Positions 1 to 64,000 of a stretch of DNA of 64,000 nucleotides are shown here, piece after piece (position 1 is the stretch's first letter; each line of letters opens with the position of its first letter). The position numbers were made by a program, and so were the translations under genes. Below the pieces are notes generated by a model, which saw nothing but the letters and a program-made list of their open reading frames with translations, was not told the DNA's origin and did no database searches. The DNA lies in the NCBI GenBank assembly GCA_039188975.1, contig JBCCYT010000005.1, positions 2,251 through 66,250 on the forward strand, given 5' to 3'. Source of the DNA: Actinomycetota bacterium (GTDB lineage: Bacteria > Actinomycetota > Acidimicrobiia > Acidimicrobiales > Aldehydirespiratoraceae).

Positions 1-1542
1 GGCCCGAGACAGGTCGGTCGTCATCTCGTTGGAACGGTCGCGGTACCACTCGAACAACCGCTCCCGAAGTTCGCGTGCCTCGGCCGCCAACGCCGGGTCG
101 GCGGCGCGGTCGACGAACTCGTTCGGGTCGGCGTCGAGGTCGTACAGCAGGTCAGGGCCGGTCTCACTCAGGATGTACTTGAACCGATCGGTGCGCAGCA
201 TCGTCGCTCGCTGGCGGCGGTAGTCGTCGCCGAGATCGACCTCGACGTAGGCGAACTCCGACTGACACACGGCGGTCTCGCGTCGCTGCCCACCACCGTG
301 CAGGAGCGGCGCCAGGGTTTGTCCTTCGAGCCAACGATCGATCTGCGGGGTGATCTCGCCGACCGCATCGACAAAGGTCGGTACGAGATCGATCGCTTCG
401 ACCAGCGCGCTCGAGGTCGTGCCGCGGGTGACATCTGCAGCCGGTCGGGGGTCGACGACGATCATCGGTACTCGAACCACCTCGTCGTGCAACCAATCCT
501 TTTCGCCGAGCCAATGATCACCGAGGTAGTCACCATGGTCGCTGGTCAACACGATCATGGTGTCGTCGCTTCGGCCGAGCCGGTCGAGTTCTGCGAAGAG
601 TCGGCCGAGGTGGTGGTCGATCTGCAGCACCAGCCCGAGATAGGCGGGGTACACCGTGCGGCGGATGTGCTCCTGTGACATCGAGCGGCTCACCCGCAGG
701 TCGCGGAATGCCCGCAGTACCGGATGGTCGTGCTCGAGTTCCGCTTCGGACCGGTTGGGCGCAGGCAGGTCGAGCGGGTCGACGAGCTGGTGGTACGGCT
801 CGGACACGACGTAGGGCCAATGCGGTTTGATGAACGACAGGTGGATACACCAGGGGTCGTCGCCAGCGGCTCGAATCGTCTCGATCGCCTGATCGGTCAT
901 GAAGGCGGTTTCGGACAACTCGTCGGGAACGATGGCCGGATACTTCGAGGCGCGAAGCAGCCAACCCGACACTCGCTCCCCATGTTCGTCGAGCACCGAA
1001 TTCGCAGCCGTATGCCACGCATTGGGACCGTCGAATCCGTGTTCGGCCAGGAACCGGTTGTAGGGCAGCTGCGACATGTCGGCGATGCCGGGCATCAACC
1101 CGTCGTCGCGCAGGGTCGGTTCGAAACCGCACTCGGACAGATACATGGTCTCGGGGGCATCGGGATCGAGACCGGTAATGCCGAGCCCCTCGCGGTCCGC
1201 GGCCATGTGGGTCTTGCCGACCAGCATGGTCCGGACACCCTGGCTGCGCAGATGGTCGCCGAGCGTTCGTTGACCGATCGACAGCGGTATGCGGTTGTAG
1301 CGGGTGCCGTGAGACTGGACGTAGCGTCCGGTGTAGAAGCTCATGCGCGACGAACCGCACACCGACCCCTGGACATGAGCGTGATCGAAGGCGACTCCCC
1401 GGGCCGCAAGGCGATCGATGTTCGGGGTCTCGATGACGGACCCGCCGTAGCACGACAGCGCGTCGAGTCGCAGCTGGTCGCACATGATGAAGAGGACGTT
1501 GCGAACCCGGTGATCCCGAGGATTGTTCGGGTCAGGCGACAT
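1..1542 (-). CDS. Sulfatase-like hydrolase (alkaline phosphatase superfamily), C-terminal end cut by the window edge
   Basis: Absent from the ORF track because it runs off the left edge. My translation of the minus strand from ATG 1542-1540 stays open to position 1 (514 codons): MSPDPNNPRDHRVRNVLFIMCDQLRLDALSCYGG...GSVCGSSRMSFYTGRY...MIVLTSDHGDYLGDHWLGEKD. This matches the N-terminal nucleophile block and SDHG block layout of type I sulfatases. The start overlaps the stop of the upstream methyltransferase gene by 11 nt. Confidence 0.8.
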   Translation of the reverse strand, partial: MSPDPNNPRDHRVRNVLFIMCDQLRLDALSCYGGSVIETPNIDRLAARGVAFDHAHVQGSVCGSSRMSFYTGRYVQSHGTRYNRIPLSIGQRTLGDHLRSQGVRTMLVGKTHMAADREGLGITGLDPDAPETMYLSECGFEPTLRDDGLMPGIADMSQLPYNRFLAEHGFDGPNAWHTAANSVLDEHGERVSGWLLRASKYPAIVPDELSETAFMTDQAIETIRAAGDDPWCIHLSFIKPHWPYVVSEPYHQLVDPLDLPAPNRSEAELEHDHPVLRAFRDLRVSRSMSQEHIRRTVYPAYLGLVLQIDHHLGRLFAELDRLGRSDDTMIVLTSDHGDYLGDHWLGEKDWLHDEVVRVPMIVVDPRPAADVTRGTTSSALVEAIDLVPTFVDAVGEITPQIDRWLEGQTLAPLLHGGGQRRETAVCQSEFAYVEVDLGDDYRRQRATMLRTDRFKYILSETGPDLLYDLDADPNEFVDRAADPALAAEARELRERLFEWYRDRSNEMTTDLSRA

Positions 1543-2197
1543 AGCGCTGGAGTTCGGTCCAGTCGCCGGGAACGAGGCCGAGGAGGTCGCTGCGGTCGGC
1601 GGACTCGATGTCGGCCCATCCGAGCTGGTCGATGTCGGTCACGATCTCGTCGTATCGATCGAACAGGATCGTGTTGGTCGGGTCGAGCCCGGTGACGATG
1701 GCGAGCCCGGAGGGGCCAACATCGGCGACCACGACCGACAGGTCCGGGCGATAGCGGCGCAGCGCCACGATGGTCTTCCACACGTCGCCGGTCCAGACAG
1801 CCGTGGTCCGGACCCGAGCCGCCGTGACTTCGTCGATCGGGTTGCAGTCGTGGATCAAGATCACACTTTCGGGCGTGCTGTGGCGTTCGAGATTGGCGAC
1901 GTCGCGAAGCGTCTGTTCCCAATGGTGAAGTCCGTCGGCGAAGGAAAGATCGATCGACTCACCGCACAGCGCAACGGGATCGGCAAAGAAGTCGTCGCTG
2001 GTCTGCGCAACGATCGTCGACTGCGCCGGTGGTTCGGCCACCTTCGGGGCCGGGTCGACCGCAACGATGCGAGTGTCGGGCTGAACGAATGCCAGCGAGT
2101 GCCCTTCGTGCACGCCGACTTCGACGTAGAGGTTCGGTTGGCGAAGCTCGTGGATCCGTCGCAGTAGTCCGTAGTAGGTCGAAATCGGCTCCGTCAT
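1532..2197 (-). CDS. Class I SAM-dependent methyltransferase (Methyltransf_24 / CmcI-like)
   Basis: 221-aa ORF. Glycine-rich motif I VEVGVHEGHS, then ILIHDCN, typical of the small cephalosporin-hydroxylase-like methyltransferase family. Overlaps the downstream sulfatase-like gene, suggesting one operon. Confidence 0.75.
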   Translation of the reverse strand: MTEPISTYYGLLRRIHELRQPNLYVEVGVHEGHSLAFVQPDTRIVAVDPAPKVAEPPAQSTIVAQTSDDFFADPVALCGESIDLSFADGLHHWEQTLRDVANLERHSTPESVILIHDCNPIDEVTAARVRTTAVWTGDVWKTIVALRRYRPDLSVVVADVGPSGLAIVTGLDPTNTILFDRYDEIVTDIDQLGWADIESADRSDLLGLVPGDWTELQRYVA

Positions 2198-2216
2198 CGT
2201 CGGAGACGCTACGCCC

Positions 2217-3398
2217 TCAGAAGCGCCGGCCGAACGCCATCGACGGGTTGTCGGGGATTTCGGTCAGCGGGGTCGCAATCTCGTCGACGGTGGGACCGAG
2301 CTCGAGCGCCGCCAGCGGCTCGATGTCGAGGCCGTACAGTTTGGCCGCGGTCCCCCCGAACAGCTCGTGCAGATCGGCGGGATCCCAGTCGTGGAAGACG
2401 TGGCGCAGCGACGCAACGGAGTCGGGGTAGGTGCCCTCACGATGCGGGTAATCCGAGCCCCACATGACGTTGCCGACACCGAGGGTCTTGATCGCTTCGG
2501 CTTCGTCCTTCGACGGGAAGCTGGCTCCCATCGTGCAGTTGGAGGCGAAGTAGCTCGAGGGCGACCGTTCGAGGGTGTTGCCATCCATGCGCAGCTCACC
2601 GACACCGCCGTTGCGGAAGGCGTACCAGATGCCGTCCATCTTCTTCAGCGTGTCGGGCACCCACCCTGTCTTTTGTTCCGTCATCACGAACTGAAGGTTG
2701 GGGAAGCGCTCGAACACCCCCGACAAGATGATGTGCCACAGGCTGCGGTTCGCGAAGAACGGCACTTCCATGATCATCAGGAAGCTCTTGATTTTCGCCG
2801 TGCTGTAGTCGGGGATACCGCCACCACCGTGCTGGTTCACCGACAAGCCCGTCTCCTCACAGGCCCGATAGATCGGGTCATAGACGTCGGTCCACAGCTT
2901 CGGTACATCCGCGTCGGGCGGCACCGCCGGAAACAGCACCCCCTTGAGGCCGTGCTCGGCGGCCCAATAGACCTCCTGCACCGAGGCCTCGACATCGTTC
3001 GGGAAGATCTGGGCGAGCCCAGCTCGTCGACCGGGGTAGTCCTGGCACCACTCGACGAGCCACCGGTTGTGGGCTTGGAGGCCGGCCCAGCGCAGCGTGA
3101 GTTCGTCCGCGGTTTTTGGTGGGCTGGCGACGAGCGCGCCGGACGGGAAGAAGGGAGGGATGGTGTTGGGAAACACGATCTCCGCGGCGAGGCCGTCGGC
3201 CTCGAGCTGACGCTGGCGCACGCCATTGTCCCAGTTGCGAATCTTCGACTCGTCGGTCAGGTCCTCCCACGGATTGTCGAAGTCGGCCGCCCACGCGTCG
3301 AAGTCGTCATGAAACGACGACTCGAGATAGTCGCGGTAGGTATGCAGATCGGCTCCGGCATGGCAGTCGGCCGACACGAGTGTGTAGCGATCGGTCAT
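2217..3398 (-). CDS. Amidohydrolase family protein (Amidohydro_2 / ACMSD-like metal-dependent hydrolase)
   Basis: 393-aa ORF. N-terminal VSADCHAG metal-binding start and a WGSDYPHREG block near the C-terminus, as in Amidohydro_2 TIM-barrel hydrolases. Confidence 0.8.
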   Translation of the reverse strand: MTDRYTLVSADCHAGADLHTYRDYLESSFHDDFDAWAADFDNPWEDLTDESKIRNWDNGVRQRQLEADGLAAEIVFPNTIPPFFPSGALVASPPKTADELTLRWAGLQAHNRWLVEWCQDYPGRRAGLAQIFPNDVEASVQEVYWAAEHGLKGVLFPAVPPDADVPKLWTDVYDPIYRACEETGLSVNQHGGGGIPDYSTAKIKSFLMIMEVPFFANRSLWHIILSGVFERFPNLQFVMTEQKTGWVPDTLKKMDGIWYAFRNGGVGELRMDGNTLERSPSSYFASNCTMGASFPSKDEAEAIKTLGVGNVMWGSDYPHREGTYPDSVASLRHVFHDWDPADLHELFGGTAAKLYGLDIEPLAALELGPTVDEIATPLTEIPDNPSMAFGRRF

Positions 3399-3431
3399 GG
3401 CCGAGAGGCTAGGGCCTGACCTGACAGGCCG

Positions 3432-3836
3432 TCAGATCGGGGCCGACCCTCCGCTGCGGTCTCCCGTGTCCGTAGTTGCCTCGCCTTTTCGCGACGCGTC
3501 GAGAAGGGGGTTGGGAGACGTGGCGGTGGGTGGCCAGTTCGCGTCGCGAAAAGGCGAGGCAACAAGCGTCGCGTCGCTGCGATGCGGCCATGGACGACGC
3601 GGTGCCCACGGCTCGCCCGCGAGGATCGATGCCTCGATGTTGCGGGCATGACGACGGATCCGATCCCGGGTCGAGCGGGGCAACTCGTCGATGGTGTAGC
3701 GGCCATCGCCCATCGGGTGGAGGCGGCGTTTGCGGACCTCGCTGGTCGTGGTTGTTCCGCCATGATCGAGAACGAGCGAGGTGATGAGGTAGCGAAGGTC
3801 GTAGCCCGTGAGTTCCATGCGGCGAGGCTTGCGCAT
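3432..3836 (-). CDS. Hypothetical protein; C-terminal third reads through an inverted repeat
   Basis: 134-aa ORF. The first ~80 codons have strong G/C third-position bias consistent with coding. I recognise no family. An alternative start is the second ATG at 3818. The last ~45 codons are encoded by the inverted repeat at 3475..3563, so the native C-terminus is uncertain. Confidence 0.45.
   Translation of the reverse strand: MRKPRRMELTGYDLRYLITSLVLDHGGTTTTSEVRKRRLHPMGDGRYTIDELPRSTRDRIRRHARNIEASILAGEPWAPRRPWPHRSDATLVASPFRDANWPPTATSPNPLLDASRKGEATTDTGDRSGGSAPI
3475..3563. repeat. Perfect 23-bp inverted repeat (24 bp with one extra G:C pair) separated by a ~42-nt spacer
   Basis: Left arm 3475-3497 is GTTGCCTCGCCTTTTCGCGACGC. 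Right arm 3541-3563 is GCGTCGCGAAAAGGCGAGGCAAC, its exact reverse complement. Read directly from the sequence. Confidence 0.95.
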
Positions 3837-3862
3837 GGGTTTGACACGACGCCGTCAGCGCG

Positions 3863-4594
3863 TCAGGACTTGCGCCAGTACACGCCCGTCCAGTCGACCT
3901 CGACGATCTCGTCGGTGATGCCGTGTCGCTCCCGGAAGTCGTGCACCGCCTTGCGGCACGGCTCCCACGCCCCATAGTCGTCGACGATCACGAAACCACC
4001 CGGCGAGACCCTGTCGTAGAGCGGCACGAGGGCATCCATCGTCGACTCATAGAGATCGCCGTCCAGCCGAAGCACGGCGAGCTGTTCGATCGGGGCAGGA
4101 GCGAGCGTGTCGGCAAACCAGCCTTCAAGGAACCGCACCCGGTCGTCGAGCAACCCGTAGCGCTCGAAGTTGGCTCGTACGATGTCGGCGCCAACCATGA
4201 GGGTCGCCACGCCGGAGAGATCGTGACCTTCGTCGTCGGGGTACGCCTCGACATTGGGTGCGGGAAGTCCCTCGAACGAATCGGCAACCCAGACGTGCCG
4301 GTCAGCATCACCCCACGCCTCGAGCATGCCTCGCATCAGAATCGTGACCCCGCCACGCCACACACCGGTCTCGATCAGATCGCCCGGAATGTCCTCGGCC
4401 AAGACCGTTTCGACGGCGTGACGGACATTGGCCAGGCGAGCACCACCCACCATGGTTTCTGCGGTGCGAGGCCAGTCTCGGCCCTCGGCCCGGATGGCCG
4501 GATCGACAGTGTCTTCATCGAGAAACAGCTCGCGGGTGAGGCACCCCGTCAGAAGGTCGACGTATCGGTCGCGGGCGACGTTCGGGTTCGACAT
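3863..4594 (-). CDS. TylF/MycF-family (macrocin-type) O-methyltransferase
   Basis: 243-aa ORF. IETGVWRGG SAM motif, LRLDGDLYEST metal-binding block and a DDYG block, characteristic of the TylF family. Confidence 0.85.
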   Translation of the reverse strand: MSNPNVARDRYVDLLTGCLTRELFLDEDTVDPAIRAEGRDWPRTAETMVGGARLANVRHAVETVLAEDIPGDLIETGVWRGGVTILMRGMLEAWGDADRHVWVADSFEGLPAPNVEAYPDDEGHDLSGVATLMVGADIVRANFERYGLLDDRVRFLEGWFADTLAPAPIEQLAVLRLDGDLYESTMDALVPLYDRVSPGGFVIVDDYGAWEPCRKAVHDFRERHGITDEIVEVDWTGVYWRKS

Positions 4595-4630
4595 GGTCAG
4601 TGAGCCTACGGCCGGGTAACTTCGCGTCCT

Positions 4631-5848
4631 ATGGATCCGACCTACACCGAAGAAGCCGAGGCGTTCCGCGCTCGCATCAAGGAGTTCCTCGACTCGAACC
4701 TGCCGACCGGGTGGGCCGGATACGGCGCCATGTCGGTCGACGAGGCGTTCGAGTGGACCGCCGATTGGCGACAGAAGCTGGCTGCCAATGGCCTCCTCGC
4801 GCCGTCGTGGCCCACCGAATACGGCGGCGGTGGCATGTCAGAGCTCGAACAGGTGATCTTGGCCGAGGAGTTCGAGAAGGCAGGCGCTCCGACCGGGGCG
4901 GGCAACGATGCGTTCTCGATCCAGATGGTCGGCAACACGATTTTGCACTGGGGTTCCGAGGAACAAAAGGCGCACTTCTTGCCTCGCATCATCAGCGGCG
5001 AGGATGTCTGGTGCCAGGGCTACTCCGAGCCCGACGCCGGTTCCGACCTCGGAGGTCTCGGTTGCAAGGCCGTGCTCGACGGTGACGAATGGGTCATCAA
5101 CGGCCAGAAGATCTGGACCTCCGCCGGGCAGCATGCGAACTGGATCTTCGTGCTGTGCCGCACCGATCCCGACGCGCCGAAGCACCGCGGCATTTCGTTC
5201 TTGCTGTGCCCGATGGATCAGCCCGGTGTCGAAGTCCGTCCCATCAAGATGATCAGCGGCGACGACGAGTTCAACGAGACGTTCTTCACCGACGCCCGTA
5301 CCGACAAGGGCAATGTCATCGGCGAGGTCAACGCCGGGTGGGCCGTCGCCATGACGTTGCTCGGCTACGAGCGGGGCGAAGCGGCCGCCACCATGCCGCT
5401 CATGTTCAAGGGCGAGTGGGAAAAGCTGGCGGAGAAGGCGAAGGAGACCGGCGCCAACCAGGACCCAGTCCTGCGAGACCGCCTCGCTGCGACCTACATC
5501 GAGGCCGAGATCATGCGCTACCTCGGCATGGGCACGCTCACCCGCTTCCTCGGCGGCGCCCACCCGGGCCCGGCGGAGTCTGGCTTCAAGCTTTACTGGT
5601 CGGAATACCACAAGCGCCTCACCGAACTCGCACTCGACGTTGTCGGCCCCGAATCGATGCTCGCCGAGTCGACCGCCAAGAAGTCGTTCCATTCCGATGC
5701 GCCGGGCGCACCGAACGACGCCGGCTCATGGCTCGGCGCCTTCTACAACGCCCGCGCCGGCACGATCTACGCCGGCACCAGCCAGGTGCAGCGCAACATC
5801 CTGGGCGAAATGGTGCTCGGCTTGCCGAAGGAACCGAAGCCTCAGTGA
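4631..5848 (+). CDS. Acyl-CoA dehydrogenase family protein
   Basis: 405-aa ORF. WCQGYSEPDAGSDL block, KIWTS block and C-terminal IYAGTSQVQRNILGE, typical ACAD motifs. Confidence 0.9.
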   Translation: MDPTYTEEAEAFRARIKEFLDSNLPTGWAGYGAMSVDEAFEWTADWRQKLAANGLLAPSWPTEYGGGGMSELEQVILAEEFEKAGAPTGAGNDAFSIQMVGNTILHWGSEEQKAHFLPRIISGEDVWCQGYSEPDAGSDLGGLGCKAVLDGDEWVINGQKIWTSAGQHANWIFVLCRTDPDAPKHRGISFLLCPMDQPGVEVRPIKMISGDDEFNETFFTDARTDKGNVIGEVNAGWAVAMTLLGYERGEAAATMPLMFKGEWEKLAEKAKETGANQDPVLRDRLAATYIEAEIMRYLGMGTLTRFLGGAHPGPAESGFKLYWSEYHKRLTELALDVVGPESMLAESTAKKSFHSDAPGAPNDAGSWLGAFYNARAGTIYAGTSQVQRNILGEMVLGLPKEPKPQ

Positions 5849-6345
5849 GCGACGCGCCACCGTCCATGGTGCCGATGCACGGTCTCACCGAGGCCTTGCA
5901 TCTGGGCGAGGACGACATCCCGTGGGTGTACGCAGGCGGGCTTGGCATCAAGTTGTTGCATGTCGATCTCAATCAGGGTCTGTGGATCCTGCGAAACCGG
6001 TTCCCGCCGGGATTCGTCGTGCAGCGGCACTACCACACGGGCCCGGTCTACGCCCTCACGCTGGCGGGTTCGTGGGGCTACGCCGAGTATCCGGACTACA
6101 TCAACACGGTCGGCTCGTACCTCTATGAGCCGGCCCATTCGGTCCACACGCTGACCGTGCCTCACGACAACGACGGCGAGACCGACGTGTGGTTCGCCAT
6201 CCATGGCGCAAACGTCAATGTCGACGATGACGGCCAGGTCACCAGCGTCACCGACGCGCAGTCGATCCTCACCGCCTGGCGGGCGCTGTGCGACGCTCAC
6301 GGTGTCGACGGCTCGGCGTCGATCGTCGTCGGCGCGCCGAGCTGA
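5845..6345 (+). CDS. Cupin-fold protein, 2,4'-dihydroxyacetophenone dioxygenase-like family
   Basis: C-terminal part of track ORF 5089..6345; the N-terminal 250 aa of that ORF are Arg-rich shadow sequence over the ACAD gene. A GTG at 5845 overlaps the ACAD stop (GTGA). An alternative ATG is at 5866. Cupin block QRHYHTGPVYALTLAGSWGY...EPAHSVHT. Confidence 0.75.
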   Translation: MSDAPPSMVPMHGLTEALHLGEDDIPWVYAGGLGIKLLHVDLNQGLWILRNRFPPGFVVQRHYHTGPVYALTLAGSWGYAEYPDYINTVGSYLYEPAHSVHTLTVPHDNDGETDVWFAIHGANVNVDDDGQVTSVTDAQSILTAWRALCDAHGVDGSASIVVGAPS

Positions 6346-6477
6346 CGCACCGAGCTACGGCGGCATCCGCCACGCCGACCCTCGGCGCGGGGTGAACCGT
6401 GGTCTGAGCGGTTTCTCTCATCGGACCGGGTTCGGTGCCGAGGCTTGCTCCTACGTCGATCTCTCTGGAGTAGTTCC

Positions 6478-7011
6478 GTGTATCGCCTCTTCGCGCTCCT
6501 TCTCGCCGGCCTCGGCCTTCTCACTGGATGCGGCACCGCCGAGACGTCCGTCGGTGCCGAGCGTTCCGTCGGGCCGGCGGCGATCGCCGCCCCGACCGAC
6601 GACGTCGTCTTGACGATCTCCGGCTCGGTCGAACGACCGAACGCCGATGGTCGAGTCATGGCGGATCGGGCGGGCCTCGAATCGGTCGGACCGGTCACCG
6701 CGACGGTCTTCGAACCCTTCGTGAGCGCCGAGATGGAGTTCACCGGCGTATCGCTGGCTGCCGTGCTCCAGGCCGCAGGCGTGGCTGACGACGCGACGCT
6801 CGTGCTGCGGGCCCTCGACGACTATGAGGTGTCGTTCACGATGGCGGAACTCGTCGAGGACTCGGCCCTGCTCGTCACCCGGCAGGCCGACGAACCGATC
6901 GCCGTTGCCGATGGCGGACCGATCCGGGTGGTCTTCACCGACCCGGACAGCCCGCTCGGCCGGAACCTTGCGCTGTGGATCTGGAGCCTTGCCGAGATCG
7001 AGGTGGAATGA
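6478..7011 (+). CDS. Lipoprotein with molybdopterin-oxidoreductase-like (YedY/MsrP-type substrate domain) fold
   Basis: Track ORF 6445..7011. I prefer GTG 6478, which is preceded by GGAG 8 nt upstream and gives VYRLFALLLAGLGLLTG/C, a classic lipobox signal. Body: LTISGSV...FTGVSLAAVLQAAGV...ALDDYEVSF...GGPIRVVF...IEV, resembling Oxidored_molyb-type domains. Confidence 0.7.
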   Translation: MYRLFALLLAGLGLLTGCGTAETSVGAERSVGPAAIAAPTDDVVLTISGSVERPNADGRVMADRAGLESVGPVTATVFEPFVSAEMEFTGVSLAAVLQAAGVADDATLVLRALDDYEVSFTMAELVEDSALLVTRQADEPIAVADGGPIRVVFTDPDSPLGRNLALWIWSLAEIEVE

Positions 7012-9386
7012 TCCGCAACGACGCCGTCGATCCTGGATCGCCACCTGCGGCACCCGACGCCGTCGAAGACCTCCGGTTGACGCGCTCGCAGTACCTGCTG
7101 CTCGGCTTGATGCTTCTCCTGGTCGGGGTGATCGGCCTGCTGATGACCCGCGCCAGTCGCGATGTGGCCGACCGGTCGTTGGCGCTCGCCTACGAGCTGC
7201 AAGACGTCCTTGGCGACCGGAGCAGTCTGGAACGACAGATCGTCAAGTTGGACGAAGACGTCGAGGCGTGGCGAGCTGGTGAGGCCGACGCCGCGTCGGT
7301 TGAGCTGTCGGCTGCCCTGGTGGAACGACAACTGCGCACGGCGCTCGACGAGGCGGCCGTCGATCCACGCCTCGCCGAACAGGTCGAGGTGATTCGTGCC
7401 AGCCTCGATGGCATCCGCGAGATCGCCTCGATCGGCCGCCCGCCGCGGTCGAGTCCCACCGATGAAGCCCTTCAGGCCCTGGTCGACGATGCGATGAGTG
7501 CATCGAGACAGATACTGAGCGATCGCGAAATCCGCAACGTCGAGCTGGTCCTCGATCTCGAGGATGACGTCGACGCCGCCCAGAAGGTCGTGGTCGTCGC
7601 GGCTGCGCTCACCTTGGTACTCATCGTGTTGCTGGTCGTCTTGATGTGGTGGATCCATCGCACCAACTACCGAAACGCCAGCGAACACCTCACGCAGGAA
7701 CAGCAGCGATACCTCGGCGCTCGGGCCGACAAGGATCGTGCGGAGGCGCTCGCGCTCATCCAGACCGAGATTCTCGAGCTGGTCGCGACCGACCGCCCCG
7801 CCCGCGAGGTCTTCGATCGCATCAAGCACCGAACTGCCGAACATCTCCCTGGGATCGAACTGCAGTTCTGTGTGGGTGCCGATCCGAGCAACCCGCTGCG
7901 GGCCGGTGCCGCGCCGATGGTCGCTCGCGAGTCGAACATGGTGCTCGGTGAGCTCGAATGGACGTGTGAGAACGGCGTCGCCCCGCCCGCCGACTTCGAA
8001 CTGATCCTCGCCTTCGCTGCTGGCCTCGGCGCCCTTGCCGTCGACCGCCACGAGGCCGCCGAGGCAATGGTGTTCCAGGCAACGCACGACTCGCTCACCG
8101 GGCTGCCCAACCGCAGCCTGCTGACGACCACGGTCGAACAGGCACTCGCTCGTTCGAAAACGAAGAACACCCAGGTCGCCCTCCTGTTCCTCGATCTCGA
8201 TCGTTTCAAGGTGATCAACGACACGTTCGGTCACGACGCCGGCGATCAGATCCTGATGCACTTCTCTCGTTGTCTCATGTCGAGCGTGCGGGCTGCTGAC
8301 ACGGTGGCCCGACTCGCGGGCGACGAATTCGTCGTGCTGATGGAGGACGCCGGCGAACTCGAACAGGTCGAACAAACCGCCCGCCGTATCCAGGCTGCGC
8401 TCGAAGCGCCAGTCGACGTCGACGGTGTGCCGATCCAGCTCGCAGCGTGCATCGGCATCGCGCACGGCGATGGCGACATGACCGTCGACGAGCTGCTTCG
8501 CAACGCCGACCTCGCCATGTATCGCGCCAAGAAGAACGGTCGAGATCGCTTCGAGTTCTTCGACGAGGACCTTCGGGACTGGACAGAGCGGCGCACCGAC
8601 ATGGAGCTTGCGCTGCGAGCCGCGATCGATCATGGCGAGCTCGAAGCGCACTTCCAGCCCCTGTTCGATACCGAAAGTCTGCGAATCGTGGCGTTCGAAT
8701 CGCTGGTGCGCTGGAACCGACCAGGCGTCGGCATGGTGAGTCCGGGCGAATTCATCGAGTTGGCCGAAGAGGTCGGGTTCGTCGACCGCATCGACCGGTT
8801 CATGCTGCGCGCCGCCATCGAAGCCGTCACCGAGCTCCGAGCGATCACCCCGACGGTCGTGGTCGGTGTCAATGTCTCGGCCCGAGATCTCTCTCACCCT
8901 GATTTCGTCGAGGACGTCGAAGCGCTCCTTCGGAGTACCGGCACCCAGCCATCAGCGCTCGTCTTGGAGATCACCGAGACAACCATGGTGGAAGACGCCG
9001 AGTTGATCGCCGAAGGACTCGAGCGGTTGCGAGCCATCGGTGTACAGATCGCCATCGACGACTTCGGTACCGGCTACTCGTCGCTTCGCTACCTCCGGGA
9101 TCTGCCCGCTGACCACCTCAAGGTCGATCAGGCCTTCGTGAGCGGCAGCTACGACTCCGAGTTGGCTGATCCGCAGATCGTTGCGTCGGTCATCGATCTT
9201 GGGCATGCCGTCGGGCTCGAGGTCATCGCCGAAGGTGTCGAGACGACCGCTCAGCTCGAGGCGCTGAAGATCCTCGGCGCCGATGTGGTGCAGGGCTTTT
9301 TGCTGAGTCGTCCCCTCAACCTCGAGAACGCCAAGTCGTTGCTGCAGACCGGGCTCGACCCGAGCGATCTGCGCGCCTCGGTCTGA
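7008..9386 (+). CDS. Membrane-bound GGDEF-EAL protein (diguanylate cyclase/phosphodiesterase) with a helical extracytoplasmic sensor loop
   Basis: Track ORF 6975..9386. The ATG at 7008 overlaps the upstream stop (ATGA). Two TM segments (YLLLGLMLLLVGVIGLLMT and VVVAAALTLVLIVLLVVLMWWI) flank ~170 helical residues. GGDEF domain carries RAAD I-site plus AGDEF. EAL domain carries ESLVRW, EITE, DDFGTGYSSL, KVDQAFV, EGVET and QGFL. Confidence 0.9.
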   Translation: MIRNDAVDPGSPPAAPDAVEDLRLTRSQYLLLGLMLLLVGVIGLLMTRASRDVADRSLALAYELQDVLGDRSSLERQIVKLDEDVEAWRAGEADAASVELSAALVERQLRTALDEAAVDPRLAEQVEVIRASLDGIREIASIGRPPRSSPTDEALQALVDDAMSASRQILSDREIRNVELVLDLEDDVDAAQKVVVVAAALTLVLIVLLVVLMWWIHRTNYRNASEHLTQEQQRYLGARADKDRAEALALIQTEILELVATDRPAREVFDRIKHRTAEHLPGIELQFCVGADPSNPLRAGAAPMVARESNMVLGELEWTCENGVAPPADFELILAFAAGLGALAVDRHEAAEAMVFQATHDSLTGLPNRSLLTTTVEQALARSKTKNTQVALLFLDLDRFKVINDTFGHDAGDQILMHFSRCLMSSVRAADTVARLAGDEFVVLMEDAGELEQVEQTARRIQAALEAPVDVDGVPIQLAACIGIAHGDGDMTVDELLRNADLAMYRAKKNGRDRFEFFDEDLRDWTERRTDMELALRAAIDHGELEAHFQPLFDTESLRIVAFESLVRWNRPGVGMVSPGEFIELAEEVGFVDRIDRFMLRAAIEAVTELRAITPTVVVGVNVSARDLSHPDFVEDVEALLRSTGTQPSALVLEITETTMVEDAELIAEGLERLRAIGVQIAIDDFGTGYSSLRYLRDLPADHLKVDQAFVSGSYDSELADPQIVASVIDLGHAVGLEVIAEGVETTAQLEALKILGADVVQGFLLSRPLNLENAKSLLQTGLDPSDLRASV

Positions 9387-9494
9387 CCCACGCACCCTCT
9401 CGGCGTCGAGGCCGTCGACACGCGCCGCGTGCGCTCAGCGTAGGACACCCGGGAGTGCCACCGCCTCGTCACACCCGCCCGCTACGTTCGCCGT

Positions 9495-11603
9495 ATGGCT
9501 CCCAAGAAAGCAGCGGCGAACAAGAAGGCCGCCTCGTCCTCGGGGTATGACGCCGATGCCATCCAGACACTGGAGGGCCTCGACGCGGTCCGCAAACGCC
9601 CCGGCATGTACATCGGTGGCACCGGCTCCGATGGCCTCATGCACCTGGTGTGGGAGTTGATCGACAATGCGGTCGACGAGGCGTCGGCCGGCTTTGCCTC
9701 GAAGGTCGATGTCACGCTGCACCGCGACAAGTCGATCGAGGTCGCCGACAACGGCCGCGGTATTCCGATCGGCATGCACGCCCGCAAGAAGGTCTCTGCG
9801 CTTGAAGTCGTGTTCACCGAACTCCATGCGGGCGGCAAGTTCGGCGGTGGCGCCTACTCGTCGTCGGGCGGGCTGCACGGCGTTGGTGCGTCGGTGGTGA
9901 ATGCACTCGCCTCGAAGCTCATCGCCGAGGTCGACCGCGAGGGTCACACCCATGTTCTGGGTTTCAAGGAACGGGTTGCCGGCCAGTTCGCCGACGCGGC
10001 GGGTGGCGGCCGGTTCAAGAAGGGCCACGCCCTCACGAAAGCCAAGCGCATCTCGAAGAACAAGACGGGTACTCGGGTTCGCTTCTGGCCCGACTTCGAC
10101 ATCTTCGATCCCGATGCGGTGATCGATGTCGACGAGATCTGCACCCGAGCGACCCAGGCATGCTTCCTCGTGCCGGGGATGAAGGTCTCGGTCACCGACA
10201 AGCGCACGGCGTCCGGGGTCGGCGAGGGTTCGCGACTGGCCGAGCCGTTCGAGTTCGTGAGCCGGGGCGGTCTCGCCGATCTGGTCGAACACCTGTCGAC
10301 GGGTTCGCCGGTCAATCAGATCATCACGTGTTCGGGTATCGACACGTTCACCGAGAAGGTGCCGGTCGACGGCAAGATGACCGATGTCGACCGTGAGTGT
10401 CGCGTCGATGTCGCCGTGCGGTGGACGACTGGCTACGACACCAAGATTGCCTCGTTCGTGAACACGATCCCGACGAGCCAGGGCGGCACCCATCAGGCCG
10501 GCTTCGACAAGGCATTGACCAGAGTCGTGAACAATGTCGTGCTCAAGGACAGCCGCAAGCTGGCCAAGCTGAAGAAAGAGGACAAACACAAGGCGGTGAA
10601 GGACGATGTCCAGGAGGGGCTTGTCGCTGCGATCAAGGTGACGTTCCCCGAGCCGCAGTTCCGGGGACAGACCAAACAGGAGCTGGGCACGCCCGCCATC
10701 GAAGGCATCGTGAGTCGGATCGCCTACGAACAACTCAAGGAGTGGTTCGAACCCAACGGCGGGCCGCGCAGCCATGTGAAGGCCATCGCCGACAAGCTGG
10801 CGACCGCGATCCAGAACCGGGTCGCGTCGAAACAGGTGCTCGAGAACAAGCGCAAGGCAGCGCGGCTCGGGTCGACCGGCATGCCAGAGAAGTTGGCGGA
10901 CTGTCGCAAGCACGGCGCCGACAGCGAGATCATCTTGGTCGAGGGTGACTCGGCCGCTGGGCCCGCGAAGCGGGGTCGTGATTCAGAGACGATGGCCATC
11001 CTGCCGTTGCGAGGCAAGGTGGTGAACGCGGCGAAGGCGAGCCAGAAGCAGGTGCTCGACAATGCCGAGGCCCAAGCCCTGTTCACGTCGGTTGGCGCCG
11101 GTGCCGGGCGGGATTTCACGCTCGACGACGCCCGGTACGGCCGCATCGTGATCCTCTGCGACGCCGATGTGGATGGCAGCCACATCCGCTGCCTGCTGCT
11201 CACCCTCATCCATGAGTACATGCGGCCCATGCTCGAGGCGGGCAATGTCTACGCTGCGCAGCCGCCCCTCTACACGACGAAGGTCGGCGACGACATCTAT
11301 CGGGTCTACAGCGACGATGAGCGCGAAGCGGTCACCGACGAGCTGTGCAAAGGAAACCGCAAGCGCGAGAACATCAAGTGGCAGCGGTTCAAGGGGCTCG
11401 GCGAGATGAACGTCGACGAGCTTCGCCATTGTGCGCTCGACCCCGAGACGCGAACGTTGAAGCGATTGACCATGGACGACGCGAAGCAGGCCAAGGAAGC
11501 GGCGAAGATGTTCGACGTGCTGATGGGCAACGACGTGAGCGTCCGCCGCGATTTTCTCGTGAAGAACTCGGCCCTGGTCGACGCCGCCACGCTCGACGTC
11601 TAG
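9495..11603 (+). CDS. Type IIA DNA topoisomerase subunit B (GyrB/ParE family; stand-alone, ParE-like context)
   Basis: 702-aa ORF. LEGLDAVRKRPGMYIGGTG, ELIDNAVDEA, EGDSAGG-type block (VEGDSAAGPAKRGRD), PLRGKVVN and DADVDGSHI Toprim motifs. No A subunit and no dnaA/recF neighbours in the window. Confidence 0.9.
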   Translation: MAPKKAAANKKAASSSGYDADAIQTLEGLDAVRKRPGMYIGGTGSDGLMHLVWELIDNAVDEASAGFASKVDVTLHRDKSIEVADNGRGIPIGMHARKKVSALEVVFTELHAGGKFGGGAYSSSGGLHGVGASVVNALASKLIAEVDREGHTHVLGFKERVAGQFADAAGGGRFKKGHALTKAKRISKNKTGTRVRFWPDFDIFDPDAVIDVDEICTRATQACFLVPGMKVSVTDKRTASGVGEGSRLAEPFEFVSRGGLADLVEHLSTGSPVNQIITCSGIDTFTEKVPVDGKMTDVDRECRVDVAVRWTTGYDTKIASFVNTIPTSQGGTHQAGFDKALTRVVNNVVLKDSRKLAKLKKEDKHKAVKDDVQEGLVAAIKVTFPEPQFRGQTKQELGTPAIEGIVSRIAYEQLKEWFEPNGGPRSHVKAIADKLATAIQNRVASKQVLENKRKAARLGSTGMPEKLADCRKHGADSEIILVEGDSAAGPAKRGRDSETMAILPLRGKVVNAAKASQKQVLDNAEAQALFTSVGAGAGRDFTLDDARYGRIVILCDADVDGSHIRCLLLTLIHEYMRPMLEAGNVYAAQPPLYTTKVGDDIYRVYSDDEREAVTDELCKGNRKRENIKWQRFKGLGEMNVDELRHCALDPETRTLKRLTMDDAKQAKEAAKMFDVLMGNDVSVRRDFLVKNSALVDAATLDV

Positions 11604-11610
11604 GGGCGGG

Positions 11611-12450
11611 CTAGTTCCGGGTGAAGGTGCCGCCAAGGTTGGCGGCTTCAAACCCCTCCGGCGTCTGTCCGGAGGTTGCGTACATGTACAGCGCAGCGCG
11701 GAAGATGCCGCTGAGGGCGCTGACCACGGCGAGTACGAGCGCGATCCATGCCGCGGCGATCAAGAACGCCGCGACGGTGAACGCAGTGACGCCGGCGGCG
11801 GCTGCGAGGACGACGAGCAGCACGGCCGGGATGATCGCCACGAAGCTCAGCAGCCCGAACCCGACCTGTGACGCAAGGTTCTCACCCCAGGTTTGCCGAA
11901 GGAGCCCGGTCGAGGTCTTGAACCCGTCGATCGGGCCCTTGTTGTCGATGACGATGGCAGGGATGGTGAGGAACGAGGCGACGTTCCAGGCCATTTCGAT
12001 GCCGCCAAGCAAGAGGTTGGCCAGCCAGCCAGCTCGTTCGCGGAGAGCTTGGATGATCATGCCGACGGTGGCGGTGAGGATCGCCCAGGGCACGAGGCCC
12101 CCGATGCGTTGGGCGGCCTTACCGATGGCGCTGCCGACGGTGGGGTCGCCGCCGCTCATGCGCTCGTGGGCGCCGGCGACGAGTGCGCCGGTGAAGAAGA
12201 CACTGACGATCGTGGCGGCGAAGGAGCCGAGCACGAACAGGATGACCGACAGGGCGGGAAGCGCTTGCTCCTCGGATGCGCCGCTCGTCGTTTCCTCGGG
12301 CAACGCCAGGATGCCAGGAACAACGAACACGGCGAGCACGATCAGGCCAACGAAGAAGCTCAGGACCGGGAGCACGATCAGTTCACGGTCTTTTTGCAGC
12401 ACCCCCCAGGAGGTCTTCGCCAAATCGATCGTGTTCCTGATTCGTCCCAT
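11611..12450 (-). CDS. Polytopic membrane protein (DUF6159-like)
   Basis: 279-aa ORF. N-terminus MGRIRNTIDLAKTSWGVLQKDRELIVLPVLSF followed by 5-6 hydrophobic segments. This resembles the conserved actinobacterial DUF6159 family as I remember it. Confidence 0.65.
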   Translation of the reverse strand: MGRIRNTIDLAKTSWGVLQKDRELIVLPVLSFFVGLIVLAVFVVPGILALPEETTSGASEEQALPALSVILFVLGSFAATIVSVFFTGALVAGAHERMSGGDPTVGSAIGKAAQRIGGLVPWAILTATVGMIIQALRERAGWLANLLLGGIEMAWNVASFLTIPAIVIDNKGPIDGFKTSTGLLRQTWGENLASQVGFGLLSFVAIIPAVLLVVLAAAAGVTAFTVAAFLIAAAWIALVLAVVSALSGIFRAALYMYATSGQTPEGFEAANLGGTFTRN

Positions 12451-12459
12451 GGCGTGAGT

Positions 12460-13851
12460 CTAGGCAGCGGGTTCGATGTCGTCAGCAGCACTGTCGTCAG
12501 CAGCACTGCGCCGATCTTGGACGCGGCGCCGAAGCCGCCCGAACGCGGCGCGACCTCGAGCCGAACGGGACTGATCGCCGGGACGAAATCCGAGCTGACG
12601 GGTGAGTGCGCCGGTGTCAAAGACGAGTTCGTGCTGCACCACGAAGCCCTCTTCGAGCTGGACGAGCGAGACGACGTCGAGGTCGACGGTTCGACCGTTG
12701 GCAACGACCCCATGCCATGGTTCACCACTGAACGTGCCGGTCATGCGGTAGCGGGCGGTTGCGGCGTGCCCGGTGCCGTTTGCGTCGTCGAGTTCGATGG
12801 TGAGGTCGGGCAGCGCGCCGAAGAGCGCATCGAGCTCACTGCGGAGCTGGTCGGGTACCGCGACCTCGCCGAAGAGCGGGTGGCGCTCGACGCCGCGACG
12901 GTGCCAGGTGGCCAGCACCGCATCGGTGTCGCGTGCGGAGTACGCCCCGAGCATCGCCTCGATGGCACCAACCCCGTTGTGGGCGCGTGCCGCGTCGGCC
13001 TCGAGCCCGGTCCGGGCCTTCCATTCTCGGTCGGAGCGTTCGGCGTCGACCTCGGCGCCGACGATGATCGCAAGCGCCGAGAGCTGGAACCACAGCAACA
13101 ACACGACGATGGTGGCCAGCGGGCCGTACGTTTCGCCGTAACTTCCGAGGTTGGCGGTGTAGAAGGAGAACAGCCCGGACAACACGACGAACAGCACGGT
13201 GGCGACAAGACCGCCCACGGTGATCAGGGTTGGTGCGAGTGGTTTGTCGTTGCCTCGGTGATCGGGGCCGAGCCGGTACAGGACCGAGAGTCCGATCGCC
13301 ATGACGGCTCCCAGGATCGGGAAGCGAAGGGTGTTCAACGCCAACGAGGCGACCCCTCCGAGGCCGACGTTGCTGAGCAGCGGTGGCAGCGCCGCCATGA
13401 GAAAGGTCACGACCAGCAACAAGACGATGCCGCCGAGCATCAGCCCGATGGCAAGCCCGCGCAGGATCCATGGTTTGCGGGTTTCATCGAGTTCGTAGGC
13501 GACGTTGAGCGACTTGATGAGGTTGGCGACGGCACCAGAGGCGGAAAAGAGTGCAAGCCCGATGGAGATGGCGACGCTGAGGCCGAGAGCGCCGCCACTT
13601 CCGCCGGCGATCGACGACATCTGCTCGACGAGGAAGTCGCGTGTCGTCTCCGGAGCGCCTTCGAGTGCTTCGCTGAGCTGATCGGTGACATCGTTGGGGT
13701 CAGACACCAAGCCGTAGATGCCGATGATGCCGGGCAGCGCCGGGATCAACGCGAGGAAGGCAAAGAAGGCAACCCCACCCGCGAAGATCGGTGCGTTGTG
13801 GCGGCTGATGCGATCCTTGATGGCGAGCGCGAGGTCCTTCACGTCGTTCAC
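12460..13851 (-). CDS. YihY/BrkB-family membrane protein fused to a C-terminal SnoaL/ester-cyclase-like (NTF2-fold) domain
   Basis: Track ORF 12460..13992, but its first 47 codons overlap the upstream gene. I place the start at in-frame GTG 13851 (VNDVKDLALAIKDRISRHNAPIFAGGVAFFAFLALIPAL, the YihY N-terminal signature). The C-terminal ~130 aa (ATARYRMTGTFSGEPWHGVVANGRTVDLDVVSLVQLEEGFVVQHELVFD) look like predicted ester cyclases. Confidence 0.75.
   Translation of the reverse strand: MNDVKDLALAIKDRISRHNAPIFAGGVAFFAFLALIPALPGIIGIYGLVSDPNDVTDQLSEALEGAPETTRDFLVEQMSSIAGGSGGALGLSVAISIGLALFSASGAVANLIKSLNVAYELDETRKPWILRGLAIGLMLGGIVLLLVVTFLMAALPPLLSNVGLGGVASLALNTLRFPILGAVMAIGLSVLYRLGPDHRGNDKPLAPTLITVGGLVATVLFVVLSGLFSFYTANLGSYGETYGPLATIVVLLLWFQLSALAIIVGAEVDAERSDREWKARTGLEADAARAHNGVGAIEAMLGAYSARDTDAVLATWHRRGVERHPLFGEVAVPDQLRSELDALFGALPDLTIELDDANGTGHAATARYRMTGTFSGEPWHGVVANGRTVDLDVVSLVQLEEGFVVQHELVFDTGALTRQLGFRPGDQSRSARGRAAFGRLRRRVQDRRSAADDSAADDIEPAA
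12477..12506. repeat. Perfect 15-bp tandem duplication (x2) in the last codons of the YihY-fusion gene
   Basis: TGTCGTCAGCAGCAC occurs twice back to back. On the minus strand this encodes SAADD-SAADD just before the stop. Confidence 0.95.
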
Positions 13852-13895
13852 GACGTCGAGGCTAGGCGACTGGTCGCGTGACAGGTCGAGGCCGG

Positions 13896-14927
13896 TCAGA
13901 TCTTGGCGGTGATTGGTTCGTGCCGGCCCGATTCCTGCATGGCGACGAGGCCCAGGCCGGTGAAGCCCGCCATCATGATGGCGCCACCCCAAATCTCCGG
14001 CGGCCAGCGAATGGTCTGCACGTCAGCGGCGAGCAGGAAGTAGGTCGAGAAGGTGACAACCGGGCCGATGAACGCGGCCACGGCAACCCGCCGGGTCGAC
14101 GCAAACCGGAAGGTGATGTCGAATGCGACGCCACCGACCGCCAGGGCTTGGACCGCCGTGGCGTCGTGGTCGAATGCGTACATCTCGAGCAGCGCTGCGA
14201 ACGTCCAGATGCCGGTCGCGGAACCAAACGGCAAGGCCCATCGCCGAGCGATCAGCAACAGCGGCCCCGCCAGCACGATCACCTGGACGACGACGGCGGC
14301 AAGAAAGAGCGAAACGTATTCCCAGCCTTCGCTGGTCCGCGGTTCGAAGCGGATGCCGACGATCCATGTCTCGGAAAGCAAGAAGAGGTACTCCGTGAAG
14401 AACACGAGCAATGCGGTCGTGAGCGCGGCGGCGCCGACGGCGAGCGCAGGCGACGGGTCGTGGCGGGCGGCCGCGGCCCGTACCGGTGTCCACAGCAGCA
14501 AGAGCCCGCCGATGAAGAGGATGAGGTGGGTGGGGGACAGGAGCGCGTCGATGCCGACCTCGACCCCGAAGATCGTGTGCCAGATCCCGTCGCCAATTCC
14601 GCCGAGCGCGAAGATCCCGACGCCGAAGACCGCGTACTGGTAGCCGTCTGGAAACCATGTCATCACCGGGGCGGCCGATGCACGACGTCGTCCGATCACG
14701 AAAATCCATCCGGCCAGCGAGAGGAATGCGGCATAGAAGATCGCGTGCCACGGTGTGAAGAAGTCTTCGGTCTCGGTGTCGATGATGTTGACGTGGGCGT
14801 ATCCATCGATGAACAGCCCGGCGATCAGCCATGCGGTAATGACGAGGGTGATGGCGTCTTCGGTTGACGTCGAAGCCGTCGAAGCCGTCGTCGCCGGTGC
14901 CGCCGCACCCGTGCGAGTCAGAGTCAT
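13896..14927 (-). CDS. Polytopic membrane protein, unknown family
   Basis: 343-aa ORF with ~9 hydrophobic segments and recurring His/Asp-containing loops (DGYAHVNIID, GDGIWHTIFG, SPTHLILF). An in-frame stop lies 2 codons upstream of the ATG. Confidence 0.65.
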   Translation of the reverse strand: MTLTRTGAAAPATTASTASTSTEDAITLVITAWLIAGLFIDGYAHVNIIDTETEDFFTPWHAIFYAAFLSLAGWIFVIGRRRASAAPVMTWFPDGYQYAVFGVGIFALGGIGDGIWHTIFGVEVGIDALLSPTHLILFIGGLLLLWTPVRAAAARHDPSPALAVGAAALTTALLVFFTEYLFLLSETWIVGIRFEPRTSEGWEYVSLFLAAVVVQVIVLAGPLLLIARRWALPFGSATGIWTFAALLEMYAFDHDATAVQALAVGGVAFDITFRFASTRRVAVAAFIGPVVTFSTYFLLAADVQTIRWPPEIWGGAIMMAGFTGLGLVAMQESGRHEPITAKI

Positions 14928-14944
14928 GTGGCACTATCGGCCAT

Positions 14945-16150
14945 GTGACAGTCGATTTCAACGAGATCATCGATCGGGAGGGCACCGCCGCGGTCGCCTC
15001 TGAGTCCTACCGCGAGTTTTTGCTGGGCGATGTCCCGGACGATGCGCTGCCACCACCGGATGCCGATGTGCTGTCGATGTGGGTGGCGGACATGGATGTT
15101 GCGGCCCCACCGGTTGCGATGGAGGCGATGCGAGCCCGGCTCGATCGGCGAATTCTGGGGTACACCAAAGCGAAGGACGACGCCTATGTCGCCGCCTTTC
15201 TGGGGTGGTGTGATCGCCGCTATCGCTGGTCGTTCGATCCAGAGCATCTGGTGATCGGTCGTGGGGTCGTCCCTGCGTTGGTCGACCTGATCGACATCAT
15301 GTGTGACGACGGCGACAAGATCGCAACCATCACGCCGGCTTATCACTGGTTTGAAGAGGCGCCTGAGCAGCACGGGCTCGAACTGGTGACCTGTCCGCTC
15401 ACCATCGTCGATGAGCGGACGACCGTTGACCTGGTGGCGCTGGAGGCCTTGCTGGCCGACCCAGCCGTCACGTTGCTCTTGTGGTGCCACCCGCACAACC
15501 CGGTGGGTCGGGAGTGGAGCGATGATGAGCTCATCGCCGTGGCCGACCTGTGTCGCACCCATGGGGTGCGCATCATTTCTGATGAGATCCACGCCGATCT
15601 GCTGCGGTCGGGTCGGCGCCACACACCGCTGGCGTCACTGGTTCCCGCCGACGATGAGGTCATCACGTGCTTGGCGCCGAGTAAGACATTCAACCTGGCG
15701 GGCTTGCTGTTTTCGAACATCATCATTCCCAATGACGACGTGCGCGAGGAGATGGACAAGCGGGCGCCAGGCATCACCAATCCGTTGAGCCTGGCCGCCG
15801 CCACTGCGGTGTACCGCGACGGTGATGAGTGGCTCGATGCGCTGCGCGAGCATCTGGACCACAACCTGCGGCTGGTCGGTGAGACGATTGCCTCTCGGCT
15901 GCCCAACGCCCGCTTCGAGATGCCTGACGCGACCTATCTGGCCTGGATCGATCTCGGTGACCATGTCGATGGGATCGATGATCTCAGCGCCTTCTTTGCT
16001 CGGGAGGCCCACGTGTTGGTCGAAGGGCCTCACAAGTTCGTTGCGGACGCTGAACGGTGCATCCGGCTCAATGTGGCGTGCCCGACGGCCAAGGTCGTCG
16101 ATGCCCTCGACCGGATGATCACCGCCCTCGAAGCGCGTCCCGGGTTCTAG
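14945..16150 (+). CDS. MalY/PatB-type PLP-dependent C-S lyase (class I/II aminotransferase fold)
   Basis: Track ORF 14864..16150. The family N-terminus (FNEIIDREGTAAV...) begins right after in-frame GTG 14945. Also SDEIHADL and APSKTFNLAGL (PLP lysine) blocks. Confidence 0.85.
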   Translation: MTVDFNEIIDREGTAAVASESYREFLLGDVPDDALPPPDADVLSMWVADMDVAAPPVAMEAMRARLDRRILGYTKAKDDAYVAAFLGWCDRRYRWSFDPEHLVIGRGVVPALVDLIDIMCDDGDKIATITPAYHWFEEAPEQHGLELVTCPLTIVDERTTVDLVALEALLADPAVTLLLWCHPHNPVGREWSDDELIAVADLCRTHGVRIISDEIHADLLRSGRRHTPLASLVPADDEVITCLAPSKTFNLAGLLFSNIIIPNDDVREEMDKRAPGITNPLSLAAATAVYRDGDEWLDALREHLDHNLRLVGETIASRLPNARFEMPDATYLAWIDLGDHVDGIDDLSAFFAREAHVLVEGPHKFVADAERCIRLNVACPTAKVVDALDRMITALEARPGF

Positions 16151-16156
16151 CAACGC

Positions 16157-17257
16157 CTAGAGCGAGAAGTCGATCAGCCCGCGAATGATCTCGCCTTCGT
16201 GCAGGGCCCGGTAGCCCTCGTTGATGTCCTCGAGGGCGTAGGTCTGGGTGACGAGCTCGTCGAGTTTGAGTTTCCCCTGGTCGTAGAGGCGCAGCAGGCG
16301 GGGTATGTCGGCGCGGGGGTTGCAGTAGCCGTAGATCGAGCCGTGGAGATGTTTGCCGCTCATCGCCAAGTCGACGGTGTTGAGGCTGATCTCGTTCTGC
16401 ATCATGTCGCTGAGTGACGTGAGGGTGAGGCCGCCTCCCTTGCCGACCATCGCCATCGCCGGCGCAAACAGGTCAGAGGTTGCGTCGCCGACCGTGATGA
16501 TCACCGAGTTGGCGCCGCGTCCCCACGAGAGTTCATCGACGAGCGGTGCCGCATCCTCGATCGACGCGACCGCATGGGTGGCCCCCATGGTTTGCGCGAA
16601 CTCTCGCTTCATCTCGATGGGGTCGACGGCGATGATGTTGGCGGCGCCGGCCATCGCGGCCCCTTGCACGGCGTTGACGCCAATGCCGCCGGTCCCGATG
16701 ATGACGACCGTGTCTCCCGCCCGAACGTCGGCGACGTTCACGGCTGAACCCCAGCCGGTTGCGACGCCACACGAGCAGAGCGAAACGGCTTCGAGTGGGT
16801 ACCAGTCACCGACCGGCACGATCGAGTTCTCGTGGACGACGGCGTACTCGGAGAAGGTGCCGATACCCGACATCGCTTTGACCGGGCCCCTCGGGCCGAA
16901 GAACTTGTCGGTGCCCGCCATGATCTCTGCGCCGTTGTCGCAGAGGTACTGCATCCCGTCGGCACATGACGGGCAGCGGCCACAGGAGGGAATGAACGAT
17001 GCGGCGACATGATCGCCGACGGCGAACCCACGCACATGGTCGCCGACCGCTTGCACGACGCCGGAGCCCTCGTGTCCGCAGACCATGGGCAGGGCACCAT
17101 CGGTGAAGTCGCCGAGCCGGATGTGTTCGTCGGAGTGGCACAGCCCGGCGTAGCTCATCTTGACGAGAATCTCTTCGGGGCCGGGATCGTTGATCTCGAA
17201 CTCCTCGACGACCCATGGGGCGTTGACCTCGTAGGCGACGGCGGCGCGTGTCTTCAT
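16157..17257 (-). CDS. Zinc-dependent alcohol dehydrogenase (NDMA-dependent ADH-like)
   Basis: Track ORF ends at 17299. I prefer the start at MKTRAAVAYE (ATG 17257). GLCHSDEH zinc site, CGRCPSC structural-zinc Cys cluster and the GTGGIGVNAVQGA Rossmann motif. Confidence 0.88.
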   Translation of the reverse strand: MKTRAAVAYEVNAPWVVEEFEINDPGPEEILVKMSYAGLCHSDEHIRLGDFTDGALPMVCGHEGSGVVQAVGDHVRGFAVGDHVAASFIPSCGRCPSCADGMQYLCDNGAEIMAGTDKFFGPRGPVKAMSGIGTFSEYAVVHENSIVPVGDWYPLEAVSLCSCGVATGWGSAVNVADVRAGDTVVIIGTGGIGVNAVQGAAMAGAANIIAVDPIEMKREFAQTMGATHAVASIEDAAPLVDELSWGRGANSVIITVGDATSDLFAPAMAMVGKGGGLTLTSLSDMMQNEISLNTVDLAMSGKHLHGSIYGYCNPRADIPRLLRLYDQGKLKLDELVTQTYALEDINEGYRALHEGEIIRGLIDFSL

Positions 17258-17316
17258 CGGGCAACGGTACGTGCGAGACCGGGCGGCTGTCACACCCATC
17301 GAGTAGAACTACATCT

Positions 17317-18183
17317 ATGGCATTCGATGGTGAGCGCTCCGAAGCGGTGGTTCCCACCCCGCCGCCGCGCCTGTCGCCGTCTGGTGCCGGGACGTTCGAG
17401 CAGTGTCCTCGCCGGTGGCGGATGCGCTACGTCGAACGGCTTCCCGACCCGCCGGGGGAGGCGGCGCTCGCTGGCAGCTTCGCTCATCGGGTGCTCGAGT
17501 TGTTCATGCAACGAGCTCCGGAGGCGCGCACGGTCGACGCGGCCAAGCTGATCGCTCGCGAGGAATGGCCCGAGGTCGAAGCTGACCCTGATTTCCAGGC
17601 GCTGGGTTATGACGCCGAGCAGGCCAAGCAGTTCCGGTGGAAGTCGTGGATGGCGATCGAGGGGCTGTGGGCTCTCGAAGACCCGAAGCGGGTCGAGGTC
17701 CGAGCGACGGAGCAAGACGTCGAAGCCGATCTGGGTGGCGTGCCGTTCCGGGGGATCGTCGATCGGTTGGACGAGGAGGGCGACGGCCTGGTTGTCACCG
17801 ATTACAAGTCGGGGAAGGCGCCGTCGCCGCGGTACCGGCGGGGCCGGCTCGATCAGGTGCTGTTGTATGCGGCCGCCGTGCAGGAGGCGACGGGCGAGAT
17901 GCCGGTGCATGCTCGGCTGCTGTACCTCGGTCAACGGCCGGTTGGGATCAAGGTGACCCAGGACGAGATCGATGGCGTCGTCGAGAAGCTGGCCGGTACG
18001 TGGTCGGCGATCAACACGGCGTGCGACACCGACGTGTTCGAGCCGCGAACGGGTCCGCTTTGTGGGTGGTGCCCGTATGTCGATCGGTGCCCGGAGGGCA
18101 TGAAAGAGGCCGCAAAACGCCAGGCCCGCCGCGACGCTGAGGCTGCGGCGCTCAACGACTTCGACGAGCGCATGGCGAGCTGA
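17317..18183 (+). CDS. PD-(D/E)XK nuclease, Cas4/AddB-like with a 4-Cys Fe-S cluster signature
   Basis: Track ORF 17248..18183. I prefer ATG 17317 (MAFDGERSE...). One N-terminal Cys (FEQCPRRW), the nuclease core GIVDRLDE...VVTDYKSGK, and a C-terminal CGWCPYVDRC (C-x2-C-x5-C). Confidence 0.8.
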   Translation: MAFDGERSEAVVPTPPPRLSPSGAGTFEQCPRRWRMRYVERLPDPPGEAALAGSFAHRVLELFMQRAPEARTVDAAKLIAREEWPEVEADPDFQALGYDAEQAKQFRWKSWMAIEGLWALEDPKRVEVRATEQDVEADLGGVPFRGIVDRLDEEGDGLVVTDYKSGKAPSPRYRRGRLDQVLLYAAAVQEATGEMPVHARLLYLGQRPVGIKVTQDEIDGVVEKLAGTWSAINTACDTDVFEPRTGPLCGWCPYVDRCPEGMKEAAKRQARRDAEAAALNDFDERMAS

Positions 18184-18258
18184 CCAGCTCGCCGGTGGTG
18201 CTGCGAGCTGACCAGCTCGCCGGTGGTGCTGCGAGCTGACCAGCTCGCCGGTGGTGCT
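18175..18258. repeat. Three perfect tandem copies of a 28-bp unit, each containing a 7-bp-stem hairpin
   Basis: Unit GCGAGCTGACCAGCTCGCCGGTGGTGCT at 18175-18202, 18203-18230 and 18231-18258. GCGAGCT-GACC-AGCTCGC is self-complementary. Copy 1 contains the last two codons and the TGA of the nuclease gene. Confidence 0.95.
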
Positions 18259-18263
18259 GTGCG

Positions 18264-18569
18264 TTACTGGCTGCGTCGGCGCTGGTGGCGTTTCCAGAAC
18301 CAGCGAAGGGTGAGCAGGCTGATGAGGCCGCCGATGGCGGCGCCCATGCCGGTGCTGATGACGAGCGAGTCTGGCACGGGGTCGGCGGGGGCGGGGGTGA
18401 CGCCGACGGCGGGCGGTGGGTCATCGGTGGTTGCCCGCGAGGTGACCCCATCCAGAGAGCTTGGTGCTGCGGCCTCGGGGGTGGTGTCGCCGAGGAGGGC
18501 GTCGACCGGCGCCGGGTCGGCGCTGGCCGGTTTCGGGCGGCGCCGGTTGGCTTGGGGGTCATACGTCAT
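18264..18569 (-). CDS. Small proline/alanine-rich tail-anchored membrane protein
   Basis: In-frame ATG 18569 within track ORF 18264..18893; the upstream part of that ORF is shadow sequence over parA. 101 aa: MTYDPQANRRRPKP..., a P/A/D-rich linker, TM LVISTGMGAAIGGLISLLTLRWFW, then KRHQRRRSQ. Strong G/C third-position bias. The start overlaps the ParA stop by 11 nt. Confidence 0.55.
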   Translation of the reverse strand: MTYDPQANRRRPKPASADPAPVDALLGDTTPEAAAPSSLDGVTSRATTDDPPPAVGVTPAPADPVPDSLVISTGMGAAIGGLISLLTLRWFWKRHQRRRSQ

Positions 18570-19377
18570 GAGATGCCTCCGGTGGGTTGGCCACGAAGAA
18601 CTCGGGGACGACGGTTGAGAAGAGCTTGTCGATTTCGGTGGCGGCTTCGGCGGCGCCGGGTCGAGGGCCGAGGGCGTGGATCGGCATCGAGGCGGCGGAG
18701 GCCTCTGGGATGGCGGCGCGCAGGTGGATCGGGTCGAGGACGAGTTCGCCGTGGTCGGCTTTGAGCTGTTCGTACCAGTAGGTGTTGTCGCGGGTGCGGC
18801 CGAGCCGGTTGACTGCGACCCCGGCGAGTGTGAGCGCGCCGGGTTCGCGGCGAACGGCGATGCGTTCGACGGTGCGCATGATTTGGGTGACACCGTCAGA
18901 TGCCCATGCTCCGGGTTCGGTGACGACGAGGGCTCGGTCGGCGGCGAAGAGCCCGTTGACGGTCAGCAGGCCGAGCGATGGGGGGCAGTCGATCAAAACG
19001 AGTTCGTGTCCGACGCCGTGAAGCGCCATCGCCAGGCGATCGTTGGCGCCGATGGGGTCGGTGAGGAGCTGCGATTCTCGGGTTGCGAGGGCCGGGGTTG
19101 CGGGTACGACCGATGGGGGGCGGACGCCGTCGGGTTCGGTGGGCCATGCGCTGGCGACTCGCAGCCCGTTGATCGACCCGGTTCGTTCCTCGGCCAGGGC
19201 TTGGTCGACGGAGAACGGTGGCTCCCAGACACCGAGTCCGGTGGTGGCGTTGCCTTGTGGGTCGAGATCGATCACCAAGGTGTCGATGCCGCTCGCCCAT
19301 GCGCTGGCGGCGAGTCCGAGCGTGATCGTGGTCTTGCCCACCCCACCTTTTTGGTTCACCACGGCGACGACGGGCAT
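18559..19377 (-). CDS. ParA/Soj-family P-loop ATPase (orphan; no ParB gene in the window)
   Basis: 272-aa ORF. Deviant Walker A NQKGGVGKTT, plus DLDPQGN and LIDCPPSLG blocks. Confidence 0.9.
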   Translation of the reverse strand: MPVVAVVNQKGGVGKTTITLGLAASAWASGIDTLVIDLDPQGNATTGLGVWEPPFSVDQALAEERTGSINGLRVASAWPTEPDGVRPPSVVPATPALATRESQLLTDPIGANDRLAMALHGVGHELVLIDCPPSLGLLTVNGLFAADRALVVTEPGAWASDGVTQIMRTVERIAVRREPGALTLAGVAVNRLGRTRDNTYWYEQLKADHGELVLDPIHLRAAIPEASAASMPIHALGPRPGAAEAATEIDKLFSTVVPEFFVANPPEASHDV

Positions 19378-19449
19378 GCCGTCACCGTAGCGGGCCTCGA
19401 CCGATCGGAGTGCGACGTGATGGCCGGGCGGGGTGTGGTCGCGGTGGGT

Positions 19450-20880
19450 TCAGGCGAACAGTTCGGTGATGACGGTCCCACCGTTGGGGAGAACGAGGTT
19501 GGCATCGATGCCGAGCCATCCCTCGGCGATTGTGGCGTAGTAGTCGTCGAGCATCGTGGTGGCGATGAGGTTGCCGTCGTCGTCGAGTCGTTCGATGGGT
19601 GGTGCGTCGCCGAAGAGGCCGGGGTTGACGGGGCCGCTGAGCAGTGCTGGCCCTGCGGTTCCATGGTCGGTTCCGGACTGGTTTTCTTCGGGGCGTCGCC
19701 CGAATTCGCTGGTGGTGAGGGTCAGTGTCTTGTCGGCCAGGCCTCGAGCAGCGAGGTCGTCGTGAAAGGCCGCGAGGGACGGACCGAGGTTTCGCATCAG
19801 GTCGTCGTGGCCGTACATCTGGCTGTCGTGGGTGTCGAAGCCGCCGAGCTCGACGTGGATGACTCGTACCCCCGTGTCACTGGCGAGGAGACCGGCTGCG
19901 ATCTGGAGTTGGAAGGCCAGGTCGGTTTCGGGGTAGCCCTTGGCTTCGCGTCCGGTTTGGCCGCTGTCGTCTTGGGCGTAGACCGCTTCGGCTTCGCCTT
20001 GCAGCGATTCGAGGAGTTCTCCGAACGCCAGGGCGTCGCTCAGGCCGGTGCGGGCGATGCCGAGGCGACCAGTGCCGGTTCCGTCGGCTGACATGGAGCG
20101 AAGCCCGCGACGGAGGTTTTGGAACCAGGCGTCGTCTTCGCCGAGAAACCAACCGGCCCAGGGGTCGGGGATGCCGATCGTTGTTGCTTTTTCGGCGGTG
20201 AGAAACGGTGAGGCGGCCTGGCCGACGGTGACGCCGGTGATGGATCCGGGGGCGGCGAGTTCGTCGCACAGTCGACCGAGGAAGCCGGTTCGAATGCTGA
20301 GGTCGCCGGAGCTGTCGCCTTGCCACCAGCGGGTCTCCATCTCGAAGTGGGAGCCGTCGGGAACCGCGGTACCGATCCCTTGTACTACGGCGAGCCCTCG
20401 ATCCCGGAGGCCGGTGAGTTCCCCGTGGAGCTGGGTGCCGGGGACAAAGTCGGCGAGCGCCGTGTCTGCATTGAGCAGCGATGGTCGGAGGTCGCGGAGG
20501 CGGCCCGATTCGGGAACCACGGTGGCGAGCCCGTCGTTGCCGCCCCGGAGTTCGACGACGACCAGCATCCGGCCGGCGACGTCGGCCGACGGCGCGCCGC
20601 TGGCGACGACGGCGGGCGCGGGGATTGTGGGAGCGGAGCTCGGGCCGAGGCCGGGAAACGCACGGGGGTCTCCGTTGCCGGCGGTGAACGCCCGGTAGCC
20701 GCCCGCGGCGAGCACGCCCCCGACGCCGAGCATGGCGAGAAGTTGCCGTCGGGTCGGGCGAGACCGGCCGGTCCCCGCTCCACCCGGCGCGGGCGGAATG
20801 GCGGGCGGGGCGGAAACCGGCGCGGCGATCTCGGGTGCAGGACGTTCGGAGGGGTTCGGGAAACCAGGAGGCAGGGTCAT
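19450..20880 (-). CDS. DUF1501-family protein with twin-arginine signal
   Basis: 476-aa ORF. TRRQLLAMLGVGGVLAAGG Tat-type signal. VVELRGGNDGL and GGFDTHD blocks, plus C-terminal SEFGRRP...GTDHG, as in DUF1501 (sulfatase-fold) proteins. Confidence 0.85.
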   Translation of the reverse strand: MTLPPGFPNPSERPAPEIAAPVSAPPAIPPAPGGAGTGRSRPTRRQLLAMLGVGGVLAAGGYRAFTAGNGDPRAFPGLGPSSAPTIPAPAVVASGAPSADVAGRMLVVVELRGGNDGLATVVPESGRLRDLRPSLLNADTALADFVPGTQLHGELTGLRDRGLAVVQGIGTAVPDGSHFEMETRWWQGDSSGDLSIRTGFLGRLCDELAAPGSITGVTVGQAASPFLTAEKATTIGIPDPWAGWFLGEDDAWFQNLRRGLRSMSADGTGTGRLGIARTGLSDALAFGELLESLQGEAEAVYAQDDSGQTGREAKGYPETDLAFQLQIAAGLLASDTGVRVIHVELGGFDTHDSQMYGHDDLMRNLGPSLAAFHDDLAARGLADKTLTLTTSEFGRRPEENQSGTDHGTAGPALLSGPVNPGLFGDAPPIERLDDDGNLIATTMLDDYYATIAEGWLGIDANLVLPNGGTVITELFA

Positions 20881-20920
20881 GGCGGGGCTTTCGGCTCGGG
20901 CGGGGTGGCGGATGGGAGGG

Positions 20921-22312
20921 TCAGGCGAGGGCGAATTCGGGGGAGCACAGCGTCAGCGCGAAGAGCAGTTCCAGACCGGAGTCGAACTCGGTTTGGCGCT
21001 GGATTGCGTCGTCGAGCGTGGTTCGGGTCTCGGGTGAGATGTCCCACAGTGAGCATCGGGCGAGAACTGCGTCGACGGTTGGTTCGATCGATGTGTCGAA
21101 CGAGTCATCCCATGACCGGTCGAGGACTCGATTCACTCGTGCGAGGATCTGGCTGGCGCCGAGCCATCGATCGTCGTCAGGCCAACCGGCGACGTTTGGC
21201 GGTGAGAACGGCACTTGGCCGGCGACGTAGAGCTGCCACGTGTCGATCGGGGAGTCGGTTGCACCGAGGGCCGACAGTGCGCCGATCAGCCACTCGACGG
21301 GTTGACGTGGTCGGCTGCGGCGAGAGGTTCGGAAGCCGTCGCTTCGAACGATGGCGGCGACCAGTGGTGCGATCTCCAAGTCGGCGGTTCGAAAGACCCG
21401 GCCGAGGCGGCCCGCCTCGTCGTCGGTTGGCTCGACACCGACGAGATGCCGGTACAGGCGGGTTGCGACATGCGTTGCGCAGGCGGGGTGGTCACAGACG
21501 GCGTCGACGAGTTCATCGAGTCCGAATCGCGCTCGCGTCCCGAGGAACGAAACCGGACGGCGGTAGTGGGTGTCGGGCTCGAAGTACGCTGCTTTGGTGT
21601 CCCAGTCGACATGCCAGCCAGAGAGGGCGCGGGCTGCGGCCTTCACGTCGTCTTCGGTGTAGTTGCCGACGCCGAGGGTGAACAGCTCCAGCGTCTCCCG
21701 CCCGAGGTTCTCGTTCGGGTTGTCGCCGTTGGAACCGGCGCCGTCGAGGTAGAGCAGCATCAAGGGGTCTTGCAGCATCGCCCGGGTCAGGTCGCGGAAG
21801 TTGCCGAGGGCGTGGCGCCGCACGATGAGGTGGTGGTTCCACACCATTTCCGACTCGCCGGAGTGGATGTGGGCGGTGAAGTGGCCGTGCCAGTACCAGA
21901 CCATGCGTTCGTGCAGCGCCGCGTCGGGGTGGCGGAGCTGGGCGAGCCACCACTGCAGGACGTCTTCGTCTTCGAGGCGAGGCGTGCCGTCGTCGTTGGT
22001 TTGCGGTTGCACGGACTCGCCGGTGCGTTCTGCTTCGAGCCGGGCCCGCAAGCCATACGGCGGTTGAAGCCCGCTGGGGGTGGCCACGCCGGATCGGCGG
22101 GCGGCGTGGTCAGCGGTGTCGCCGAGCAGGTCATCGACGATGTCGTCGTACGAGCGGACGGCGAGGCGTTCGACCTGGCGGGCGGCGGGTCCGAAGGTGG
22201 TCCGCCGCAGCAGGTGGGCGATGGCCTCTCGGTGCTCGATCTCGTCAGCGGTGAGGTTCATGGCTGGACCGTACGAATCGACGCGTGATCTGAACGTGAA
22301 GCCGTCCTTCAT
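20921..22312 (-). CDS. DUF1800-family protein
   Basis: 463-aa ORF. HLLRRTTFGP near the N-terminus and the HWHGHFT block are typical of DUF1800, the usual partner of DUF1501. The alternative start ATG 22261 (MNLTADEIEH) would leave a more normal divergent promoter region. Confidence 0.85.
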   Translation of the reverse strand: MKDGFTFRSRVDSYGPAMNLTADEIEHREAIAHLLRRTTFGPAARQVERLAVRSYDDIVDDLLGDTADHAARRSGVATPSGLQPPYGLRARLEAERTGESVQPQTNDDGTPRLEDEDVLQWWLAQLRHPDAALHERMVWYWHGHFTAHIHSGESEMVWNHHLIVRRHALGNFRDLTRAMLQDPLMLLYLDGAGSNGDNPNENLGRETLELFTLGVGNYTEDDVKAAARALSGWHVDWDTKAAYFEPDTHYRRPVSFLGTRARFGLDELVDAVCDHPACATHVATRLYRHLVGVEPTDDEAGRLGRVFRTADLEIAPLVAAIVRSDGFRTSRRSRPRQPVEWLIGALSALGATDSPIDTWQLYVAGQVPFSPPNVAGWPDDDRWLGASQILARVNRVLDRSWDDSFDTSIEPTVDAVLARCSLWDISPETRTTLDDAIQRQTEFDSGLELLFALTLCSPEFALA

Positions 22313-22346
22313 GACAGCTTCATCTCACGCGGGCCACACTGGTGCG

Positions 22347-23039
22347 GTGCGGTTGCTACTTGTCGAGGACGACGTCTCGTTGGCCACGGTGGTGGAACGG
22401 GGCCTTCGCGAAGATGGCTATGCGGTCGACGTGAGCGGCTCGATGATCGATGCGCTCCATCAGCTGCAGAGCAACGAGTACGACCTTGCAGTCCTGGACC
22501 TTGGCCTACCGGATGGCGACGGGATGCAGATCTGTCGTCACATCCGCAGCGGTTCTGGCGCTGCCTCGCCGCACCTGCCGGTGTTGATGCTCACGGCCCG
22601 CGACGGTCTGTCCGACAAGGTCGAGGGTCTCGATGCGGGCGCCGACGATTATCTCACCAAGCCGTTCGACTATCCCGAACTGACCGCTCGACTCCGGGCC
22701 CTGCTGCGTCGCCCCGCCAGCAGCCACGCCCCGGTCCTGACGGTTGGCGATGTCACGCTCGACCCGGCGGCAAGGGTTGTGCGGCGAGCTGCGATCACGG
22801 TGCCGTTGACGGCGCGAGAGTTTGCTCTGCTCGAGTTCTTGATGCGACATGCCGATGAAGTCGTGCGGCGCGAGACCCTGCTCGAACATGTCTGGGACGC
22901 AAACTATGACGGTCTCTCGAACGTGGTCGACGTCCACATCGCCAACCTTCGGCGCAAATTGGCACTCGACGGCGCCCACGATCCGGTGGAGACGGTCCGA
23001 GGCGTCGGGTACCGGATGATTGCCGAGGCGACCGGATGA
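22347..23039 (+). CDS. OmpR-family response regulator
   Basis: Track ORF 22080..23039. The receiver domain begins at in-frame GTG 22347 (VRLLLVEDD). DLAVLDLGLPDGDG phospho-acceptor region. C-terminal winged helix LTAREFALLEFLM...VRGVGYR. Confidence 0.9.
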   Translation: MRLLLVEDDVSLATVVERGLREDGYAVDVSGSMIDALHQLQSNEYDLAVLDLGLPDGDGMQICRHIRSGSGAASPHLPVLMLTARDGLSDKVEGLDAGADDYLTKPFDYPELTARLRALLRRPASSHAPVLTVGDVTLDPAARVVRRAAITVPLTAREFALLEFLMRHADEVVRRETLLEHVWDANYDGLSNVVDVHIANLRRKLALDGAHDPVETVRGVGYRMIAEATG

Positions 23040-24229
23040 ACCTGCAGCGCACCCGAGTCCAGCTGACCTTGCTGTACAGCGTGTTGACCGCACTCGCGGT
23101 TGGGGCGATTGGATGGTACGCGGTTCGAGAGGCGACCGATCGCATCGAGGATTCGGCCGAGCGCGAAGCGGAGTCGGTGATTCGTGACGTCACCCTCGAC
23201 TGGCCGGCGTTCGACGGTACTGGCCCGGGGAACACGTGGCTGGTGAATGTCGTCGATCGGTGGTCCAACCCGGTCGGCGACACGTGGATCGAGCCGCCGC
23301 TGTTCACGATTGCGGACAACAGTTGGGGTCGGCCGACCTTCGACGAGTTCGATTTCGACGGGGTCACTTACCTGTCGTACGCCGTTCCGATTCCGGTGGA
23401 GGAGGGGGAGGAGTGGCGCGAAGCGTTCGTGACGACGGTCGAGTTGACGCCCTTTCGTGAGGACGCATCCTCGATCCGCTTCCGCATCTGGCTTGCGGCC
23501 ATCGGTTCGATCCTCGTTGCGAGCGCGGCGGGCTATTGGGTTGCTGGGCGTTCGCTCGCGCCCGCCCGCTTCGCGATGCGACAGCAACGAGATTTCATCG
23601 CTGACGCGGCCCACGAGTTGCGCACGCCCCTTGCGGTGATTCAGGCGTCGGCGAGCCATACCCTCTCGCGTGAACGAGAGGGCGGTGCGTACCGCGAGTC
23701 GCTCGAAGAGATTCGAGAAGCGGCGCAACGGGCCGGAGTTGGGGTCGCGGAGTTGCTCGAGCTGGCCCGGCTCGAAGCTGGTCAGGCATCGCTGCGCAAG
23801 GCGCCGCTGCGGCTGGATCTTCTCGCCGAGGAGGTCGCAGCGGGGATCCGGGTCGATGGCACGATCGTCGAAGCGCAGCCGACCGGTGCGTTGGTGATCG
23901 ACGCGGACTACGGGATGATCCGTCAGTCGGTCGAGACCTTGACCAACAACGCCGTTGCTCGATCCCAGCACGTGTGGTTGTCGACCGGCGATGTCGACAA
24001 GTGGGCGGTGATCGATATCGCCGATGACGGCCCCGGCTTCGACCCCGACATCTTGCCGCACGTGTTCGACCGGTTCCGGCGTGGTGACAGCCGAGGGTCG
24101 AGCGGCCTCGGCCTGGCGATCGCCAACACGATCGTCACTGCGCACAACGGCCGAATCGAGGTGTCGAATCGCAGCGAGGGCGGCGCACTCGTGCGGGTGA
24201 TGCTGCCGGTTGGGTCAGGCCGCGTCTGA
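23036..24229 (+). CDS. Sensor histidine kinase (two TM segments, HisKA plus HATPase_c)
   Basis: 397-aa ORF whose start overlaps the regulator stop (ATGA). H-box AAHELRTPL, N-box region, DDGPGFD and GSSGLGLAIA. Confidence 0.9.
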   Translation: MNLQRTRVQLTLLYSVLTALAVGAIGWYAVREATDRIEDSAEREAESVIRDVTLDWPAFDGTGPGNTWLVNVVDRWSNPVGDTWIEPPLFTIADNSWGRPTFDEFDFDGVTYLSYAVPIPVEEGEEWREAFVTTVELTPFREDASSIRFRIWLAAIGSILVASAAGYWVAGRSLAPARFAMRQQRDFIADAAHELRTPLAVIQASASHTLSREREGGAYRESLEEIREAAQRAGVGVAELLELARLEAGQASLRKAPLRLDLLAEEVAAGIRVDGTIVEAQPTGALVIDADYGMIRQSVETLTNNAVARSQHVWLSTGDVDKWAVIDIADDGPGFDPDILPHVFDRFRRGDSRGSSGLGLAIANTIVTAHNGRIEVSNRSEGGALVRVMLPVGSGRV

Positions 24230-24523
24230 TCGGGTCGCGACCCGCACGATGTCGTCGAGGGCGTCGACGAGGTCGGGGTTGTTGAGGAACAGCGCTTGCG
24301 CTTCGGGGCAGGCCCACGGGGAGCACAGCGCCTCGGCGGGAAGCCCGGCTCGCACCCAGGCGGTGGCGATTCGCCGGATGGCGCCGTCGACCGACGGATC
24401 CGCGGCGGTGACCGTGGCGCCGGCCATTGCCTCGATGTCCCAGTCGGCGGAGGTGACCATGGGGCCGCGCACGAGGTCCAGGCGATAGCGGATCGCTTCA
24501 GCGGCAATCTTCGCGTGGTTCAC
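24215..24523 (-). CDS. Small hypothetical protein
   Basis: Track ORF 24215..24682 overlaps the ferrochelatase 3' end, so I place the start at in-frame GTG 24523 (VNHAKIAAEAIRYRLDL...). Strong G/C third-position bias. I recognise no family. The 3' end overlaps the convergent kinase gene by 15 nt. Confidence 0.5.
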   Translation of the reverse strand: MNHAKIAAEAIRYRLDLVRGPMVTSADWDIEAMAGATVTAADPSVDGAIRRIATAWVRAGLPAEALCSPWACPEAQALFLNNPDLVDALDDIVRVATRSDAA

Positions 24524-24624
24524 CGGCCCGTTTCCTCCCGACCCGCACCACAGTAGAAAGCCTCGACGCGGTCCGGGTGGATCCCCTCGCGCGGTACGCG
24601 CGCTCGTGCGCGCGAGACGCGCGA

Positions 24625-25701
24625 TCAGCTGGTTGGGCGACCGGCGGGGCGTTGGGGCGGTGGGCAACAGTTGACCCGGCACACGTCGGGCCGCACCTCG
24701 AGTCCACCCAACGCCGCTCGGGCAACGACCGTGGGGTCATCGGCGATCTCGGCTGCGATCCGCTCACCGATGAGATCGACCCACATGTCGATGAACGGCG
24801 CAACCGGCCCTGTGCCGGGCGAGATGGCGCGGCTGACCTCGATGCCCACCCGCTCGGCGGTCTGCACGGCCTCGGTGTCGAGATCCCACATGACTTCGAT
24901 GTGGTCGCTGACAAAGCCGATCGGGATGATCACGACCGCCGTGACCCCTTCGTCGGCGAGCTGCTCGATCACGTCGTTGACGTCGGGCTCGAGCCAGGGT
25001 ACCTGTGGCGGGCCCGAACGGCTCTGCCACACCAGTTGCGCCGGCAGGTCGGGTCGGGGCAACGCGGCACAGACGATTCGCATCGCCTCGCGCAGCTGGA
25101 TCTCGTAGTCGCACACAGCCGCCATCGAGGACGGGATGGAATGGGCGGTGAACAACAGGGTGGGTTCGGCCTCGGGCCCATGCGTGGCGAGCGCATGGTT
25201 GGTGGCGTCGATGAACGGCTCCAAGAAGCCGGGGTGGTCGTAGTACGCCCGAACCTTGTCGATCTCGGGGACGGTGAGGTCGGGCCGGCGATCAGCAACC
25301 GTCTCTCGGGCCGCGATCAGGTTCTCGCGGTACTGGCGACAACCCGAGTACGACGAGTACGCCGACGTGAAGATCGCGAGCGCCCGCCGAATGCCATCTT
25401 CGGCCATCTGCTCCACGGTGTCCGCGAGGAACGGGTGCCAGTTGCGGTTACCCCAGTACACCGGAAGGTCGAGCCCGGTCTCGATCAGCGCAGTCTGGAG
25501 AGCCGACTGTTGTCGCCGGCATTGTTCGTTGATCGGGCTCACCCCGTCGAAGTACGCATAGTGTTCGCCGACGACGGCGAGCCGTTCGCGCGGGATGTTC
25601 CTACCGGCCGTCACGTTCTCGAGGAACGGGATCACGTCATCGGGACCCTCGGGTCCGCCGAAGCTGACGAGCACGATGGCGTCGTAGGGGGAATCGGCCA
25701 C
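24625..25701 (-). CDS. hemH: Ferrochelatase (actinobacterial coproporphyrin-type, Cys-rich C-terminus)
   Basis: 358-aa ORF. VLVSFGGPEGPDDV, TAHSIP and FVSDHIEV blocks. C-terminal CRVNCC cluster as in [2Fe-2S]-containing actinobacterial enzymes. Confidence 0.9.
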   Translation of the reverse strand: MADSPYDAIVLVSFGGPEGPDDVIPFLENVTAGRNIPRERLAVVGEHYAYFDGVSPINEQCRRQQSALQTALIETGLDLPVYWGNRNWHPFLADTVEQMAEDGIRRALAIFTSAYSSYSGCRQYRENLIAARETVADRRPDLTVPEIDKVRAYYDHPGFLEPFIDATNHALATHGPEAEPTLLFTAHSIPSSMAAVCDYEIQLREAMRIVCAALPRPDLPAQLVWQSRSGPPQVPWLEPDVNDVIEQLADEGVTAVVIIPIGFVSDHIEVMWDLDTEAVQTAERVGIEVSRAISPGTGPVAPFIDMWVDLIGERIAAEIADDPTVVARAALGGLEVRPDVCRVNCCPPPQRPAGRPTS

Positions 25702-25831
25702 GCTCGGAGACTAGGTGGCCGTCCGCCTTTTCGTTCGGTCGGGTCCTGGGTAGATTTTCCTCACGACGGGTGGAGGGTCGTCGAGCGCTTTGCGCGCTCG
25801 CTGCCGCGTGCTCCACCCACGCCGTGCAGTC

Positions 25832-26821
25832 ATGACCGCAAATCGCTTCACCACCGCCCCAGGGTTTCCCCCTCACCAGATCGAGGACCCGTCGCGGCTC
25901 CGCGCATCCGGGGACGGGCTGGCGCTGCCGTCATCGTCACGTCGAGCAGGGCGGATCCTGGCACTGGTGACCGTGCTGGCGTTGATCGCAGGATGGCAGG
26001 CACTGGGCGCATCAGCCCAGACGGTCGACGACCTCCGCGGCGACATCCCAACCGGTGATGACGTTCGAGCGGAGCTCGCCGAGATCGCGGATGCGCGACT
26101 CGACAATCTGATGACACTCACCGCATCAGAAGCCGAACTCACCGCGGTCTTGACCGCCCGCGACGATCTCGACGCTGAGCAGCGCCGCCTCGCCGCCGAG
26201 ATCGAGGCGGCCACCGACAACCTTCGCCGGGTCGCCATCGAGTCCTTCATCACCGGCGGTGAGCTGTCCGAACTCGAGTATCTGACTGCGGTTGGAGGCG
26301 CCTCGGACTTCGCGTGGCGTCAGTACCTCGTTCGCTCCCATGCCGGCTCGTCCAAGGTCGCGGTCCAACGTATGCAAGCCCTGCTCGAACGAGCGGACGA
26401 CGACGTGCTGGCCACGATCAATCGAGCGGAGGAGCTCCGGGCCACGATCATCCGGCTCGAGATCGAGATCGATGCACTCGATCTCCGCGAGGAAGAGCTC
26501 ACCGAGGTGCTGCCGTTGGCCGATGCCTGGGATCGCACCGCGGTCGCGGTTGCGGAAGGGCAGTGGGGCATCGCCCCCGCCGATCGTTGGGCCCGGCTCC
26601 GGTTCTGTGAGTCGACCGACAATTATCAGGCGATCAATCCTTCGGGGACCTACCGGGGTGCCTACCAGTTCGACTACGCGACCTGGCAAACGGTCGGCGG
26701 CACCGGTGACCCTGCGGCTGCGCCACCGGAGGAGCAAGATGCTCGGGCACGGGAGCTCTACGCCCGCCGAGGCCATCAGCCCTGGCCGGAGTGCGGCCGC
26801 TTCTTGATCGACGAAGAATAG
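25832..26821 (+). CDS. Secreted or membrane-anchored coiled-coil protein with a C-terminal Rpf-like transglycosylase domain
   Basis: Track ORF 25790..26821. I prefer ATG 25832 (MTANRF...). TM/signal ILALVTVLALIAGWQALGASA, then ~200 aa of heptad-like Ala/Glu/Leu-rich sequence. C-terminus WARLRFCESTDNYQAINPSGTYRGAYQFDYATWQTVGG...QPWPECG resembles the Rpf/transglycosylase-like fold. Confidence 0.8.
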   Translation: MTANRFTTAPGFPPHQIEDPSRLRASGDGLALPSSSRRAGRILALVTVLALIAGWQALGASAQTVDDLRGDIPTGDDVRAELAEIADARLDNLMTLTASEAELTAVLTARDDLDAEQRRLAAEIEAATDNLRRVAIESFITGGELSELEYLTAVGGASDFAWRQYLVRSHAGSSKVAVQRMQALLERADDDVLATINRAEELRATIIRLEIEIDALDLREEELTEVLPLADAWDRTAVAVAEGQWGIAPADRWARLRFCESTDNYQAINPSGTYRGAYQFDYATWQTVGGTGDPAAAPPEEQDARARELYARRGHQPWPECGRFLIDEE

Positions 26822-26860
26822 GCGGGCTCGGTCGTCGAGTGGTGCCCAGAGCCGGTCGTG

Positions 26861-27196
26861 TCAGCCGCCCAGCAGTTTGCGGGCGACCTGCCCCAGCCGA
26901 CTCGGCTGGGGTGGCTCCCATCCTTCGGGCACCAGGTGCGGCGCCTTCGCGCTCAGCACGGTGATGACGTCGTCGGCACTCGGGTTGACCATCGCAATGT
27001 CGTCGATGACGACGGTGGGGACGGTCTCGTTGCCGTTGGCGTGCTGGCGCACGATGGCCGCGTCACCCGGGTTGTCCCAGATGTTGTGCTTGTCGAGGGG
27101 GACCCCGGCCCGGTCGAGGTTGCGGTTGAGCATGGCGCAGAAGCCGCAGCCGGGCCGCCAGTAGAAGTCGACGGCGTTGATGGTGGATTCGGCCAT
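26861..27196 (-). CDS. Mycoredoxin/glutaredoxin-like protein
   Basis: Only the last 111 aa of track ORF 26861..27799 look real (start ATG 27196): MAESTINAVDFYWRPGCGFCAML...TVPTVVID, a thioredoxin fold with a CGFC active site. The upstream 200 aa are Arg-rich shadow sequence over the ABC gene. Confidence 0.8.
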   Translation of the reverse strand: MAESTINAVDFYWRPGCGFCAMLNRNLDRAGVPLDKHNIWDNPGDAAIVRQHANGNETVPTVVIDDIAMVNPSADDVITVLSAKAPHLVPEGWEPPQPSRLGQVARKLLGG

Positions 27197-27331
27197 GGCA
27201 GGTGCTCTCTCTCGGGGGTGGGGCGAGTCTAGGGATGGCAACCCACCGGCCGGGCTCGAGATTCCGCTCGATGGATGATTCCCCCCTGCCTGTCGCTCTG
27301 TCGTGTCACTGGGTCGCACTAGGTTGACGAC

Positions 27332-28291
27332 ATGTCCGATTCTCCAATCGCAGCGGTTCGTGCGGAAGGCCTCCGCCGTACATTCGGCGACGACGTGGTC
27401 GCCGTGGACGGTGTCGACCTCGAGGTCCAGCCCGGTGAGATCTATGGCTTTCTCGGGCCGAACGGGGCCGGCAAGTCGACCGTGGTGCGCATGTTGTGCA
27501 CCTTGCTGGCGCCGTCCGGTGGCCGAGCGTGGGTCGGCGGGCTCGACGTCGCCACCGATGCGGATGACGTGCGTCTGTCGATCGGGGTTGCGCTGCAAGA
27601 AGCCGGTCTCGACGACAACATGACCGGCCGGGAGATCCTCGTGACCCAGGGTCGTCTCTTTGGGATGACCCGCCCGCAGATCGATGCGCGTATCGAGGAA
27701 CTGTCGCCGATCCTCGAAATGAGTGCGCTGGATCGCCTGGTGCGGACGTATTCGGGCGGTATGGCCCGCCGTCTCGATCTCGCCGCGGCACTCATACACA
27801 ACCCGTCGGTGCTGTTCCTCGACGAGCCCACCACCGGGCTCGACCCGCCCAGCCGGTTGCGGGTGTGGGAAGAGGTCCGCCGCCTGAACCGAGAGATCGG
27901 CCTCACCTTGTTTCTCACCACCCAGTACCTGGAGGAAGCCGACGAGCTCGCCGACCGGGTCGGCATCATCAACGCGGGCCGGCTCGTGGCGGAGGGCACC
28001 CCGTCAGAGCTCAAGCGATCGATCGGCACCGATGTGGTCACCGCAGTGATCGACGGTGATCCGGCTGCCGCGAAGGCGGCCGTGAGCGGCGTCGACGGCC
28101 TCGGCGCAGTCGATGTGTTCGGGGCCGAACTGCGGGTCGCCAGTGACAATGGCGCCAAGGCGATCAGCCCGGTTGCATTGGCGCTCGCCAGCGCCGGCAT
28201 CGACGTCAAGGAGCTGAGTTTGCGCACCCCGACCCTCGACGATGTGTTCCTCGATGTAACCGGCACCCATCTCGAAGGAGGTCAGGCATGA
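27332..28291 (+). CDS. ABC transporter ATP-binding protein (DrrA/ABC-2 exporter type)
   Basis: 319-aa ORF. Walker A GPNGAGKST, signature YSGGMARRL and Walker B LFLDEPTTGLD. Confidence 0.92.
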   Translation: MSDSPIAAVRAEGLRRTFGDDVVAVDGVDLEVQPGEIYGFLGPNGAGKSTVVRMLCTLLAPSGGRAWVGGLDVATDADDVRLSIGVALQEAGLDDNMTGREILVTQGRLFGMTRPQIDARIEELSPILEMSALDRLVRTYSGGMARRLDLAAALIHNPSVLFLDEPTTGLDPPSRLRVWEEVRRLNREIGLTLFLTTQYLEEADELADRVGIINAGRLVAEGTPSELKRSIGTDVVTAVIDGDPAAAKAAVSGVDGLGAVDVFGAELRVASDNGAKAISPVALALASAGIDVKELSLRTPTLDDVFLDVTGTHLEGGQA

Positions 28292-29088
28292 CCGATACCA
28301 GCGCCTCTGCTCCGTTCATCGCTCGAAGGGCCGGGTTCGTGCAGGATACGATCTCGATCGCTCGCCGGTCGATCCGTCAGTTGCCCCGAGACATCGCATT
28401 CATCGGTCCGACGCTGTTCATCCCGCTGTTCTTCCTGGTGGTCAATGTCGGGTCGCTGTCCGAGGCGGCTCAGTTCACCAACATCGACATCACCTACCGA
28501 GAGTTTCAGCTGCCGGTCGCCATCGTCTTTGCGGTCACCGGTGTAACCCGGGCCAACGCCATGGTGCTCGACATCCAGAACGGGTACTTCGATCGGTTGA
28601 TGACGACACCGGTCTCACGTCGAGCCCTGCTGCTTGGCCACATGATGGCTGACTTCGTTCTGGTGATCGCACTCGCAATCCCCGTGATGATCCTCGGCTT
28701 CGCCATCGGCGCCCGCTTCGAGACCGGCGTGCTGGGGGTTCTGGTCTTCATCTTCTTGGCTGCGCTCTGGGGCTTGGCCTACACGGGCATTCCCTACGCG
28801 ATCGCGTTGAAGACCGGGAATCCCGGAGCCGTCAACTCGTCGTTCATCATCTTCTTCCCGTTTGCCTTCTTGACGACCGCGTACGTTCCGCTCGAAAACA
28901 TGAGTGGCTGGTTGGCGTCGGTCGCCCGCTACAACCCGGTCACCTACGTGTTCGGTGCGTTGCGTTCGCTGTTCAGCGGCTGGGATCCGGCTGAGCTGGG
29001 CAAGGGCCTGCTCGCCATCGCCGTGCTGGGCTTCATCACCCAGACCCTGTCGTTTCGGGCGCTCAAGGGCCGGGTAGACGTGACGTGA
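28288..29088 (+). CDS. ABC-2 type transporter permease
   Basis: 266-aa ORF with 6 hydrophobic segments. The start overlaps the ATPase stop (ATGA). Confidence 0.85.
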   Translation: MTDTSASAPFIARRAGFVQDTISIARRSIRQLPRDIAFIGPTLFIPLFFLVVNVGSLSEAAQFTNIDITYREFQLPVAIVFAVTGVTRANAMVLDIQNGYFDRLMTTPVSRRALLLGHMMADFVLVIALAIPVMILGFAIGARFETGVLGVLVFIFLAALWGLAYTGIPYAIALKTGNPGAVNSSFIIFFPFAFLTTAYVPLENMSGWLASVARYNPVTYVFGALRSLFSGWDPAELGKGLLAIAVLGFITQTLSFRALKGRVDVT

Positions 29089-29839
29089 CCGCGCCCTGGG
29101 CCGGTACTCGGTCCGGGTCGAGCCCGAGCTGTTCGGCAAAGGCCCGCATCCAGGCGTCATAACCCCGGTCGTTCGGGTGGAACAGGTCGGCCGAAACCCC
29201 CCGGTGTGGGGCAACCATGTGCGGTCCGAGTTCGGCGACGAGAACCCGGTGGTCGGCGGCGGTTTCGCGCAGGGCCCGATTGACGTAGCGGCCCGTCGGG
29301 CTAAACGACGGCGCCGGGAGCGCCGAAATGATGGCCCCGGCGGGGAGCGCGGCAACCAGACGGTTGAGTCGCTCGGCCAGAGCCGACGGGTTGGGGTTGC
29401 GCATGAGATCGTTCGAGCCGACGCAGACCGTGACGATCGTGGGCGCCGCGGGCAGGAGATCCAGCAACGGGAGTTGTTCATCGATGACGTGTTCGCTCGT
29501 CGCCCCGGACCGGCTCAGATTCACGAGCGCATGAGGCCGATCATCTGCGGCAAGGGCGGCGTCGATGCGAGCGATCCAGCTGTGGTCGATCGTCGAGGCA
29601 CCGATGCCCTGTGCCGTCGAGTCTCCGAGTGCGGCCCACAACGGCAGCGCGCCGGGGCCGTCCGCCGCCGTCAGGGCCGATTCGGTGATGGCGTGCCAGT
29701 CGCGCTCGATGGGGTCGATCTTCGCGGACACGGTGCGTACCGCGGGATTGACCCGCTGCATGACGCGCGTGAGACGGGCCGGCGTCCACGGCGGCCGGGC
29801 ATCCAGCGCTTCGATGATGGGATGGCGTTCCTCGGTCAC
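29063..29839 (-). CDS. SGNH/GDSL-family hydrolase
   Basis: 258-aa ORF. Block I ALGDSTAQG, block III VCVGSNDL and C-terminal DLFHPNDRGY (catalytic D-x-x-H). Confidence 0.85.
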   Translation of the reverse strand: MTEERHPIIEALDARPPWTPARLTRVMQRVNPAVRTVSAKIDPIERDWHAITESALTAADGPGALPLWAALGDSTAQGIGASTIDHSWIARIDAALAADDRPHALVNLSRSGATSEHVIDEQLPLLDLLPAAPTIVTVCVGSNDLMRNPNPSALAERLNRLVAALPAGAIISALPAPSFSPTGRYVNRALRETAADHRVLVAELGPHMVAPHRGVSADLFHPNDRGYDAWMRAFAEQLGLDPDRVPAQGAVTSRLPGP

Positions 29840-29850
29840 GCCCGCACCTC

Positions 29851-31647
29851 GTGGGAGCCATGGGGGATGGTCGTAGTCTGCGGCACGTGATCCTCGTCGA
29901 CGTGGACCGTGTCAGTATGAGCCGGCCGCTGCGGCCCCTGTTCGCCGACGTGTCGGTGACGGTTGCGGCGGGCGATCGGTTGGGTGTGGTCGGCATCAAC
30001 GGCACCGGCAAGTCGACCTTGCTGTCGATCATCGCCGGGACGCGCGAACCGGAGTCGGGAGAGGTGCGCCGCGGGCGGGGCGTGACGATGGCGGCGGTCG
30101 ACCAGGTCACGACCTTGCCGTCCGGCTCGGTTCGAGACGCAGTCGGCGGTGGGTGGCGAGGAGAGGCGGCCCTGCATCGGCTTGGCCTCGCCGACGTGAT
30201 CGACCGTCCGGTCGATCAGCTGTCGGGAGGACAGGAAAAGCGGGTGTCGCTTGCCAAGGCCCTGGTGACCGACGCCGACCTTCTCGTTCTCGACGAACCC
30301 ACCAACCATCTCGACGTCGACGCCATCGAGTGGCTGGAACATGAACTCGAGCAGTTCCGGGGTGGTTTGGTGATCGTCACCCACGATCGCTACGTGCTCG
30401 ATCAGGTTGCGACCCGTGTGCTCGAACTGGACCGAGGCGCCGCCTACGTGCACGAGGGTGGCTACGCCGGCTATCTCGAAGGCCGAGCGGCACGTGAGGA
30501 GCGGGCGGCCGCGCACGAATCGACCCGTCAAAATCTGGCGCGCCGGGAGCTGGCGTGGCTGCGACGAGGGGCCAAGGCCCGGACCCGGAAGAGCCGGGCT
30601 CGGGTGGAGCGCGCAACCGAGCTCATCAACACCCGGGCTCAGGCGGCGGCGCGAGATGGGGATCTCGATCTTGACTCGCTTCACCAGGGCACGCCGCGCC
30701 TTGGTGACCAGGTGGTCGAGTTGCATGACATCACGGTCGGCTTCGATGCCGATGCGCCGCTGGTATCGGGACTCGACCTGTTGCTCGATCGGCGTGAGCG
30801 ACTCGGCATCGTGGGTGCGAACGGGTCAGGCAAGTCGACGCTGCTCGATGTGATCGCCGGCCGGCGGGCGCCGCTTGGCGGGCATCGAGTGCAGGGACCG
30901 ACGGTCGCGATCGGGCTCAACGACCAACAAGGCCGAGATCTCGATCCCCAGATGCGTGTCCGGCACGCGATCGCGGGCGAGGGGGCTGAGCCGGATTGGT
31001 GGGACGTTCAGTTGCTGGAACGCTTCTGGTTCGACGGTGACGCGCAGAAGTCACCGATCGAGCTGTTGTCCGGCGGTGAGCGACGTCGGCTGCAGCTGGT
31101 GCTGACGTTGGCGGCGAAACCGAACGTGTTGTTGCTCGATGAGCCCACCAACGACCTTGATCTCGACACGCTGCGGGCGTTGGAGGACTTTCTCGACGAT
31201 TGGCCGGGGGCGGTGGTTGTGATCAGCCATGACCGCACGTTCCTCGATCGAACGGTCAATGACGTGTTGGTCATCGATGACGGTGAAGCCCGTCGGTGGC
31301 CAGGCGGGTACGCCGGCTGGCTCGGCGACCGGGAGGGCGCCAGCAATATCCGGACGCTCGACACGTCGGGCGGTTCGACCCCAGCGGCCGACACTCGAGA
31401 ACGTCCTGAACGCGCACATCGATCACGCTCGACGGTGCGTCACGAGCTGAAGGCGGCCGAAAAAGACATGGCTCGGCTCGAGAAGCGCGTCGTTGCGCTG
31501 CGCGATGAGCTCGCCGCCGCAGGAACCGATCACGCGGTGCTCGCCCAGGTCGGGTCGGCACTCGCGGCCGAAGAAGCGGCCCTGGCCGAGGCGGAGGAAC
31601 GTTGGTTGGAGCGCACGGCCGAGATCGACGAGATCGACGGTCGCTGA
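29851..31647 (+). CDS. ABC-F family ATPase (two tandem NBDs, no TMD)
   Basis: 598-aa ORF. Two Walker A motifs (GINGTGKST, GANGSGKST), two signatures (LSGGQEKR, LSGGERRR) and a C-terminal coiled coil. The alternative start GTG 29887 (VILVDVDRVSMS) fits the family N-terminus better. Confidence 0.9.
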   Translation: MGAMGDGRSLRHVILVDVDRVSMSRPLRPLFADVSVTVAAGDRLGVVGINGTGKSTLLSIIAGTREPESGEVRRGRGVTMAAVDQVTTLPSGSVRDAVGGGWRGEAALHRLGLADVIDRPVDQLSGGQEKRVSLAKALVTDADLLVLDEPTNHLDVDAIEWLEHELEQFRGGLVIVTHDRYVLDQVATRVLELDRGAAYVHEGGYAGYLEGRAAREERAAAHESTRQNLARRELAWLRRGAKARTRKSRARVERATELINTRAQAAARDGDLDLDSLHQGTPRLGDQVVELHDITVGFDADAPLVSGLDLLLDRRERLGIVGANGSGKSTLLDVIAGRRAPLGGHRVQGPTVAIGLNDQQGRDLDPQMRVRHAIAGEGAEPDWWDVQLLERFWFDGDAQKSPIELLSGGERRRLQLVLTLAAKPNVLLLDEPTNDLDLDTLRALEDFLDDWPGAVVVISHDRTFLDRTVNDVLVIDDGEARRWPGGYAGWLGDREGASNIRTLDTSGGSTPAADTRERPERAHRSRSTVRHELKAAEKDMARLEKRVVALRDELAAAGTDHAVLAQVGSALAAEEAALAEAEERWLERTAEIDEIDGR

Positions 31648-31692
31648 TCGATCGGGCCCGGGAATGCTGAGCGGGGCCCTGGCGTTATCCTG

Positions 31693-32331
31693 ATGACTAT
31701 GACCGATACGGCATCCCCGGACACCACGAGCGAGATCCTGATCGTCACTGAAGCCGCTCGGGCGACGGTGCTCGACATTCGTTCCAATGAGGACGATGCG
31801 GAAGGCCTCGGCCTGCGGATCGAGGTCACCGGCGCTTCGGGGACCGATTACACCTACGACCTGTCTCTCGAGCCCGTTGCCGAAGCCGCCGATGACGATC
31901 ACCTTCATACCAGCGAAGGGCTCACGGTCATCATCCCGGCCAACAGCGCCGACGCAATGAAGGGCGCAACGCTCGATCTGCCATCGGTTGCCGGCCAAGG
32001 CGGCCTGGTGATCCGCAATCCGAATCGGCCCAACCCGCTTGGCGACTTCGGCCAGCTGGAACTCGTTGGCGATACTGCCGAGAAGGTGCAGATGCTGTTG
32101 GCGGAGCGCATCAACCCAGCCCTTGCCTCACACGGTGGCTTTGCCGAACTCGTCGGCGTCGAGGGAGACAAAGCGTTTGTGACCATGGGTGGCGGTTGCC
32201 AGGGCTGCTCGATGAGTGCCGCGACCCTGCAGGAAGGCATTCAAAAAGCCATCCTCGACGCAGTGCCCGAGATCACCGAAGTGGTTGACACCACCGACCA
32301 TCAGCAAGGCGAGAACCCCTACTACACCTGA
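31693..32331 (+). CDS. NfuA-like Fe-S cluster carrier (degenerate HesB/IscA-like N-domain plus Nfu C-domain)
   Basis: 212-aa ORF. C-terminal INPALASHGGFAELVGVEG...GGGCQGCSMS, the Nfu CxxC motif. Confidence 0.85.
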   Translation: MTMTDTASPDTTSEILIVTEAARATVLDIRSNEDDAEGLGLRIEVTGASGTDYTYDLSLEPVAEAADDDHLHTSEGLTVIIPANSADAMKGATLDLPSVAGQGGLVIRNPNRPNPLGDFGQLELVGDTAEKVQMLLAERINPALASHGGFAELVGVEGDKAFVTMGGGCQGCSMSAATLQEGIQKAILDAVPEITEVVDTTDHQQGENPYYT

Positions 32332-32454
32332 GCTCCGGGTCGATCTACGCCCCTTCGACGTGATGCGGCGGCTGGTCGATGGCGAGCGCCGGTACCGGAG
32401 CGAGCTTCGCGGCTGGTTTCCCCGATGGCCCGCGATCGGCTCGACCGATGGGTG

Positions 32455-34305
32455 CTAGCTGAGCAGGCTGCGAACCGAGGCGGCGATGCCGTCCGCGTCG
32501 AGGCCGAACCCGGCGTGGATCTCGTCGGGATCACCGTGAGGGATGTATTCGGTCGGGATGCCGAGCACCCGAACTCGGCAACTCGCCCCCTGTTCGCCCA
32601 GGGCATCGCGCACCCCGGCGCCGGCGCCCCCGATCCGCAGACCGTCCTCGATCGACACGACACAGTCGTGGCGGGTGAGATCATCGACCATCTCGGGGTC
32701 GAGCGGCATGACGACCCGAGGGTCATAGATCGTGCATTCGATACCTTCGGCCGCAAGCAGCTCGGCGGCTGCGGTGGCGGCGGGCAACATCTGGCCAAAG
32801 CCAACGAGCGCGATCCGGCCGTCGCCCGACCGGACCTTGCGGGCGCGAAGACCGGCACCGACCTCGCCATGGCCAACATGAGCGGCCTTGCCCCGCGACC
32901 AACGGATGGCGACGGGACCGGACGTGATGTCGATCGCGTCCTCCATCATCTGCTGGAGTTCCTGATAGCTCGAGGGTGCGAACACCGTCATACCGGGCAC
33001 CTTCGTCAACAACACCAGATCGAGGACACCATGATGGCTGGCGCCGTCAGGGCCCGTGATCCCGGCCCGGTCAAGACAGAAGATCACCGGCAAACCGTGG
33101 AGGCCGACGTCGAGGTTGACCTGATCGATCGCTCGGGTGAGGAAGGTCGAATACACCGCGACCAGCGGTCGTAGCCCACCCATCGCCATGCCGGCTGCGG
33201 AGGTGACCGCATGTTGCTCGGCGATGCCGACATCGAAACAACGATTCGGGAAACGCTCGCGGAACGGCAACAGGCCGGTGGAGTCTGGCATCGCTGCCGT
33301 GATTGCCACGAGATCGATGTTCTGATCGCCGAGCTTCACGAGCGTTTCGCTGAAGGCTGCGGTGTAGGAGCCTTCCTTGAGGGCCGACCCGGTGTCGTTC
33401 AGACCCGGCTTGGCGTCGTGCATGTTCTTGATCGGGTCCTGCTCGGCCGGAGCGTAGCCCTTGCCCTTTTGCGTCAAGACATGGACGACGACGGGCCCGG
33501 CAAATTCAGCGGCGTTGTCCAGCGCCTCTTCCATCGACTCGATGTCGTGACCGTCGAACGGACCCATGTAGCGAACGCCGAGGTCCTCGAAGAACGCCGA
33601 CGGCTCCCACATCTCGCGGACGGCTGCCTTCGACATCCGCACCCCTCGGCTGATCTGTTCGCCAACCCAGGGAATGGACTCGGCGATCTCTTCGATCTTG
33701 GCTTGGCGGCGCATGTAGACGGGGTTGTTGCGGATCTTCACCAGGCTCTCGGAGAGCCGCGACACCGTCGGTGCGTACGACCGCCCGTTGTCGTTGAGCA
33801 CGATCGTGACGTCGCTCCCCGCGTGGCCGAGGTTGTTGAGACCCTCAAACGCCATGCCACCGGTCATGGCGCCATCGCCGATGACCGCGACGATGCGGCG
33901 TCGAGCATCGGTGGCTTCGAACGCTGTCGCGATGCCGTGGGCATAGCTGAGCACGGTCGATGCGTGGCTGTTTTCGATCCAATCGTGATCGGATTCCGTG
34001 CGACTCGGGTAGCCCGACAGTCCGCCGCTTTCTCGCAGGGTCGCGAAGTCGCCGGCCCGGCCGGTCAGCATCTTGTGGACATACGACTGATGGCCGGTGT
34101 CCCAGAGGATCACGTCGTGGGGTGAGCGAAACACCCGATGCAGCGCAATCGTGAGCTCGACCGCGCCGAGATTCGACCCGAGGTGGCCTCCGTGCTCGTT
34201 GATCGAGTCGATCACGAGGTGGCGGATCTGATCGGCGAGGTCGTCGAGTTCGGCGTACGACCGGCCGCGAAGATCGTCAGGCCCATTCAGGGCGTCGAGC
34301 AGCAT
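32455..34305 (-). CDS. dxs: 1-deoxy-D-xylulose-5-phosphate synthase
   Basis: 616-aa ORF. GGHLGSNLGAVELTIALHRVF, the ThDP motif GDGAMTGGMAFEGLNN and the transketolase-like C-terminal domains. Confidence 0.95.
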   Translation of the reverse strand: MLLDALNGPDDLRGRSYAELDDLADQIRHLVIDSINEHGGHLGSNLGAVELTIALHRVFRSPHDVILWDTGHQSYVHKMLTGRAGDFATLRESGGLSGYPSRTESDHDWIENSHASTVLSYAHGIATAFEATDARRRIVAVIGDGAMTGGMAFEGLNNLGHAGSDVTIVLNDNGRSYAPTVSRLSESLVKIRNNPVYMRRQAKIEEIAESIPWVGEQISRGVRMSKAAVREMWEPSAFFEDLGVRYMGPFDGHDIESMEEALDNAAEFAGPVVVHVLTQKGKGYAPAEQDPIKNMHDAKPGLNDTGSALKEGSYTAAFSETLVKLGDQNIDLVAITAAMPDSTGLLPFRERFPNRCFDVGIAEQHAVTSAAGMAMGGLRPLVAVYSTFLTRAIDQVNLDVGLHGLPVIFCLDRAGITGPDGASHHGVLDLVLLTKVPGMTVFAPSSYQELQQMMEDAIDITSGPVAIRWSRGKAAHVGHGEVGAGLRARKVRSGDGRIALVGFGQMLPAATAAAELLAAEGIECTIYDPRVVMPLDPEMVDDLTRHDCVVSIEDGLRIGGAGAGVRDALGEQGASCRVRVLGIPTEYIPHGDPDEIHAGFGLDADGIAASVRSLLS

Positions 34306-35146
34306 CGCTTGTCAGGGTACCCGCCGGACCCGGCAGGATTTGAGTCAGGCGGCCCGCAACTTTGATACCGATTCCGAGCGCAAGCAGGCCACCGACGGCG
34401 TCGAGCCAGAAATGATTGGCCGTCACCACGATCGCGAACAGGGTCAAGACCGGGTAGGCCGCGATCGCCACACGCGCCCACCGGCTCCGCAGGACCGGGT
34501 ACAACGCAATCGTGCACCAGGTCGCCCAGGCAACATGCAGGCTTGGCATGGCTGCGTACTGATTGCTGATCGTCTCCATCGTGCCGGACTCAAATGACCA
34601 CAGCCCACCGGGGTCGACGAGAGTGTCGACATAGTCGTGCCCTGGCTCACAGGCGCCGAACCGCGAGTCGCAATTGCCGAGCAAGCGCGGCGGCATCAAC
34701 GGAAAGAAGGCGAACCCGACCAGCGCGACGCCGGTTGTCGCAGCCAGGGTCGAGCGCATGAACGTGTAGCGGCGAGGGAACCGCACGAACAGGTACACCA
34801 TCGCCCCGATCGTCACCGCGAAGTGGAACGTGCCATAGAAGACGTTCCAGAAGATGATGAACCAGTCCCACTCGAGGAATCGGTTGTGCAGCCACTCCTC
34901 GACGTACAGGCCGACCGCCCGCTCGATGTCGATGATGCGTTCGGCGTTGCGATAGGACGCCTCTTGCACCGACGCCCCCAGCGCCGACCCAAACTGGTTC
35001 CGGATGGCCGAGTAGATGACGTAGAAGGCGAGCGTCAACCCCAGCTCGACCCACCAGCGCAGCGGTCGAGCGGTTTCGGTTTCGGTTGCGGTTTCGGCGA
35101 CGCCACTGCCGGGGGCCGGCGTCGACCCGTGCTCGGCGTCCGACAT
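34277..35146 (-). CDS. PAP2-superfamily membrane protein (PAP2_C / inositol-phosphorylceramide-synthase-like)
   Basis: 289-aa ORF with 6 TM segments. AMPSLHVAWATW and NHFWLDAVGG histidine motifs. The 3' end overlaps the dxs start by 29 nt. Confidence 0.8.
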   Translation of the reverse strand: MSDAEHGSTPAPGSGVAETATETETARPLRWWVELGLTLAFYVIYSAIRNQFGSALGASVQEASYRNAERIIDIERAVGLYVEEWLHNRFLEWDWFIIFWNVFYGTFHFAVTIGAMVYLFVRFPRRYTFMRSTLAATTGVALVGFAFFPLMPPRLLGNCDSRFGACEPGHDYVDTLVDPGGLWSFESGTMETISNQYAAMPSLHVAWATWCTIALYPVLRSRWARVAIAAYPVLTLFAIVVTANHFWLDAVGGLLALGIGIKVAGRLTQILPGPAGTLTSDAARRPEWA

Positions 35147-35239
35147 CGGGCCGGATCGTAACCGAGGTTCGCCTAGGCTGAGAGGCGTCTCGCGGTGCGA
35201 CCGGCCCCGTCATCGTTCCCGTCTCGAGGGAGATGACCC

Positions 35240-35833
35240 ATGGGCCCCACCCATTTCTTGTTTCGTCGGTTCGCGAGCGTGCTGTGCGCCGCCGCCTTGA
35301 GCGCCGCAGTTGCAGCCGCGTGTTCGCCATCATCCGCGCCGGCCCCGCCGCCGACCGACAGCGCCCCGCCGCCGAATGACCTGGACGAGCCCGCGTCGCG
35401 GTCGCCGGAGGTCACCTGGCCGACGATCGGATGGTTGGTGCTCGACCTGGAGGCCGAGATCGCACTCGACCCGCACCAGTCGATGGCATGGACGGCTGGG
35501 ACCGCCGCCCGATGGGACGCAACAACGGTCGAGGTCTGGACCGACTCGCCCGACCCGGCGGATCCGCCGCAACGCCTGCGTGAACATCGCCGAGAAGCGA
35601 ACCAGGCGGCGACCATTGCCGCGCTGCGAGGCATGTTCCACGCATCGTTGGCTGATGGGCTCGTGGCGGTGGGTGACGATGATTCCACGACGTGGACCTA
35701 CGAAGCGACGTACTCGGGCCTCGACACCGTCGTGCGAGAGACATGGCGAATCGGTGTCGGTCCGGCGCCGTGGCTGGCGGGCGGCGGGGCCCACCGAGAG
35801 GAGTCGTTCGGCCCGTTTGGGGCCTCGCCATGA
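35240..35833 (+). CDS. Hypothetical lipoprotein
   Basis: 197-aa ORF. Signal FASVLCAAALSAAVAAA/C followed by a Pro/Ser/Ala linker. I recognise no family. Confidence 0.6.
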   Translation: MGPTHFLFRRFASVLCAAALSAAVAAACSPSSAPAPPPTDSAPPPNDLDEPASRSPEVTWPTIGWLVLDLEAEIALDPHQSMAWTAGTAARWDATTVEVWTDSPDPADPPQRLREHRREANQAATIAALRGMFHASLADGLVAVGDDDSTTWTYEATYSGLDTVVRETWRIGVGPAPWLAGGGAHREESFGPFGASP

Positions 35834-35897
35834 GAGAGAGCGTTCCGCCCCGATACCATGGGGCTCCCCCCTCACACCCCACCTTTTCGGAGGCACC

Positions 35898-37289
35898 GTG
35901 CTCGACCACGAGCTCATCAACCGCACCCTGTCCACCGCGATGCGAACCGGGGGTGAGTTTGCCGAGGTGTTCGTCGAAGACAAGCGGTCGTCGTCCGCGG
36001 TGCTCGACGACGGACGAGTCGAAGAACTCACCAGCGGCCGCGACCGGGGCGCCGGGATTCGGGTCGTTGTGGGTGACACGACCGGCTTCGCCCATACCGC
36101 AGATTTGAGTGAGGCAGGTCTCCGAGCCGCAGCGGAAGCGGCCGCGTCGGCTGCACGAGGGGGAGGAGGCGCCAACACGGTCGTCGCGGTATCGCCGATC
36201 GACGTCGAGCGTGGCGCTCCCGTGCGGATCCCGCCCGAAGATGTCGCCAAAGCCACCAAGGTTGGCTTGTTGACACTCGCCAACGAAGCCGCCCGCGCCG
36301 AGGGTTCGGCCATCTCACAGGTGTCGGCCCGCTACGGCGACTCACGGCGCCGGATCCTCGTCGCCAATTCCGACGGGCTCCTCGCCGAGGACGATCAGAT
36401 CCGGACGCTCTTCAGCGTTTCATGCGTGGCCACCGGCGACACCGGACTGCAGACCGGTCGCGAATCGACGGGCCGTACCGTCGGTTTCGAACTGTTCGAC
36501 GAGGCCGATGTCGAAGGGATGGGCCGTCGCGCCGCCGAGCGCGCGATCACCAAGCTGTCCGCCCGGCCCGCGCCGTCTGGCGCCGTACCCGTCGTCGTCG
36601 GCCCCGGTGGCGGCGGTGTGCTCTTCCACGAAGCGTGCGGGCACGGCCTCGAAGCCGATCTCGTCGGCAAGTCGGCGTCGGTGTTCGCGAACCGGGTTGG
36701 CGAGCAGGTCGCCTCCCCGCTCGTGACCTTGATCGACGACGGCACTATGGCCGGTGAGTGGGGTTACTTCGCGATCGACGACGAAGGCCGCCCGGCCGGT
36801 CACAACGTCTTGATCGAGAACGGCGTCCTCACCGACTACATGTGGGATCACCTGCGTGCTCGCAAGGAAGGCCGCGAGTCATCGGGCAACGGACGGCGCC
36901 AGAGCTATCAGCACCTGCCGATGGTTCGCATGACCAACACCTACATCACGGCGGGCCATGACGATCCGGCCGACATCATCGCCGACACCGATTCCGGCGT
37001 GTACGTCGCCCAGCTCGGCGGTGGTCAGGTCAACACCGCGACCGGTGACTTCGTGTTCGGCATGACCGAGGCGTACCTCATCGAGAACGGTCAAATCACC
37101 GACCCGATCCGCGAGGGCAATCTCATCGGCAATGGGCCTGACGTGCTCACCCGGATCGACATGCTCGGCCACGACTTCAAGATGGGCTCTCCAGGGACCT
37201 GCGGCAAGGACGGCCAGGGCGTGCCGGTTGGTGATGGCACGCCGACGCTTCGGGTGACGTCGTTGACGGTCGGCGGCACTGCCGCCTGA
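35898..37289 (+). CDS. tldD: TldD-type metalloprotease (catalytic subunit, HExxxH present)
   Basis: Track ORF 35310..37289. Start placed at in-frame GTG 35898, preceded by GGAGG. VLDHELINRTL...AEVFVE...GAGIRVV N-terminus, active-site LFHEACGHGLEAD and GSPGTCGKDGQ near the C-terminus. Confidence 0.9.
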   Translation: MLDHELINRTLSTAMRTGGEFAEVFVEDKRSSSAVLDDGRVEELTSGRDRGAGIRVVVGDTTGFAHTADLSEAGLRAAAEAAASAARGGGGANTVVAVSPIDVERGAPVRIPPEDVAKATKVGLLTLANEAARAEGSAISQVSARYGDSRRRILVANSDGLLAEDDQIRTLFSVSCVATGDTGLQTGRESTGRTVGFELFDEADVEGMGRRAAERAITKLSARPAPSGAVPVVVGPGGGGVLFHEACGHGLEADLVGKSASVFANRVGEQVASPLVTLIDDGTMAGEWGYFAIDDEGRPAGHNVLIENGVLTDYMWDHLRARKEGRESSGNGRRQSYQHLPMVRMTNTYITAGHDDPADIIADTDSGVYVAQLGGGQVNTATGDFVFGMTEAYLIENGQITDPIREGNLIGNGPDVLTRIDMLGHDFKMGSPGTCGKDGQGVPVGDGTPTLRVTSLTVGGTAA

Positions 37290-37291
37290 CG

Positions 37292-38635
37292 ATGGCTGAA
37301 CTTCTCGACATCGCCACCCGGGTCGCCGGGTGGGCCAACGCCGGCGAGCAACTTGAAGCGTTCGTCGTTCACGAAACCGAGACCGACGTCCGGGCCTACA
37401 ACGGCGCGGTCGAATCCTTCACCCGAGCCGAGTCTCGTGGCATCGGCGTTCGGGTCATCGTCGACGGCAAGCAGGGCTACGCCTACGCCGGGACGCTCGA
37501 CGAAGATGCGCTCAGCGAGACGCTCCGCGAGGCCCGCGATAATGCATCGTTCGCCGAACCCGACGAGTTCAACGGGCTGGCGACCCCCGATGACGTCGGC
37601 TTCGCTGACCTCGATCTGTGGTCCGACGACTTCGCGTCGTTCACCACCGACGAGAAGGTGGCGTTGGCGATCGAGCTCGAGCGGCTGACGCTCGACGCCA
37701 ATCCGTTGGTGAGTGGTGTCGAGTCGGCAGAGTACGTCGACATGGCCTACGAGTCGGCCGTGGCAACGTCGACCGGAATCGCAGCCACCGGTCGCGGCAC
37801 CGGGTGTTACGTGTCCACCCACTCGATGGCAGAGCGAGATGGCGAAACCCAGACGGGCTTCGGGTTCTCGCTCGGCCGCGATCCACGTGGACTCGACCCG
37901 GCCGCCGCCGCACGCGACGCCGGTGAGCGTGCGACCCGGCTACTCGGCGGCACGAAGCCAGCATCGGAGCGCCTCACCGTCGTGCTCGACCCATTCGTGA
38001 CGGCCCAATTCCTCGGCATCGTCGGCCATACGCTCACCGGGGACGCCGTACTCAAAGGCCGGTCGATGTTCGCAGACCGTCTCGGTGATGCGGTCGCTGC
38101 TTCGTCGATCACGTTGGTTGACGATCCGACCAACGCCGATGCGTTCACTGCCGGCATCGTCGACGGCGAGGGACTCGCAACTCGCCGCGTGCCGTTGATC
38201 GTCGACGGCGAACTTCAGGCGTTTCTCCACAACGCCTACTCCGGTCGCCGAGCCGCCCGCCCGTCCACCGGTTCAGCGGTGCGGGGCGGTTTCAAGAGCG
38301 GACCGGGGGTCGGCGCGCAAGCACTCGCACTGACGCCCGGTGATCGTTCACCCGCAGACCTGATCGCAGGGATCGACAACGGCTTTCTCGTGCAAGGCGT
38401 CGCCGGACTGCACTCGGGAGTCAATCCGGTGTCGGGCGACTTCTCGACCGGTGCGGAGGGGCTGCGGATCCGCAATGGCGAGGTCGCCGAACCAATCCGT
38501 GAAGTCACCATTGCCTCGACGTTGCAGCGGCTGCTTCACGACATCGAAGGGATCGGTAACGATCTCGAGTGGTTGCCGATGAGCGCGGCAGGGGTTTCGC
38601 TCGTCGTCGCCGACGTGACGATGTCGGGAGCCTGA
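37292..38635 (+). CDS. PmbA/TldE-family protein, paralogue 1 (no HExxxH)
   Basis: 447-aa ORF starting 2 nt after the tldD stop. TldD/PmbA fold blocks RGIGVRVI, VLDP..., GLHSGVNPVSGDFS and EVTIAS. No metal-binding HExxxH. Confidence 0.88.
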   Translation: MAELLDIATRVAGWANAGEQLEAFVVHETETDVRAYNGAVESFTRAESRGIGVRVIVDGKQGYAYAGTLDEDALSETLREARDNASFAEPDEFNGLATPDDVGFADLDLWSDDFASFTTDEKVALAIELERLTLDANPLVSGVESAEYVDMAYESAVATSTGIAATGRGTGCYVSTHSMAERDGETQTGFGFSLGRDPRGLDPAAAARDAGERATRLLGGTKPASERLTVVLDPFVTAQFLGIVGHTLTGDAVLKGRSMFADRLGDAVAASSITLVDDPTNADAFTAGIVDGEGLATRRVPLIVDGELQAFLHNAYSGRRAARPSTGSAVRGGFKSGPGVGAQALALTPGDRSPADLIAGIDNGFLVQGVAGLHSGVNPVSGDFSTGAEGLRIRNGEVAEPIREVTIASTLQRLLHDIEGIGNDLEWLPMSAAGVSLVVADVTMSGA

Positions 38636-38636
38636 G

Positions 38637-39998
38637 ATGAGCAAACCGGCGGAAAGCCAGGAGCTCGCACGGCGGCTGGTTGCGCAAGCCCAAGTCGGTG
38701 AGCACGTCGAGGTGTGCGCAGGATCCTCCGTGCGCACCGAGGTTCGGGTCCACGGCGGTGAGGTCGAGTCGCTCACCGTTGCTGAGAGCCGAGGCGTCGG
38801 GGTGCGGGTCATCCGCAACGGTCGCGAGGGATTTGCCCACGCCGGTACCTTCGACGGCGATGTCGTGGGCGAGTTGCTGGCTGAAGCACGCGACAATCTC
38901 GACTTTGCGGAGCCCGACGACCGGGTCGGGCTCGCCGAACCCGACGGGGTGGCCGCGGCCGAGATCGACCCTTGGGATGACCGGCTCGACGCGATGTCGG
39001 TCGATGACAAGGTCGCCTTGGCAATCGAACTCGAAGCGGCGACGCGAGCGGCCGACGAGCGGGTACGAGGTGTCCGCACCTCGATCTATGTCGATGCCCG
39101 AGGCGAGAGCGCGATCGTGAGCACTGCGGGAATCGACGGTTGGGATCGAGGCGCATCTGCGTCGATCTCGACCAGTGCACTCATCGATGACCCGTCTGGC
39201 GCGACCCGCACCGGCGGGGCGGTCGATGCCGCGGCGGCGCCACAGGACCTCGATGTCGAGAAGGTTGCTCGGCTCGCGGTCGAGCGTGGCGTACAGCTGC
39301 TTGGTGCCGGTCCACCTGAGACGGGCCGCCCGATCGTCGTGCTCGAACCTCGCTTTGCCGCCACCGTGCTCGGCATCGTGGCCGGCATGTTGTCGGGCGA
39401 GCGGGTGGTGAAGGGGCGAACGCCATTCGGTGATCGGGTGGGGCAGGCCATTGCCACGCCGTCGCTCACCATGCTCGACGATCCCATCGATCCCGACTCG
39501 CTTTCGGCGTCCGCGTTCGACGGTGAGGGTCTCGCCTGCCGTCGCGTTCCGCTCATCACCGATGGGGTTCTCGACGGCTTCTTGCACGACAGTCGCAGCG
39601 CTCGTGGTCTGGGCGCAGCATCGACCGGTTCGGCGTTGCGTTCGGTCCGCGGCATGCCGAGTCCCGGTTACCGCTCGCTGCGGGTGGCGCCCGGTGAAGG
39701 CGATCTCGACTCGTTCATCGCAGACATCGACCATGGGTTGCTCGTCGCCTCGCTGCAAGGGCTTCACAGCGGTGTCAATGCCGTCAGCGGTGATCTGTCC
39801 GTCGGCGTCGAAGGGGTGATGATCCGCAACGGCGAACTCGCCGAACCGGTGCGGGAGGGCACGCTCGCCGGTGCGCTTCCCCGCTTGCTGCTCGACATCG
39901 TCGCCGTTGGCGCTGATCTTGAACGTCAACCGGGTGGAACGCTCGTCCCGTCACTGATGATCGAGGGGTTGACCCTCGGCGGCGGGCCCGGCGCCTAA
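38637..39998 (+). CDS. PmbA/TldE-family protein, paralogue 2 (no HExxxH)
   Basis: 453-aa ORF starting 1 nt after the previous stop. RGVGVRVI, VLEP..., GLHSGVNAVSGDLS. No HExxxH. Confidence 0.88.
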   Translation: MSKPAESQELARRLVAQAQVGEHVEVCAGSSVRTEVRVHGGEVESLTVAESRGVGVRVIRNGREGFAHAGTFDGDVVGELLAEARDNLDFAEPDDRVGLAEPDGVAAAEIDPWDDRLDAMSVDDKVALAIELEAATRAADERVRGVRTSIYVDARGESAIVSTAGIDGWDRGASASISTSALIDDPSGATRTGGAVDAAAAPQDLDVEKVARLAVERGVQLLGAGPPETGRPIVVLEPRFAATVLGIVAGMLSGERVVKGRTPFGDRVGQAIATPSLTMLDDPIDPDSLSASAFDGEGLACRRVPLITDGVLDGFLHDSRSARGLGAASTGSALRSVRGMPSPGYRSLRVAPGEGDLDSFIADIDHGLLVASLQGLHSGVNAVSGDLSVGVEGVMIRNGELAEPVREGTLAGALPRLLLDIVAVGADLERQPGGTLVPSLMIEGLTLGGGPGA

Positions 39999-40031
39999 CC
40001 TCGCGCCGACCGCAGCCGACGAGGAGCGAGT

Positions 40032-40841
40032 ATGGAGATCCTTCACGCCATCGTGCTGGGCATTGTGCAGGGACTGTCGGAGTTCTTGCCGATCTCGTCG
40101 AGCGGGCATCTCGAGCTGACCCGTTGGCTCTTTGGGTGGGACGCCCTCGACGAAGACCTGGAGACGGCGTTCGACGTCGCTGTGCACCTCGGAACCCTCT
40201 TCGGTGCGATCGCGTACCTGCGACATGACGTCGTCAAGTACCTCATGGCCGGTTTCGCCCCGCTGCGGGGTCAACCGTTGGAGACCGACGGGCGCATCGC
40301 CTGGTTTCTCGTGGCGAGTGCCGTTCCGGCCGGTATCACGGGTGTCTTGTTGAAGGATCAGATCGCTGACCTCGATCGGATCTGGATGATCGCCCTCATG
40401 TTGATCGTGTTTGGCGTGGCGCTCCTCGTCGCTGATCGACTTCCCGAGCGACGGGCTCTCGACGAATTCCGCCTGCGCGATGCGCTGGCGATGGGGGTCG
40501 GGCAGGCGTTGGCCTTGCAGCCGGGTGTGAGCCGGTCGGGAGCAACGCTCACGGTGTGTCGGGGCCTCGGGTTCGAGCGGGACGCGGCGGCCCGTCTCGT
40601 GTTCTTGATGAGCTTGCCGATCATCGCCGGCGCCGGCGTGTTCGCACTGGCGGATGCGTCGATTCCATCGAACTTCTGGCCCCCGTTCCTGTGGGGGATG
40701 GCGGCATCGGCCATCACCGGCTGGGTTGCGGTGTGGGGCACCCTCAAGTTGGTGCAGACCCGAACCTTCGCCCCGTTCGTGGTGTACCGGATCGTGCTCG
40801 GCATCGCCGTGTTGTTGATCTTGGCGACCGGCTGGCGTTAG
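40032..40841 (+). CDS. uppP: Undecaprenyl-diphosphate phosphatase
   Basis: 269-aa ORF. QGLSEFLPISSSGHL N-terminal motif, SRSGAT motif and 7-8 TM segments. Confidence 0.93.
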   Translation: MEILHAIVLGIVQGLSEFLPISSSGHLELTRWLFGWDALDEDLETAFDVAVHLGTLFGAIAYLRHDVVKYLMAGFAPLRGQPLETDGRIAWFLVASAVPAGITGVLLKDQIADLDRIWMIALMLIVFGVALLVADRLPERRALDEFRLRDALAMGVGQALALQPGVSRSGATLTVCRGLGFERDAAARLVFLMSLPIIAGAGVFALADASIPSNFWPPFLWGMAASAITGWVAVWGTLKLVQTRTFAPFVVYRIVLGIAVLLILATGWR

Positions 40842-41482
40842 TCGGTCCGTAGCACGGCGACCACCCCGGCTGCGCCCGACGCACGCACGACCGAGGCGAT
40901 GTCAGCGATGGCCACGGCGACCGCGAGGTCGCGGTCGGTGGTCGCCACGACAACTCCGTCGGCGGTCAGACGGCGACCGTCGCTGAGGTCGTGGAGGTCG
41001 ACTCGGTCACCGATTGCGAAGAGCTCGCTGGTGCGACTGAGTGCGATCGTCGCCGTTCCGGGTGGGGTTCGAGCGGCGAAGGCCGACCCGGCCTCGCTGA
41101 CCCGGTCGGCGATCACGATCTCTCCTACGACGAGATCAACTCGGCTCCGGCTCCCAGAGGGATCGTTGACGAGGGCGCCCTCGGGCACCACGCCAGCCGG
41201 CAGTTCGATGCGCTGGACCATGTCGGGTTGGATAATGTCGCCCGATGAGATGTCGGTCGTGGTGGCCCAGATCGATGGGCCGGGCGACCAGTGGTCGCGG
41301 GCCGTAACGGCGTCGCTGATCGCACCGTTGAGATGAGAGGCGGCAAGGCCGAGCGCCACGATGAAGAGCGCCCGCCGTCCCGCTCGATGGCGCCGAAGTC
41401 GGCTGCGGACCGCCCCAACGGCGACCGGGATGGAACGAAAGGGCGAGCGCAATTCGGCGCGTCGCGGTGAGGATGAAGACAT
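40838..41482 (-). CDS. SAF-domain / CpaB-like protein with N-terminal TM anchor
   Basis: 214-aa ORF. TM ALFIVALGLAASHL, then a beta-rich region (GDIIQPDMVQRIELP...) like SAF/RcpC-CpaB proteins. This is the usual neighbour of FmdB in Actinobacteria. Confidence 0.65.
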   Translation of the reverse strand: MSSSSPRRAELRSPFRSIPVAVGAVRSRLRRHRAGRRALFIVALGLAASHLNGAISDAVTARDHWSPGPSIWATTTDISSGDIIQPDMVQRIELPAGVVPEGALVNDPSGSRSRVDLVVGEIVIADRVSEAGSAFAARTPPGTATIALSRTSELFAIGDRVDLHDLSDGRRLTADGVVVATTDRDLAVAVAIADIASVVRASGAAGVVAVLRTD

Positions 41483-41552
41483 GGAACTTCCCGATGCATG
41501 GCGTGGGAGGGGAAGTCGGGTTTGGTCGTCTCAGTCGAGACGCAAGGACCGG

Positions 41553-41864
41553 TCAGTCGCTCGATGAGCTCGAAGAGGACGTGTCTGACGATGAGCTCGA
41601 GGAGCTGCCCGAGGACGAGCCGCCCTCCGATGATCCCGACGCACTCGTCGAGTCCGTCGTCTTCGACGACTCCGAGGGTTTGGAGCCGGAACCGTGATCG
41701 TTCTTGTAGAAGCCGTCGCCTTTGAACGCAATGCCGACGTTTGAGTACACCTTGGTCAGCTTGCCGTCACAGGTTGGGCAGTCCTCGATGGGATCCTCCG
41801 AGAACGACTGCCAGATCTCGAACATCTCACCGGTCAGGTCGCAGCGATAGTCATAGGTCGGCAC
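41553..41864 (-). CDS. FmdB-family zinc-ribbon protein with a Ser-rich C-terminal tail
   Basis: Track ORF 41553..42038. Start placed at in-frame GTG 41864 (VPTYDYRCD...CPTCDG...). The CxxC zinc ribbon is followed by ~50 aa dominated by Ser/Gly/Thr/Asp. Confidence 0.8.
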   Translation of the reverse strand: MPTYDYRCDLTGEMFEIWQSFSEDPIEDCPTCDGKLTKVYSNVGIAFKGDGFYKNDHGSGSKPSESSKTTDSTSASGSSEGGSSSGSSSSSSSDTSSSSSSSD

Positions 41865-41914
41865 GCCGGTGAGGATATCGCTCGCCCGAGAGCGCGACAC
41901 CGTACGATGGGGCG

Positions 41915-42490
41915 GTGCTGTTGGCTCTCGGTATCGTCGCCGCGTATCTGGTCGGGACGTTCCCGACGGCCCAGCTCGTGGCCCGCGTCCTCGGCGCAAG
42001 CGACCCGACCCAGGAAGGCTCGGGCAATCCGGGCGCATCGAACGTGTATCGCCTCGCCGGCAAGCGGGCGGGGGTTGCGGTTGGTGTCATCGACGCGCTC
42101 AAAGGCGCAGTTCCCGTCGGCGTTGCGTTGGCGGTCGCCGGCCGACCAGAAGCCCACGCCGTCTGGGTCGCGGCGGTCGCCGGACATGTCTGGCCGGTGA
42201 CGCGACGGCTGCGCGGCGGCAAGGGAGTCGCGACCGCAGGTGGCGGTGGACTCGTGATCTCGCCGCTCATCGGCCTGGCGTGTGGGGTGTTGTTTTTCGG
42301 CGTGGTTCGGCTGGGACGAGTTGCCGCTCTCGGTTCCCTTTCAATTGCGGTTGCGTATCCGATTGTGAGTCTGTTGGCCGGTCGCCCCGGGTGGGAGGTT
42401 GCGGTCGGCGCTGGTGTTGCGGCGATTCTCGTCGTGCGCCACCAGTCGAATATTCGTCGCCTCATCCGAGACGACGAAGCGACGGTCTGA
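41915..42490 (+). CDS. plsY: Glycerol-3-phosphate acyltransferase PlsY
   Basis: 191-aa ORF. GSGNPGASNV motif, GHVWP motif and 5 TM segments. Confidence 0.9.
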   Translation: MLLALGIVAAYLVGTFPTAQLVARVLGASDPTQEGSGNPGASNVYRLAGKRAGVAVGVIDALKGAVPVGVALAVAGRPEAHAVWVAAVAGHVWPVTRRLRGGKGVATAGGGGLVISPLIGLACGVLFFGVVRLGRVAALGSLSIAVAYPIVSLLAGRPGWEVAVGAGVAAILVVRHQSNIRRLIRDDEATV

Positions 42491-42512
42491 TTCCCGCCAC
42501 AGGAGACACCGC

Positions 42513-43379
42513 ATGCTTGCTGTTCGTACCGCAGTGATCCCAGCCGCCGGGCTTGGCACCCGCTTCCTTCCGGCGACGAAGTCGATCCCGAAGGAGATGC
42601 TGCCGGTCGTGGATCGGCCGTCGATCCAGTGGGTCGTCGAAGAGGCCGTGGCGGCAGGCATCGAAGACATCGTGATCATTACCAGCCCCCACAAGAAGGC
42701 GGTCGAAGATCACTTCGATCGGATGGCCGAACTCGAACACGAACTCGAGGTCAAGGCGAAGACGGCGATGCTCGAGGAGGTTCGTCGGATCACCGATCTC
42801 GCCACCTTCCACTTCACGCGACAGGGAGCTCCCTTGGGTTTGGGTCATGCGGTGTCGATGGCCGCCCGCCATGTCCGGGACCAGCCGTTTGCGGTGCTGT
42901 TGCCCGACGAGTTGATGCCCGACGGGGGTGAGACCTTACGGCGCATGATCGAGATCACGGAGACGACGGGCGCATCGGTGGTGTCGCTCAACGCCGTCGA
43001 TGGTGAGGAGATCTCTGCGTATGGCTGTGCTGGCATCGCGAGCCGTGATGGTGATGTGATCGAGATCGATCAGATCGTCGAGAAACCGCCGTTCGAGGAA
43101 GCACCGTCGAACCTTCGGGTCACGGGTCGATACGTGTTCACCGCCGACATCTTCGATCGGCTTGCGCAGACGAAGCCGGGGCGAGGCGGCGAGATTCAGC
43201 TCACCGATGCGATGGCGATGCTGATCGGTGATCCTGGCCTGCGAGGCCTGGTGATCGACGACAGTGGATTCGACGCCGGGCAGAAGGCCGACTGGCTTCG
43301 CGCCAATGTCGAGCTCGCCCTGCGCGACGACCCCGATGGCTCCGTGGCTGCCATGCTTCGAGCCGCCCTCGGCGACTGA
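42513..43379 (+). CDS. galU: UTP--glucose-1-phosphate uridylyltransferase
   Basis: Track ORF 42399..43379. Start ATG 42513 is preceded by AGGAGA. AVIPAAGLGTRFLPATKSIPKEMLPVVD motif. Confidence 0.92.
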   Translation: MLAVRTAVIPAAGLGTRFLPATKSIPKEMLPVVDRPSIQWVVEEAVAAGIEDIVIITSPHKKAVEDHFDRMAELEHELEVKAKTAMLEEVRRITDLATFHFTRQGAPLGLGHAVSMAARHVRDQPFAVLLPDELMPDGGETLRRMIEITETTGASVVSLNAVDGEEISAYGCAGIASRDGDVIEIDQIVEKPPFEEAPSNLRVTGRYVFTADIFDRLAQTKPGRGGEIQLTDAMAMLIGDPGLRGLVIDDSGFDAGQKADWLRANVELALRDDPDGSVAAMLRAALGD

Positions 43380-43428
43380 CGCGGCGCACCGGGTTGGGGC
43401 GTTCGAGTGGGAGTGGCACGCTGAGGGG

Positions 43429-44631
43429 GTGATCTCCCTCGAAGAAGCTCGCCAGCACGTTCTCGATCGGGTGGGCCGGCTCGATCCGGTCAAGGTTCCG
43501 CTCGCGGATGCCGCCGGCCTCGTGCTCGCGGCTTCGGTGGTCGCGGCCGAGCAGGTGCCGCCGTTTGCGAACACCGCGATGGACGGGTACGCCGTTCGGG
43601 CGGCCGACACCGGTGATACGCCGGTGACCCTCGACGTGATCGGCACGATCGCGGCTGGCAGCACCCTCGATGGAGAGGTCGGCCCCGGGCAGGCGGCAAG
43701 GATCATGACAGGTGCGCCCATGCCCGCCGGCGCCGACGCGGTCGTGATGGTCGAAAAGGGTGTGTACGACGAGGCCGCGGGCACGGTCGCCATCGAGATC
43801 ACCGTGCCGGAAGGCAACCATGTGCGAGGCGCAGGGGAGGACGTGAACCCGGGCGATGTGTTGTTCGAGCCCGGCACCGTTTTGACCGCGGGGCATCTCG
43901 GTGTGTTGGCCAGCGTCGGGGTTCGCGAGGTCTCGGTCGTCCGCCGTCCGCGGGTCGGTGTGATTTCGACCGGCGATGAACTCGTCGAGGACGATCGTCC
44001 GCTCCGCCCGGGGGAGATCCGGGACTCGAATCGGCGCACCTTGCTGACCTTGGTTGCCGCCGCCGGTTGGGACGCCATCGACCTTGGGCTGCGGGCCGAT
44101 GATCCTGACGAGATCCGAGCCGGGTTTGTCGAGGGGGCTGCGTCCTGCGATGCGATCTTGTCGTCCGGTGGCGTGTCGATGGGCGCGTTCGACTATGTGA
44201 AGGTCGTGCTCGACGAGATCGGCGACATGCGCTGGATGCAGATCGCGATCAAACCGGCCAAACCGTTTGCGTTCGGACTGATCGGTACGACACCGGTGTT
44301 TGGCTTGCCCGGCAACCCGGTGTCGTCGATGGTGTCGTTCGAGCTGTTCGCCCGACCCGCGATCGGGTTCATGGCTGGCGCTGACGACACGGACCTTCGG
44401 TTGATGCGAGCGGTCAGTGAAGACACGCTCGGACATCCGGCTGACGGGAAAACCCACTTTCTGCGGGTTGAGGGGCGGGTCGACGACACCGGTCGCTGGC
44501 ACGTTCGCCGAGCGGGTGGACAGGGTTCGCATCAGTTGACGGCGATGGCCCGCGCCGACGCCCTCGCCCTGGCCCCTGATGGAGTGGCGATCGGTGTTGG
44601 CGATGAGGTCCAGATCCTGCCGTTGCGGTGA
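43429..44631 (+). CDS. moeA: Molybdopterin molybdotransferase MoeA
   Basis: Track ORF 43264..44631 overlaps galU. The family N-terminus (ISLEEARQHVL) follows in-frame GTG 43429; the start is uncertain, with an alternative ATG at 43336. DGYAVRAAD, GELV/STGDELV and LPGNPVSS blocks. Confidence 0.88.
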   Translation: MISLEEARQHVLDRVGRLDPVKVPLADAAGLVLAASVVAAEQVPPFANTAMDGYAVRAADTGDTPVTLDVIGTIAAGSTLDGEVGPGQAARIMTGAPMPAGADAVVMVEKGVYDEAAGTVAIEITVPEGNHVRGAGEDVNPGDVLFEPGTVLTAGHLGVLASVGVREVSVVRRPRVGVISTGDELVEDDRPLRPGEIRDSNRRTLLTLVAAAGWDAIDLGLRADDPDEIRAGFVEGAASCDAILSSGGVSMGAFDYVKVVLDEIGDMRWMQIAIKPAKPFAFGLIGTTPVFGLPGNPVSSMVSFELFARPAIGFMAGADDTDLRLMRAVSEDTLGHPADGKTHFLRVEGRVDDTGRWHVRRAGGQGSHQLTAMARADALALAPDGVAIGVGDEVQILPLR

Positions 44632-44675
44632 ACCTGCGCTTCATTGCCTGACGCTCTGGCGGTAGCATTGTCGTC

Positions 44676-45659
44676 ATGTCGCAGCAACTGATCGATGGGT
44701 TTGGGCGGGTCCATCGCGATCTCCGCATCTCCGTCACGGACCGGTGCAACTTCCGCTGTCAGTACTGCATGCCCGAGGAGGGCATGCAGTGGCAGCATCG
44801 ATCCGATCTGTTGACCTTTGAAGAGATCGAGCGGTTCGCGACCGTCATGGTCGAGCGGTTCGGCGTGGACGGCATCCGGCTCACGGGTGGTGAACCGCTG
44901 GTCCGAGCCCGGCTGCCCCTCCTGGTGGAAAAGCTGGCCAATCTTGGTGTCGACCTGGCGATGACCACCAATGGTGTGTCCCTTCCGTTGGTGGCGGAGG
45001 AACTCAAGAAGGCGGGTCTGAAGCGAGTCAACATCTCGCTCGACTCGCTGCGGCGCGACCGCTTTCATGAACTCACCCGGCGCGATGATCTCGAGCGGGT
45101 GCTTCTGGGGGTTGATGCTGCGCTCGATGCCGGGTTTGACCCGGTGAAGATCAACGTCGTCGTGATGAAGGGCATCAACGACGATGAAGTGCTCGACTTT
45201 GCCGAGTGGGGCCGACAAACCGGCGTCGTCGTTCGCTTCATCGAGTTCATGCCGCTCGACGCCGACCGGATCTGGAACAACTCGCTCGTGCTGACGCAAG
45301 CGGAGATCGTCGAAACGCTGCAAGGCGCCTACGAGCTCGAACCGATCGAGCGCACGTCGGCGCCCGCCACACGGTGGCGCTACGCCGACGGCGGCGGGGA
45401 GATCGGCGTGGTGGCGACGGTCAGCGAGTCGTTCTGCTCCACCTGTGATCGGGTGCGCATCACCGCCGACGGTCAGTTTCGGTCATGTCTGTTCTCGACG
45501 GACGAGACCGACGTGCGGGCCATCATGCGTGACGGGGGAGACGATGATGCGGTCGCCGCGGCGGTGCAGGCGAGCGTCGGTGCCAAGTGGGCCGGTCATC
45601 AGATCAACCAGGTCCACTTCATCCGACCCCGCCGCAGCATGAGCGAGATCGGCGGCTGA
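44676..45659 (+). CDS. moaA: GTP 3',8-cyclase MoaA (radical SAM)
   Basis: 327-aa ORF. CNFRCQYCMP radical-SAM cluster motif, a C-terminal CSTCDRVRITADG second-cluster motif and the terminal GG. Confidence 0.95.
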   Translation: MSQQLIDGFGRVHRDLRISVTDRCNFRCQYCMPEEGMQWQHRSDLLTFEEIERFATVMVERFGVDGIRLTGGEPLVRARLPLLVEKLANLGVDLAMTTNGVSLPLVAEELKKAGLKRVNISLDSLRRDRFHELTRRDDLERVLLGVDAALDAGFDPVKINVVVMKGINDDEVLDFAEWGRQTGVVVRFIEFMPLDADRIWNNSLVLTQAEIVETLQGAYELEPIERTSAPATRWRYADGGGEIGVVATVSESFCSTCDRVRITADGQFRSCLFSTDETDVRAIMRDGGDDDAVAAAVQASVGAKWAGHQINQVHFIRPRRSMSEIGG

Positions 45660-46138
45660 TGGTGAGCGACCATGGCTTCACCCATCTCGACCCGCTGGGC
45701 CGTGCTCGGATGGTCGACGTCACGCCGAAGGAGCCGACCCACCGTCGAGCGATTGCTCGCGCTCGGGTCACGATGACTCCCGAGACGGCGTCGGCGGTCG
45801 CACAGGGTGCGATCAAGAAGGGCGATGTTTTGGCGGTGGCTCGTGTTGCGGGGATCCAGGCTGCGAAGCGGGCTTCGGATCTGATTCCGCTCTGTCACCC
45901 GCTCATGGTCGGTGCGGTCACGATCAACTTCGAGATCAATGACGACTCCATCGAGGTCGAGGCTGCAGTCGACACGTTCGATCGCACCGGCGTCGAGATG
46001 GAAGCGCTCACGGCGTGCTCGGTTGCGGCGCTGACGATTTATGACATGTGCAAGTCGAAAGACAAGGCCATGGTGATCGGCGACATTGCACTGTGGGAGA
46101 AGACCGGCGGCAAGTCCGGGTCGTATCGGCGCTCCTGA
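45659..46138 (+). CDS. moaC: Cyclic pyranopterin monophosphate synthase MoaC
   Basis: Track ORF 45587..46138. The ATG at 45659 overlaps the moaA stop (TGATG). MVDV..K..T.R.A, IPLCHPL and IYDMCK blocks. Confidence 0.93.
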   Translation: MVSDHGFTHLDPLGRARMVDVTPKEPTHRRAIARARVTMTPETASAVAQGAIKKGDVLAVARVAGIQAAKRASDLIPLCHPLMVGAVTINFEINDDSIEVEAAVDTFDRTGVEMEALTACSVAALTIYDMCKSKDKAMVIGDIALWEKTGGKSGSYRRS

Positions 46139-46228
46139 ACGTTGTCGGCGGCGCCCCGGTGACACTCGCTCTGTCAGCCAGGTGACAGATGCCACCGTTG
46201 GCTCTCGGCTGAAAATGTGCCAGCCGGA

Positions 46229-46258
46229 TTGCTTCTGTGTGTCGGTCCGTCATACAAT
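46229..46258 (+). promoter_or_regulatory. Candidate sigma-70-type promoter (TTGCTT-18 nt-TACAAT) upstream of a ~90-nt leader
   Basis: TTGCTT at 46229-46234 and TACAAT at 46253-46258, in a locally AT-richer intergenic region. This is a sequence-pattern match only. Confidence 0.3.
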
Positions 46259-46349
46259 CGACATCTGGAGTACGGGGCTTACCAGTCGGTAAGTCTCAAC
46301 GAAGCGTCTGTGCCCCGGCACCGGTGCTCCGTCTGGAGGGGTTGCCCAC

Positions 46350-46817
46350 ATGTTGTCGACGTCGATCGTCCTGCTCGTGCTGGGGCTTGGTTGGTGTACC
46401 TACCTGGCCATCTGGTGGAAGGACTCCCGCAAGACGGCGAACAGCCGCACCGATGCGATCTCGTCGTTCACCAACGGCATGGGCTCACTGGGCGGTACGT
46501 CTGCTCGTGCATCGGTGAACCCGCTCGCCGCTCGAGGCTATGACCTCAAGCCCCGGTCATCGGGGGCTGCGGCTCGCCGTCGGCAGCAGATTTTCACCGC
46601 CCTGGGTTGCGCCGCACTCGTGACCCTCCTGGCGACGTTCGTCGTCGGCCCGCTCGCCTTGCTGGTCCACATCGTGATCGACGGCACGCTCGGCGCCTAC
46701 GCCTATGCCGTGGTGCAGCGCCGGAACCTCGCTGCCGAACGCGAGATCAAGGTCCAGATGCTCTACCCCGAGGGCGTGACGCCGTTGGCGCAGATGCGTC
46801 GCACCGTCAACGCCTGA
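46350..46817 (+). CDS. Small membrane protein, unknown family
   Basis: 155-aa ORF. N-terminal TM IVLLVLGLGWCTYLAIWW and a second hydrophobic pair (ALVTLLATFVVGPLALLVHIVI). GGAGGGG lies ~9 nt upstream of the ATG. Confidence 0.65.
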   Translation: MLSTSIVLLVLGLGWCTYLAIWWKDSRKTANSRTDAISSFTNGMGSLGGTSARASVNPLAARGYDLKPRSSGAAARRRQQIFTALGCAALVTLLATFVVGPLALLVHIVIDGTLGAYAYAVVQRRNLAAEREIKVQMLYPEGVTPLAQMRRTVNA

Positions 46818-46872
46818 CCCACCCGGTCCACGGCGGGTTCAGTCCCGCAGCCGCTACGCTGTGGGGCCCAGC

Positions 46873-46945
46873 GGGGGTGTAGCTCAGTTGGTAGAGCGCC
46901 TCGGTCGCATCGAGGAGGCCAGGGGTTCAACTCCCCTCACCTCCA
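46873..46945 (+). tRNA. tRNA-Ala (anticodon CGC)
   Basis: Hand-folded cloverleaf. Acceptor GGGGGTG/CACCTCC with a G3:U70 wobble (the Ala identity pair). D arm GCTC-AGTTGGTA-GAGC. Anticodon arm CCTCG-GTCGCAT-CGAGG (anticodon CGC). 5-nt variable loop. T arm AGGGG-TTCAACT-CCCCT. Discriminator A. CCA is not fully encoded (ACCC). Confidence 0.93.
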
Positions 46946-46955
46946 CCCCGTGAAG

Positions 46956-46995
46956 TCCCAGCTCCGGTTCGACCGGGCTGGGATTTCTCTGTTTT
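46956..46995 (+). terminator. Intrinsic terminator after tRNA-Ala
   Basis: TCCCAGC-TCCGG-TTCGA-CCGG-GCTGGGA stem-loop followed by TTTCTCTGTTTT. Confidence 0.75.
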
Positions 46996-47051
46996 GGCCA
47001 CATGACGCCGCGTAGGGAGACACCGCAGATGGAGTCGACGCCCCTGTCCCG

Positions 47052-47951
47052 TTACGAGTAGGTGAGGGTTGCGGTCAGGCCAGAAAGTTCATTGCGGCCC
47101 AAGCACTCAGATGGTGTCGTCACGAGAAGCACTCCCGCGGACGGCATCCAGTCATCTCCCAACAGCGGGTCAGGAGCGAGTTGAAGCAGGCATCGCTCGG
47201 TCGGTGCGGTCGGATCGAAGCCCTGCGGGTTGGGTCGACCGAGCAGCTGATGCGGCGGGTGTGTCGGTCCGAAGTGCCGATACGTAATCCAATCGTCATC
47301 GGTGATCCCCGCAGGTGCAAAGACCGACTCCAGATGTGAGAACGACGATTCGAATGCCATGGCCACGCCACCATGAGGGCATGACGCGACCGGAGTATGG
47401 GGTCGGTGGCGTGCCGGGTCGACCGTAGGAATCCACACCGCGTGGGCCCAATGCTGATCACCGTGAACGATGGCCTCGTCGCCGTCGGTGGTTCGCAGCT
47501 GCCAGATCTGCACGATGCCGTGGCTTGGGAGGCGGTCGAGCCCGTCGGGCCAGTCGGAAATCTGGGTGTGAACCTCAGCCAAATTCACCTGGGCGAGAAA
47601 GGTCAGAACAGGATCCTGACCGGCCTCAACCGCAGGAGGATCTGGCAGTTCGAAACCGCCAGGCTGGTAGGGCTCGCCTCCGAATCGTGACGTTGTGGGA
47701 TCCATCTCGACCCTGGCGCCCGACGCCCGGATGGCGATCGATGGCGACGACGGGTCACCACACGCGGTGTGCACCCGGGCCAGACGGTCCGGTGTCGCCA
47801 GTTGTGCGTAGCGGGCGGGGTCGGCCTGGAACAGCGCCCGCTGGCGCTGAATCTCAGATCGGCGGGCACGGTCTTCAGCCCGGTGCGCTGCACCTGCTTC
47901 CCGTTCGCGCCGGAGCCAGGAGATGAACCTGAATCGTGCGGTTCGGGCCAT
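47052..47951 (-). CDS. DUF1963 (YwqG-like) domain protein with a basic N-terminal extension
   Basis: 299-aa ORF. SRFGGEPY motif, FLAQVNLAEV, and the C-terminal CLLQLAPDPLLGDDWMPSAGVLLV block typical of DUF1963. The start is 9 nt downstream of the stop of the binding-protein gene. Confidence 0.75.
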   Translation of the reverse strand: MARTARFRFISWLRREREAGAAHRAEDRARRSEIQRQRALFQADPARYAQLATPDRLARVHTACGDPSSPSIAIRASGARVEMDPTTSRFGGEPYQPGGFELPDPPAVEAGQDPVLTFLAQVNLAEVHTQISDWPDGLDRLPSHGIVQIWQLRTTDGDEAIVHGDQHWAHAVWIPTVDPARHRPHTPVASCPHGGVAMAFESSFSHLESVFAPAGITDDDWITYRHFGPTHPPHQLLGRPNPQGFDPTAPTERCLLQLAPDPLLGDDWMPSAGVLLVTTPSECLGRNELSGLTATLTYS

Positions 47952-47960
47952 CAGCGAATG

Positions 47961-49625
47961 TCAGCGTGGCGCAGGGCGCCAGTCGTTGAGGCCGGTGATG
48001 CACACGGCATCGCCGCTGTCACGGATGTAGGGGAATGGCTGAGTGCACGGGAAGCTGAACACCTGAGTTTGGATGACGTCCGGCATCTGCCCTTTCCCCG
48101 GAGTGATGCTCGCCGGGATCATCGCCGAGAGATCAACGGGACCCAGGTTCTCGAGCGCGTTCTCGATGTCGGCGCGGGTTGGGTTGTCGCCGGCGTCGTA
48201 GATCGACCGAGCCATGACCCGCATGATCGTGCAGATGGATGTCGCCATCCCGTATGCCGAGTCGCCTCCTTGGTCCTCCCATTGATGGTTCGCGCCGATG
48301 GCATTGTTGTCGTTGTAGGTACCGACGCACATCTCCTGGTACGGCGTTGGCTCGTAGCCATCGGCTCGGTAGCCGCCGGTGTCGCGGAAGTCGATGATGA
48401 TCGCCCCGTCATAGAGCGCCCCGGCCCCCGGGGTGTTTGCGATCTGACCAGAGACCAGCTCGCCAGCTTGGCTGTTGAAGTCTGACGCGTAGAACTGCAC
48501 ATCGCCCGGCTCGAACCCCTGCTGCGCCATCTCATCGATGTACCCGGGAGCGGTGAGGATTCCCATGGCGTTGAAGAAATGCTCGATGCCCGCATTCCGC
48601 ATGTTGGTAACCGACTCTGGAACGCCGCCGACACAGACCGTGCTGCCTTCGCAGGCAATGATGTCGAAGACGACCTCGAGCCCTGCTTCTCGAAGTGGTG
48701 TGACGAGGCTCGCCTCGATGTCTTCGGGTTGTCCAGGGGTGTCTGGAACGACGACTCCGATGACATCGCCCGCTTCGAGACGGCCTTGGGCCAAAAGATC
48801 GGCCGCCGCAAAGCTGAGGTTCTCGGAATTGGTGGTCGACAAGCTGACCAGACGACCTTCACCACGCGCCATGAAGTCATCGGACTGGCCTTGCGTCGAC
48901 ACGAACATCGTCTGTTGCTCCTCGACGATGCACAGCACTGCGGAGCCCTGGAAGCCGGAGCTGTTGAGGATCATCACGGCGTTGAAATCCTCCGTTGCTT
49001 CCAGACACGCAGCGTTGCGTTCGGTCTGGGTTGTCGGACCGAAGAGTGCGACCTCGATCGTGTCGAGCTCGAGCATGCGACCCCGGATGCCGCCGCACTC
49101 GGTGTTGATGTACTCGGTGAACACGCGGAACATCTCGTTCATGTCACCCACCGGCACGCCGAAGCCGATCGCCGCGGCGTCTTCGAGACGCGACTTGATG
49201 TGGGTGATCGAGATGCTGTCCGCGGCGATGCCCGCTTCGATGTCGGCTCGATCTGCCGCCTCTCCCGTGTCGGTGCAGAACGTGTTGATCTGGGTGAACG
49301 GGTGGTCCCCGCGATCGAACGACTCCTGGAAGTCGACGAAGATGCCCCCGCGAGGGTCGTCGTAGAAGTTGGGGAGTGGCTCCGCCGGTTCGTCCTCGGC
49401 TTCGTCATCCCCCGGATCGGCCTCGCTGCTGTCTCCACTCGCATCGTCGTCGGTGGCCGCGGTCGAGTCATCTTCGGGCGCCGCGTCGCTGCTGGCGCTG
49501 GCGTCGGTCGTGGTGTCGTCGGCATCGCCTGCGCTGCTGTCGACCTCGCCGCCGCATGCGGAGGCAAGCAGCGCAATGACGAACATCACCGCGTACCAGT
49601 GCTTGGTTCGACTGGTCGATCGCAT
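47961..49625 (-). CDS. ABC substrate-binding lipoprotein (LivJ / Peripla_BP_6-like) with a long acidic linker
   Basis: Track ORF 47961..50021. The real start is ATG 49625 (MRSTSRTKHWYAVMFVIALLASA/CGG lipobox). ~65 aa of D/E/S/T/A low complexity, then a two-lobe alpha/beta binding-protein-like sequence next to Liv-type permease genes. Confidence 0.75.
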   Translation of the reverse strand: MRSTSRTKHWYAVMFVIALLASACGGEVDSSAGDADDTTTDASASSDAAPEDDSTAATDDDASGDSSEADPGDDEAEDEPAEPLPNFYDDPRGGIFVDFQESFDRGDHPFTQINTFCTDTGEAADRADIEAGIAADSISITHIKSRLEDAAAIGFGVPVGDMNEMFRVFTEYINTECGGIRGRMLELDTIEVALFGPTTQTERNAACLEATEDFNAVMILNSSGFQGSAVLCIVEEQQTMFVSTQGQSDDFMARGEGRLVSLSTTNSENLSFAAADLLAQGRLEAGDVIGVVVPDTPGQPEDIEASLVTPLREAGLEVVFDIIACEGSTVCVGGVPESVTNMRNAGIEHFFNAMGILTAPGYIDEMAQQGFEPGDVQFYASDFNSQAGELVSGQIANTPGAGALYDGAIIIDFRDTGGYRADGYEPTPYQEMCVGTYNDNNAIGANHQWEDQGGDSAYGMATSICTIMRVMARSIYDAGDNPTRADIENALENLGPVDLSAMIPASITPGKGQMPDVIQTQVFSFPCTQPFPYIRDSGDAVCITGLNDWRPAPR

Positions 49626-49755
49626 TGCGGGGCCCCCTCGGTTGGCACCGGTCGTGTGCCGGTGATTACCCGGCGAGATGCCGGATCGGTAGAGTCTCGT
49701 CGCCTGCGAAGGTGCGACACAAGTCACACCACACCGGGTTGATGTCGGGGGACGT

Positions 49756-51966
49756 ATGGGGGATCGAACCGAGACTGCGAGCGACGATGCCGCAACGCTC
49801 GCCGCCGCGGTGCTCGACGAGGAAGCCAAGCGACAAGCGGCCCAAGCTGAACGCGACGCCGGAGTCGTGCTGCCCGATGATCTTCTCCCCGGCGTCGGTG
49901 ACGAACCGATGACGCTCACCCAGGCGATGGCCTCGGGTGGGCGGTTCACCGTCGTCATGTTGTTCGTGCTCGGCCTGATCGACGAACTGCCCCGTGCCAT
50001 ACGGGTGCTCGCCCCCGACATTCAGAACTCGCTCGGCATCTCCGACACCGTGCTCGCCGGCGTACTCGGCTTCGGCGGGGTCACCCTCGTCCTCGGTGCC
50101 GTTCCGATGGCGGCGCTCGCCGATCGGGTTCGCCGGGTCGCGCTCATTCCCGTGATGACGATCGTATGGGCCGGAGCAACAGCCTTGTCCGGCGCGGTCG
50201 TCAATGCCTTCCAGCTCTTTTGGACCAACGCGATCGCCGGGCTCGGCCACTCGTACCGCATCCCGGTGTCGAACTCATTGCTGACCGACACCTACCCGAT
50301 CCAGGCCCGCGCCCGGGTCTTTGCCTTCGAAGGGTTGGGTCGACCGTTGGGCCAGTTGCTCGGTCCGCTGCTCGTCGGCGGCATCGCTGCACTCATCGGT
50401 GGCGACGACGGTTGGCGATGGGCGTTCGTCATCATCTCCATCCCGCCCGTCGTCGTCGCCCTCATCGCAACCCGCATGAACGAACCGCCCCGCGGTCAGT
50501 TCGACCAGAAAGCCGTGCTCGGCGACGATGAGGCACTCGAGATCGACGAGCTCGAGCCATCGATGAGCACCGCCCTCGCACGGCTCCGCAAGATCCGCAC
50601 CTTCTACTACCTGGCGACGGGTGTCGGCGTGCTGGGATTTGCGCTCATCGCGGTCCCGCTTCAGTTCAATCTGCTCCTCGAAGACAAGTACGCCCTCGGC
50701 GCGTTCGAGCGAGGTGCCGTCGAAGCGCTGATGTGGGTCGGGTCGCTGATCGCCATACCTTTCGCCGGCCGCCACTTCGACCGCATCTTCCGCCGAGATC
50801 CCGAGCGGCTGATGCGGCTCCAGGGGCGACTCGTCATGCTCGCCGGCGTACTCTTTCTGATCGCGCTGCCGATCAAGGCGATCGGACCGCTCGTCATCGG
50901 CATGGCGCTCGCCCAGTCAGCGATTTCCGCCAGCTTCGTCGCCGCCCCCACGATCATCGCCGCGGTGTCGCCCTACCGCATCCGTTCCCAAGCCTTCGCC
51001 CTCCTACCGGTTTTCGTGTTCTTGATGGGGGGCTTCTTCGGTGGCCTCATCGCTGGGCAAATCTCCGACGCCTACAACGAACGCACGGCGATGCTCGTCA
51101 TCGCACCGGCGGCGGCGGTGATCGGCGGCTGGCTGATCCAGCAGGGTGCCAAGCACATCCGCCGCGACATCTCCCTTGCGGTCGAAGAGCTGCTCGAAGA
51201 GCAAGACGAAACGGCGCGGATCGTGGCCGACCCCGACGCCGTGCCGGCGCTGCAGGTCCGCAATCTCGACTTCAGCTACGGACCGGTCCAGGTGCTGTTC
51301 GACATCAATCTCGACGTGGGCGCCGGCGAGGTCGTTGCGCTGCTCGGAACAAACGGCGCAGGCAAGTCGACCCTGCTTCGCGCCATCTCCGGGCTCGGGA
51401 TCCCCGATCGGGGCGTCGTACGGCTCAACGGTCGCACGATCACCTACGCCGAGGCCGAGACTCGGTTCCGAGTCGGCATCGTGCAACTGCGGGGTGGGGC
51501 CGGCACGTTCCCGGGCCTGTCGATCGAGGACAACCTGCGCGCCAGCCTGCTCAGCGCCGGCCTCCCGTCGAACGAGATCGAACGCCGCATCCAGACCGCA
51601 ATCGAACGGTTCCCGGGCTTGCGCGATCGACTCCACGTTCCCGCCGACGAGCTCTCCGGGGGTCAGCAACAGATGCTCGCTCTGGCCATGACGCTGGTCC
51701 AGGAGCCCGAAGTCTTGCTGATTGACGAACTCAGCCTCGGACTGGCACCGGTGGTCGTACAGGAACTGCTTCGCGTGGTCGAGCAGCTCAAATCCGAAGG
51801 TCAAGCGATGGTCATCGTCGAGCAATCGCTCAACGTTGCGCTCGCCTTCGCCGACCGAGCGATCTTCATGGAGAAAGGAGAAGTTCGCTTCTCCGGACCA
51901 GCCCGAGAACTCCTCGAGCGCGGTGACCTCGCCCGAGCAGTCTTTCTCGGAGGCGAAGGCGGATGA
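49756..51966 (+). CDS. Fusion protein: 12-TM MFS domain plus LivF-type ABC ATPase domain
   Basis: 736-aa ORF. MFS hallmarks: AALADRVRRV loop motif, GWRWAF and two 6-TM halves. From ~aa 495 a LivF-like NBD: GTNGAGKST, LSGGQQQML and LLIDELSLGLAP. Continuous frame with high G/C third positions throughout. Confidence 0.8.
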   Translation: MGDRTETASDDAATLAAAVLDEEAKRQAAQAERDAGVVLPDDLLPGVGDEPMTLTQAMASGGRFTVVMLFVLGLIDELPRAIRVLAPDIQNSLGISDTVLAGVLGFGGVTLVLGAVPMAALADRVRRVALIPVMTIVWAGATALSGAVVNAFQLFWTNAIAGLGHSYRIPVSNSLLTDTYPIQARARVFAFEGLGRPLGQLLGPLLVGGIAALIGGDDGWRWAFVIISIPPVVVALIATRMNEPPRGQFDQKAVLGDDEALEIDELEPSMSTALARLRKIRTFYYLATGVGVLGFALIAVPLQFNLLLEDKYALGAFERGAVEALMWVGSLIAIPFAGRHFDRIFRRDPERLMRLQGRLVMLAGVLFLIALPIKAIGPLVIGMALAQSAISASFVAAPTIIAAVSPYRIRSQAFALLPVFVFLMGGFFGGLIAGQISDAYNERTAMLVIAPAAAVIGGWLIQQGAKHIRRDISLAVEELLEEQDETARIVADPDAVPALQVRNLDFSYGPVQVLFDINLDVGAGEVVALLGTNGAGKSTLLRAISGLGIPDRGVVRLNGRTITYAEAETRFRVGIVQLRGGAGTFPGLSIEDNLRASLLSAGLPSNEIERRIQTAIERFPGLRDRLHVPADELSGGQQQMLALAMTLVQEPEVLLIDELSLGLAPVVVQELLRVVEQLKSEGQAMVIVEQSLNVALAFADRAIFMEKGEVRFSGPARELLERGDLARAVFLGGEGG

Positions 51967-54818
51967 TCGAACTCGCCGGTATCGCCATCAGCCAGCAGGC
52001 ACTCCTCGTCGGCCTGGTCACCGGCCTGACCTACGCCGCGTTCGCCGCCGGCTTCGTGCTGATCTACCGATCGACCGGCGTGCTCAACTTCGCACACGGT
52101 GAGATGGGTGCGTTTGGCCTCGCCGTCTTCGTCCTCCTCCTCGTCAACTACGACATCAACTGGTGGCTGGCGTTCCTGCTCGCGGTTGCTGCGTGCGCGC
52201 TCGCGGGCGCCGTCGTGGAACTCGTCGTCATACGCCGCCTGTTCGACTCGCCTCGACTCGTCGTCTTGATCGCGACCATCGGAGTCGGCCAGATCCTGTT
52301 GCTCGCCCGAGTGAGCTGGATCCCCGACATCACCGCCGGCGGGTCGATCCCGACACCGTTCGACGTCACCTGGGAACCGACGAACAGCCTCCGGCTCCAA
52401 GCCCGCGAGCTGACCGTCCTCGTCGTCGTACCGCTCCTGATCGCGTGCCTTGGGCTGTTTCTCACCCGGACCCGATTCGGGTTGGCGGTTCGGGCCTCAG
52501 CAAGCAATCCCGACACCGCCCGGGTCTTTGGCACCTCGCCGCGGCGAGTCTCGACGATCGTGTGGGCGATCAGCGGTGGCTTCGCCGCAGCCACCGCAAT
52601 CCTGATCGCCCCGATCAACGGCACCCAAGCCGCGCTGGTCGACGACACCGGCCAAGCCCTCGCCGAAGTGCTGCTGCTTCGCGTCCTCATCGTGTCGCTA
52701 CTGGCGCGGATGCGTTCGCTACCCGGGGTCGTCGGTGCGGGCATCGCAGTCGGGGTGGTCGAGAAGATCGTGCGCGACAACGTCGCCACCACGAACCAGA
52801 CGATCGTCGACCTATTCCTGTTCCTCGCCGTCTTGATCGTCGTGCTCGTCCTCGCCCGCTCCCAGCGAGACACGAGCAGCTGGTCGCTCGCCCCACGCAC
52901 TCGCCCCGTCCCCGAACGGCTCCGAAGCATCTGGTGGGTGCGCCACCTCAACCACATCGGGTTCATCGGGCTCTTCACGTTTCTGGGGGTCTTGCCGCTC
53001 GCCGTCACTACCAACGCGGGACTGTTCACGTGGAGCATCATCCTGATCTGGGCGATGGTCGCGCTGTCGCTCACGATCCTCACCGGCTGGTCGGGTCAGC
53101 TCTCACTCGGACAGTTTGCGTTCGTCGGTGTCGGCGGGCTCACCACGGTTGCCTTGAGCCGAGGTCACGATCTGCCGGTGCCGTTCGATCTGTTCGACGT
53201 CTCGGTCGAACTCCCGTGGGGTCTGTCGGTGCTTGGCGGAACGATCGCCGGAATCGTCTTCGCCATGATCGTCGGCATCCCGGCGCTTCGCGTCCGAGGC
53301 CTGTTCCTCACCGTCGCAACCCTCGCCTTCGCCGTCGCCTCGGCGCGCTGGCTGTTCGTGCAAGACGTCTTCACCGGTGGCAGCAGCATCCCCCGACCGA
53401 CACAACCACCGAAACTGTTCGGAATCGACTTCGATCAGAGCCGAACGAACCTCTACTACCTCTGCCTCGGATCCTTGGTCGCCATGTCGTGGATCGCGGC
53501 TCGGATTCGGGCCACCGGCATCGGTCGCACACTCATCGCCGTGCGAGACAACGAAGACATGGCCGCAGCCTCGACCGTTCCGCCCGCCCGGGTCAAGCTC
53601 GCCGCCTTCGCCGTCTCCGGCGGCATGGCTGCGTTCGCCGGCGGACTCCTCGTCTCCGTTGTCCCCAGCATCGAACCCAGCACGACCTTCGCCGCAGCGG
53701 AGTCGATCCAGGTCGTCGTGGTGGCGATCATCGGCGGACTCGGCTCGGTCGCGGGCCCCGTCCTCGGTGCGCTGTGGGTACGGGGTATCCCCGAAATCAC
53801 CCCCGAAGCGCTGCTCGACCTGCAGCGCCTCTTCACCTCCAACATCGGGCTCCTCGTGCTGCTGATGTACTTCCCGGGAGGCCTCCTGCAGGTCGTGTAC
53901 CTCGGGCGAGACCGGCTCCTGAAGCGGGCCGAAGCGCGCCTGCCCGAGCCGGAAACTCCCACAGCGACCCCGGCCGTCGCGAAGCGACCACCGGCCCGCC
54001 CCGAGCGCCCGGCACTCGCAGATGCCACCTCGGCGCTCGCCGCCCGCGACATCGACGTTCGCTTCGGAGGCAACATCGCCGTCGACGGCGTGAGCTTCGA
54101 CGTCGCGCCCGGCGAACTGGTCGGACTCATCGGCACCAACGGCGCCGGGAAATCAACACTCCTCAACGCAATCAGCGGCTTCGTCCCCGCAACGGGAACC
54201 ATCTCGGTTCGGGGCGTCGACGTCAGCGGCCTCGACGCAGCACAACGCCATCGCGTCGGGCTCGGACGCGGATTCCAAGACGCACGGCTCTACCCCGACC
54301 TCACCGTTCGCGAGTGCCTCCAGGTTGCCCTCGAAGCCCGGCAACGGTCACCGTTCGTCGCATCGATGCTTGGCCTCCCACCATCAGGACGCCGCGAACG
54401 ATCGAAGCGGGCCGACGCCGACGACATCATCGACTACCTCGGACTCGGCCGCTACGCCGATCAAGCCACCGGCAACCTGTCCACCGGCACCCGCCGCATC
54501 GTCGAACTGGGCAGCCTCCTCGCAGTCGACGCCCAGATCCTCCTGCTCGACGAACCCACCGGCGGAGTCGCCCAACGAGAAACCGAAGCGTTCGGGCCGC
54601 TGATCAAACGAATCCAAGCCGAGCTCGACGCCGCCGTCGTCGTCATCGAACACGACATGCCACTCGTCATGAGCATCTCCGACCGGGTCTACTGCCTCGA
54701 AGCCGGCACCATCATCGCCCAAGGCACCCCCGACGCCGTTCGCAACAACCCCGACGTCATCTCCAGCTACCTCGGCACCGACGAACGCGCCATCCAACGC
54801 TCCAACGCGCCGAACTGA
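51963..54818 (+). CDS. Fusion protein: LivH-like permease plus LivM-like permease plus LivG-type ABC ATPase
   Basis: 951-aa ORF whose start overlaps the upstream stop (ATGA). LivH-like N-terminus (YRSTGVLNFAHGEMGAFG), LivM-like middle (GQLSLGQFAFVGVGG) and NBD (GTNGAGKST, LLLDEPTGG, IEHDM). Confidence 0.85.
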   Translation: MIELAGIAISQQALLVGLVTGLTYAAFAAGFVLIYRSTGVLNFAHGEMGAFGLAVFVLLLVNYDINWWLAFLLAVAACALAGAVVELVVIRRLFDSPRLVVLIATIGVGQILLLARVSWIPDITAGGSIPTPFDVTWEPTNSLRLQARELTVLVVVPLLIACLGLFLTRTRFGLAVRASASNPDTARVFGTSPRRVSTIVWAISGGFAAATAILIAPINGTQAALVDDTGQALAEVLLLRVLIVSLLARMRSLPGVVGAGIAVGVVEKIVRDNVATTNQTIVDLFLFLAVLIVVLVLARSQRDTSSWSLAPRTRPVPERLRSIWWVRHLNHIGFIGLFTFLGVLPLAVTTNAGLFTWSIILIWAMVALSLTILTGWSGQLSLGQFAFVGVGGLTTVALSRGHDLPVPFDLFDVSVELPWGLSVLGGTIAGIVFAMIVGIPALRVRGLFLTVATLAFAVASARWLFVQDVFTGGSSIPRPTQPPKLFGIDFDQSRTNLYYLCLGSLVAMSWIAARIRATGIGRTLIAVRDNEDMAAASTVPPARVKLAAFAVSGGMAAFAGGLLVSVVPSIEPSTTFAAAESIQVVVVAIIGGLGSVAGPVLGALWVRGIPEITPEALLDLQRLFTSNIGLLVLLMYFPGGLLQVVYLGRDRLLKRAEARLPEPETPTATPAVAKRPPARPERPALADATSALAARDIDVRFGGNIAVDGVSFDVAPGELVGLIGTNGAGKSTLLNAISGFVPATGTISVRGVDVSGLDAAQRHRVGLGRGFQDARLYPDLTVRECLQVALEARQRSPFVASMLGLPPSGRRERSKRADADDIIDYLGLGRYADQATGNLSTGTRRIVELGSLLAVDAQILLLDEPTGGVAQRETEAFGPLIKRIQAELDAAVVVIEHDMPLVMSISDRVYCLEAGTIIAQGTPDAVRNNPDVISSYLGTDERAIQRSNAPN

Positions 54819-54821
54819 CCC

Positions 54822-54886
54822 GCCTACGGCACGGTGTCGTCGCGTGCCTACGGCACGGTGTCGTCGCGTGCCTACGGCACGGTGTC
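54822..54886. repeat. 24-bp tandem repeat, 2.7 copies, duplicating the stop-proximal end of the C11 peptidase gene
   Basis: GCCTACGGCACGGTGTCGTCGCGT at 54822-54845 and 54846-54869. A third partial copy at 54870-54886 contains the real stop (CTA 54872-54874). GGCACG-N9-CGTGCC hairpins span the unit junctions. Confidence 0.95.
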
Positions 54887-56857
54887 CAACGCGTTGACGG
54901 TGGAGACGTTGCCAGCGAAGTCATACACATTCAGCTCCGCGTACACGAGATCGCCCGACACCATCGGCTCGAAGTCGTAGAGCAGCTCCGGCAGCGACGC
55001 AAACAAGCCGACGTCGCTCGTCGTGATCCACTCGAGCGTGCCGTCGGGATACAGATTCAAAACCCGCGGATAGATCAGCCCGTTCGGATCGGCGACGAGC
55101 TCGCCGAACGTCCCCCCATCGGTGATCTCGTAATAGGTCTCCGACAAAATCTCCCCGACCGACGGGTCGTAGATGATCGTCAAAATCACATCGTGGGCCG
55201 GATCATCCGTACCGAACTCCTCCGGCGGTACATACGCCAGCGGAACATCGACCAGCCAGATGCCCTCATCATCGATCGTCAGATCGAAATAGCCGACTGC
55301 AGAATCGCCAACCGAGTCGGTCAACGTCAACACGGTCAGGTCATAGATACCCAGCACCTCACCGGTGTCATCGAACGTGATCGCCGGTTCCTCGCCGAAA
55401 TAGATGATCGAATCGTCAGACTCGTCGATCGTGCCGTACGCGATCGTGACATCCACCGCATTGGCCAGCTCGTCGACCCCGAGCTCGGCGATCAGGTTGT
55501 AGCCGTCCTCGTCGAAGAAGCTCACGACTTCGCCACTCGGATCGAACGTCGCCAGCTCGTCCGCGGCGATGTTCTCCCCGGCCTGGTAGTACGCCGACAG
55601 CGCATCGCCCCACGCCGGTACGCCGTCAAGGAACAGATACCCCTGACGGAAGTTCGGCGCGTACTCCGGGAAGTAGATCGCGAGTCCGGTGGCCCGATCC
55701 GTCACCGGCCCGGTCACCTGCTCGACGACCAGGGCTTCCATCGCTTGCTGAAGACCGGAGTCGTCATAGTCGGCCTCCGTCGCGATGTTGGACGCGAGCC
55801 CGCCCAGATCGATCAGGTTGCTGTCGAGATCCGGATTCGGATCCCGCCCAAATGCCAACGTACGGGCCCGAGCCCGTCCGACGTCGGGTCCAGAGCCGGG
55901 CGAGCCGAGGGCCGACCCCAGATCCTCGACCGCATCGGTCACCGCGCCCATCGCCGACAGATCGAGCAACGACAAGGTGATCGCCTCGTCAGCGCCCTCG
56001 TCTCTCGCCTGCGCGGCGTACCCCGCGATCAACGCTGAACCGACCTGTTCTGGGCTGCTGCCACCAACTCCCGCAAGGGCCCGATAGTCCCAGCCATGAC
56101 CCGGTTCGAGCTCCTGTGACGCCAGCATGTAGTCCGCATACGGGGCGACGACGCTGGCGACCTCGTAGGTCGCCATGAGGCATGCGTCGAACCCGATGAG
56201 ATCGAGGCGATCTGCCCCCGCTGCGGTCAACCCGGCACCGACGCCCGCCTGGATCTCGGCCAGATCCAACACGTCGAGACCGTCGGTCTCGTCGGGGCCC
56301 ATACCGGTCCACCCAGCACCGTGATCCCACAGGATCAGCGCCGTGTGGTCAGCGGGCCACGCCGTCATGCCGTACTCGACGAAATCGGCGAGTACCTGTT
56401 GATCACCGAGATTCAACTCGAACGAACCGTCGGACAGATCCTCGACCTCGCCATCGAGCACCCGCAAGAGCTTGGTGTCTTCGAAGTCGGCGAGACCCAA
56501 CACACCCTCGTCTGTGAATGCCGGATGCCGGTCGATCAAGGCAATGATCTCGACATCGTCGGCCGCGGCCCCTGACATCTCGACCATGTCCTCGAGCAGG
56601 AACGGTTCGAGGTCGGTGTCGCCCATCCCGTAGATCAAGAACGTCCACGACGTATCAGACGACACCGACTCGGACGTCGTAGGAATGACCGTCGTCGTGG
56701 GCGCCGCCTCGGTCGTTGTTGTCGTCGACGTTGTTGTCGTCGACTCGCTCGCCGGTTCGTCAGCGACAAGGTCGGCCAGTGCGTCTGGATCGCCCTCGGA
56801 ACAGCCAACCGCAATCAGTGCGGAAACGAGCAACGCAACGCCACAACGTCGGATCAT
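54872..56857 (-). CDS. Clostripain-like (peptidase C11) lipoprotein with a large C-terminal extension
   Basis: Track ORF 54872..57280. The real start is ATG 56857 (MIRRCGVALLVSALIAVG/CSEG lipobox, GAGGTGG upstream). Thr-rich linker. Catalytic His block LILWDHGAGW and Cys block IGFDACLMA, as in C11 peptidases. ~330 further residues of unknown fold. Confidence 0.8.
   Translation of the reverse strand: MIRRCGVALLVSALIAVGCSEGDPDALADLVADEPASESTTTTSTTTTTEAAPTTTVIPTTSESVSSDTSWTFLIYGMGDTDLEPFLLEDMVEMSGAAADDVEIIALIDRHPAFTDEGVLGLADFEDTKLLRVLDGEVEDLSDGSFELNLGDQQVLADFVEYGMTAWPADHTALILWDHGAGWTGMGPDETDGLDVLDLAEIQAGVGAGLTAAGADRLDLIGFDACLMATYEVASVVAPYADYMLASQELEPGHGWDYRALAGVGGSSPEQVGSALIAGYAAQARDEGADEAITLSLLDLSAMGAVTDAVEDLGSALGSPGSGPDVGRARARTLAFGRDPNPDLDSNLIDLGGLASNIATEADYDDSGLQQAMEALVVEQVTGPVTDRATGLAIYFPEYAPNFRQGYLFLDGVPAWGDALSAYYQAGENIAADELATFDPSGEVVSFFDEDGYNLIAELGVDELANAVDVTIAYGTIDESDDSIIYFGEEPAITFDDTGEVLGIYDLTVLTLTDSVGDSAVGYFDLTIDDEGIWLVDVPLAYVPPEEFGTDDPAHDVILTIIYDPSVGEILSETYYEITDGGTFGELVADPNGLIYPRVLNLYPDGTLEWITTSDVGLFASLPELLYDFEPMVSGDLVYAELNVYDFAGNVSTVNALDTVP
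56714..56743. repeat. Perfect 15-bp tandem duplication (x2) inside the Thr-rich linker of the C11 peptidase gene
   Basis: CGTTGTTGTCGTCGA occurs twice back to back. On the minus strand this encodes STTTT-STTTT. Confidence 0.95.
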
Positions 56858-56916
56858 GGGGAGCCACCTCACAGATCGGGTCCGGCCGCAGTCGTAACAC
56901 ACCCGACGGCGGGTGG

Positions 56917-58473
56917 TCACGATGGCGGTGGCCGGCGGTCGTCGGCGCACATGGCCATGGCGACATTGCGGCCGCTCACCCCCCACACACCGGCGCCCGG
57001 ATAGGTACCCGCACCGCACAGATACAAGCCAGTGAGCGGGGTGCGGTACCGGGTCAGCTCGCGTTGGCGCCCCACGACGACGTCGAGTGGTGTGCCAACC
57101 CACGACGGGGCGTACCCGCGCCGCATCGAAAACTGCTCTTCGTAGTCGACCGGCGTCATGACACGCCACTCGCCGATGCCCTCGGCCCAGCTGGGTTGGA
57201 CCGTTTCGGCGAAGCGGTCGATCCAACGTTTCGGCTCGCTGGACCCCTCCCAACCTCCGTCGAGGTCGTAGGGCGTCCACAGCACTTCGAGGCTGAGGAG
57301 ATGATGCTCCTCGTCGGGACGCATGGTCGGATCGGGAACCGACGGGGTGTTGACCAGCATTGCCGGGTCGGTCCCGATCCGACCGCGAGCCGCATCCGCA
57401 TGCATCGCGCTGAGCGTCGCAACGTCCGGTCCGATCGCAAGCGTTGGTGCCGTCGGATCACCCAGGTCGGTGAGATCGGTCGCCGCCTGCAGCACCGGTG
57501 GCGCTTCCATGACGAGGTCGATCTTCGATTCGTACCCATCGTGGGTGGGTTGGCCAGACCACCGGGCGCGCGCCGCAGCGGCGGCGCGGCCGGGAACGCC
57601 GTCGAGCCAGTCGACCAGCACGACAGAGGGGTCGATCGCAGCCACGACTCGTGTTGCTGACCGTTCGCCGCCCTCGGTGGTCCGAACGCCGACGACGGCG
57701 TCACCACGACACAACAACGCCTCGACCCGGGTATCGACCTCGAATCGGGCACCGGCCGCTTCGGCTGAGCGACGAAGCGCGTCGGTGAGGGCACCACTAC
57801 CGCCCACGGGCCGACCGACCGGCACGAGGTGTTTCGTCGCGTAGGCGAGTGCTGCCAGTCCCGTGCCCGGCATCTGGGGGTCAACTCCCCACACCACCGG
57901 TCCGGTGATGAGGGCAGGGACAATCAAATCCTCGTCGTCGAAATACGCCCGCAGGACGTCCGCGGCTGAGCGTTTCGCGAGCCGAAGAACGGTCGCCAGT
58001 CCGGCCGCCCGCCGCCGAAGGGTGTGTTGGATGGTGGTTCTCGCCGATGGCGGCTTCACCGACACATCGAGCAGCAGGCGAGCTGCAGGGAGGAGGTCAT
58101 TCAGATAGCGCCGGTAGCCATCGACCGCGTGGGGATGGGTCCGGGCCAGACCCGCAAGCGTTCGCTCGGCATCGTGAAAGTGGAACCACGGCGAGCCGTT
58201 CCAACGCATCCCGAGATACGAGGGCTCGAGATCGATGTACGACAGTCCGTGGGTGCTCAAGTCGAGCTCGTCGTGCACGGGCGTTGCCCGCACGAAGATG
58301 TGGTCGCAATTGCAAATGTTGACTCGGGCACCGACGGCATCGACCGTGCTTGCGCAGCCGCCCGTGTGCGGTCGAGCTTCGAGCACGGTCACGTCGTAGC
58401 CCGATCGAGCCAGGTACGCCGCCGCGGTGAGACCGTTGTGACCCCCACCGACGACGAGGACATCATCGGGCAT
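56917..58473 (-). CDS. Phytoene-desaturase-family NAD(P)/FAD-dependent oxidoreductase (CrtI-like)
   Basis: 518-aa ORF. N-terminal dinucleotide fold VLVVGGGHNGLTAAAYLARSGYDVTVLEA and the C-terminal LYLCGAGTYPGAGV block. Confidence 0.85.
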   Translation of the reverse strand: MPDDVLVVGGGHNGLTAAAYLARSGYDVTVLEARPHTGGCASTVDAVGARVNICNCDHIFVRATPVHDELDLSTHGLSYIDLEPSYLGMRWNGSPWFHFHDAERTLAGLARTHPHAVDGYRRYLNDLLPAARLLLDVSVKPPSARTTIQHTLRRRAAGLATVLRLAKRSAADVLRAYFDDEDLIVPALITGPVVWGVDPQMPGTGLAALAYATKHLVPVGRPVGGSGALTDALRRSAEAAGARFEVDTRVEALLCRGDAVVGVRTTEGGERSATRVVAAIDPSVVLVDWLDGVPGRAAAAARARWSGQPTHDGYESKIDLVMEAPPVLQAATDLTDLGDPTAPTLAIGPDVATLSAMHADAARGRIGTDPAMLVNTPSVPDPTMRPDEEHHLLSLEVLWTPYDLDGGWEGSSEPKRWIDRFAETVQPSWAEGIGEWRVMTPVDYEEQFSMRRGYAPSWVGTPLDVVVGRQRELTRYRTPLTGLYLCGAGTYPGAGVWGVSGRNVAMAMCADDRRPPPS

Positions 58474-58534
58474 CGTGCACCGCCATCTGACCGAGACCGC
58501 CTCGACGGGGCGGTCGGTTGGCTAGGGTGCCGCG

Positions 58535-59320
58535 ATGCCCGGCCGCCTCCACGAGCTCAGCGGACCCGAGATTCAGGAAAAGCTCTCGTCGTCGTCGATC
58601 GTGCTCGTACCGATCGGTGCGATCGAACAGCACGGTCCGCACCTGCCGATGATCGTCGACTACCTGATCGCCGATGAGGTCGCGCAAGCCGTCGTCGATC
58701 GTGCCAGCGACGACCTCGATGTGTGGATGGTGCCGACGCTCCCGTTTTCCAAGTCCGACGAGCACGCGTGGTCGCCCGGCACCATGTGGCTGAGCCGAGA
58801 CACCTCGCAACGGGTGCTCGACGACCTCGCCGCTCGCGTGGCGGAGATGGGAGTGCAACGGCTCGTGTTCTTGAATGGACACGGTGGCAACTCCACCATG
58901 CTGAACGTCGCATGCCGAGAAGCCCGTCGACGGCACGGTCTGTTGACGTTCCTGGTCCACCCGTTCGCGCCGCCGGCCTACTCGCCACCGAGCGCAGTCG
59001 ACACCGGAGAACTGGGCATGGGGATCCATGGCGGCTACGACGAGACATCGGTGGTCATGCACCTGCGCCCCGAGCTGGTGAAGCTCGACCGAGCGGTTCG
59101 CAACGTCCCGGAGTGGCTGGCCGACAACGAGCACGTCCGGTTCGGCGGATCGACCCAGTTCGGATGGATGTCTGACGACTTCGGCCCGCACGGACACATC
59201 GGTGATCCGACCGGGGCGACGGCCCAAGCGGGAGAACGGCTCTTCGAGCAGGCCGTGGGCCACGTGTTGGCCAGCCTCGGGGAAATTGCCACCTTTGACT
59301 TCCCGGATCGGGAGCCGTAG
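58535..59320 (+). CDS. Creatininase-family amidohydrolase
   Basis: 261-aa ORF. VLVPIGAIEQHGPHLP, FLNGHGGN and GIHGG blocks of the creatinine amidohydrolase family. That family also contains MftE-type and formamide hydrolases. Confidence 0.85.
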   Translation: MPGRLHELSGPEIQEKLSSSSIVLVPIGAIEQHGPHLPMIVDYLIADEVAQAVVDRASDDLDVWMVPTLPFSKSDEHAWSPGTMWLSRDTSQRVLDDLAARVAEMGVQRLVFLNGHGGNSTMLNVACREARRRHGLLTFLVHPFAPPAYSPPSAVDTGELGMGIHGGYDETSVVMHLRPELVKLDRAVRNVPEWLADNEHVRFGGSTQFGWMSDDFGPHGHIGDPTGATAQAGERLFEQAVGHVLASLGEIATFDFPDREP

Positions 59321-59323
59321 CCG

Positions 59324-59710
59324 ATGCCCAATCGTGCTGTCGACCCGACCGGGATTGCGCCTCCCGCCGCTGCGTACGTGCACGGTGTCGTGAGCGACGG
59401 ACCCGCGCGGCTCCTCCACACCAGTGGTGTCGTCCCGACCGCTCCGGATGGGACGGTGGCGAGCGATGTCGGCGCGCAAGCCGATGAGATCTGGCGAACG
59501 ATCTCGGCGTTGCTCACCGATGCCGACATGGCGACGACCGACATCGTGTCGGTGACGACCTATGTCGTCCCCGGGCAGGACCTCGGGCTCGTCATGGCGG
59601 CCCGGGATGCCGTGCTCGGCGGCCACCTGGCTGCCTCGACGCTCGTGATCGTCGCTGCCCTCGCCCGCCCGGAATGGCTGATGGAAGTCGCCATCGTGGC
59701 GGCTCGCTGA
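59324..59710 (+). CDS. RidA/YjgF-family reactive-intermediate deaminase-like protein
   Basis: 128-aa ORF of the right size, with a C-terminal ...PEWLMEVAIVA pattern typical of RidA-like proteins. The start is 3 nt after the previous stop. Confidence 0.7.
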   Translation: MPNRAVDPTGIAPPAAAYVHGVVSDGPARLLHTSGVVPTAPDGTVASDVGAQADEIWRTISALLTDADMATTDIVSVTTYVVPGQDLGLVMAARDAVLGGHLAASTLVIVAALARPEWLMEVAIVAAR

Positions 59711-59713
59711 GCG

Positions 59714-60265
59714 ATGGAGATCCTGCTCGTCGATGGCTTCGAAGGTGACGACGCGGTCGTCGCGACCGCGAGAGCGGTCCTCGAAGCCAACGGTCACACC
59801 GTGCATGTGATCGACCTTGCGGCCGACGACTTCCGCATCCACATGACGATGGAGGAACGTCGCCTCTACCACGACGAAGGCGAAAACCTGCTCGATCCCC
59901 AGGCTCAGGCCGCCGCCGACCTGTTGCCCGACGTTCAGGGTGTGCTGTTTTGCTGTCCCCATGTCACGTTTGGCGTGCCCGCCCGAGTGAAGGGCTTCCT
60001 CGACCGGGTCTTCATTCCGGGGGTCGCGTTCACGTTCGATGATGCCGACAAGCTCGACCCGAAGTTGCGGCACATCCGCCGCGTCGGCCTCATCACCCGA
60101 AGCCCGCACGACGCTCGCACGGTTCGCCGGGCTCGAGACGGCGCTCGCCGCTACATCTTGTGGACGGTGCGGCTCAACTGTTCGTGGTTCGCACGTCGCA
60201 CCCATGTGCGACTTCGGCCCGAGGAGTCGACCGAGCGGGTGAGTGCTGCGCTTCGCCGATGGTGA
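59714..60265 (+). CDS. Flavodoxin_2-like NAD(P)H-dependent oxidoreductase
   Basis: 183-aa ORF. The layout MEILLVDGF...VHVIDL...LFCCPHVTFGVPARVKGFLDRVF resembles NQO/MdaB-type flavoproteins. Confidence 0.7.
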   Translation: MEILLVDGFEGDDAVVATARAVLEANGHTVHVIDLAADDFRIHMTMEERRLYHDEGENLLDPQAQAAADLLPDVQGVLFCCPHVTFGVPARVKGFLDRVFIPGVAFTFDDADKLDPKLRHIRRVGLITRSPHDARTVRRARDGARRYILWTVRLNCSWFARRTHVRLRPEESTERVSAALRRW

Positions 60266-60296
60266 TCCGGCGCCTACCTGGGCCGAAGGCGATCGT

Positions 60297-60821
60297 TCAG
60301 ACACTGGCGACGCGTGCGCCGGCCGAGGCTCGGGCCTGCACGTGATCGAGAAACACCTGCCGGTCGGCGTCGTCGCAGAAGTCGATCTTGTAGAGCGCCA
60401 ACCACTCGAACGTCGCACCCGTTGCGCATAGCGGCGTGAGCACTCGGCGATAGAGCTGTCGACCCGGTTCGCCCTGGAGACGGTTGATGAGCGCCGAGGA
60501 TCCGTGGGTCGTGACCGCAGTCAGCCGGGTGATGTTCGCAAGCGGCGACGTGGTCGGGGCGCCCTCGTCGATCCAGGGGCCCAGCGTGCGCTGGATCCAG
60601 TCGAGCAGCACCGCCGGTTGGCCGCCCCACCAGGTGGGATGCACGAACCACAGTTCGTCGGTCGCGGCGAGTTCATCGGCGGTCGGGCCGGGCTCGGTCG
60701 CGTCGCCGATGCGATGCAGGATTGGTTCGCCTCGCTCTGCCAGCCCGACGAGCACCGATGCGAGGATCGCTCCGCTGTAGCTCTCGGGTACCGGGTGGGC
60801 ATGAACGACGCGGATCGACAT
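60297..60821 (-). CDS. Flavodoxin_2-like NAD(P)H-dependent oxidoreductase (probable flavin reductase partner of the LLM oxygenase)
   Basis: 174-aa ORF. MSIRVVHAHP...LWFVHPTWWGGQPAVLLDWIQR. Lies 5 nt downstream of the LLM gene on the same strand. Confidence 0.7.
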   Translation of the reverse strand: MSIRVVHAHPVPESYSGAILASVLVGLAERGEPILHRIGDATEPGPTADELAATDELWFVHPTWWGGQPAVLLDWIQRTLGPWIDEGAPTTSPLANITRLTAVTTHGSSALINRLQGEPGRQLYRRVLTPLCATGATFEWLALYKIDFCDDADRQVFLDHVQARASAGARVASV

Positions 60822-60826
60822 GACGG

Positions 60827-61981
60827 TCAGGCCAGCTGGGGCAAGACGTCGGCGGCGATGCGTTCGAGCTGATCCTCGACCTGACCGTACGGATCGCCGG
60901 GCATCCCCGGGAACAGCACCAGGTTCTCGAGGCCGCCGAACTCGTCGCGATACGCCGCGATCCCTTCGGCGACATCGTCGGCTGAGCCGACCAGCCAGGT
61001 CTTGTTGTCGAGCGAATCGTCCAGCGACGGGATGAGGCCGGGCGGCGACGGTTTGCCGTCAGGACCCATGTAGCCACGGCTCCAACCGTACGGACCGAGG
61101 AACTTCCAGAATTCGTCGTGTCCGTTGCGGACCCGGTCGATTGCGGCCTCTCGGGTGTCGTCGACACACGTGCACACGACGAGCGTACGTTTCTCGCCGG
61201 GGGCCAGATCAATCCCGTGTTCGTCGGCGTAGATCTCCGCATAGCGATCCCAGAACTGCTTGGCGAACGAATGGTGCTTCAACCAAAACACCCCGCCAAC
61301 ACCGGTTCGGGGCACAGAGTCGAGCGTGGGCGGGGACGTGATCGCCTGCCACATCTCGTACGGGTACAGCGGGCGGGGGAGGAGGCTGAGCTCTTGCACG
61401 GTGCCGCCCCGGTCGGGGATGCCGGGCACAGGAAAGTCGAAGACGTCGCCGTGGTAGCTGAACGACTCGTTGTCGAGGGCCAGTCGCAGAACGTCGAGCG
61501 ATTCCGCGAACTGTCTGCGGTTGAACTCGTCGGCCGCCGCCTGGTCAGGGTTGTCGAACGAGCCGATCTTCGAACCGAGGTTCTCAGCTTCGCGGGGCAC
61601 GGTGCCGCGGGCGACGCCGAGGATGCCTCGGCCACCGGAGATGTTGTGGAGGGTGGCGAAATCCTCGGCCAGCTTGAGCGGATGCCACTGGCCGAGCACG
61701 TTGAACATCATCCCGAGCCGGATCTGTTCGGTGCGTTCCGCGATGATCGCCGAGAGGAGGATTCCGTTTGGGACGACTTCGTAGCCCTCGTATTGGAAGT
61801 GATGTTCGGTCGTCCAAAACGAGTCGTACCCGAGTCGATCCGACACGACGGCCATGTCGATGATCCGCTCGGTCGCCTCCCACACCTGTTTGCTGTCGTA
61901 ACGGCGATCGGTGGGCGCGGGCGCTCCAGCTCCCGCGTCGGGCATCTCGACGCCGCCAAACAAGAACACACCGGTCTTCAT
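60827..61981 (-). CDS. Luciferase-like (LLM class) flavin-dependent monooxygenase
   Basis: Track ORF 60827..62020. I prefer ATG 61981 (MKTGVFLFGG), preceded by GGAGG. DRLGYDSFWTTEHHF and ISGGRGILGVARG blocks. Confidence 0.85.
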   Translation of the reverse strand: MKTGVFLFGGVEMPDAGAGAPAPTDRRYDSKQVWEATERIIDMAVVSDRLGYDSFWTTEHHFQYEGYEVVPNGILLSAIIAERTEQIRLGMMFNVLGQWHPLKLAEDFATLHNISGGRGILGVARGTVPREAENLGSKIGSFDNPDQAAADEFNRRQFAESLDVLRLALDNESFSYHGDVFDFPVPGIPDRGGTVQELSLLPRPLYPYEMWQAITSPPTLDSVPRTGVGGVFWLKHHSFAKQFWDRYAEIYADEHGIDLAPGEKRTLVVCTCVDDTREAAIDRVRNGHDEFWKFLGPYGWSRGYMGPDGKPSPPGLIPSLDDSLDNKTWLVGSADDVAEGIAAYRDEFGGLENLVLFPGMPGDPYGQVEDQLERIAADVLPQLA

Positions 61982-62132
61982 CAGGCTCCTCCCCAGTGGT
62001 TGACGTTGCTGCCAGCGCAAATCGCCAACCGTGTCGCGAGCATAGAACCGGTACCGGCCGTGGACCCGTTCGAGCGTGTGAACGTCCTGTTTCGCAAGCG
62101 AAGCGATCCGTGCCGGCAGCTAGGTTGGACCG

Positions 62133-63359
62133 ATGCCCGAGCTCGTCATTCGCAACGGCGTCGTCGACGGCGAGCGACGCGACATCCTCTGTCGGGACGG
62201 GCTCGTGGCCATGGTCGAACCACCGGGTTCGATCGTGACGACAGATGCCGAGGTCATCGATGCGAACGGGTTCGTTGTCGTCGGTGCTGCGGCGGAACCG
62301 CATGCTCATCTCGACAAGGTACTGACCGCGGATGCCGTGCCGAATCCGGGTGGCGACCTGTTCGGCGCGATCAGTGCATGGCGAGAGACCTATGGCGATC
62401 GCAACGAGCGTGAGATCACCCACCGGGCAGAGCAGGTGATCCGCCGTTCGATTGCGGCGGGAATCACCGCCATCCGGACCCATGTCGACTGTGGCCCGGG
62501 TATCGAGCTCCGGGCGATCGAAGCGCTCATTGCGTTGCGGGAGCGCTGGGCCCCACTGATCGACATCGAGATCTGTGCCCTCGTGGCACCGCCGACGCTG
62601 GGAGAGGGCGAAGGCGCGGCCTACGCCCGGCTCCGCGATGCCATCACGCTGGGGGTGGATCTCGTCGGTGGTGTGCCGTACGCCGAAGCCAGTCCCAGAG
62701 CAGCCACCGCCGGGCTGCTCGAGCAGGCCGCGGGGGCGGGCCTCGGGGTCGATTTCCACACTGACGAAACCCTCGACCCGACGGTTCTGAGCCTGGTCGA
62801 CCTCGCGGAGCTGGCGATCGACTTCCCGTTCCCGGTCGCTGCATCCCACTGTTGTTCGTTGGCCATGCAAGACCCGGCGCGTCAGGCCGACGTCGCCGCA
62901 ATGGTGGCCGACGCTGGCGTCCACGTCGTCGCGTTGCCGCAGACCAACCTGTTCTTGCAAGCGCGCGGCCACGCACAAGCCCCGGTGCGCGGCATCACCG
63001 CGATCGGCGCGCTGCGCGCCGCAGGGGCAACGGTGAGCGCGGGCGCCGACAACGTGCAGGATCCCTTCAACACCATGGGCCGAGTCGATCCGTGCGAGAT
63101 CGCCTCCCTGCTCGTCACCGCCGGCCATGTCGACGCAGGCGATTCGTGGTCGCTCGTGGCCGGCGCGGCCCGAGCGACGCTCGGGCTCGGTCCGGCTGGC
63201 CCGGTGGTCGGTGCCATGGCGGATCTCGTCGCATTGCGAGGTGACACGCTTCGTGGAGCGGTCGCTGACGGCGCTGCGGAGCGCATTGTGATCCGACGGG
63301 GTGCGGTCGTCAGCCGAACATCTGTGGATATCGCGTCGAATCATCCGTTGCTGGCGTGA
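62133..63359 (+). CDS. Cytosine-deaminase-like amidohydrolase (CodA family)
   Basis: 408-aa ORF. EPHAHLD metal site, FHTDE, SHCCSL and GADNVQDPFN blocks in the order seen in cytosine/creatinine deaminases. Confidence 0.85.
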   Translation: MPELVIRNGVVDGERRDILCRDGLVAMVEPPGSIVTTDAEVIDANGFVVVGAAAEPHAHLDKVLTADAVPNPGGDLFGAISAWRETYGDRNEREITHRAEQVIRRSIAAGITAIRTHVDCGPGIELRAIEALIALRERWAPLIDIEICALVAPPTLGEGEGAAYARLRDAITLGVDLVGGVPYAEASPRAATAGLLEQAAGAGLGVDFHTDETLDPTVLSLVDLAELAIDFPFPVAASHCCSLAMQDPARQADVAAMVADAGVHVVALPQTNLFLQARGHAQAPVRGITAIGALRAAGATVSAGADNVQDPFNTMGRVDPCEIASLLVTAGHVDAGDSWSLVAGAARATLGLGPAGPVVGAMADLVALRGDTLRGAVADGAAERIVIRRGAVVSRTSVDIASNHPLLA

Positions 63360-63407
63360 AGACGATCTGACGGTGGTATGAAGTGCGGGCCACGTGGGGG
63401 AGGCGCC

Positions 63408-63427
63408 TGTGAAACACAGTGTTCACA
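63408..63427. promoter_or_regulatory. Nested palindrome TGTGAA-ACAC-A-GTGT-TCACA upstream of the ABC ATPase gene (candidate operator)
   Basis: TGTGAAACACAGTGTTCACA at 63408-63427. Outer TGTGA/TCACA and inner ACAC/GTGT half-sites, in an AT-richer intergenic stretch. Confidence 0.3.
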
Positions 63428-63473
63428 ATCGGGACACGACGTCGACCACGCCTGCCAATAGTCTGCGCGACCG

Positions 63474-64000
63474 ATGGGGTCTGCCACCGATGCCGACATT
63501 GATTTGCGAGAAGCCGTGAACCCGCCTGCGCTTTCGTTCCGCGGCGTCGACATGACGTATCCCGACGGCACCCACACGCTGACCGGTATCGATCTCGATG
63601 TCCGGCCCGGCGAATTCGTCACCGTCGTCGGGCCGTCTGGTTGCGGCAAGTCAACGCTGCTCAAAATCGCCTCGGGCCTTCTGGGCCACACCGGTGGTGA
63701 GGTTGACGTCGACCGCGAACGCATCGGCTACGTCTTCCAGGATGCGACCCTGCTGCCGTGGCGCACGGTTCGCAAGAACGTGGAGTTGTTGTGCGAACTC
63801 CACGACATCGACAAGGCCGAGCGGGCCGAGCGGTCCCAGCGAGCGATCGATCTGGTGGGTCTGAGCGGCTTCGAGAAGCATCACCCCAAGCGGCTCTCGG
63901 GCGGTATGCGCATGCGGGTGTCGCTCGCCCGCTCGCTCACCCTCGAACCCAACGTCTTCTTGTTCGATGAGCCGTTCGGCGCGCTCGACGAAATCACTCG
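63474..64000 (+). CDS. ABC transporter ATP-binding protein (NitT/TauT-type), 3'-truncated by the window edge
   Basis: Absent from the ORF track because it runs off the right edge. My translation from ATG 63474: MGSATDADIDLREAVNPPALSFRGVDMTYPDG...GPSGCGKSTLLK...IGYVFQDATLLPWRTV...LSGGMRMRVSLARSL...FLFDEPFGALD. An alternative start is GTG 63516. Confidence 0.85.
   Translation, partial: MGSATDADIDLREAVNPPALSFRGVDMTYPDGTHTLTGIDLDVRPGEFVTVVGPSGCGKSTLLKIASGLLGHTGGEVDVDRERIGYVFQDATLLPWRTVRKNVELLCELHDIDKAERAERSQRAIDLVGLSGFEKHHPKRLSGGMRMRVSLARSLTLEPNVFLFDEPFGALDEIT

Follow-up and report, generated by a model that had tools for sequence, protein, structure and literature searches.

ABC and MFS proteins form the two largest superfamilies of transporters, and they are usually seen as separate solutions driven by ATP and by gradients, respectively. 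Classical ABC importers of the HAAT type (LivHMGF/Urt) consist of five separate proteins. The actinobacterial locus analysed here was similar to them in its two BPD_transp_2 permease domains, in the pairing of an F-type ATPase with a G-type one that has a BCA_ABC_TP_C tail, in its cluster-B receptor of the Peripla_BP_6 fold, and in its asymmetric ATP sites. Unlike the classical systems, it was encoded as two chains, and its LivF carried a 12-TM MFS domain together with fusion-specific motifs. It was well supported that the locus encoded a binding-protein-dependent HAAT-type ABC importer made of two polypeptides and a lipoprotein receptor. Moreover, the MFS-LivF fusion was genuine and not an assembly artefact. 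Thus, members of the two superfamilies were covalently joined in this system and were kept so under strong selection.

Gene layout and domain content of the locus

The window, namely the whole stretch of 64,000 nt that was analysed, contained two adjacent ORFs on the forward strand, at 49756..51966 (chain 1, 736 aa) and 51963..54818 (chain 2, 951 aa). The stop codon of the first overlapped the start codon of the second (ATGA, 51963..51966, forward strand), and the junction read GGC GGA TGA / ATG ATC GAA, preceded by a GGAGG at a distance of about 9 nt. The overlap indicated translational coupling of the two chains, and an overlap of the same kind was present in the variant locus L081. These coordinates, lengths and the overlap had been given by an earlier sequence-only reading and could be seen in the DNA, as could the motifs that it quoted (AALADRVRRV, GWRWAF, GTNGAGKS, LSGGQQQ and LLIDELSLGLAP). 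No other LivF-type gene was found in the operon or in the entire window.

A gene encoding the substrate-binding lipoprotein (SBP; 554 aa, based on the ORF and its start) was located on the reverse strand at 47961..49625. The intergenic region of 130 bp between the divergent genes (49626..49755) presumably harboured promoters for the SBP gene in one direction and for the operon of two transporter genes in the other. It had no detectable Rfam element, riboswitch or leader, and no sigma-70-type consensus, a scan that was uninformative for an actinobacterium. The divergent gene had been described as LivJ-like, which agreed with its lipobox and with its model matching LivJ-type binding proteins. 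Namely, the protein began with MRSTSRTKHW and had a signal peptide, the lipobox LLASAC (Cys24), an acidic tether of low complexity (approximately residues 25-82, of which Asp and Glu made up 40%) and a divergent domain of the cluster-B (LivJ) fold, in which 10 cysteines were conserved and invariant. It had no Pfam or NCBIfam match of its own, and a nine-sequence profile had no match among the PDB sequences. The top Foldseek matches of its AlphaFold2 (AF2) model (pLDDT 90) were 4eyg, 4n03, 4ey3, LivJ and LivK, with TM 0.58/0.73, 10-15% identity and E 1e-15. Thus, the SBP could not be identified by sequence, and it was the fold search that assigned it to the cluster-B, LivJ type. Additionally, PF13458 was recorded on many of the SBP orthologs as well as on the SBPs of distant loci. 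The ligands of the nearest folds were aromatic acids, fatty acids and amino acids.

Chain 1 started with a cytoplasmic extension (aa 1-55, 49756..49920, forward strand), delineated by AF2 secondary structure and family conservation. It had a helix at residues 11-35 and a conserved DDLLPGVG motif at aa 41-48, where G46 was invariant. The MFS domain with its 12 TM helices followed (aa 56-470, 49921..51165, forward strand), and it was supported by Pfam, AF2, Foldseek, phmmer and conservation. The MFS fold proposed from the sequence was upheld by the HMM scan, in which MFS_1 matched residues 82-373 with E 5e-30 and 105 bits (cut-off 33.4). The AF2 model placed the 12 TM helices at residues 63-465, with a long loop between helices 6 and 7 and pLDDT mostly of 80-95. 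This agreed with the MFS layout of two six-helix bundles whose termini are both cytoplasmic, and Foldseek likewise matched the domain to MFS structures with 12 TM helices. The C-terminus of the domain had to be cytoplasmic since it was followed by the NBD.

The two parts of chain 1 were joined by an acidic connecting helix (aa 471-497, 51166..51246, forward strand), defined by the AF2 helix 442-491 and by conservation. In the model, TM12 ran straight on through this helix into the NBD. Its D471 was invariant, and S473, E478, E481, E482, E485 and R488 were conserved. The AF2 confidence was about 65-73 pLDDT in this linker and below 50 in the N-terminal motif. The LivF-type NBD with the stop codon (aa 498-736, 51247..51966, forward strand) was assigned from Pfam, NCBIfam, motifs and the best PDB match (1ji0). 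ABC_tran covered residues 515-658 with E 1e-28, and OpuCA was among the matches of the NBD search. The domain had Walker A GTNGAGKS, the signature LSGGQQQ and Walker B LLIDE, with VEQS where the His of the H-loop was expected. We also considered whether a free LivF could be made from an internal start. The gene had neither an evident ribosome-binding site or start in its interior nor a Shine-Dalgarno-like sequence before the in-frame GTG codons V490 and V496, and such a product was unsupported but could not be excluded.

Chain 2 combined a LivH-type permease domain (aa 1-310, 51963..52892), a LivM-type permease domain (aa 311-680, 52893..54002) and a LivG-type NBD with the stop codon (aa 681-951, 54003..54818), all on the forward strand. 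BPD_transp_2 (PF02653) matched in two stretches (E 2e-59, 201.6 bits, cut-off 26.8), the first at residues 16-295, and the two permease domains also had UrtB-type (13-294) and UrtC-type (355-642) matches. No solved homolog of the LivM-type or HAAT membrane domains was detectable by sequence. The NBD was supported by motifs, NCBIfam and Pfam, including ABC_tran at residues 708-866 (E 2.5e-28) and the BCA_ABC_TP_C tail (PF12399) at 917-941 (40 bits, cut-off 25.5). It had Walker A GTNGAGKS, Walker B LLLDE, the H-loop IEHD and a non-canonical signature, LSTGTRR. Therefore, the domain content that had been proposed for both chains was confirmed by Pfam. The E-values, from 1e-28 to 1e-59, together with the recurrence of the architecture in 80 related loci, put it well outside what chance would produce.

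The top NCBIfam scores were to UrtE and LivF for the NBD of chain 1, and to LivG and UrtD for that of chain 2. None of the NCBIfam scores was high enough to make the subunits equivalogs of characterised Liv or Urt proteins (LivF 144 against a cut-off of 441, LivG 212 against 362, UrtE 172 against 286), a match that would have implied branched-chain amino acids or urea as the substrate. Since they were well below the cut-offs, the system should not be named a Liv or a Urt transporter.

Distribution and conservation of the fused genes

The MFS-LivF architecture recurred among the Actinobacteria, in no fewer than 60 genome assemblies. Our sample consisted of the best 80 related loci, from 60 assemblies, mostly of Acidimicrobiia plus the cultured Embleya and Yinghuangia. 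Orthologs were found in Embleya (including E. scabrispora DSM 41855) and in Yinghuangia seranimata, and some sponge symbionts had two or three copies per genome. The lineage with the fusion included abundant Acidimicrobiia of marine, freshwater, soil and sponge-associated origin. Among the 80 loci, nearly all that reached far enough had a frame of 735-760 aa followed by one of 950-1000 aa, with Walker A at the expected place in each long frame. Likewise, all 120 of the top 120 protein homologs were about 735 aa long and had both PF07690 and PF00005, and the architecture of the family was also seen at the loci L083-L096.

Two database entries deserve mention in their own right. An 856-aa protein (P0271) resembled an SBP-MFS fusion; we rejected it as a frameshifted read-through based on its Arg-rich out-of-frame stretches. 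At the locus L069, the MFS and the NBD were in different frames and the SBP gene contained stops. Databases do, therefore, hold cases of the kind that could have joined an MFS gene to LivF by a frameshift, a mis-join or a read-through. For the locus described here, such an origin could practically be dismissed, because the frame was uninterrupted in nearly all 80 loci from 60 independent assemblies, complete genomes of cultured strains among them, as well as in all of the 120 top homologs. Moreover, the linker sequence was conserved, and the dN/dS across the junction was that of coding constraint. Accordingly, the concern about a frameshift around 51100-51300 and 51960, which had accompanied the first description, was ruled out by the fused frame being kept in nearly all related loci.

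The fused gene was also inseparable from its neighbour. The MFS-LivF gene was co-linear with the LivHMG gene in every locus that was long enough, down to about 32% MFS identity. No second F-type NBD was detected in the loci with MFS-LivF. Besides the arrangement in the window, we found [H-M] with [MFS-F-G], and [H-M-G] followed by [MFS-F], and the MFS was N-terminal to LivF in all arrangements. The F-type NBDs of these variants were 47-55% identical to that of chain 1, compared with about 32-46% for most unfused LivF proteins. The fusion-specific elements (LLPGVG and the acidic helix) were present in the window and conserved across the [MFS-F][H-M-G] family. Both were absent from a stand-alone relative (P0264, see below) and largely absent from the triple-fusion variant P0348; the entire DDLLPGVG motif was missing from the two proteins.

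The motifs of the two NBDs were complementary. One ATP site, composed of the F Walker A, VEQS and the G signature LSTGTRR, was non-consensus, and the other, composed of the G Walker A, IEHD and the F signature LSGGQQQ, was consensus. This asymmetry was fixed in 82-87 loci. Heterodimeric ABC transporters with one degenerate ATP site similarly have one non-consensus and one consensus site. Non-canonical G-type signatures (LSYGDQR, LPYGALK) also occurred in the ordinary Liv operons that were sampled. Thus, the asymmetry itself was a trait of the family, and only the exact LSTGTRR was specific to the fusion.

The sequence-only reading had inferred that the LivF-like domain pairs with the LivHMG chain. 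This was supported by co-linearity, the lack of any other LivF, the variants and selection; the assembly of the two chains into one complex was inferred, with neither an experiment nor a multimer model behind it. An F/G ATPase dimer would need chain 1 as the carrier of the sole LivF-type ATPase, and in that case the MFS would sit in the membrane beside LivH and LivM. It could be argued instead that the genes are merely co-expressed, with MFS-LivF operating without H-M-G, perhaps as an ATP-gated MFS homodimer, while H-M-G would rely on a G/G dimer. There was no direct support for such independent machines, and they could not be excluded without biochemistry. However, we considered them very unlikely given the unbroken co-occurrence of the two genes across at least 90 loci with the stop/start overlap, the single-chain MFS-F-G of variant 2 and the fixed F/G asymmetry, which argued for a heterodimer.

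The MFS part was under strong purifying selection. With dS at about 0.77, its dN/dS was 0.04-0.05, and every other part of the system had a higher value (0.11-0.12 for the NBDs, 0.10 for LivH, 0.14-0.15 for LivM and 0.08 for the SBP). Between paralogs, MFS, LivH and LivM had about 40% identity each, and thus diverged at an equal rate. We note separately that such a very low dN/dS would fit a sensor as well as a transporter. This constraint was relevant to the simplest role that could be proposed for the MFS, that of a membrane anchor or scaffold that keeps LivF at the membrane, aids its 1:1 pairing with H-M-G and has no function that involves a ligand. All variants consisted of two chains, suggesting selection for stoichiometric assembly, and no conserved metabolic context was found for a second substrate. 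Moreover, the difference in conservation between cavity-lining and peripheral helices was not significant (p = 0.23). On the other hand, a 12-helix domain with this dN/dS was over-constrained for an anchor, its gating motifs and buried charges were kept over about 30-90% identity, and canonical LivF proteins are not known to need a membrane anchor. A purely structural role was, therefore, improbable.

Possible role of the MFS domain

The nearest solved matches of the MFS part were DgoT, the D-galactonate:H+ symporter of E. coli (6e9n), the bacterial Spinster homolog HnSpns (6e8j) and human SPNS2 (8rl7). The Foldseek TM, taken on the target, was as high as 0.79-0.83, and phmmer, which aligned the domain with 6e8j and 6e9n, gave E-values of 8.6e-13 and 4e-6. 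No characterised MFS subfamily (ACS/DgoT, Spinster, AAHS or others) was reached, the best NCBIfam score being 73.6 bits to TIGR00893 (cut-off 395). The domain was similar to these transporters in motif A and in the TM1 acid/Arg cluster at aligned positions. It differed from them in having only about 15-22% identity, in having H, Q or K at the position of their TM4 protonation Glu, and in being fused to an ATPase, whereas they were not fused and were encoded outside ABC operons.

Several features of a working transporter could be recognised. Motif A after TM2 was ALADRVRRV with an invariant R127, and its repeat after TM8 was GRHFDRIFRR, where D342 was kept in 29 of the 32 members and R346 in 28. 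P-x-x-x-R motifs were present at TM5 and TM11. The buried residues included D76, E77 and R80 of TM1, H165 of TM4 and the invariant R319 at the start of TM8. Positions 76 and 77 were acidic in 27 of the 32 non-redundant members. Position 80 aligned with R47 of DgoT, and position 165 with the site of E133 in DgoT and E129 in Spns. In 70 of the 82 members, a basic residue was found at exactly one of these two positions, a covariation that essentially reflected two clades and was not corrected for phylogeny. Nearly all members had Q, K or H in place of the TM4 Glu that takes part in proton coupling in DgoT and Spns, making classical H+ coupling at this site unlikely. TM10 was the most variable of the MFS helices.

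The closest unfused relative (P0264, 36% identity) was encoded in an amidase/hydrolase/SDR operon. There were no ABC genes in that operon, and the gene overlapping the stop of P0264 encoded an SDR and not an NBD. Since this relative belonged to a catabolic operon without ABC genes, the MFS lineage looked like ordinary secondary transporters. P0264 had the transporter features listed above for the fused MFS, such as the motif A copies and the acid/base traits, and it also lacked the TM4 Glu.

This bears on the possibility that the MFS is a sensor or transceptor, which binds a solute without moving it any longer and whose state switches the LivG/F ATPase through the TM12-NBD helix. In that case it would be an equivalent, embedded in the membrane, of the regulatory C-terminal domains of MalK or MetN. 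The replacement of the proton-coupling Glu was in line with such a role, as was the fact that the most conserved elements outside the NBD were cytoplasmic (LLPGVG and the acidic linker) and did not belong to the cavity helices. The MFS was attached to the NBD contributing VEQS, without His, to the non-consensus ATP site facing LSTGTRR, which would suit a regulatory half, and very strong constraint is also expected of a signalling domain. However, P0264 is apparently a normal transporter, and the loss of its Glu implied that this change predated the fusion and was no mark of lost transport. Furthermore, both motif A copies and the buried acid/base cluster were retained, and the MFS diverged between paralogs as much as LivH and LivM did, suggesting that it tracked substrate specificity. 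A sensor was thus possible but rather unlikely.

Among the three functional ideas raised from the sequence (a second translocation path, a substrate-sensing module, a coupled efflux/uptake device), the data leaned towards a working transport module. We tentatively propose, without being able to call it probable, that the MFS serves as an integral, functioning second transport module for an unknown cargo, with coupling between its state and the ATPase. Its transport activity, substrate class and cross-regulation were all inferred, and the support for transport was indirect, consisting of the purifying selection, the gating motifs, the buried charges and the transporter-like stand-alone relative. 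In this proposal, the MFS would go beyond anchoring and, by alternating access, offer a small solute a second route. The solute would probably be a carboxylate or a similar organic anion related to the cargo of the binding protein, a hint that comes from DgoT and the Spinster-type proteins being the nearest MFS relatives and from the ligands of the nearest SBP folds. The module may perform low-affinity uptake of the same class of compounds or efflux of a product. The acidic helix and LLPGVG would tie the conformation of the MFS to the nucleotide state of the F/G dimer, and with this link the two routes would regulate each other rather than run independently. A stronger version, in which the TM12-NBD helix is a rigid mechanical link, was doubtful. 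It would make the system a primary/secondary hybrid, where the F/G cycle drives or gates the MFS or where the state of the MFS licenses hydrolysis.

The genomic neighbourhood did not narrow down the cargo. DUF1963, the C11 peptidase, the FAD oxidase and the Moco genes were not kept beyond the closest relatives, and the neighbours at distant loci were sulfatases, or GH3 with an alpha/beta-hydrolase. No common metabolic theme emerged among the neighbours. Since the flanking enzymes and the SBPs varied between clades, no substrate could be named.

Comparison with known systems

Should the MFS prove to be a functional partner, the locus would be a natural system for cross-talk between primary and secondary transport, for instance uptake with two affinities, import tied to the efflux of a product or facilitation gated by ATP. 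The MFS would also represent a new kind of accessory domain for ABC importers in that case. If the rigid link also proved true, this would be the first ATP-coupled MFS, with one motor serving two unrelated translocation folds. Annotation pipelines currently mask the architecture, since they label such genes as "MFS transporter" or "ABC transporter ATP-binding protein" alone. We came across no account of an MFS fused to an ABC ATPase in the open-access literature, NCBIfam or the PDB, consistent with the view that this was not a characterised transporter type, although absence is not proof.

In comparison to the solved SBPs of HAAT systems, the receptor of this locus was only 10-15% identical, cysteine-rich and lipid-anchored, and its substrate was unknown. 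Extra domains on importer NBDs are known from the C-terminal domains of MalK and MetN and from the CBS domains of OpuA and OpuC, and they could gate the ATPase. Those domains are soluble, C-terminal and small, whereas the one described here was N-terminal, membrane-embedded and a whole transporter fold. Fusions of an MFS to other proteins have been reported as well, namely to a signalling partner in the Sensor-Kinase-MFS family (TC 2.A.1.34; PMC3924187) and to an enzymatic partner in the NanZ MFS-mutarotase proteins (PMC8461474). In both of these cases the MFS was fused to a partner with a linked function, while in the locus described here the partner was the motor subunit of another transporter superfamily.

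An MFS-LivF chain and its partners

The window encoded the two long chains that the sequence-only reading had proposed, namely chain 1 (MFS-LivF, or MFS-F; 736 aa; 49756..51966, forward strand) and chain 2 (LivH-LivM-LivG, or H-M-G; 951 aa; 51963..54818, forward strand). The DNA at their border read GGC GGA TGA / ATG ATC GAA, so that the stop of chain 1 overlapped the start of chain 2 through ATGA, as that reading had also claimed, and a GGAGG motif was located ~9 nt upstream. A Pfam scan agreed with the proposed domain content of an MFS domain plus a nucleotide-binding domain (NBD) in one chain and two permeases plus an NBD in the other. In chain 1, MFS_1 covered residues 82-373 (E 5e-30) and ABC_tran covered 515-658 (E 1e-28). 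Chain 2 matched BPD_transp_2 twice (E 2e-59) and ABC_tran over 708-866, and it also had BCA_ABC_TP_C, a tail specific to LivG. The top-ranking NCBIfam models were UrtE and LivF for the chain 1 ATPase and LivG and UrtD for the chain 2 ATPase, but their equivalog cut-offs were unmet by a wide margin for both ATPases. We found no other Liv-type component in the window outside these two genes and that of the binding protein. Thus, the G-type ATPase had no F-type partner available other than MFS-F.

The binding protein (SBP) was encoded divergently at 47961..49625 (reverse strand). Its earlier description as a LivJ-like lipoprotein was borne out by a lipobox (LLASAC) and by a LivJ-type match of the structure model; the model (pLDDT 90) also resembled aromatic-acid and fatty-acid binding proteins, all at 10-15% identity. 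The SBP sequence itself had no match in Pfam or NCBIfam, and a small SBP profile had none among PDB sequences, while PF13458 was recorded on many of the SBP orthologs. The lipid-anchored protein had an acidic tether of ~58 residues (40% Asp/Glu) and 10 invariant cysteines, which probably formed five disulfides. In comparison to ~350 residues in typical LivJ proteins, its fold domain comprised ~470. The lipid anchor, tether, cysteines and size were all atypical for the class.

The MFS-LivF fusion was real, old and lineage-restricted. A search with full-length chain 1 produced 1007 homologs at E <= 1e-10, and the 120 of them that were listed were all 670-779 aa long and carried both PF07690 and PF00005. 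In a genome scan with one genome per species, we identified 334 relatives and examined the best 80 loci, which came from 60 assemblies. These best 80 were mostly from Acidimicrobiia metagenome-assembled genomes, among them complete chromosomes and those of Ca. Poriferisocius, a sponge symbiont whose genomes each had two or three transporter paralogs; cultured members came from Embleya and Yinghuangia (Streptomycetaceae). Nearly all of the best 80 loci with enough sequence encoded an MFS domain and an F-type NBD, with LivH, LivM and a G-type NBD coming next in the same orientation. The stop-to-stop frames corresponded to a chain of ~735-760 aa (Walker A near 545) and then a chain of ~950-1000 aa (Walker A near 730-760). 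Since both long frames were kept across so many assemblies, the possibility that the fusion was an assembly artefact was virtually ruled out.

The exceptions among the best 80 loci were L028, where the H-M-G frame was split, L030, where the downstream G-type NBD was not found, and L069, labelled Acidobacteriota. The last one had the MFS domain and the NBD in different frames as well as stops within the SBP gene, and was thus a pseudogene or a poor, error-rich assembly; it was possibly mis-binned. A separate database protein, P0271 (856 aa), was considered as a candidate SBP and MFS-F fusion and rejected as a database artefact, a frameshifted read-through. Among plasmid and chromid records (n=72,556), a full-length match was present in the Embleya replicon only. 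This 5.7-Mb linear replicon of Embleya sp. NBC_00888 was labelled 'plasmid' and had 8 annotated features in PLSDB.

Alternative arrangements and genomic neighbourhood

When the MFS domain alone was searched against 1.84 billion cluster representatives, there were 143 matches at E < 1e-30. The complete ones were mostly 700-750 aa long, indicating that most of them were fused as well. Three representatives of ~1000 aa combined the MFS domain with both the F-type and the G-type NBD in a single chain. In one metagenome contig (L081), a 650-aa LivH-LivM ORF had a 4-nt overlap with such a 1061-aa MFS-F-G ORF, and locus L082 was alike; at locus L094, a 927-aa H-M-G chain was located upstream of a 742-aa MFS-F chain. 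Thus, neither the gene order nor the chain that carried the G-type ATPase was fixed. Two features were constant across the arrangements: the MFS domain immediately preceded the F-type ATPase within its chain, and the system comprised two chains. The F-type NBDs of the variants were 47-55% identical to that of the window, versus ~32-46% for most unfused LivF from ordinary operons. This suggested that the MFS-F link may have arisen once and was rearranged later, an inference made from sequence without a tree.

Only three genes, encoding SBP, MFS-F and H-M-G, were conserved together. It was very improbable in our estimate that MFS-F and H-M-G were independent machines. Conservation of the other window neighbours, encoding a DUF1963 protein, a C11 peptidase, a FAD oxidase and molybdenum-cofactor (Moco) proteins, ended at the closest relatives. 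The DUF1963 gene (47052..47951) shared the reverse strand with the SBP gene, followed it after a gap of 9 bp and was probably co-transcribed with it in the window; none of the related loci had it. The Moco biosynthesis cluster (MoeA, MoaA, MoaC; 43264..46138, forward strand) was upstream of the transporter, and its synteny was limited to the closest relatives L001, L003 and L007. A 155-aa ORF with membrane-like segments and no Pfam hit (46350..46817, forward strand) was conserved in L001, L003, L006 and L007. A tRNA-Ala gene (anticodon CGC; 46873..46947, forward strand) was positioned between the Moco cluster and the transporter genes. On the other side, a gene for a Peptidase_C11 (clostripain-family) lipoprotein (54872..56857, reverse strand; E 5e-44; signal LIAVGCSEGD) converged on the 3' end of the transporter operon; in other genomes it did not accompany the transporter. 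The window also contained a 651-aa ORF without a Pfam hit (58463..60418, reverse strand) and further ABC ATPase domains at 27419..31341 and 63525..63992, which were ~27-34% identical to the Liv-type NBDs and were taken to belong to other transporters.

In distant clades, a Peripla_BP_6 protein was still encoded nearby but at a different position, and the adjoining enzymes varied. In a Ca. Poriferisocius paralog (L040, 1071..5900), two tandem sulfatases of ~524 aa each, without signal peptides, and a Peripla_BP_6 protein were divergent from the MFS-F/H-M-G pair, which hinted at a sulfated organic compound as the substrate imported by this paralog. In Embleya sp. NBC_00888 (L037, 11032..14170), the SBP gene was downstream of H-M-G and was followed by a GH3 glycosidase gene; an alpha/beta-hydrolase was the other adjoining enzyme in Embleya. 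Since the pair was conserved while the receptor positions and adjacent enzymes differed, it looked like a chassis for different receptors and probably for different substrates.

Constraint on the MFS domain and possible coupling to the ATPases

We calculated dN/dS against the two closest relatives (dS ~0.77, unsaturated). The MFS domain had the lowest values of the system (0.04-0.05), with 0.11-0.12 for the NBDs, 0.10 for LivH, 0.14-0.15 for LivM and 0.08 for SBP. Its AF2 model had 12 TM helices at pLDDT 80-95. Motif A was invariant or nearly so across the family, both after TM2 (R127) and after TM8 (D342, R346), as were the other classical MFS gating residues D178/P181/R185, P406/R410 and W220/R221; R276, R319, G425 and G429 were invariant. 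Conservation of cavity and peripheral helices did not differ significantly (p = 0.23). We considered it improbable that the MFS domain was purely an anchor.

The nearest solved proteins by sequence and fold were the bacterial Spinster homolog, DgoT and SPNS2. In the alignment, D76 matched Spns D41, R80 matched DgoT R47, and H165 matched the TM4 protonation Glu (Spns E129, DgoT E133). Across the family, TM4 position 165 was occupied by Q or K and hardly ever by E, 27 of the 32 non-redundant members kept acids at D76/E77, and 70 of 82 members had a basic residue at exactly one of positions 80 and 165 (Fisher p = 0.011 for the non-redundant set, uncorrected for phylogeny and with essentially two clades). 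Among unfused proteins the closest was P0264 (36% identity), which likewise had E/R in TM1 and lacked an acid at position 165. Its operon (AsnC / amidase / hydrolase / MFS / SDR) contained no ABC genes, suggesting that this MFS lineage consisted of ordinary carriers and that the loss of the TM4 Glu was no mark of decay. A purely sensory MFS domain remained an unlikely, though not negligible, alternative.

Two elements outside the MFS core were conserved in the family with the MFS-F and H-M-G chains and absent from the stand-alone P0264. One was the N-terminal cytoplasmic motif DDLLPGVG, the lowest-entropy segment outside the NBD, with an invariant G46. The other was an acidic helix after TM12, with D471 invariant and S473, E478, E481, E482, E485 and R488 conserved. 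In the AF2 model, TM12 continued without a break into this helix, the two together spanning 442-491 and reaching the first NBD strand, with no more than moderate confidence. The triple-fusion variant retained only the RRDI junction of the fusion-specific elements. The motif and the acidic helix were the best candidates for contacts tying the MFS domain to the ATPase cycle.

The F domain had the consensus LSGGQQQ signature, and VEQS replaced its H-loop His (82/82). The G domain had IEHD, and its signature was strictly LSTGTRR (85 loci of the MFS-associated family); ordinary Liv operons from the same search had other non-canonical G signatures. Judged from these motifs, the ATP sites are asymmetric and fixed, one consensus and one non-consensus, with the MFS domain on the non-consensus half.

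The analysis showed what the system is composed of, that the fusion exists, that the two chains are obligate partners in genomes, that they are under selection and that elements at the junction are conserved. These results supported the earlier interpretation that LivF brings the MFS domain into an ABC importer, with physical assembly only inferred. Our tentatively preferred reading, held at slightly less than even confidence, was a coupled second pathway where the MFS domain is a working module whose state is linked to the F/G ATPase. The two chains would assemble 1:1 together with SBP, placing the MFS domain next to LivH/LivM. The MFS domain would still cycle and bind a small, probably anionic solute, and its state and the F/G dimer's nucleotide state would act on one another via the TM12 helix and the N-terminal motif. 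For this coupled pathway, the data fitted equally the uptake, at low affinity, of the same class of compounds and the efflux of a product. Direct mechanical coupling of the ATP motor to the MFS fold was not excluded by the evidence but seemed unlikely; such coupling, if true, would be extremely interesting.

Comparison with known systems

We found no PDB chain combining MFS and ABC ATPase folds, no solved structure of the HAAT (LivHMGF/Urt-type) membrane domains detectable by sequence search, and no NCBIfam model covering the MFS-LivF fusion. In public records, such proteins were named only "MFS transporter", "ATP-binding protein" or by a JGI label. The open-access literature contained no description of an MFS-ABC ATPase fusion that we could find; since only this literature was covered, it is probable but not certain that the fusion is undescribed. 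The nearest precedents were MFS proteins fused to sensor kinases (PMC3924187) and to a mutarotase (PMC8461474).

By domain criteria, the ABC part was a HAAT importer and works like these. Since it was an equivalog of neither Liv nor Urt, it should not be assigned a substrate. The MFS part was a bona fide MFS protein that fits no characterised subfamily. Overall, the system was an ABC importer of the HAAT type whose LivF subunit carries an integral MFS domain, confirmed as an observation and supported as an interpretation.
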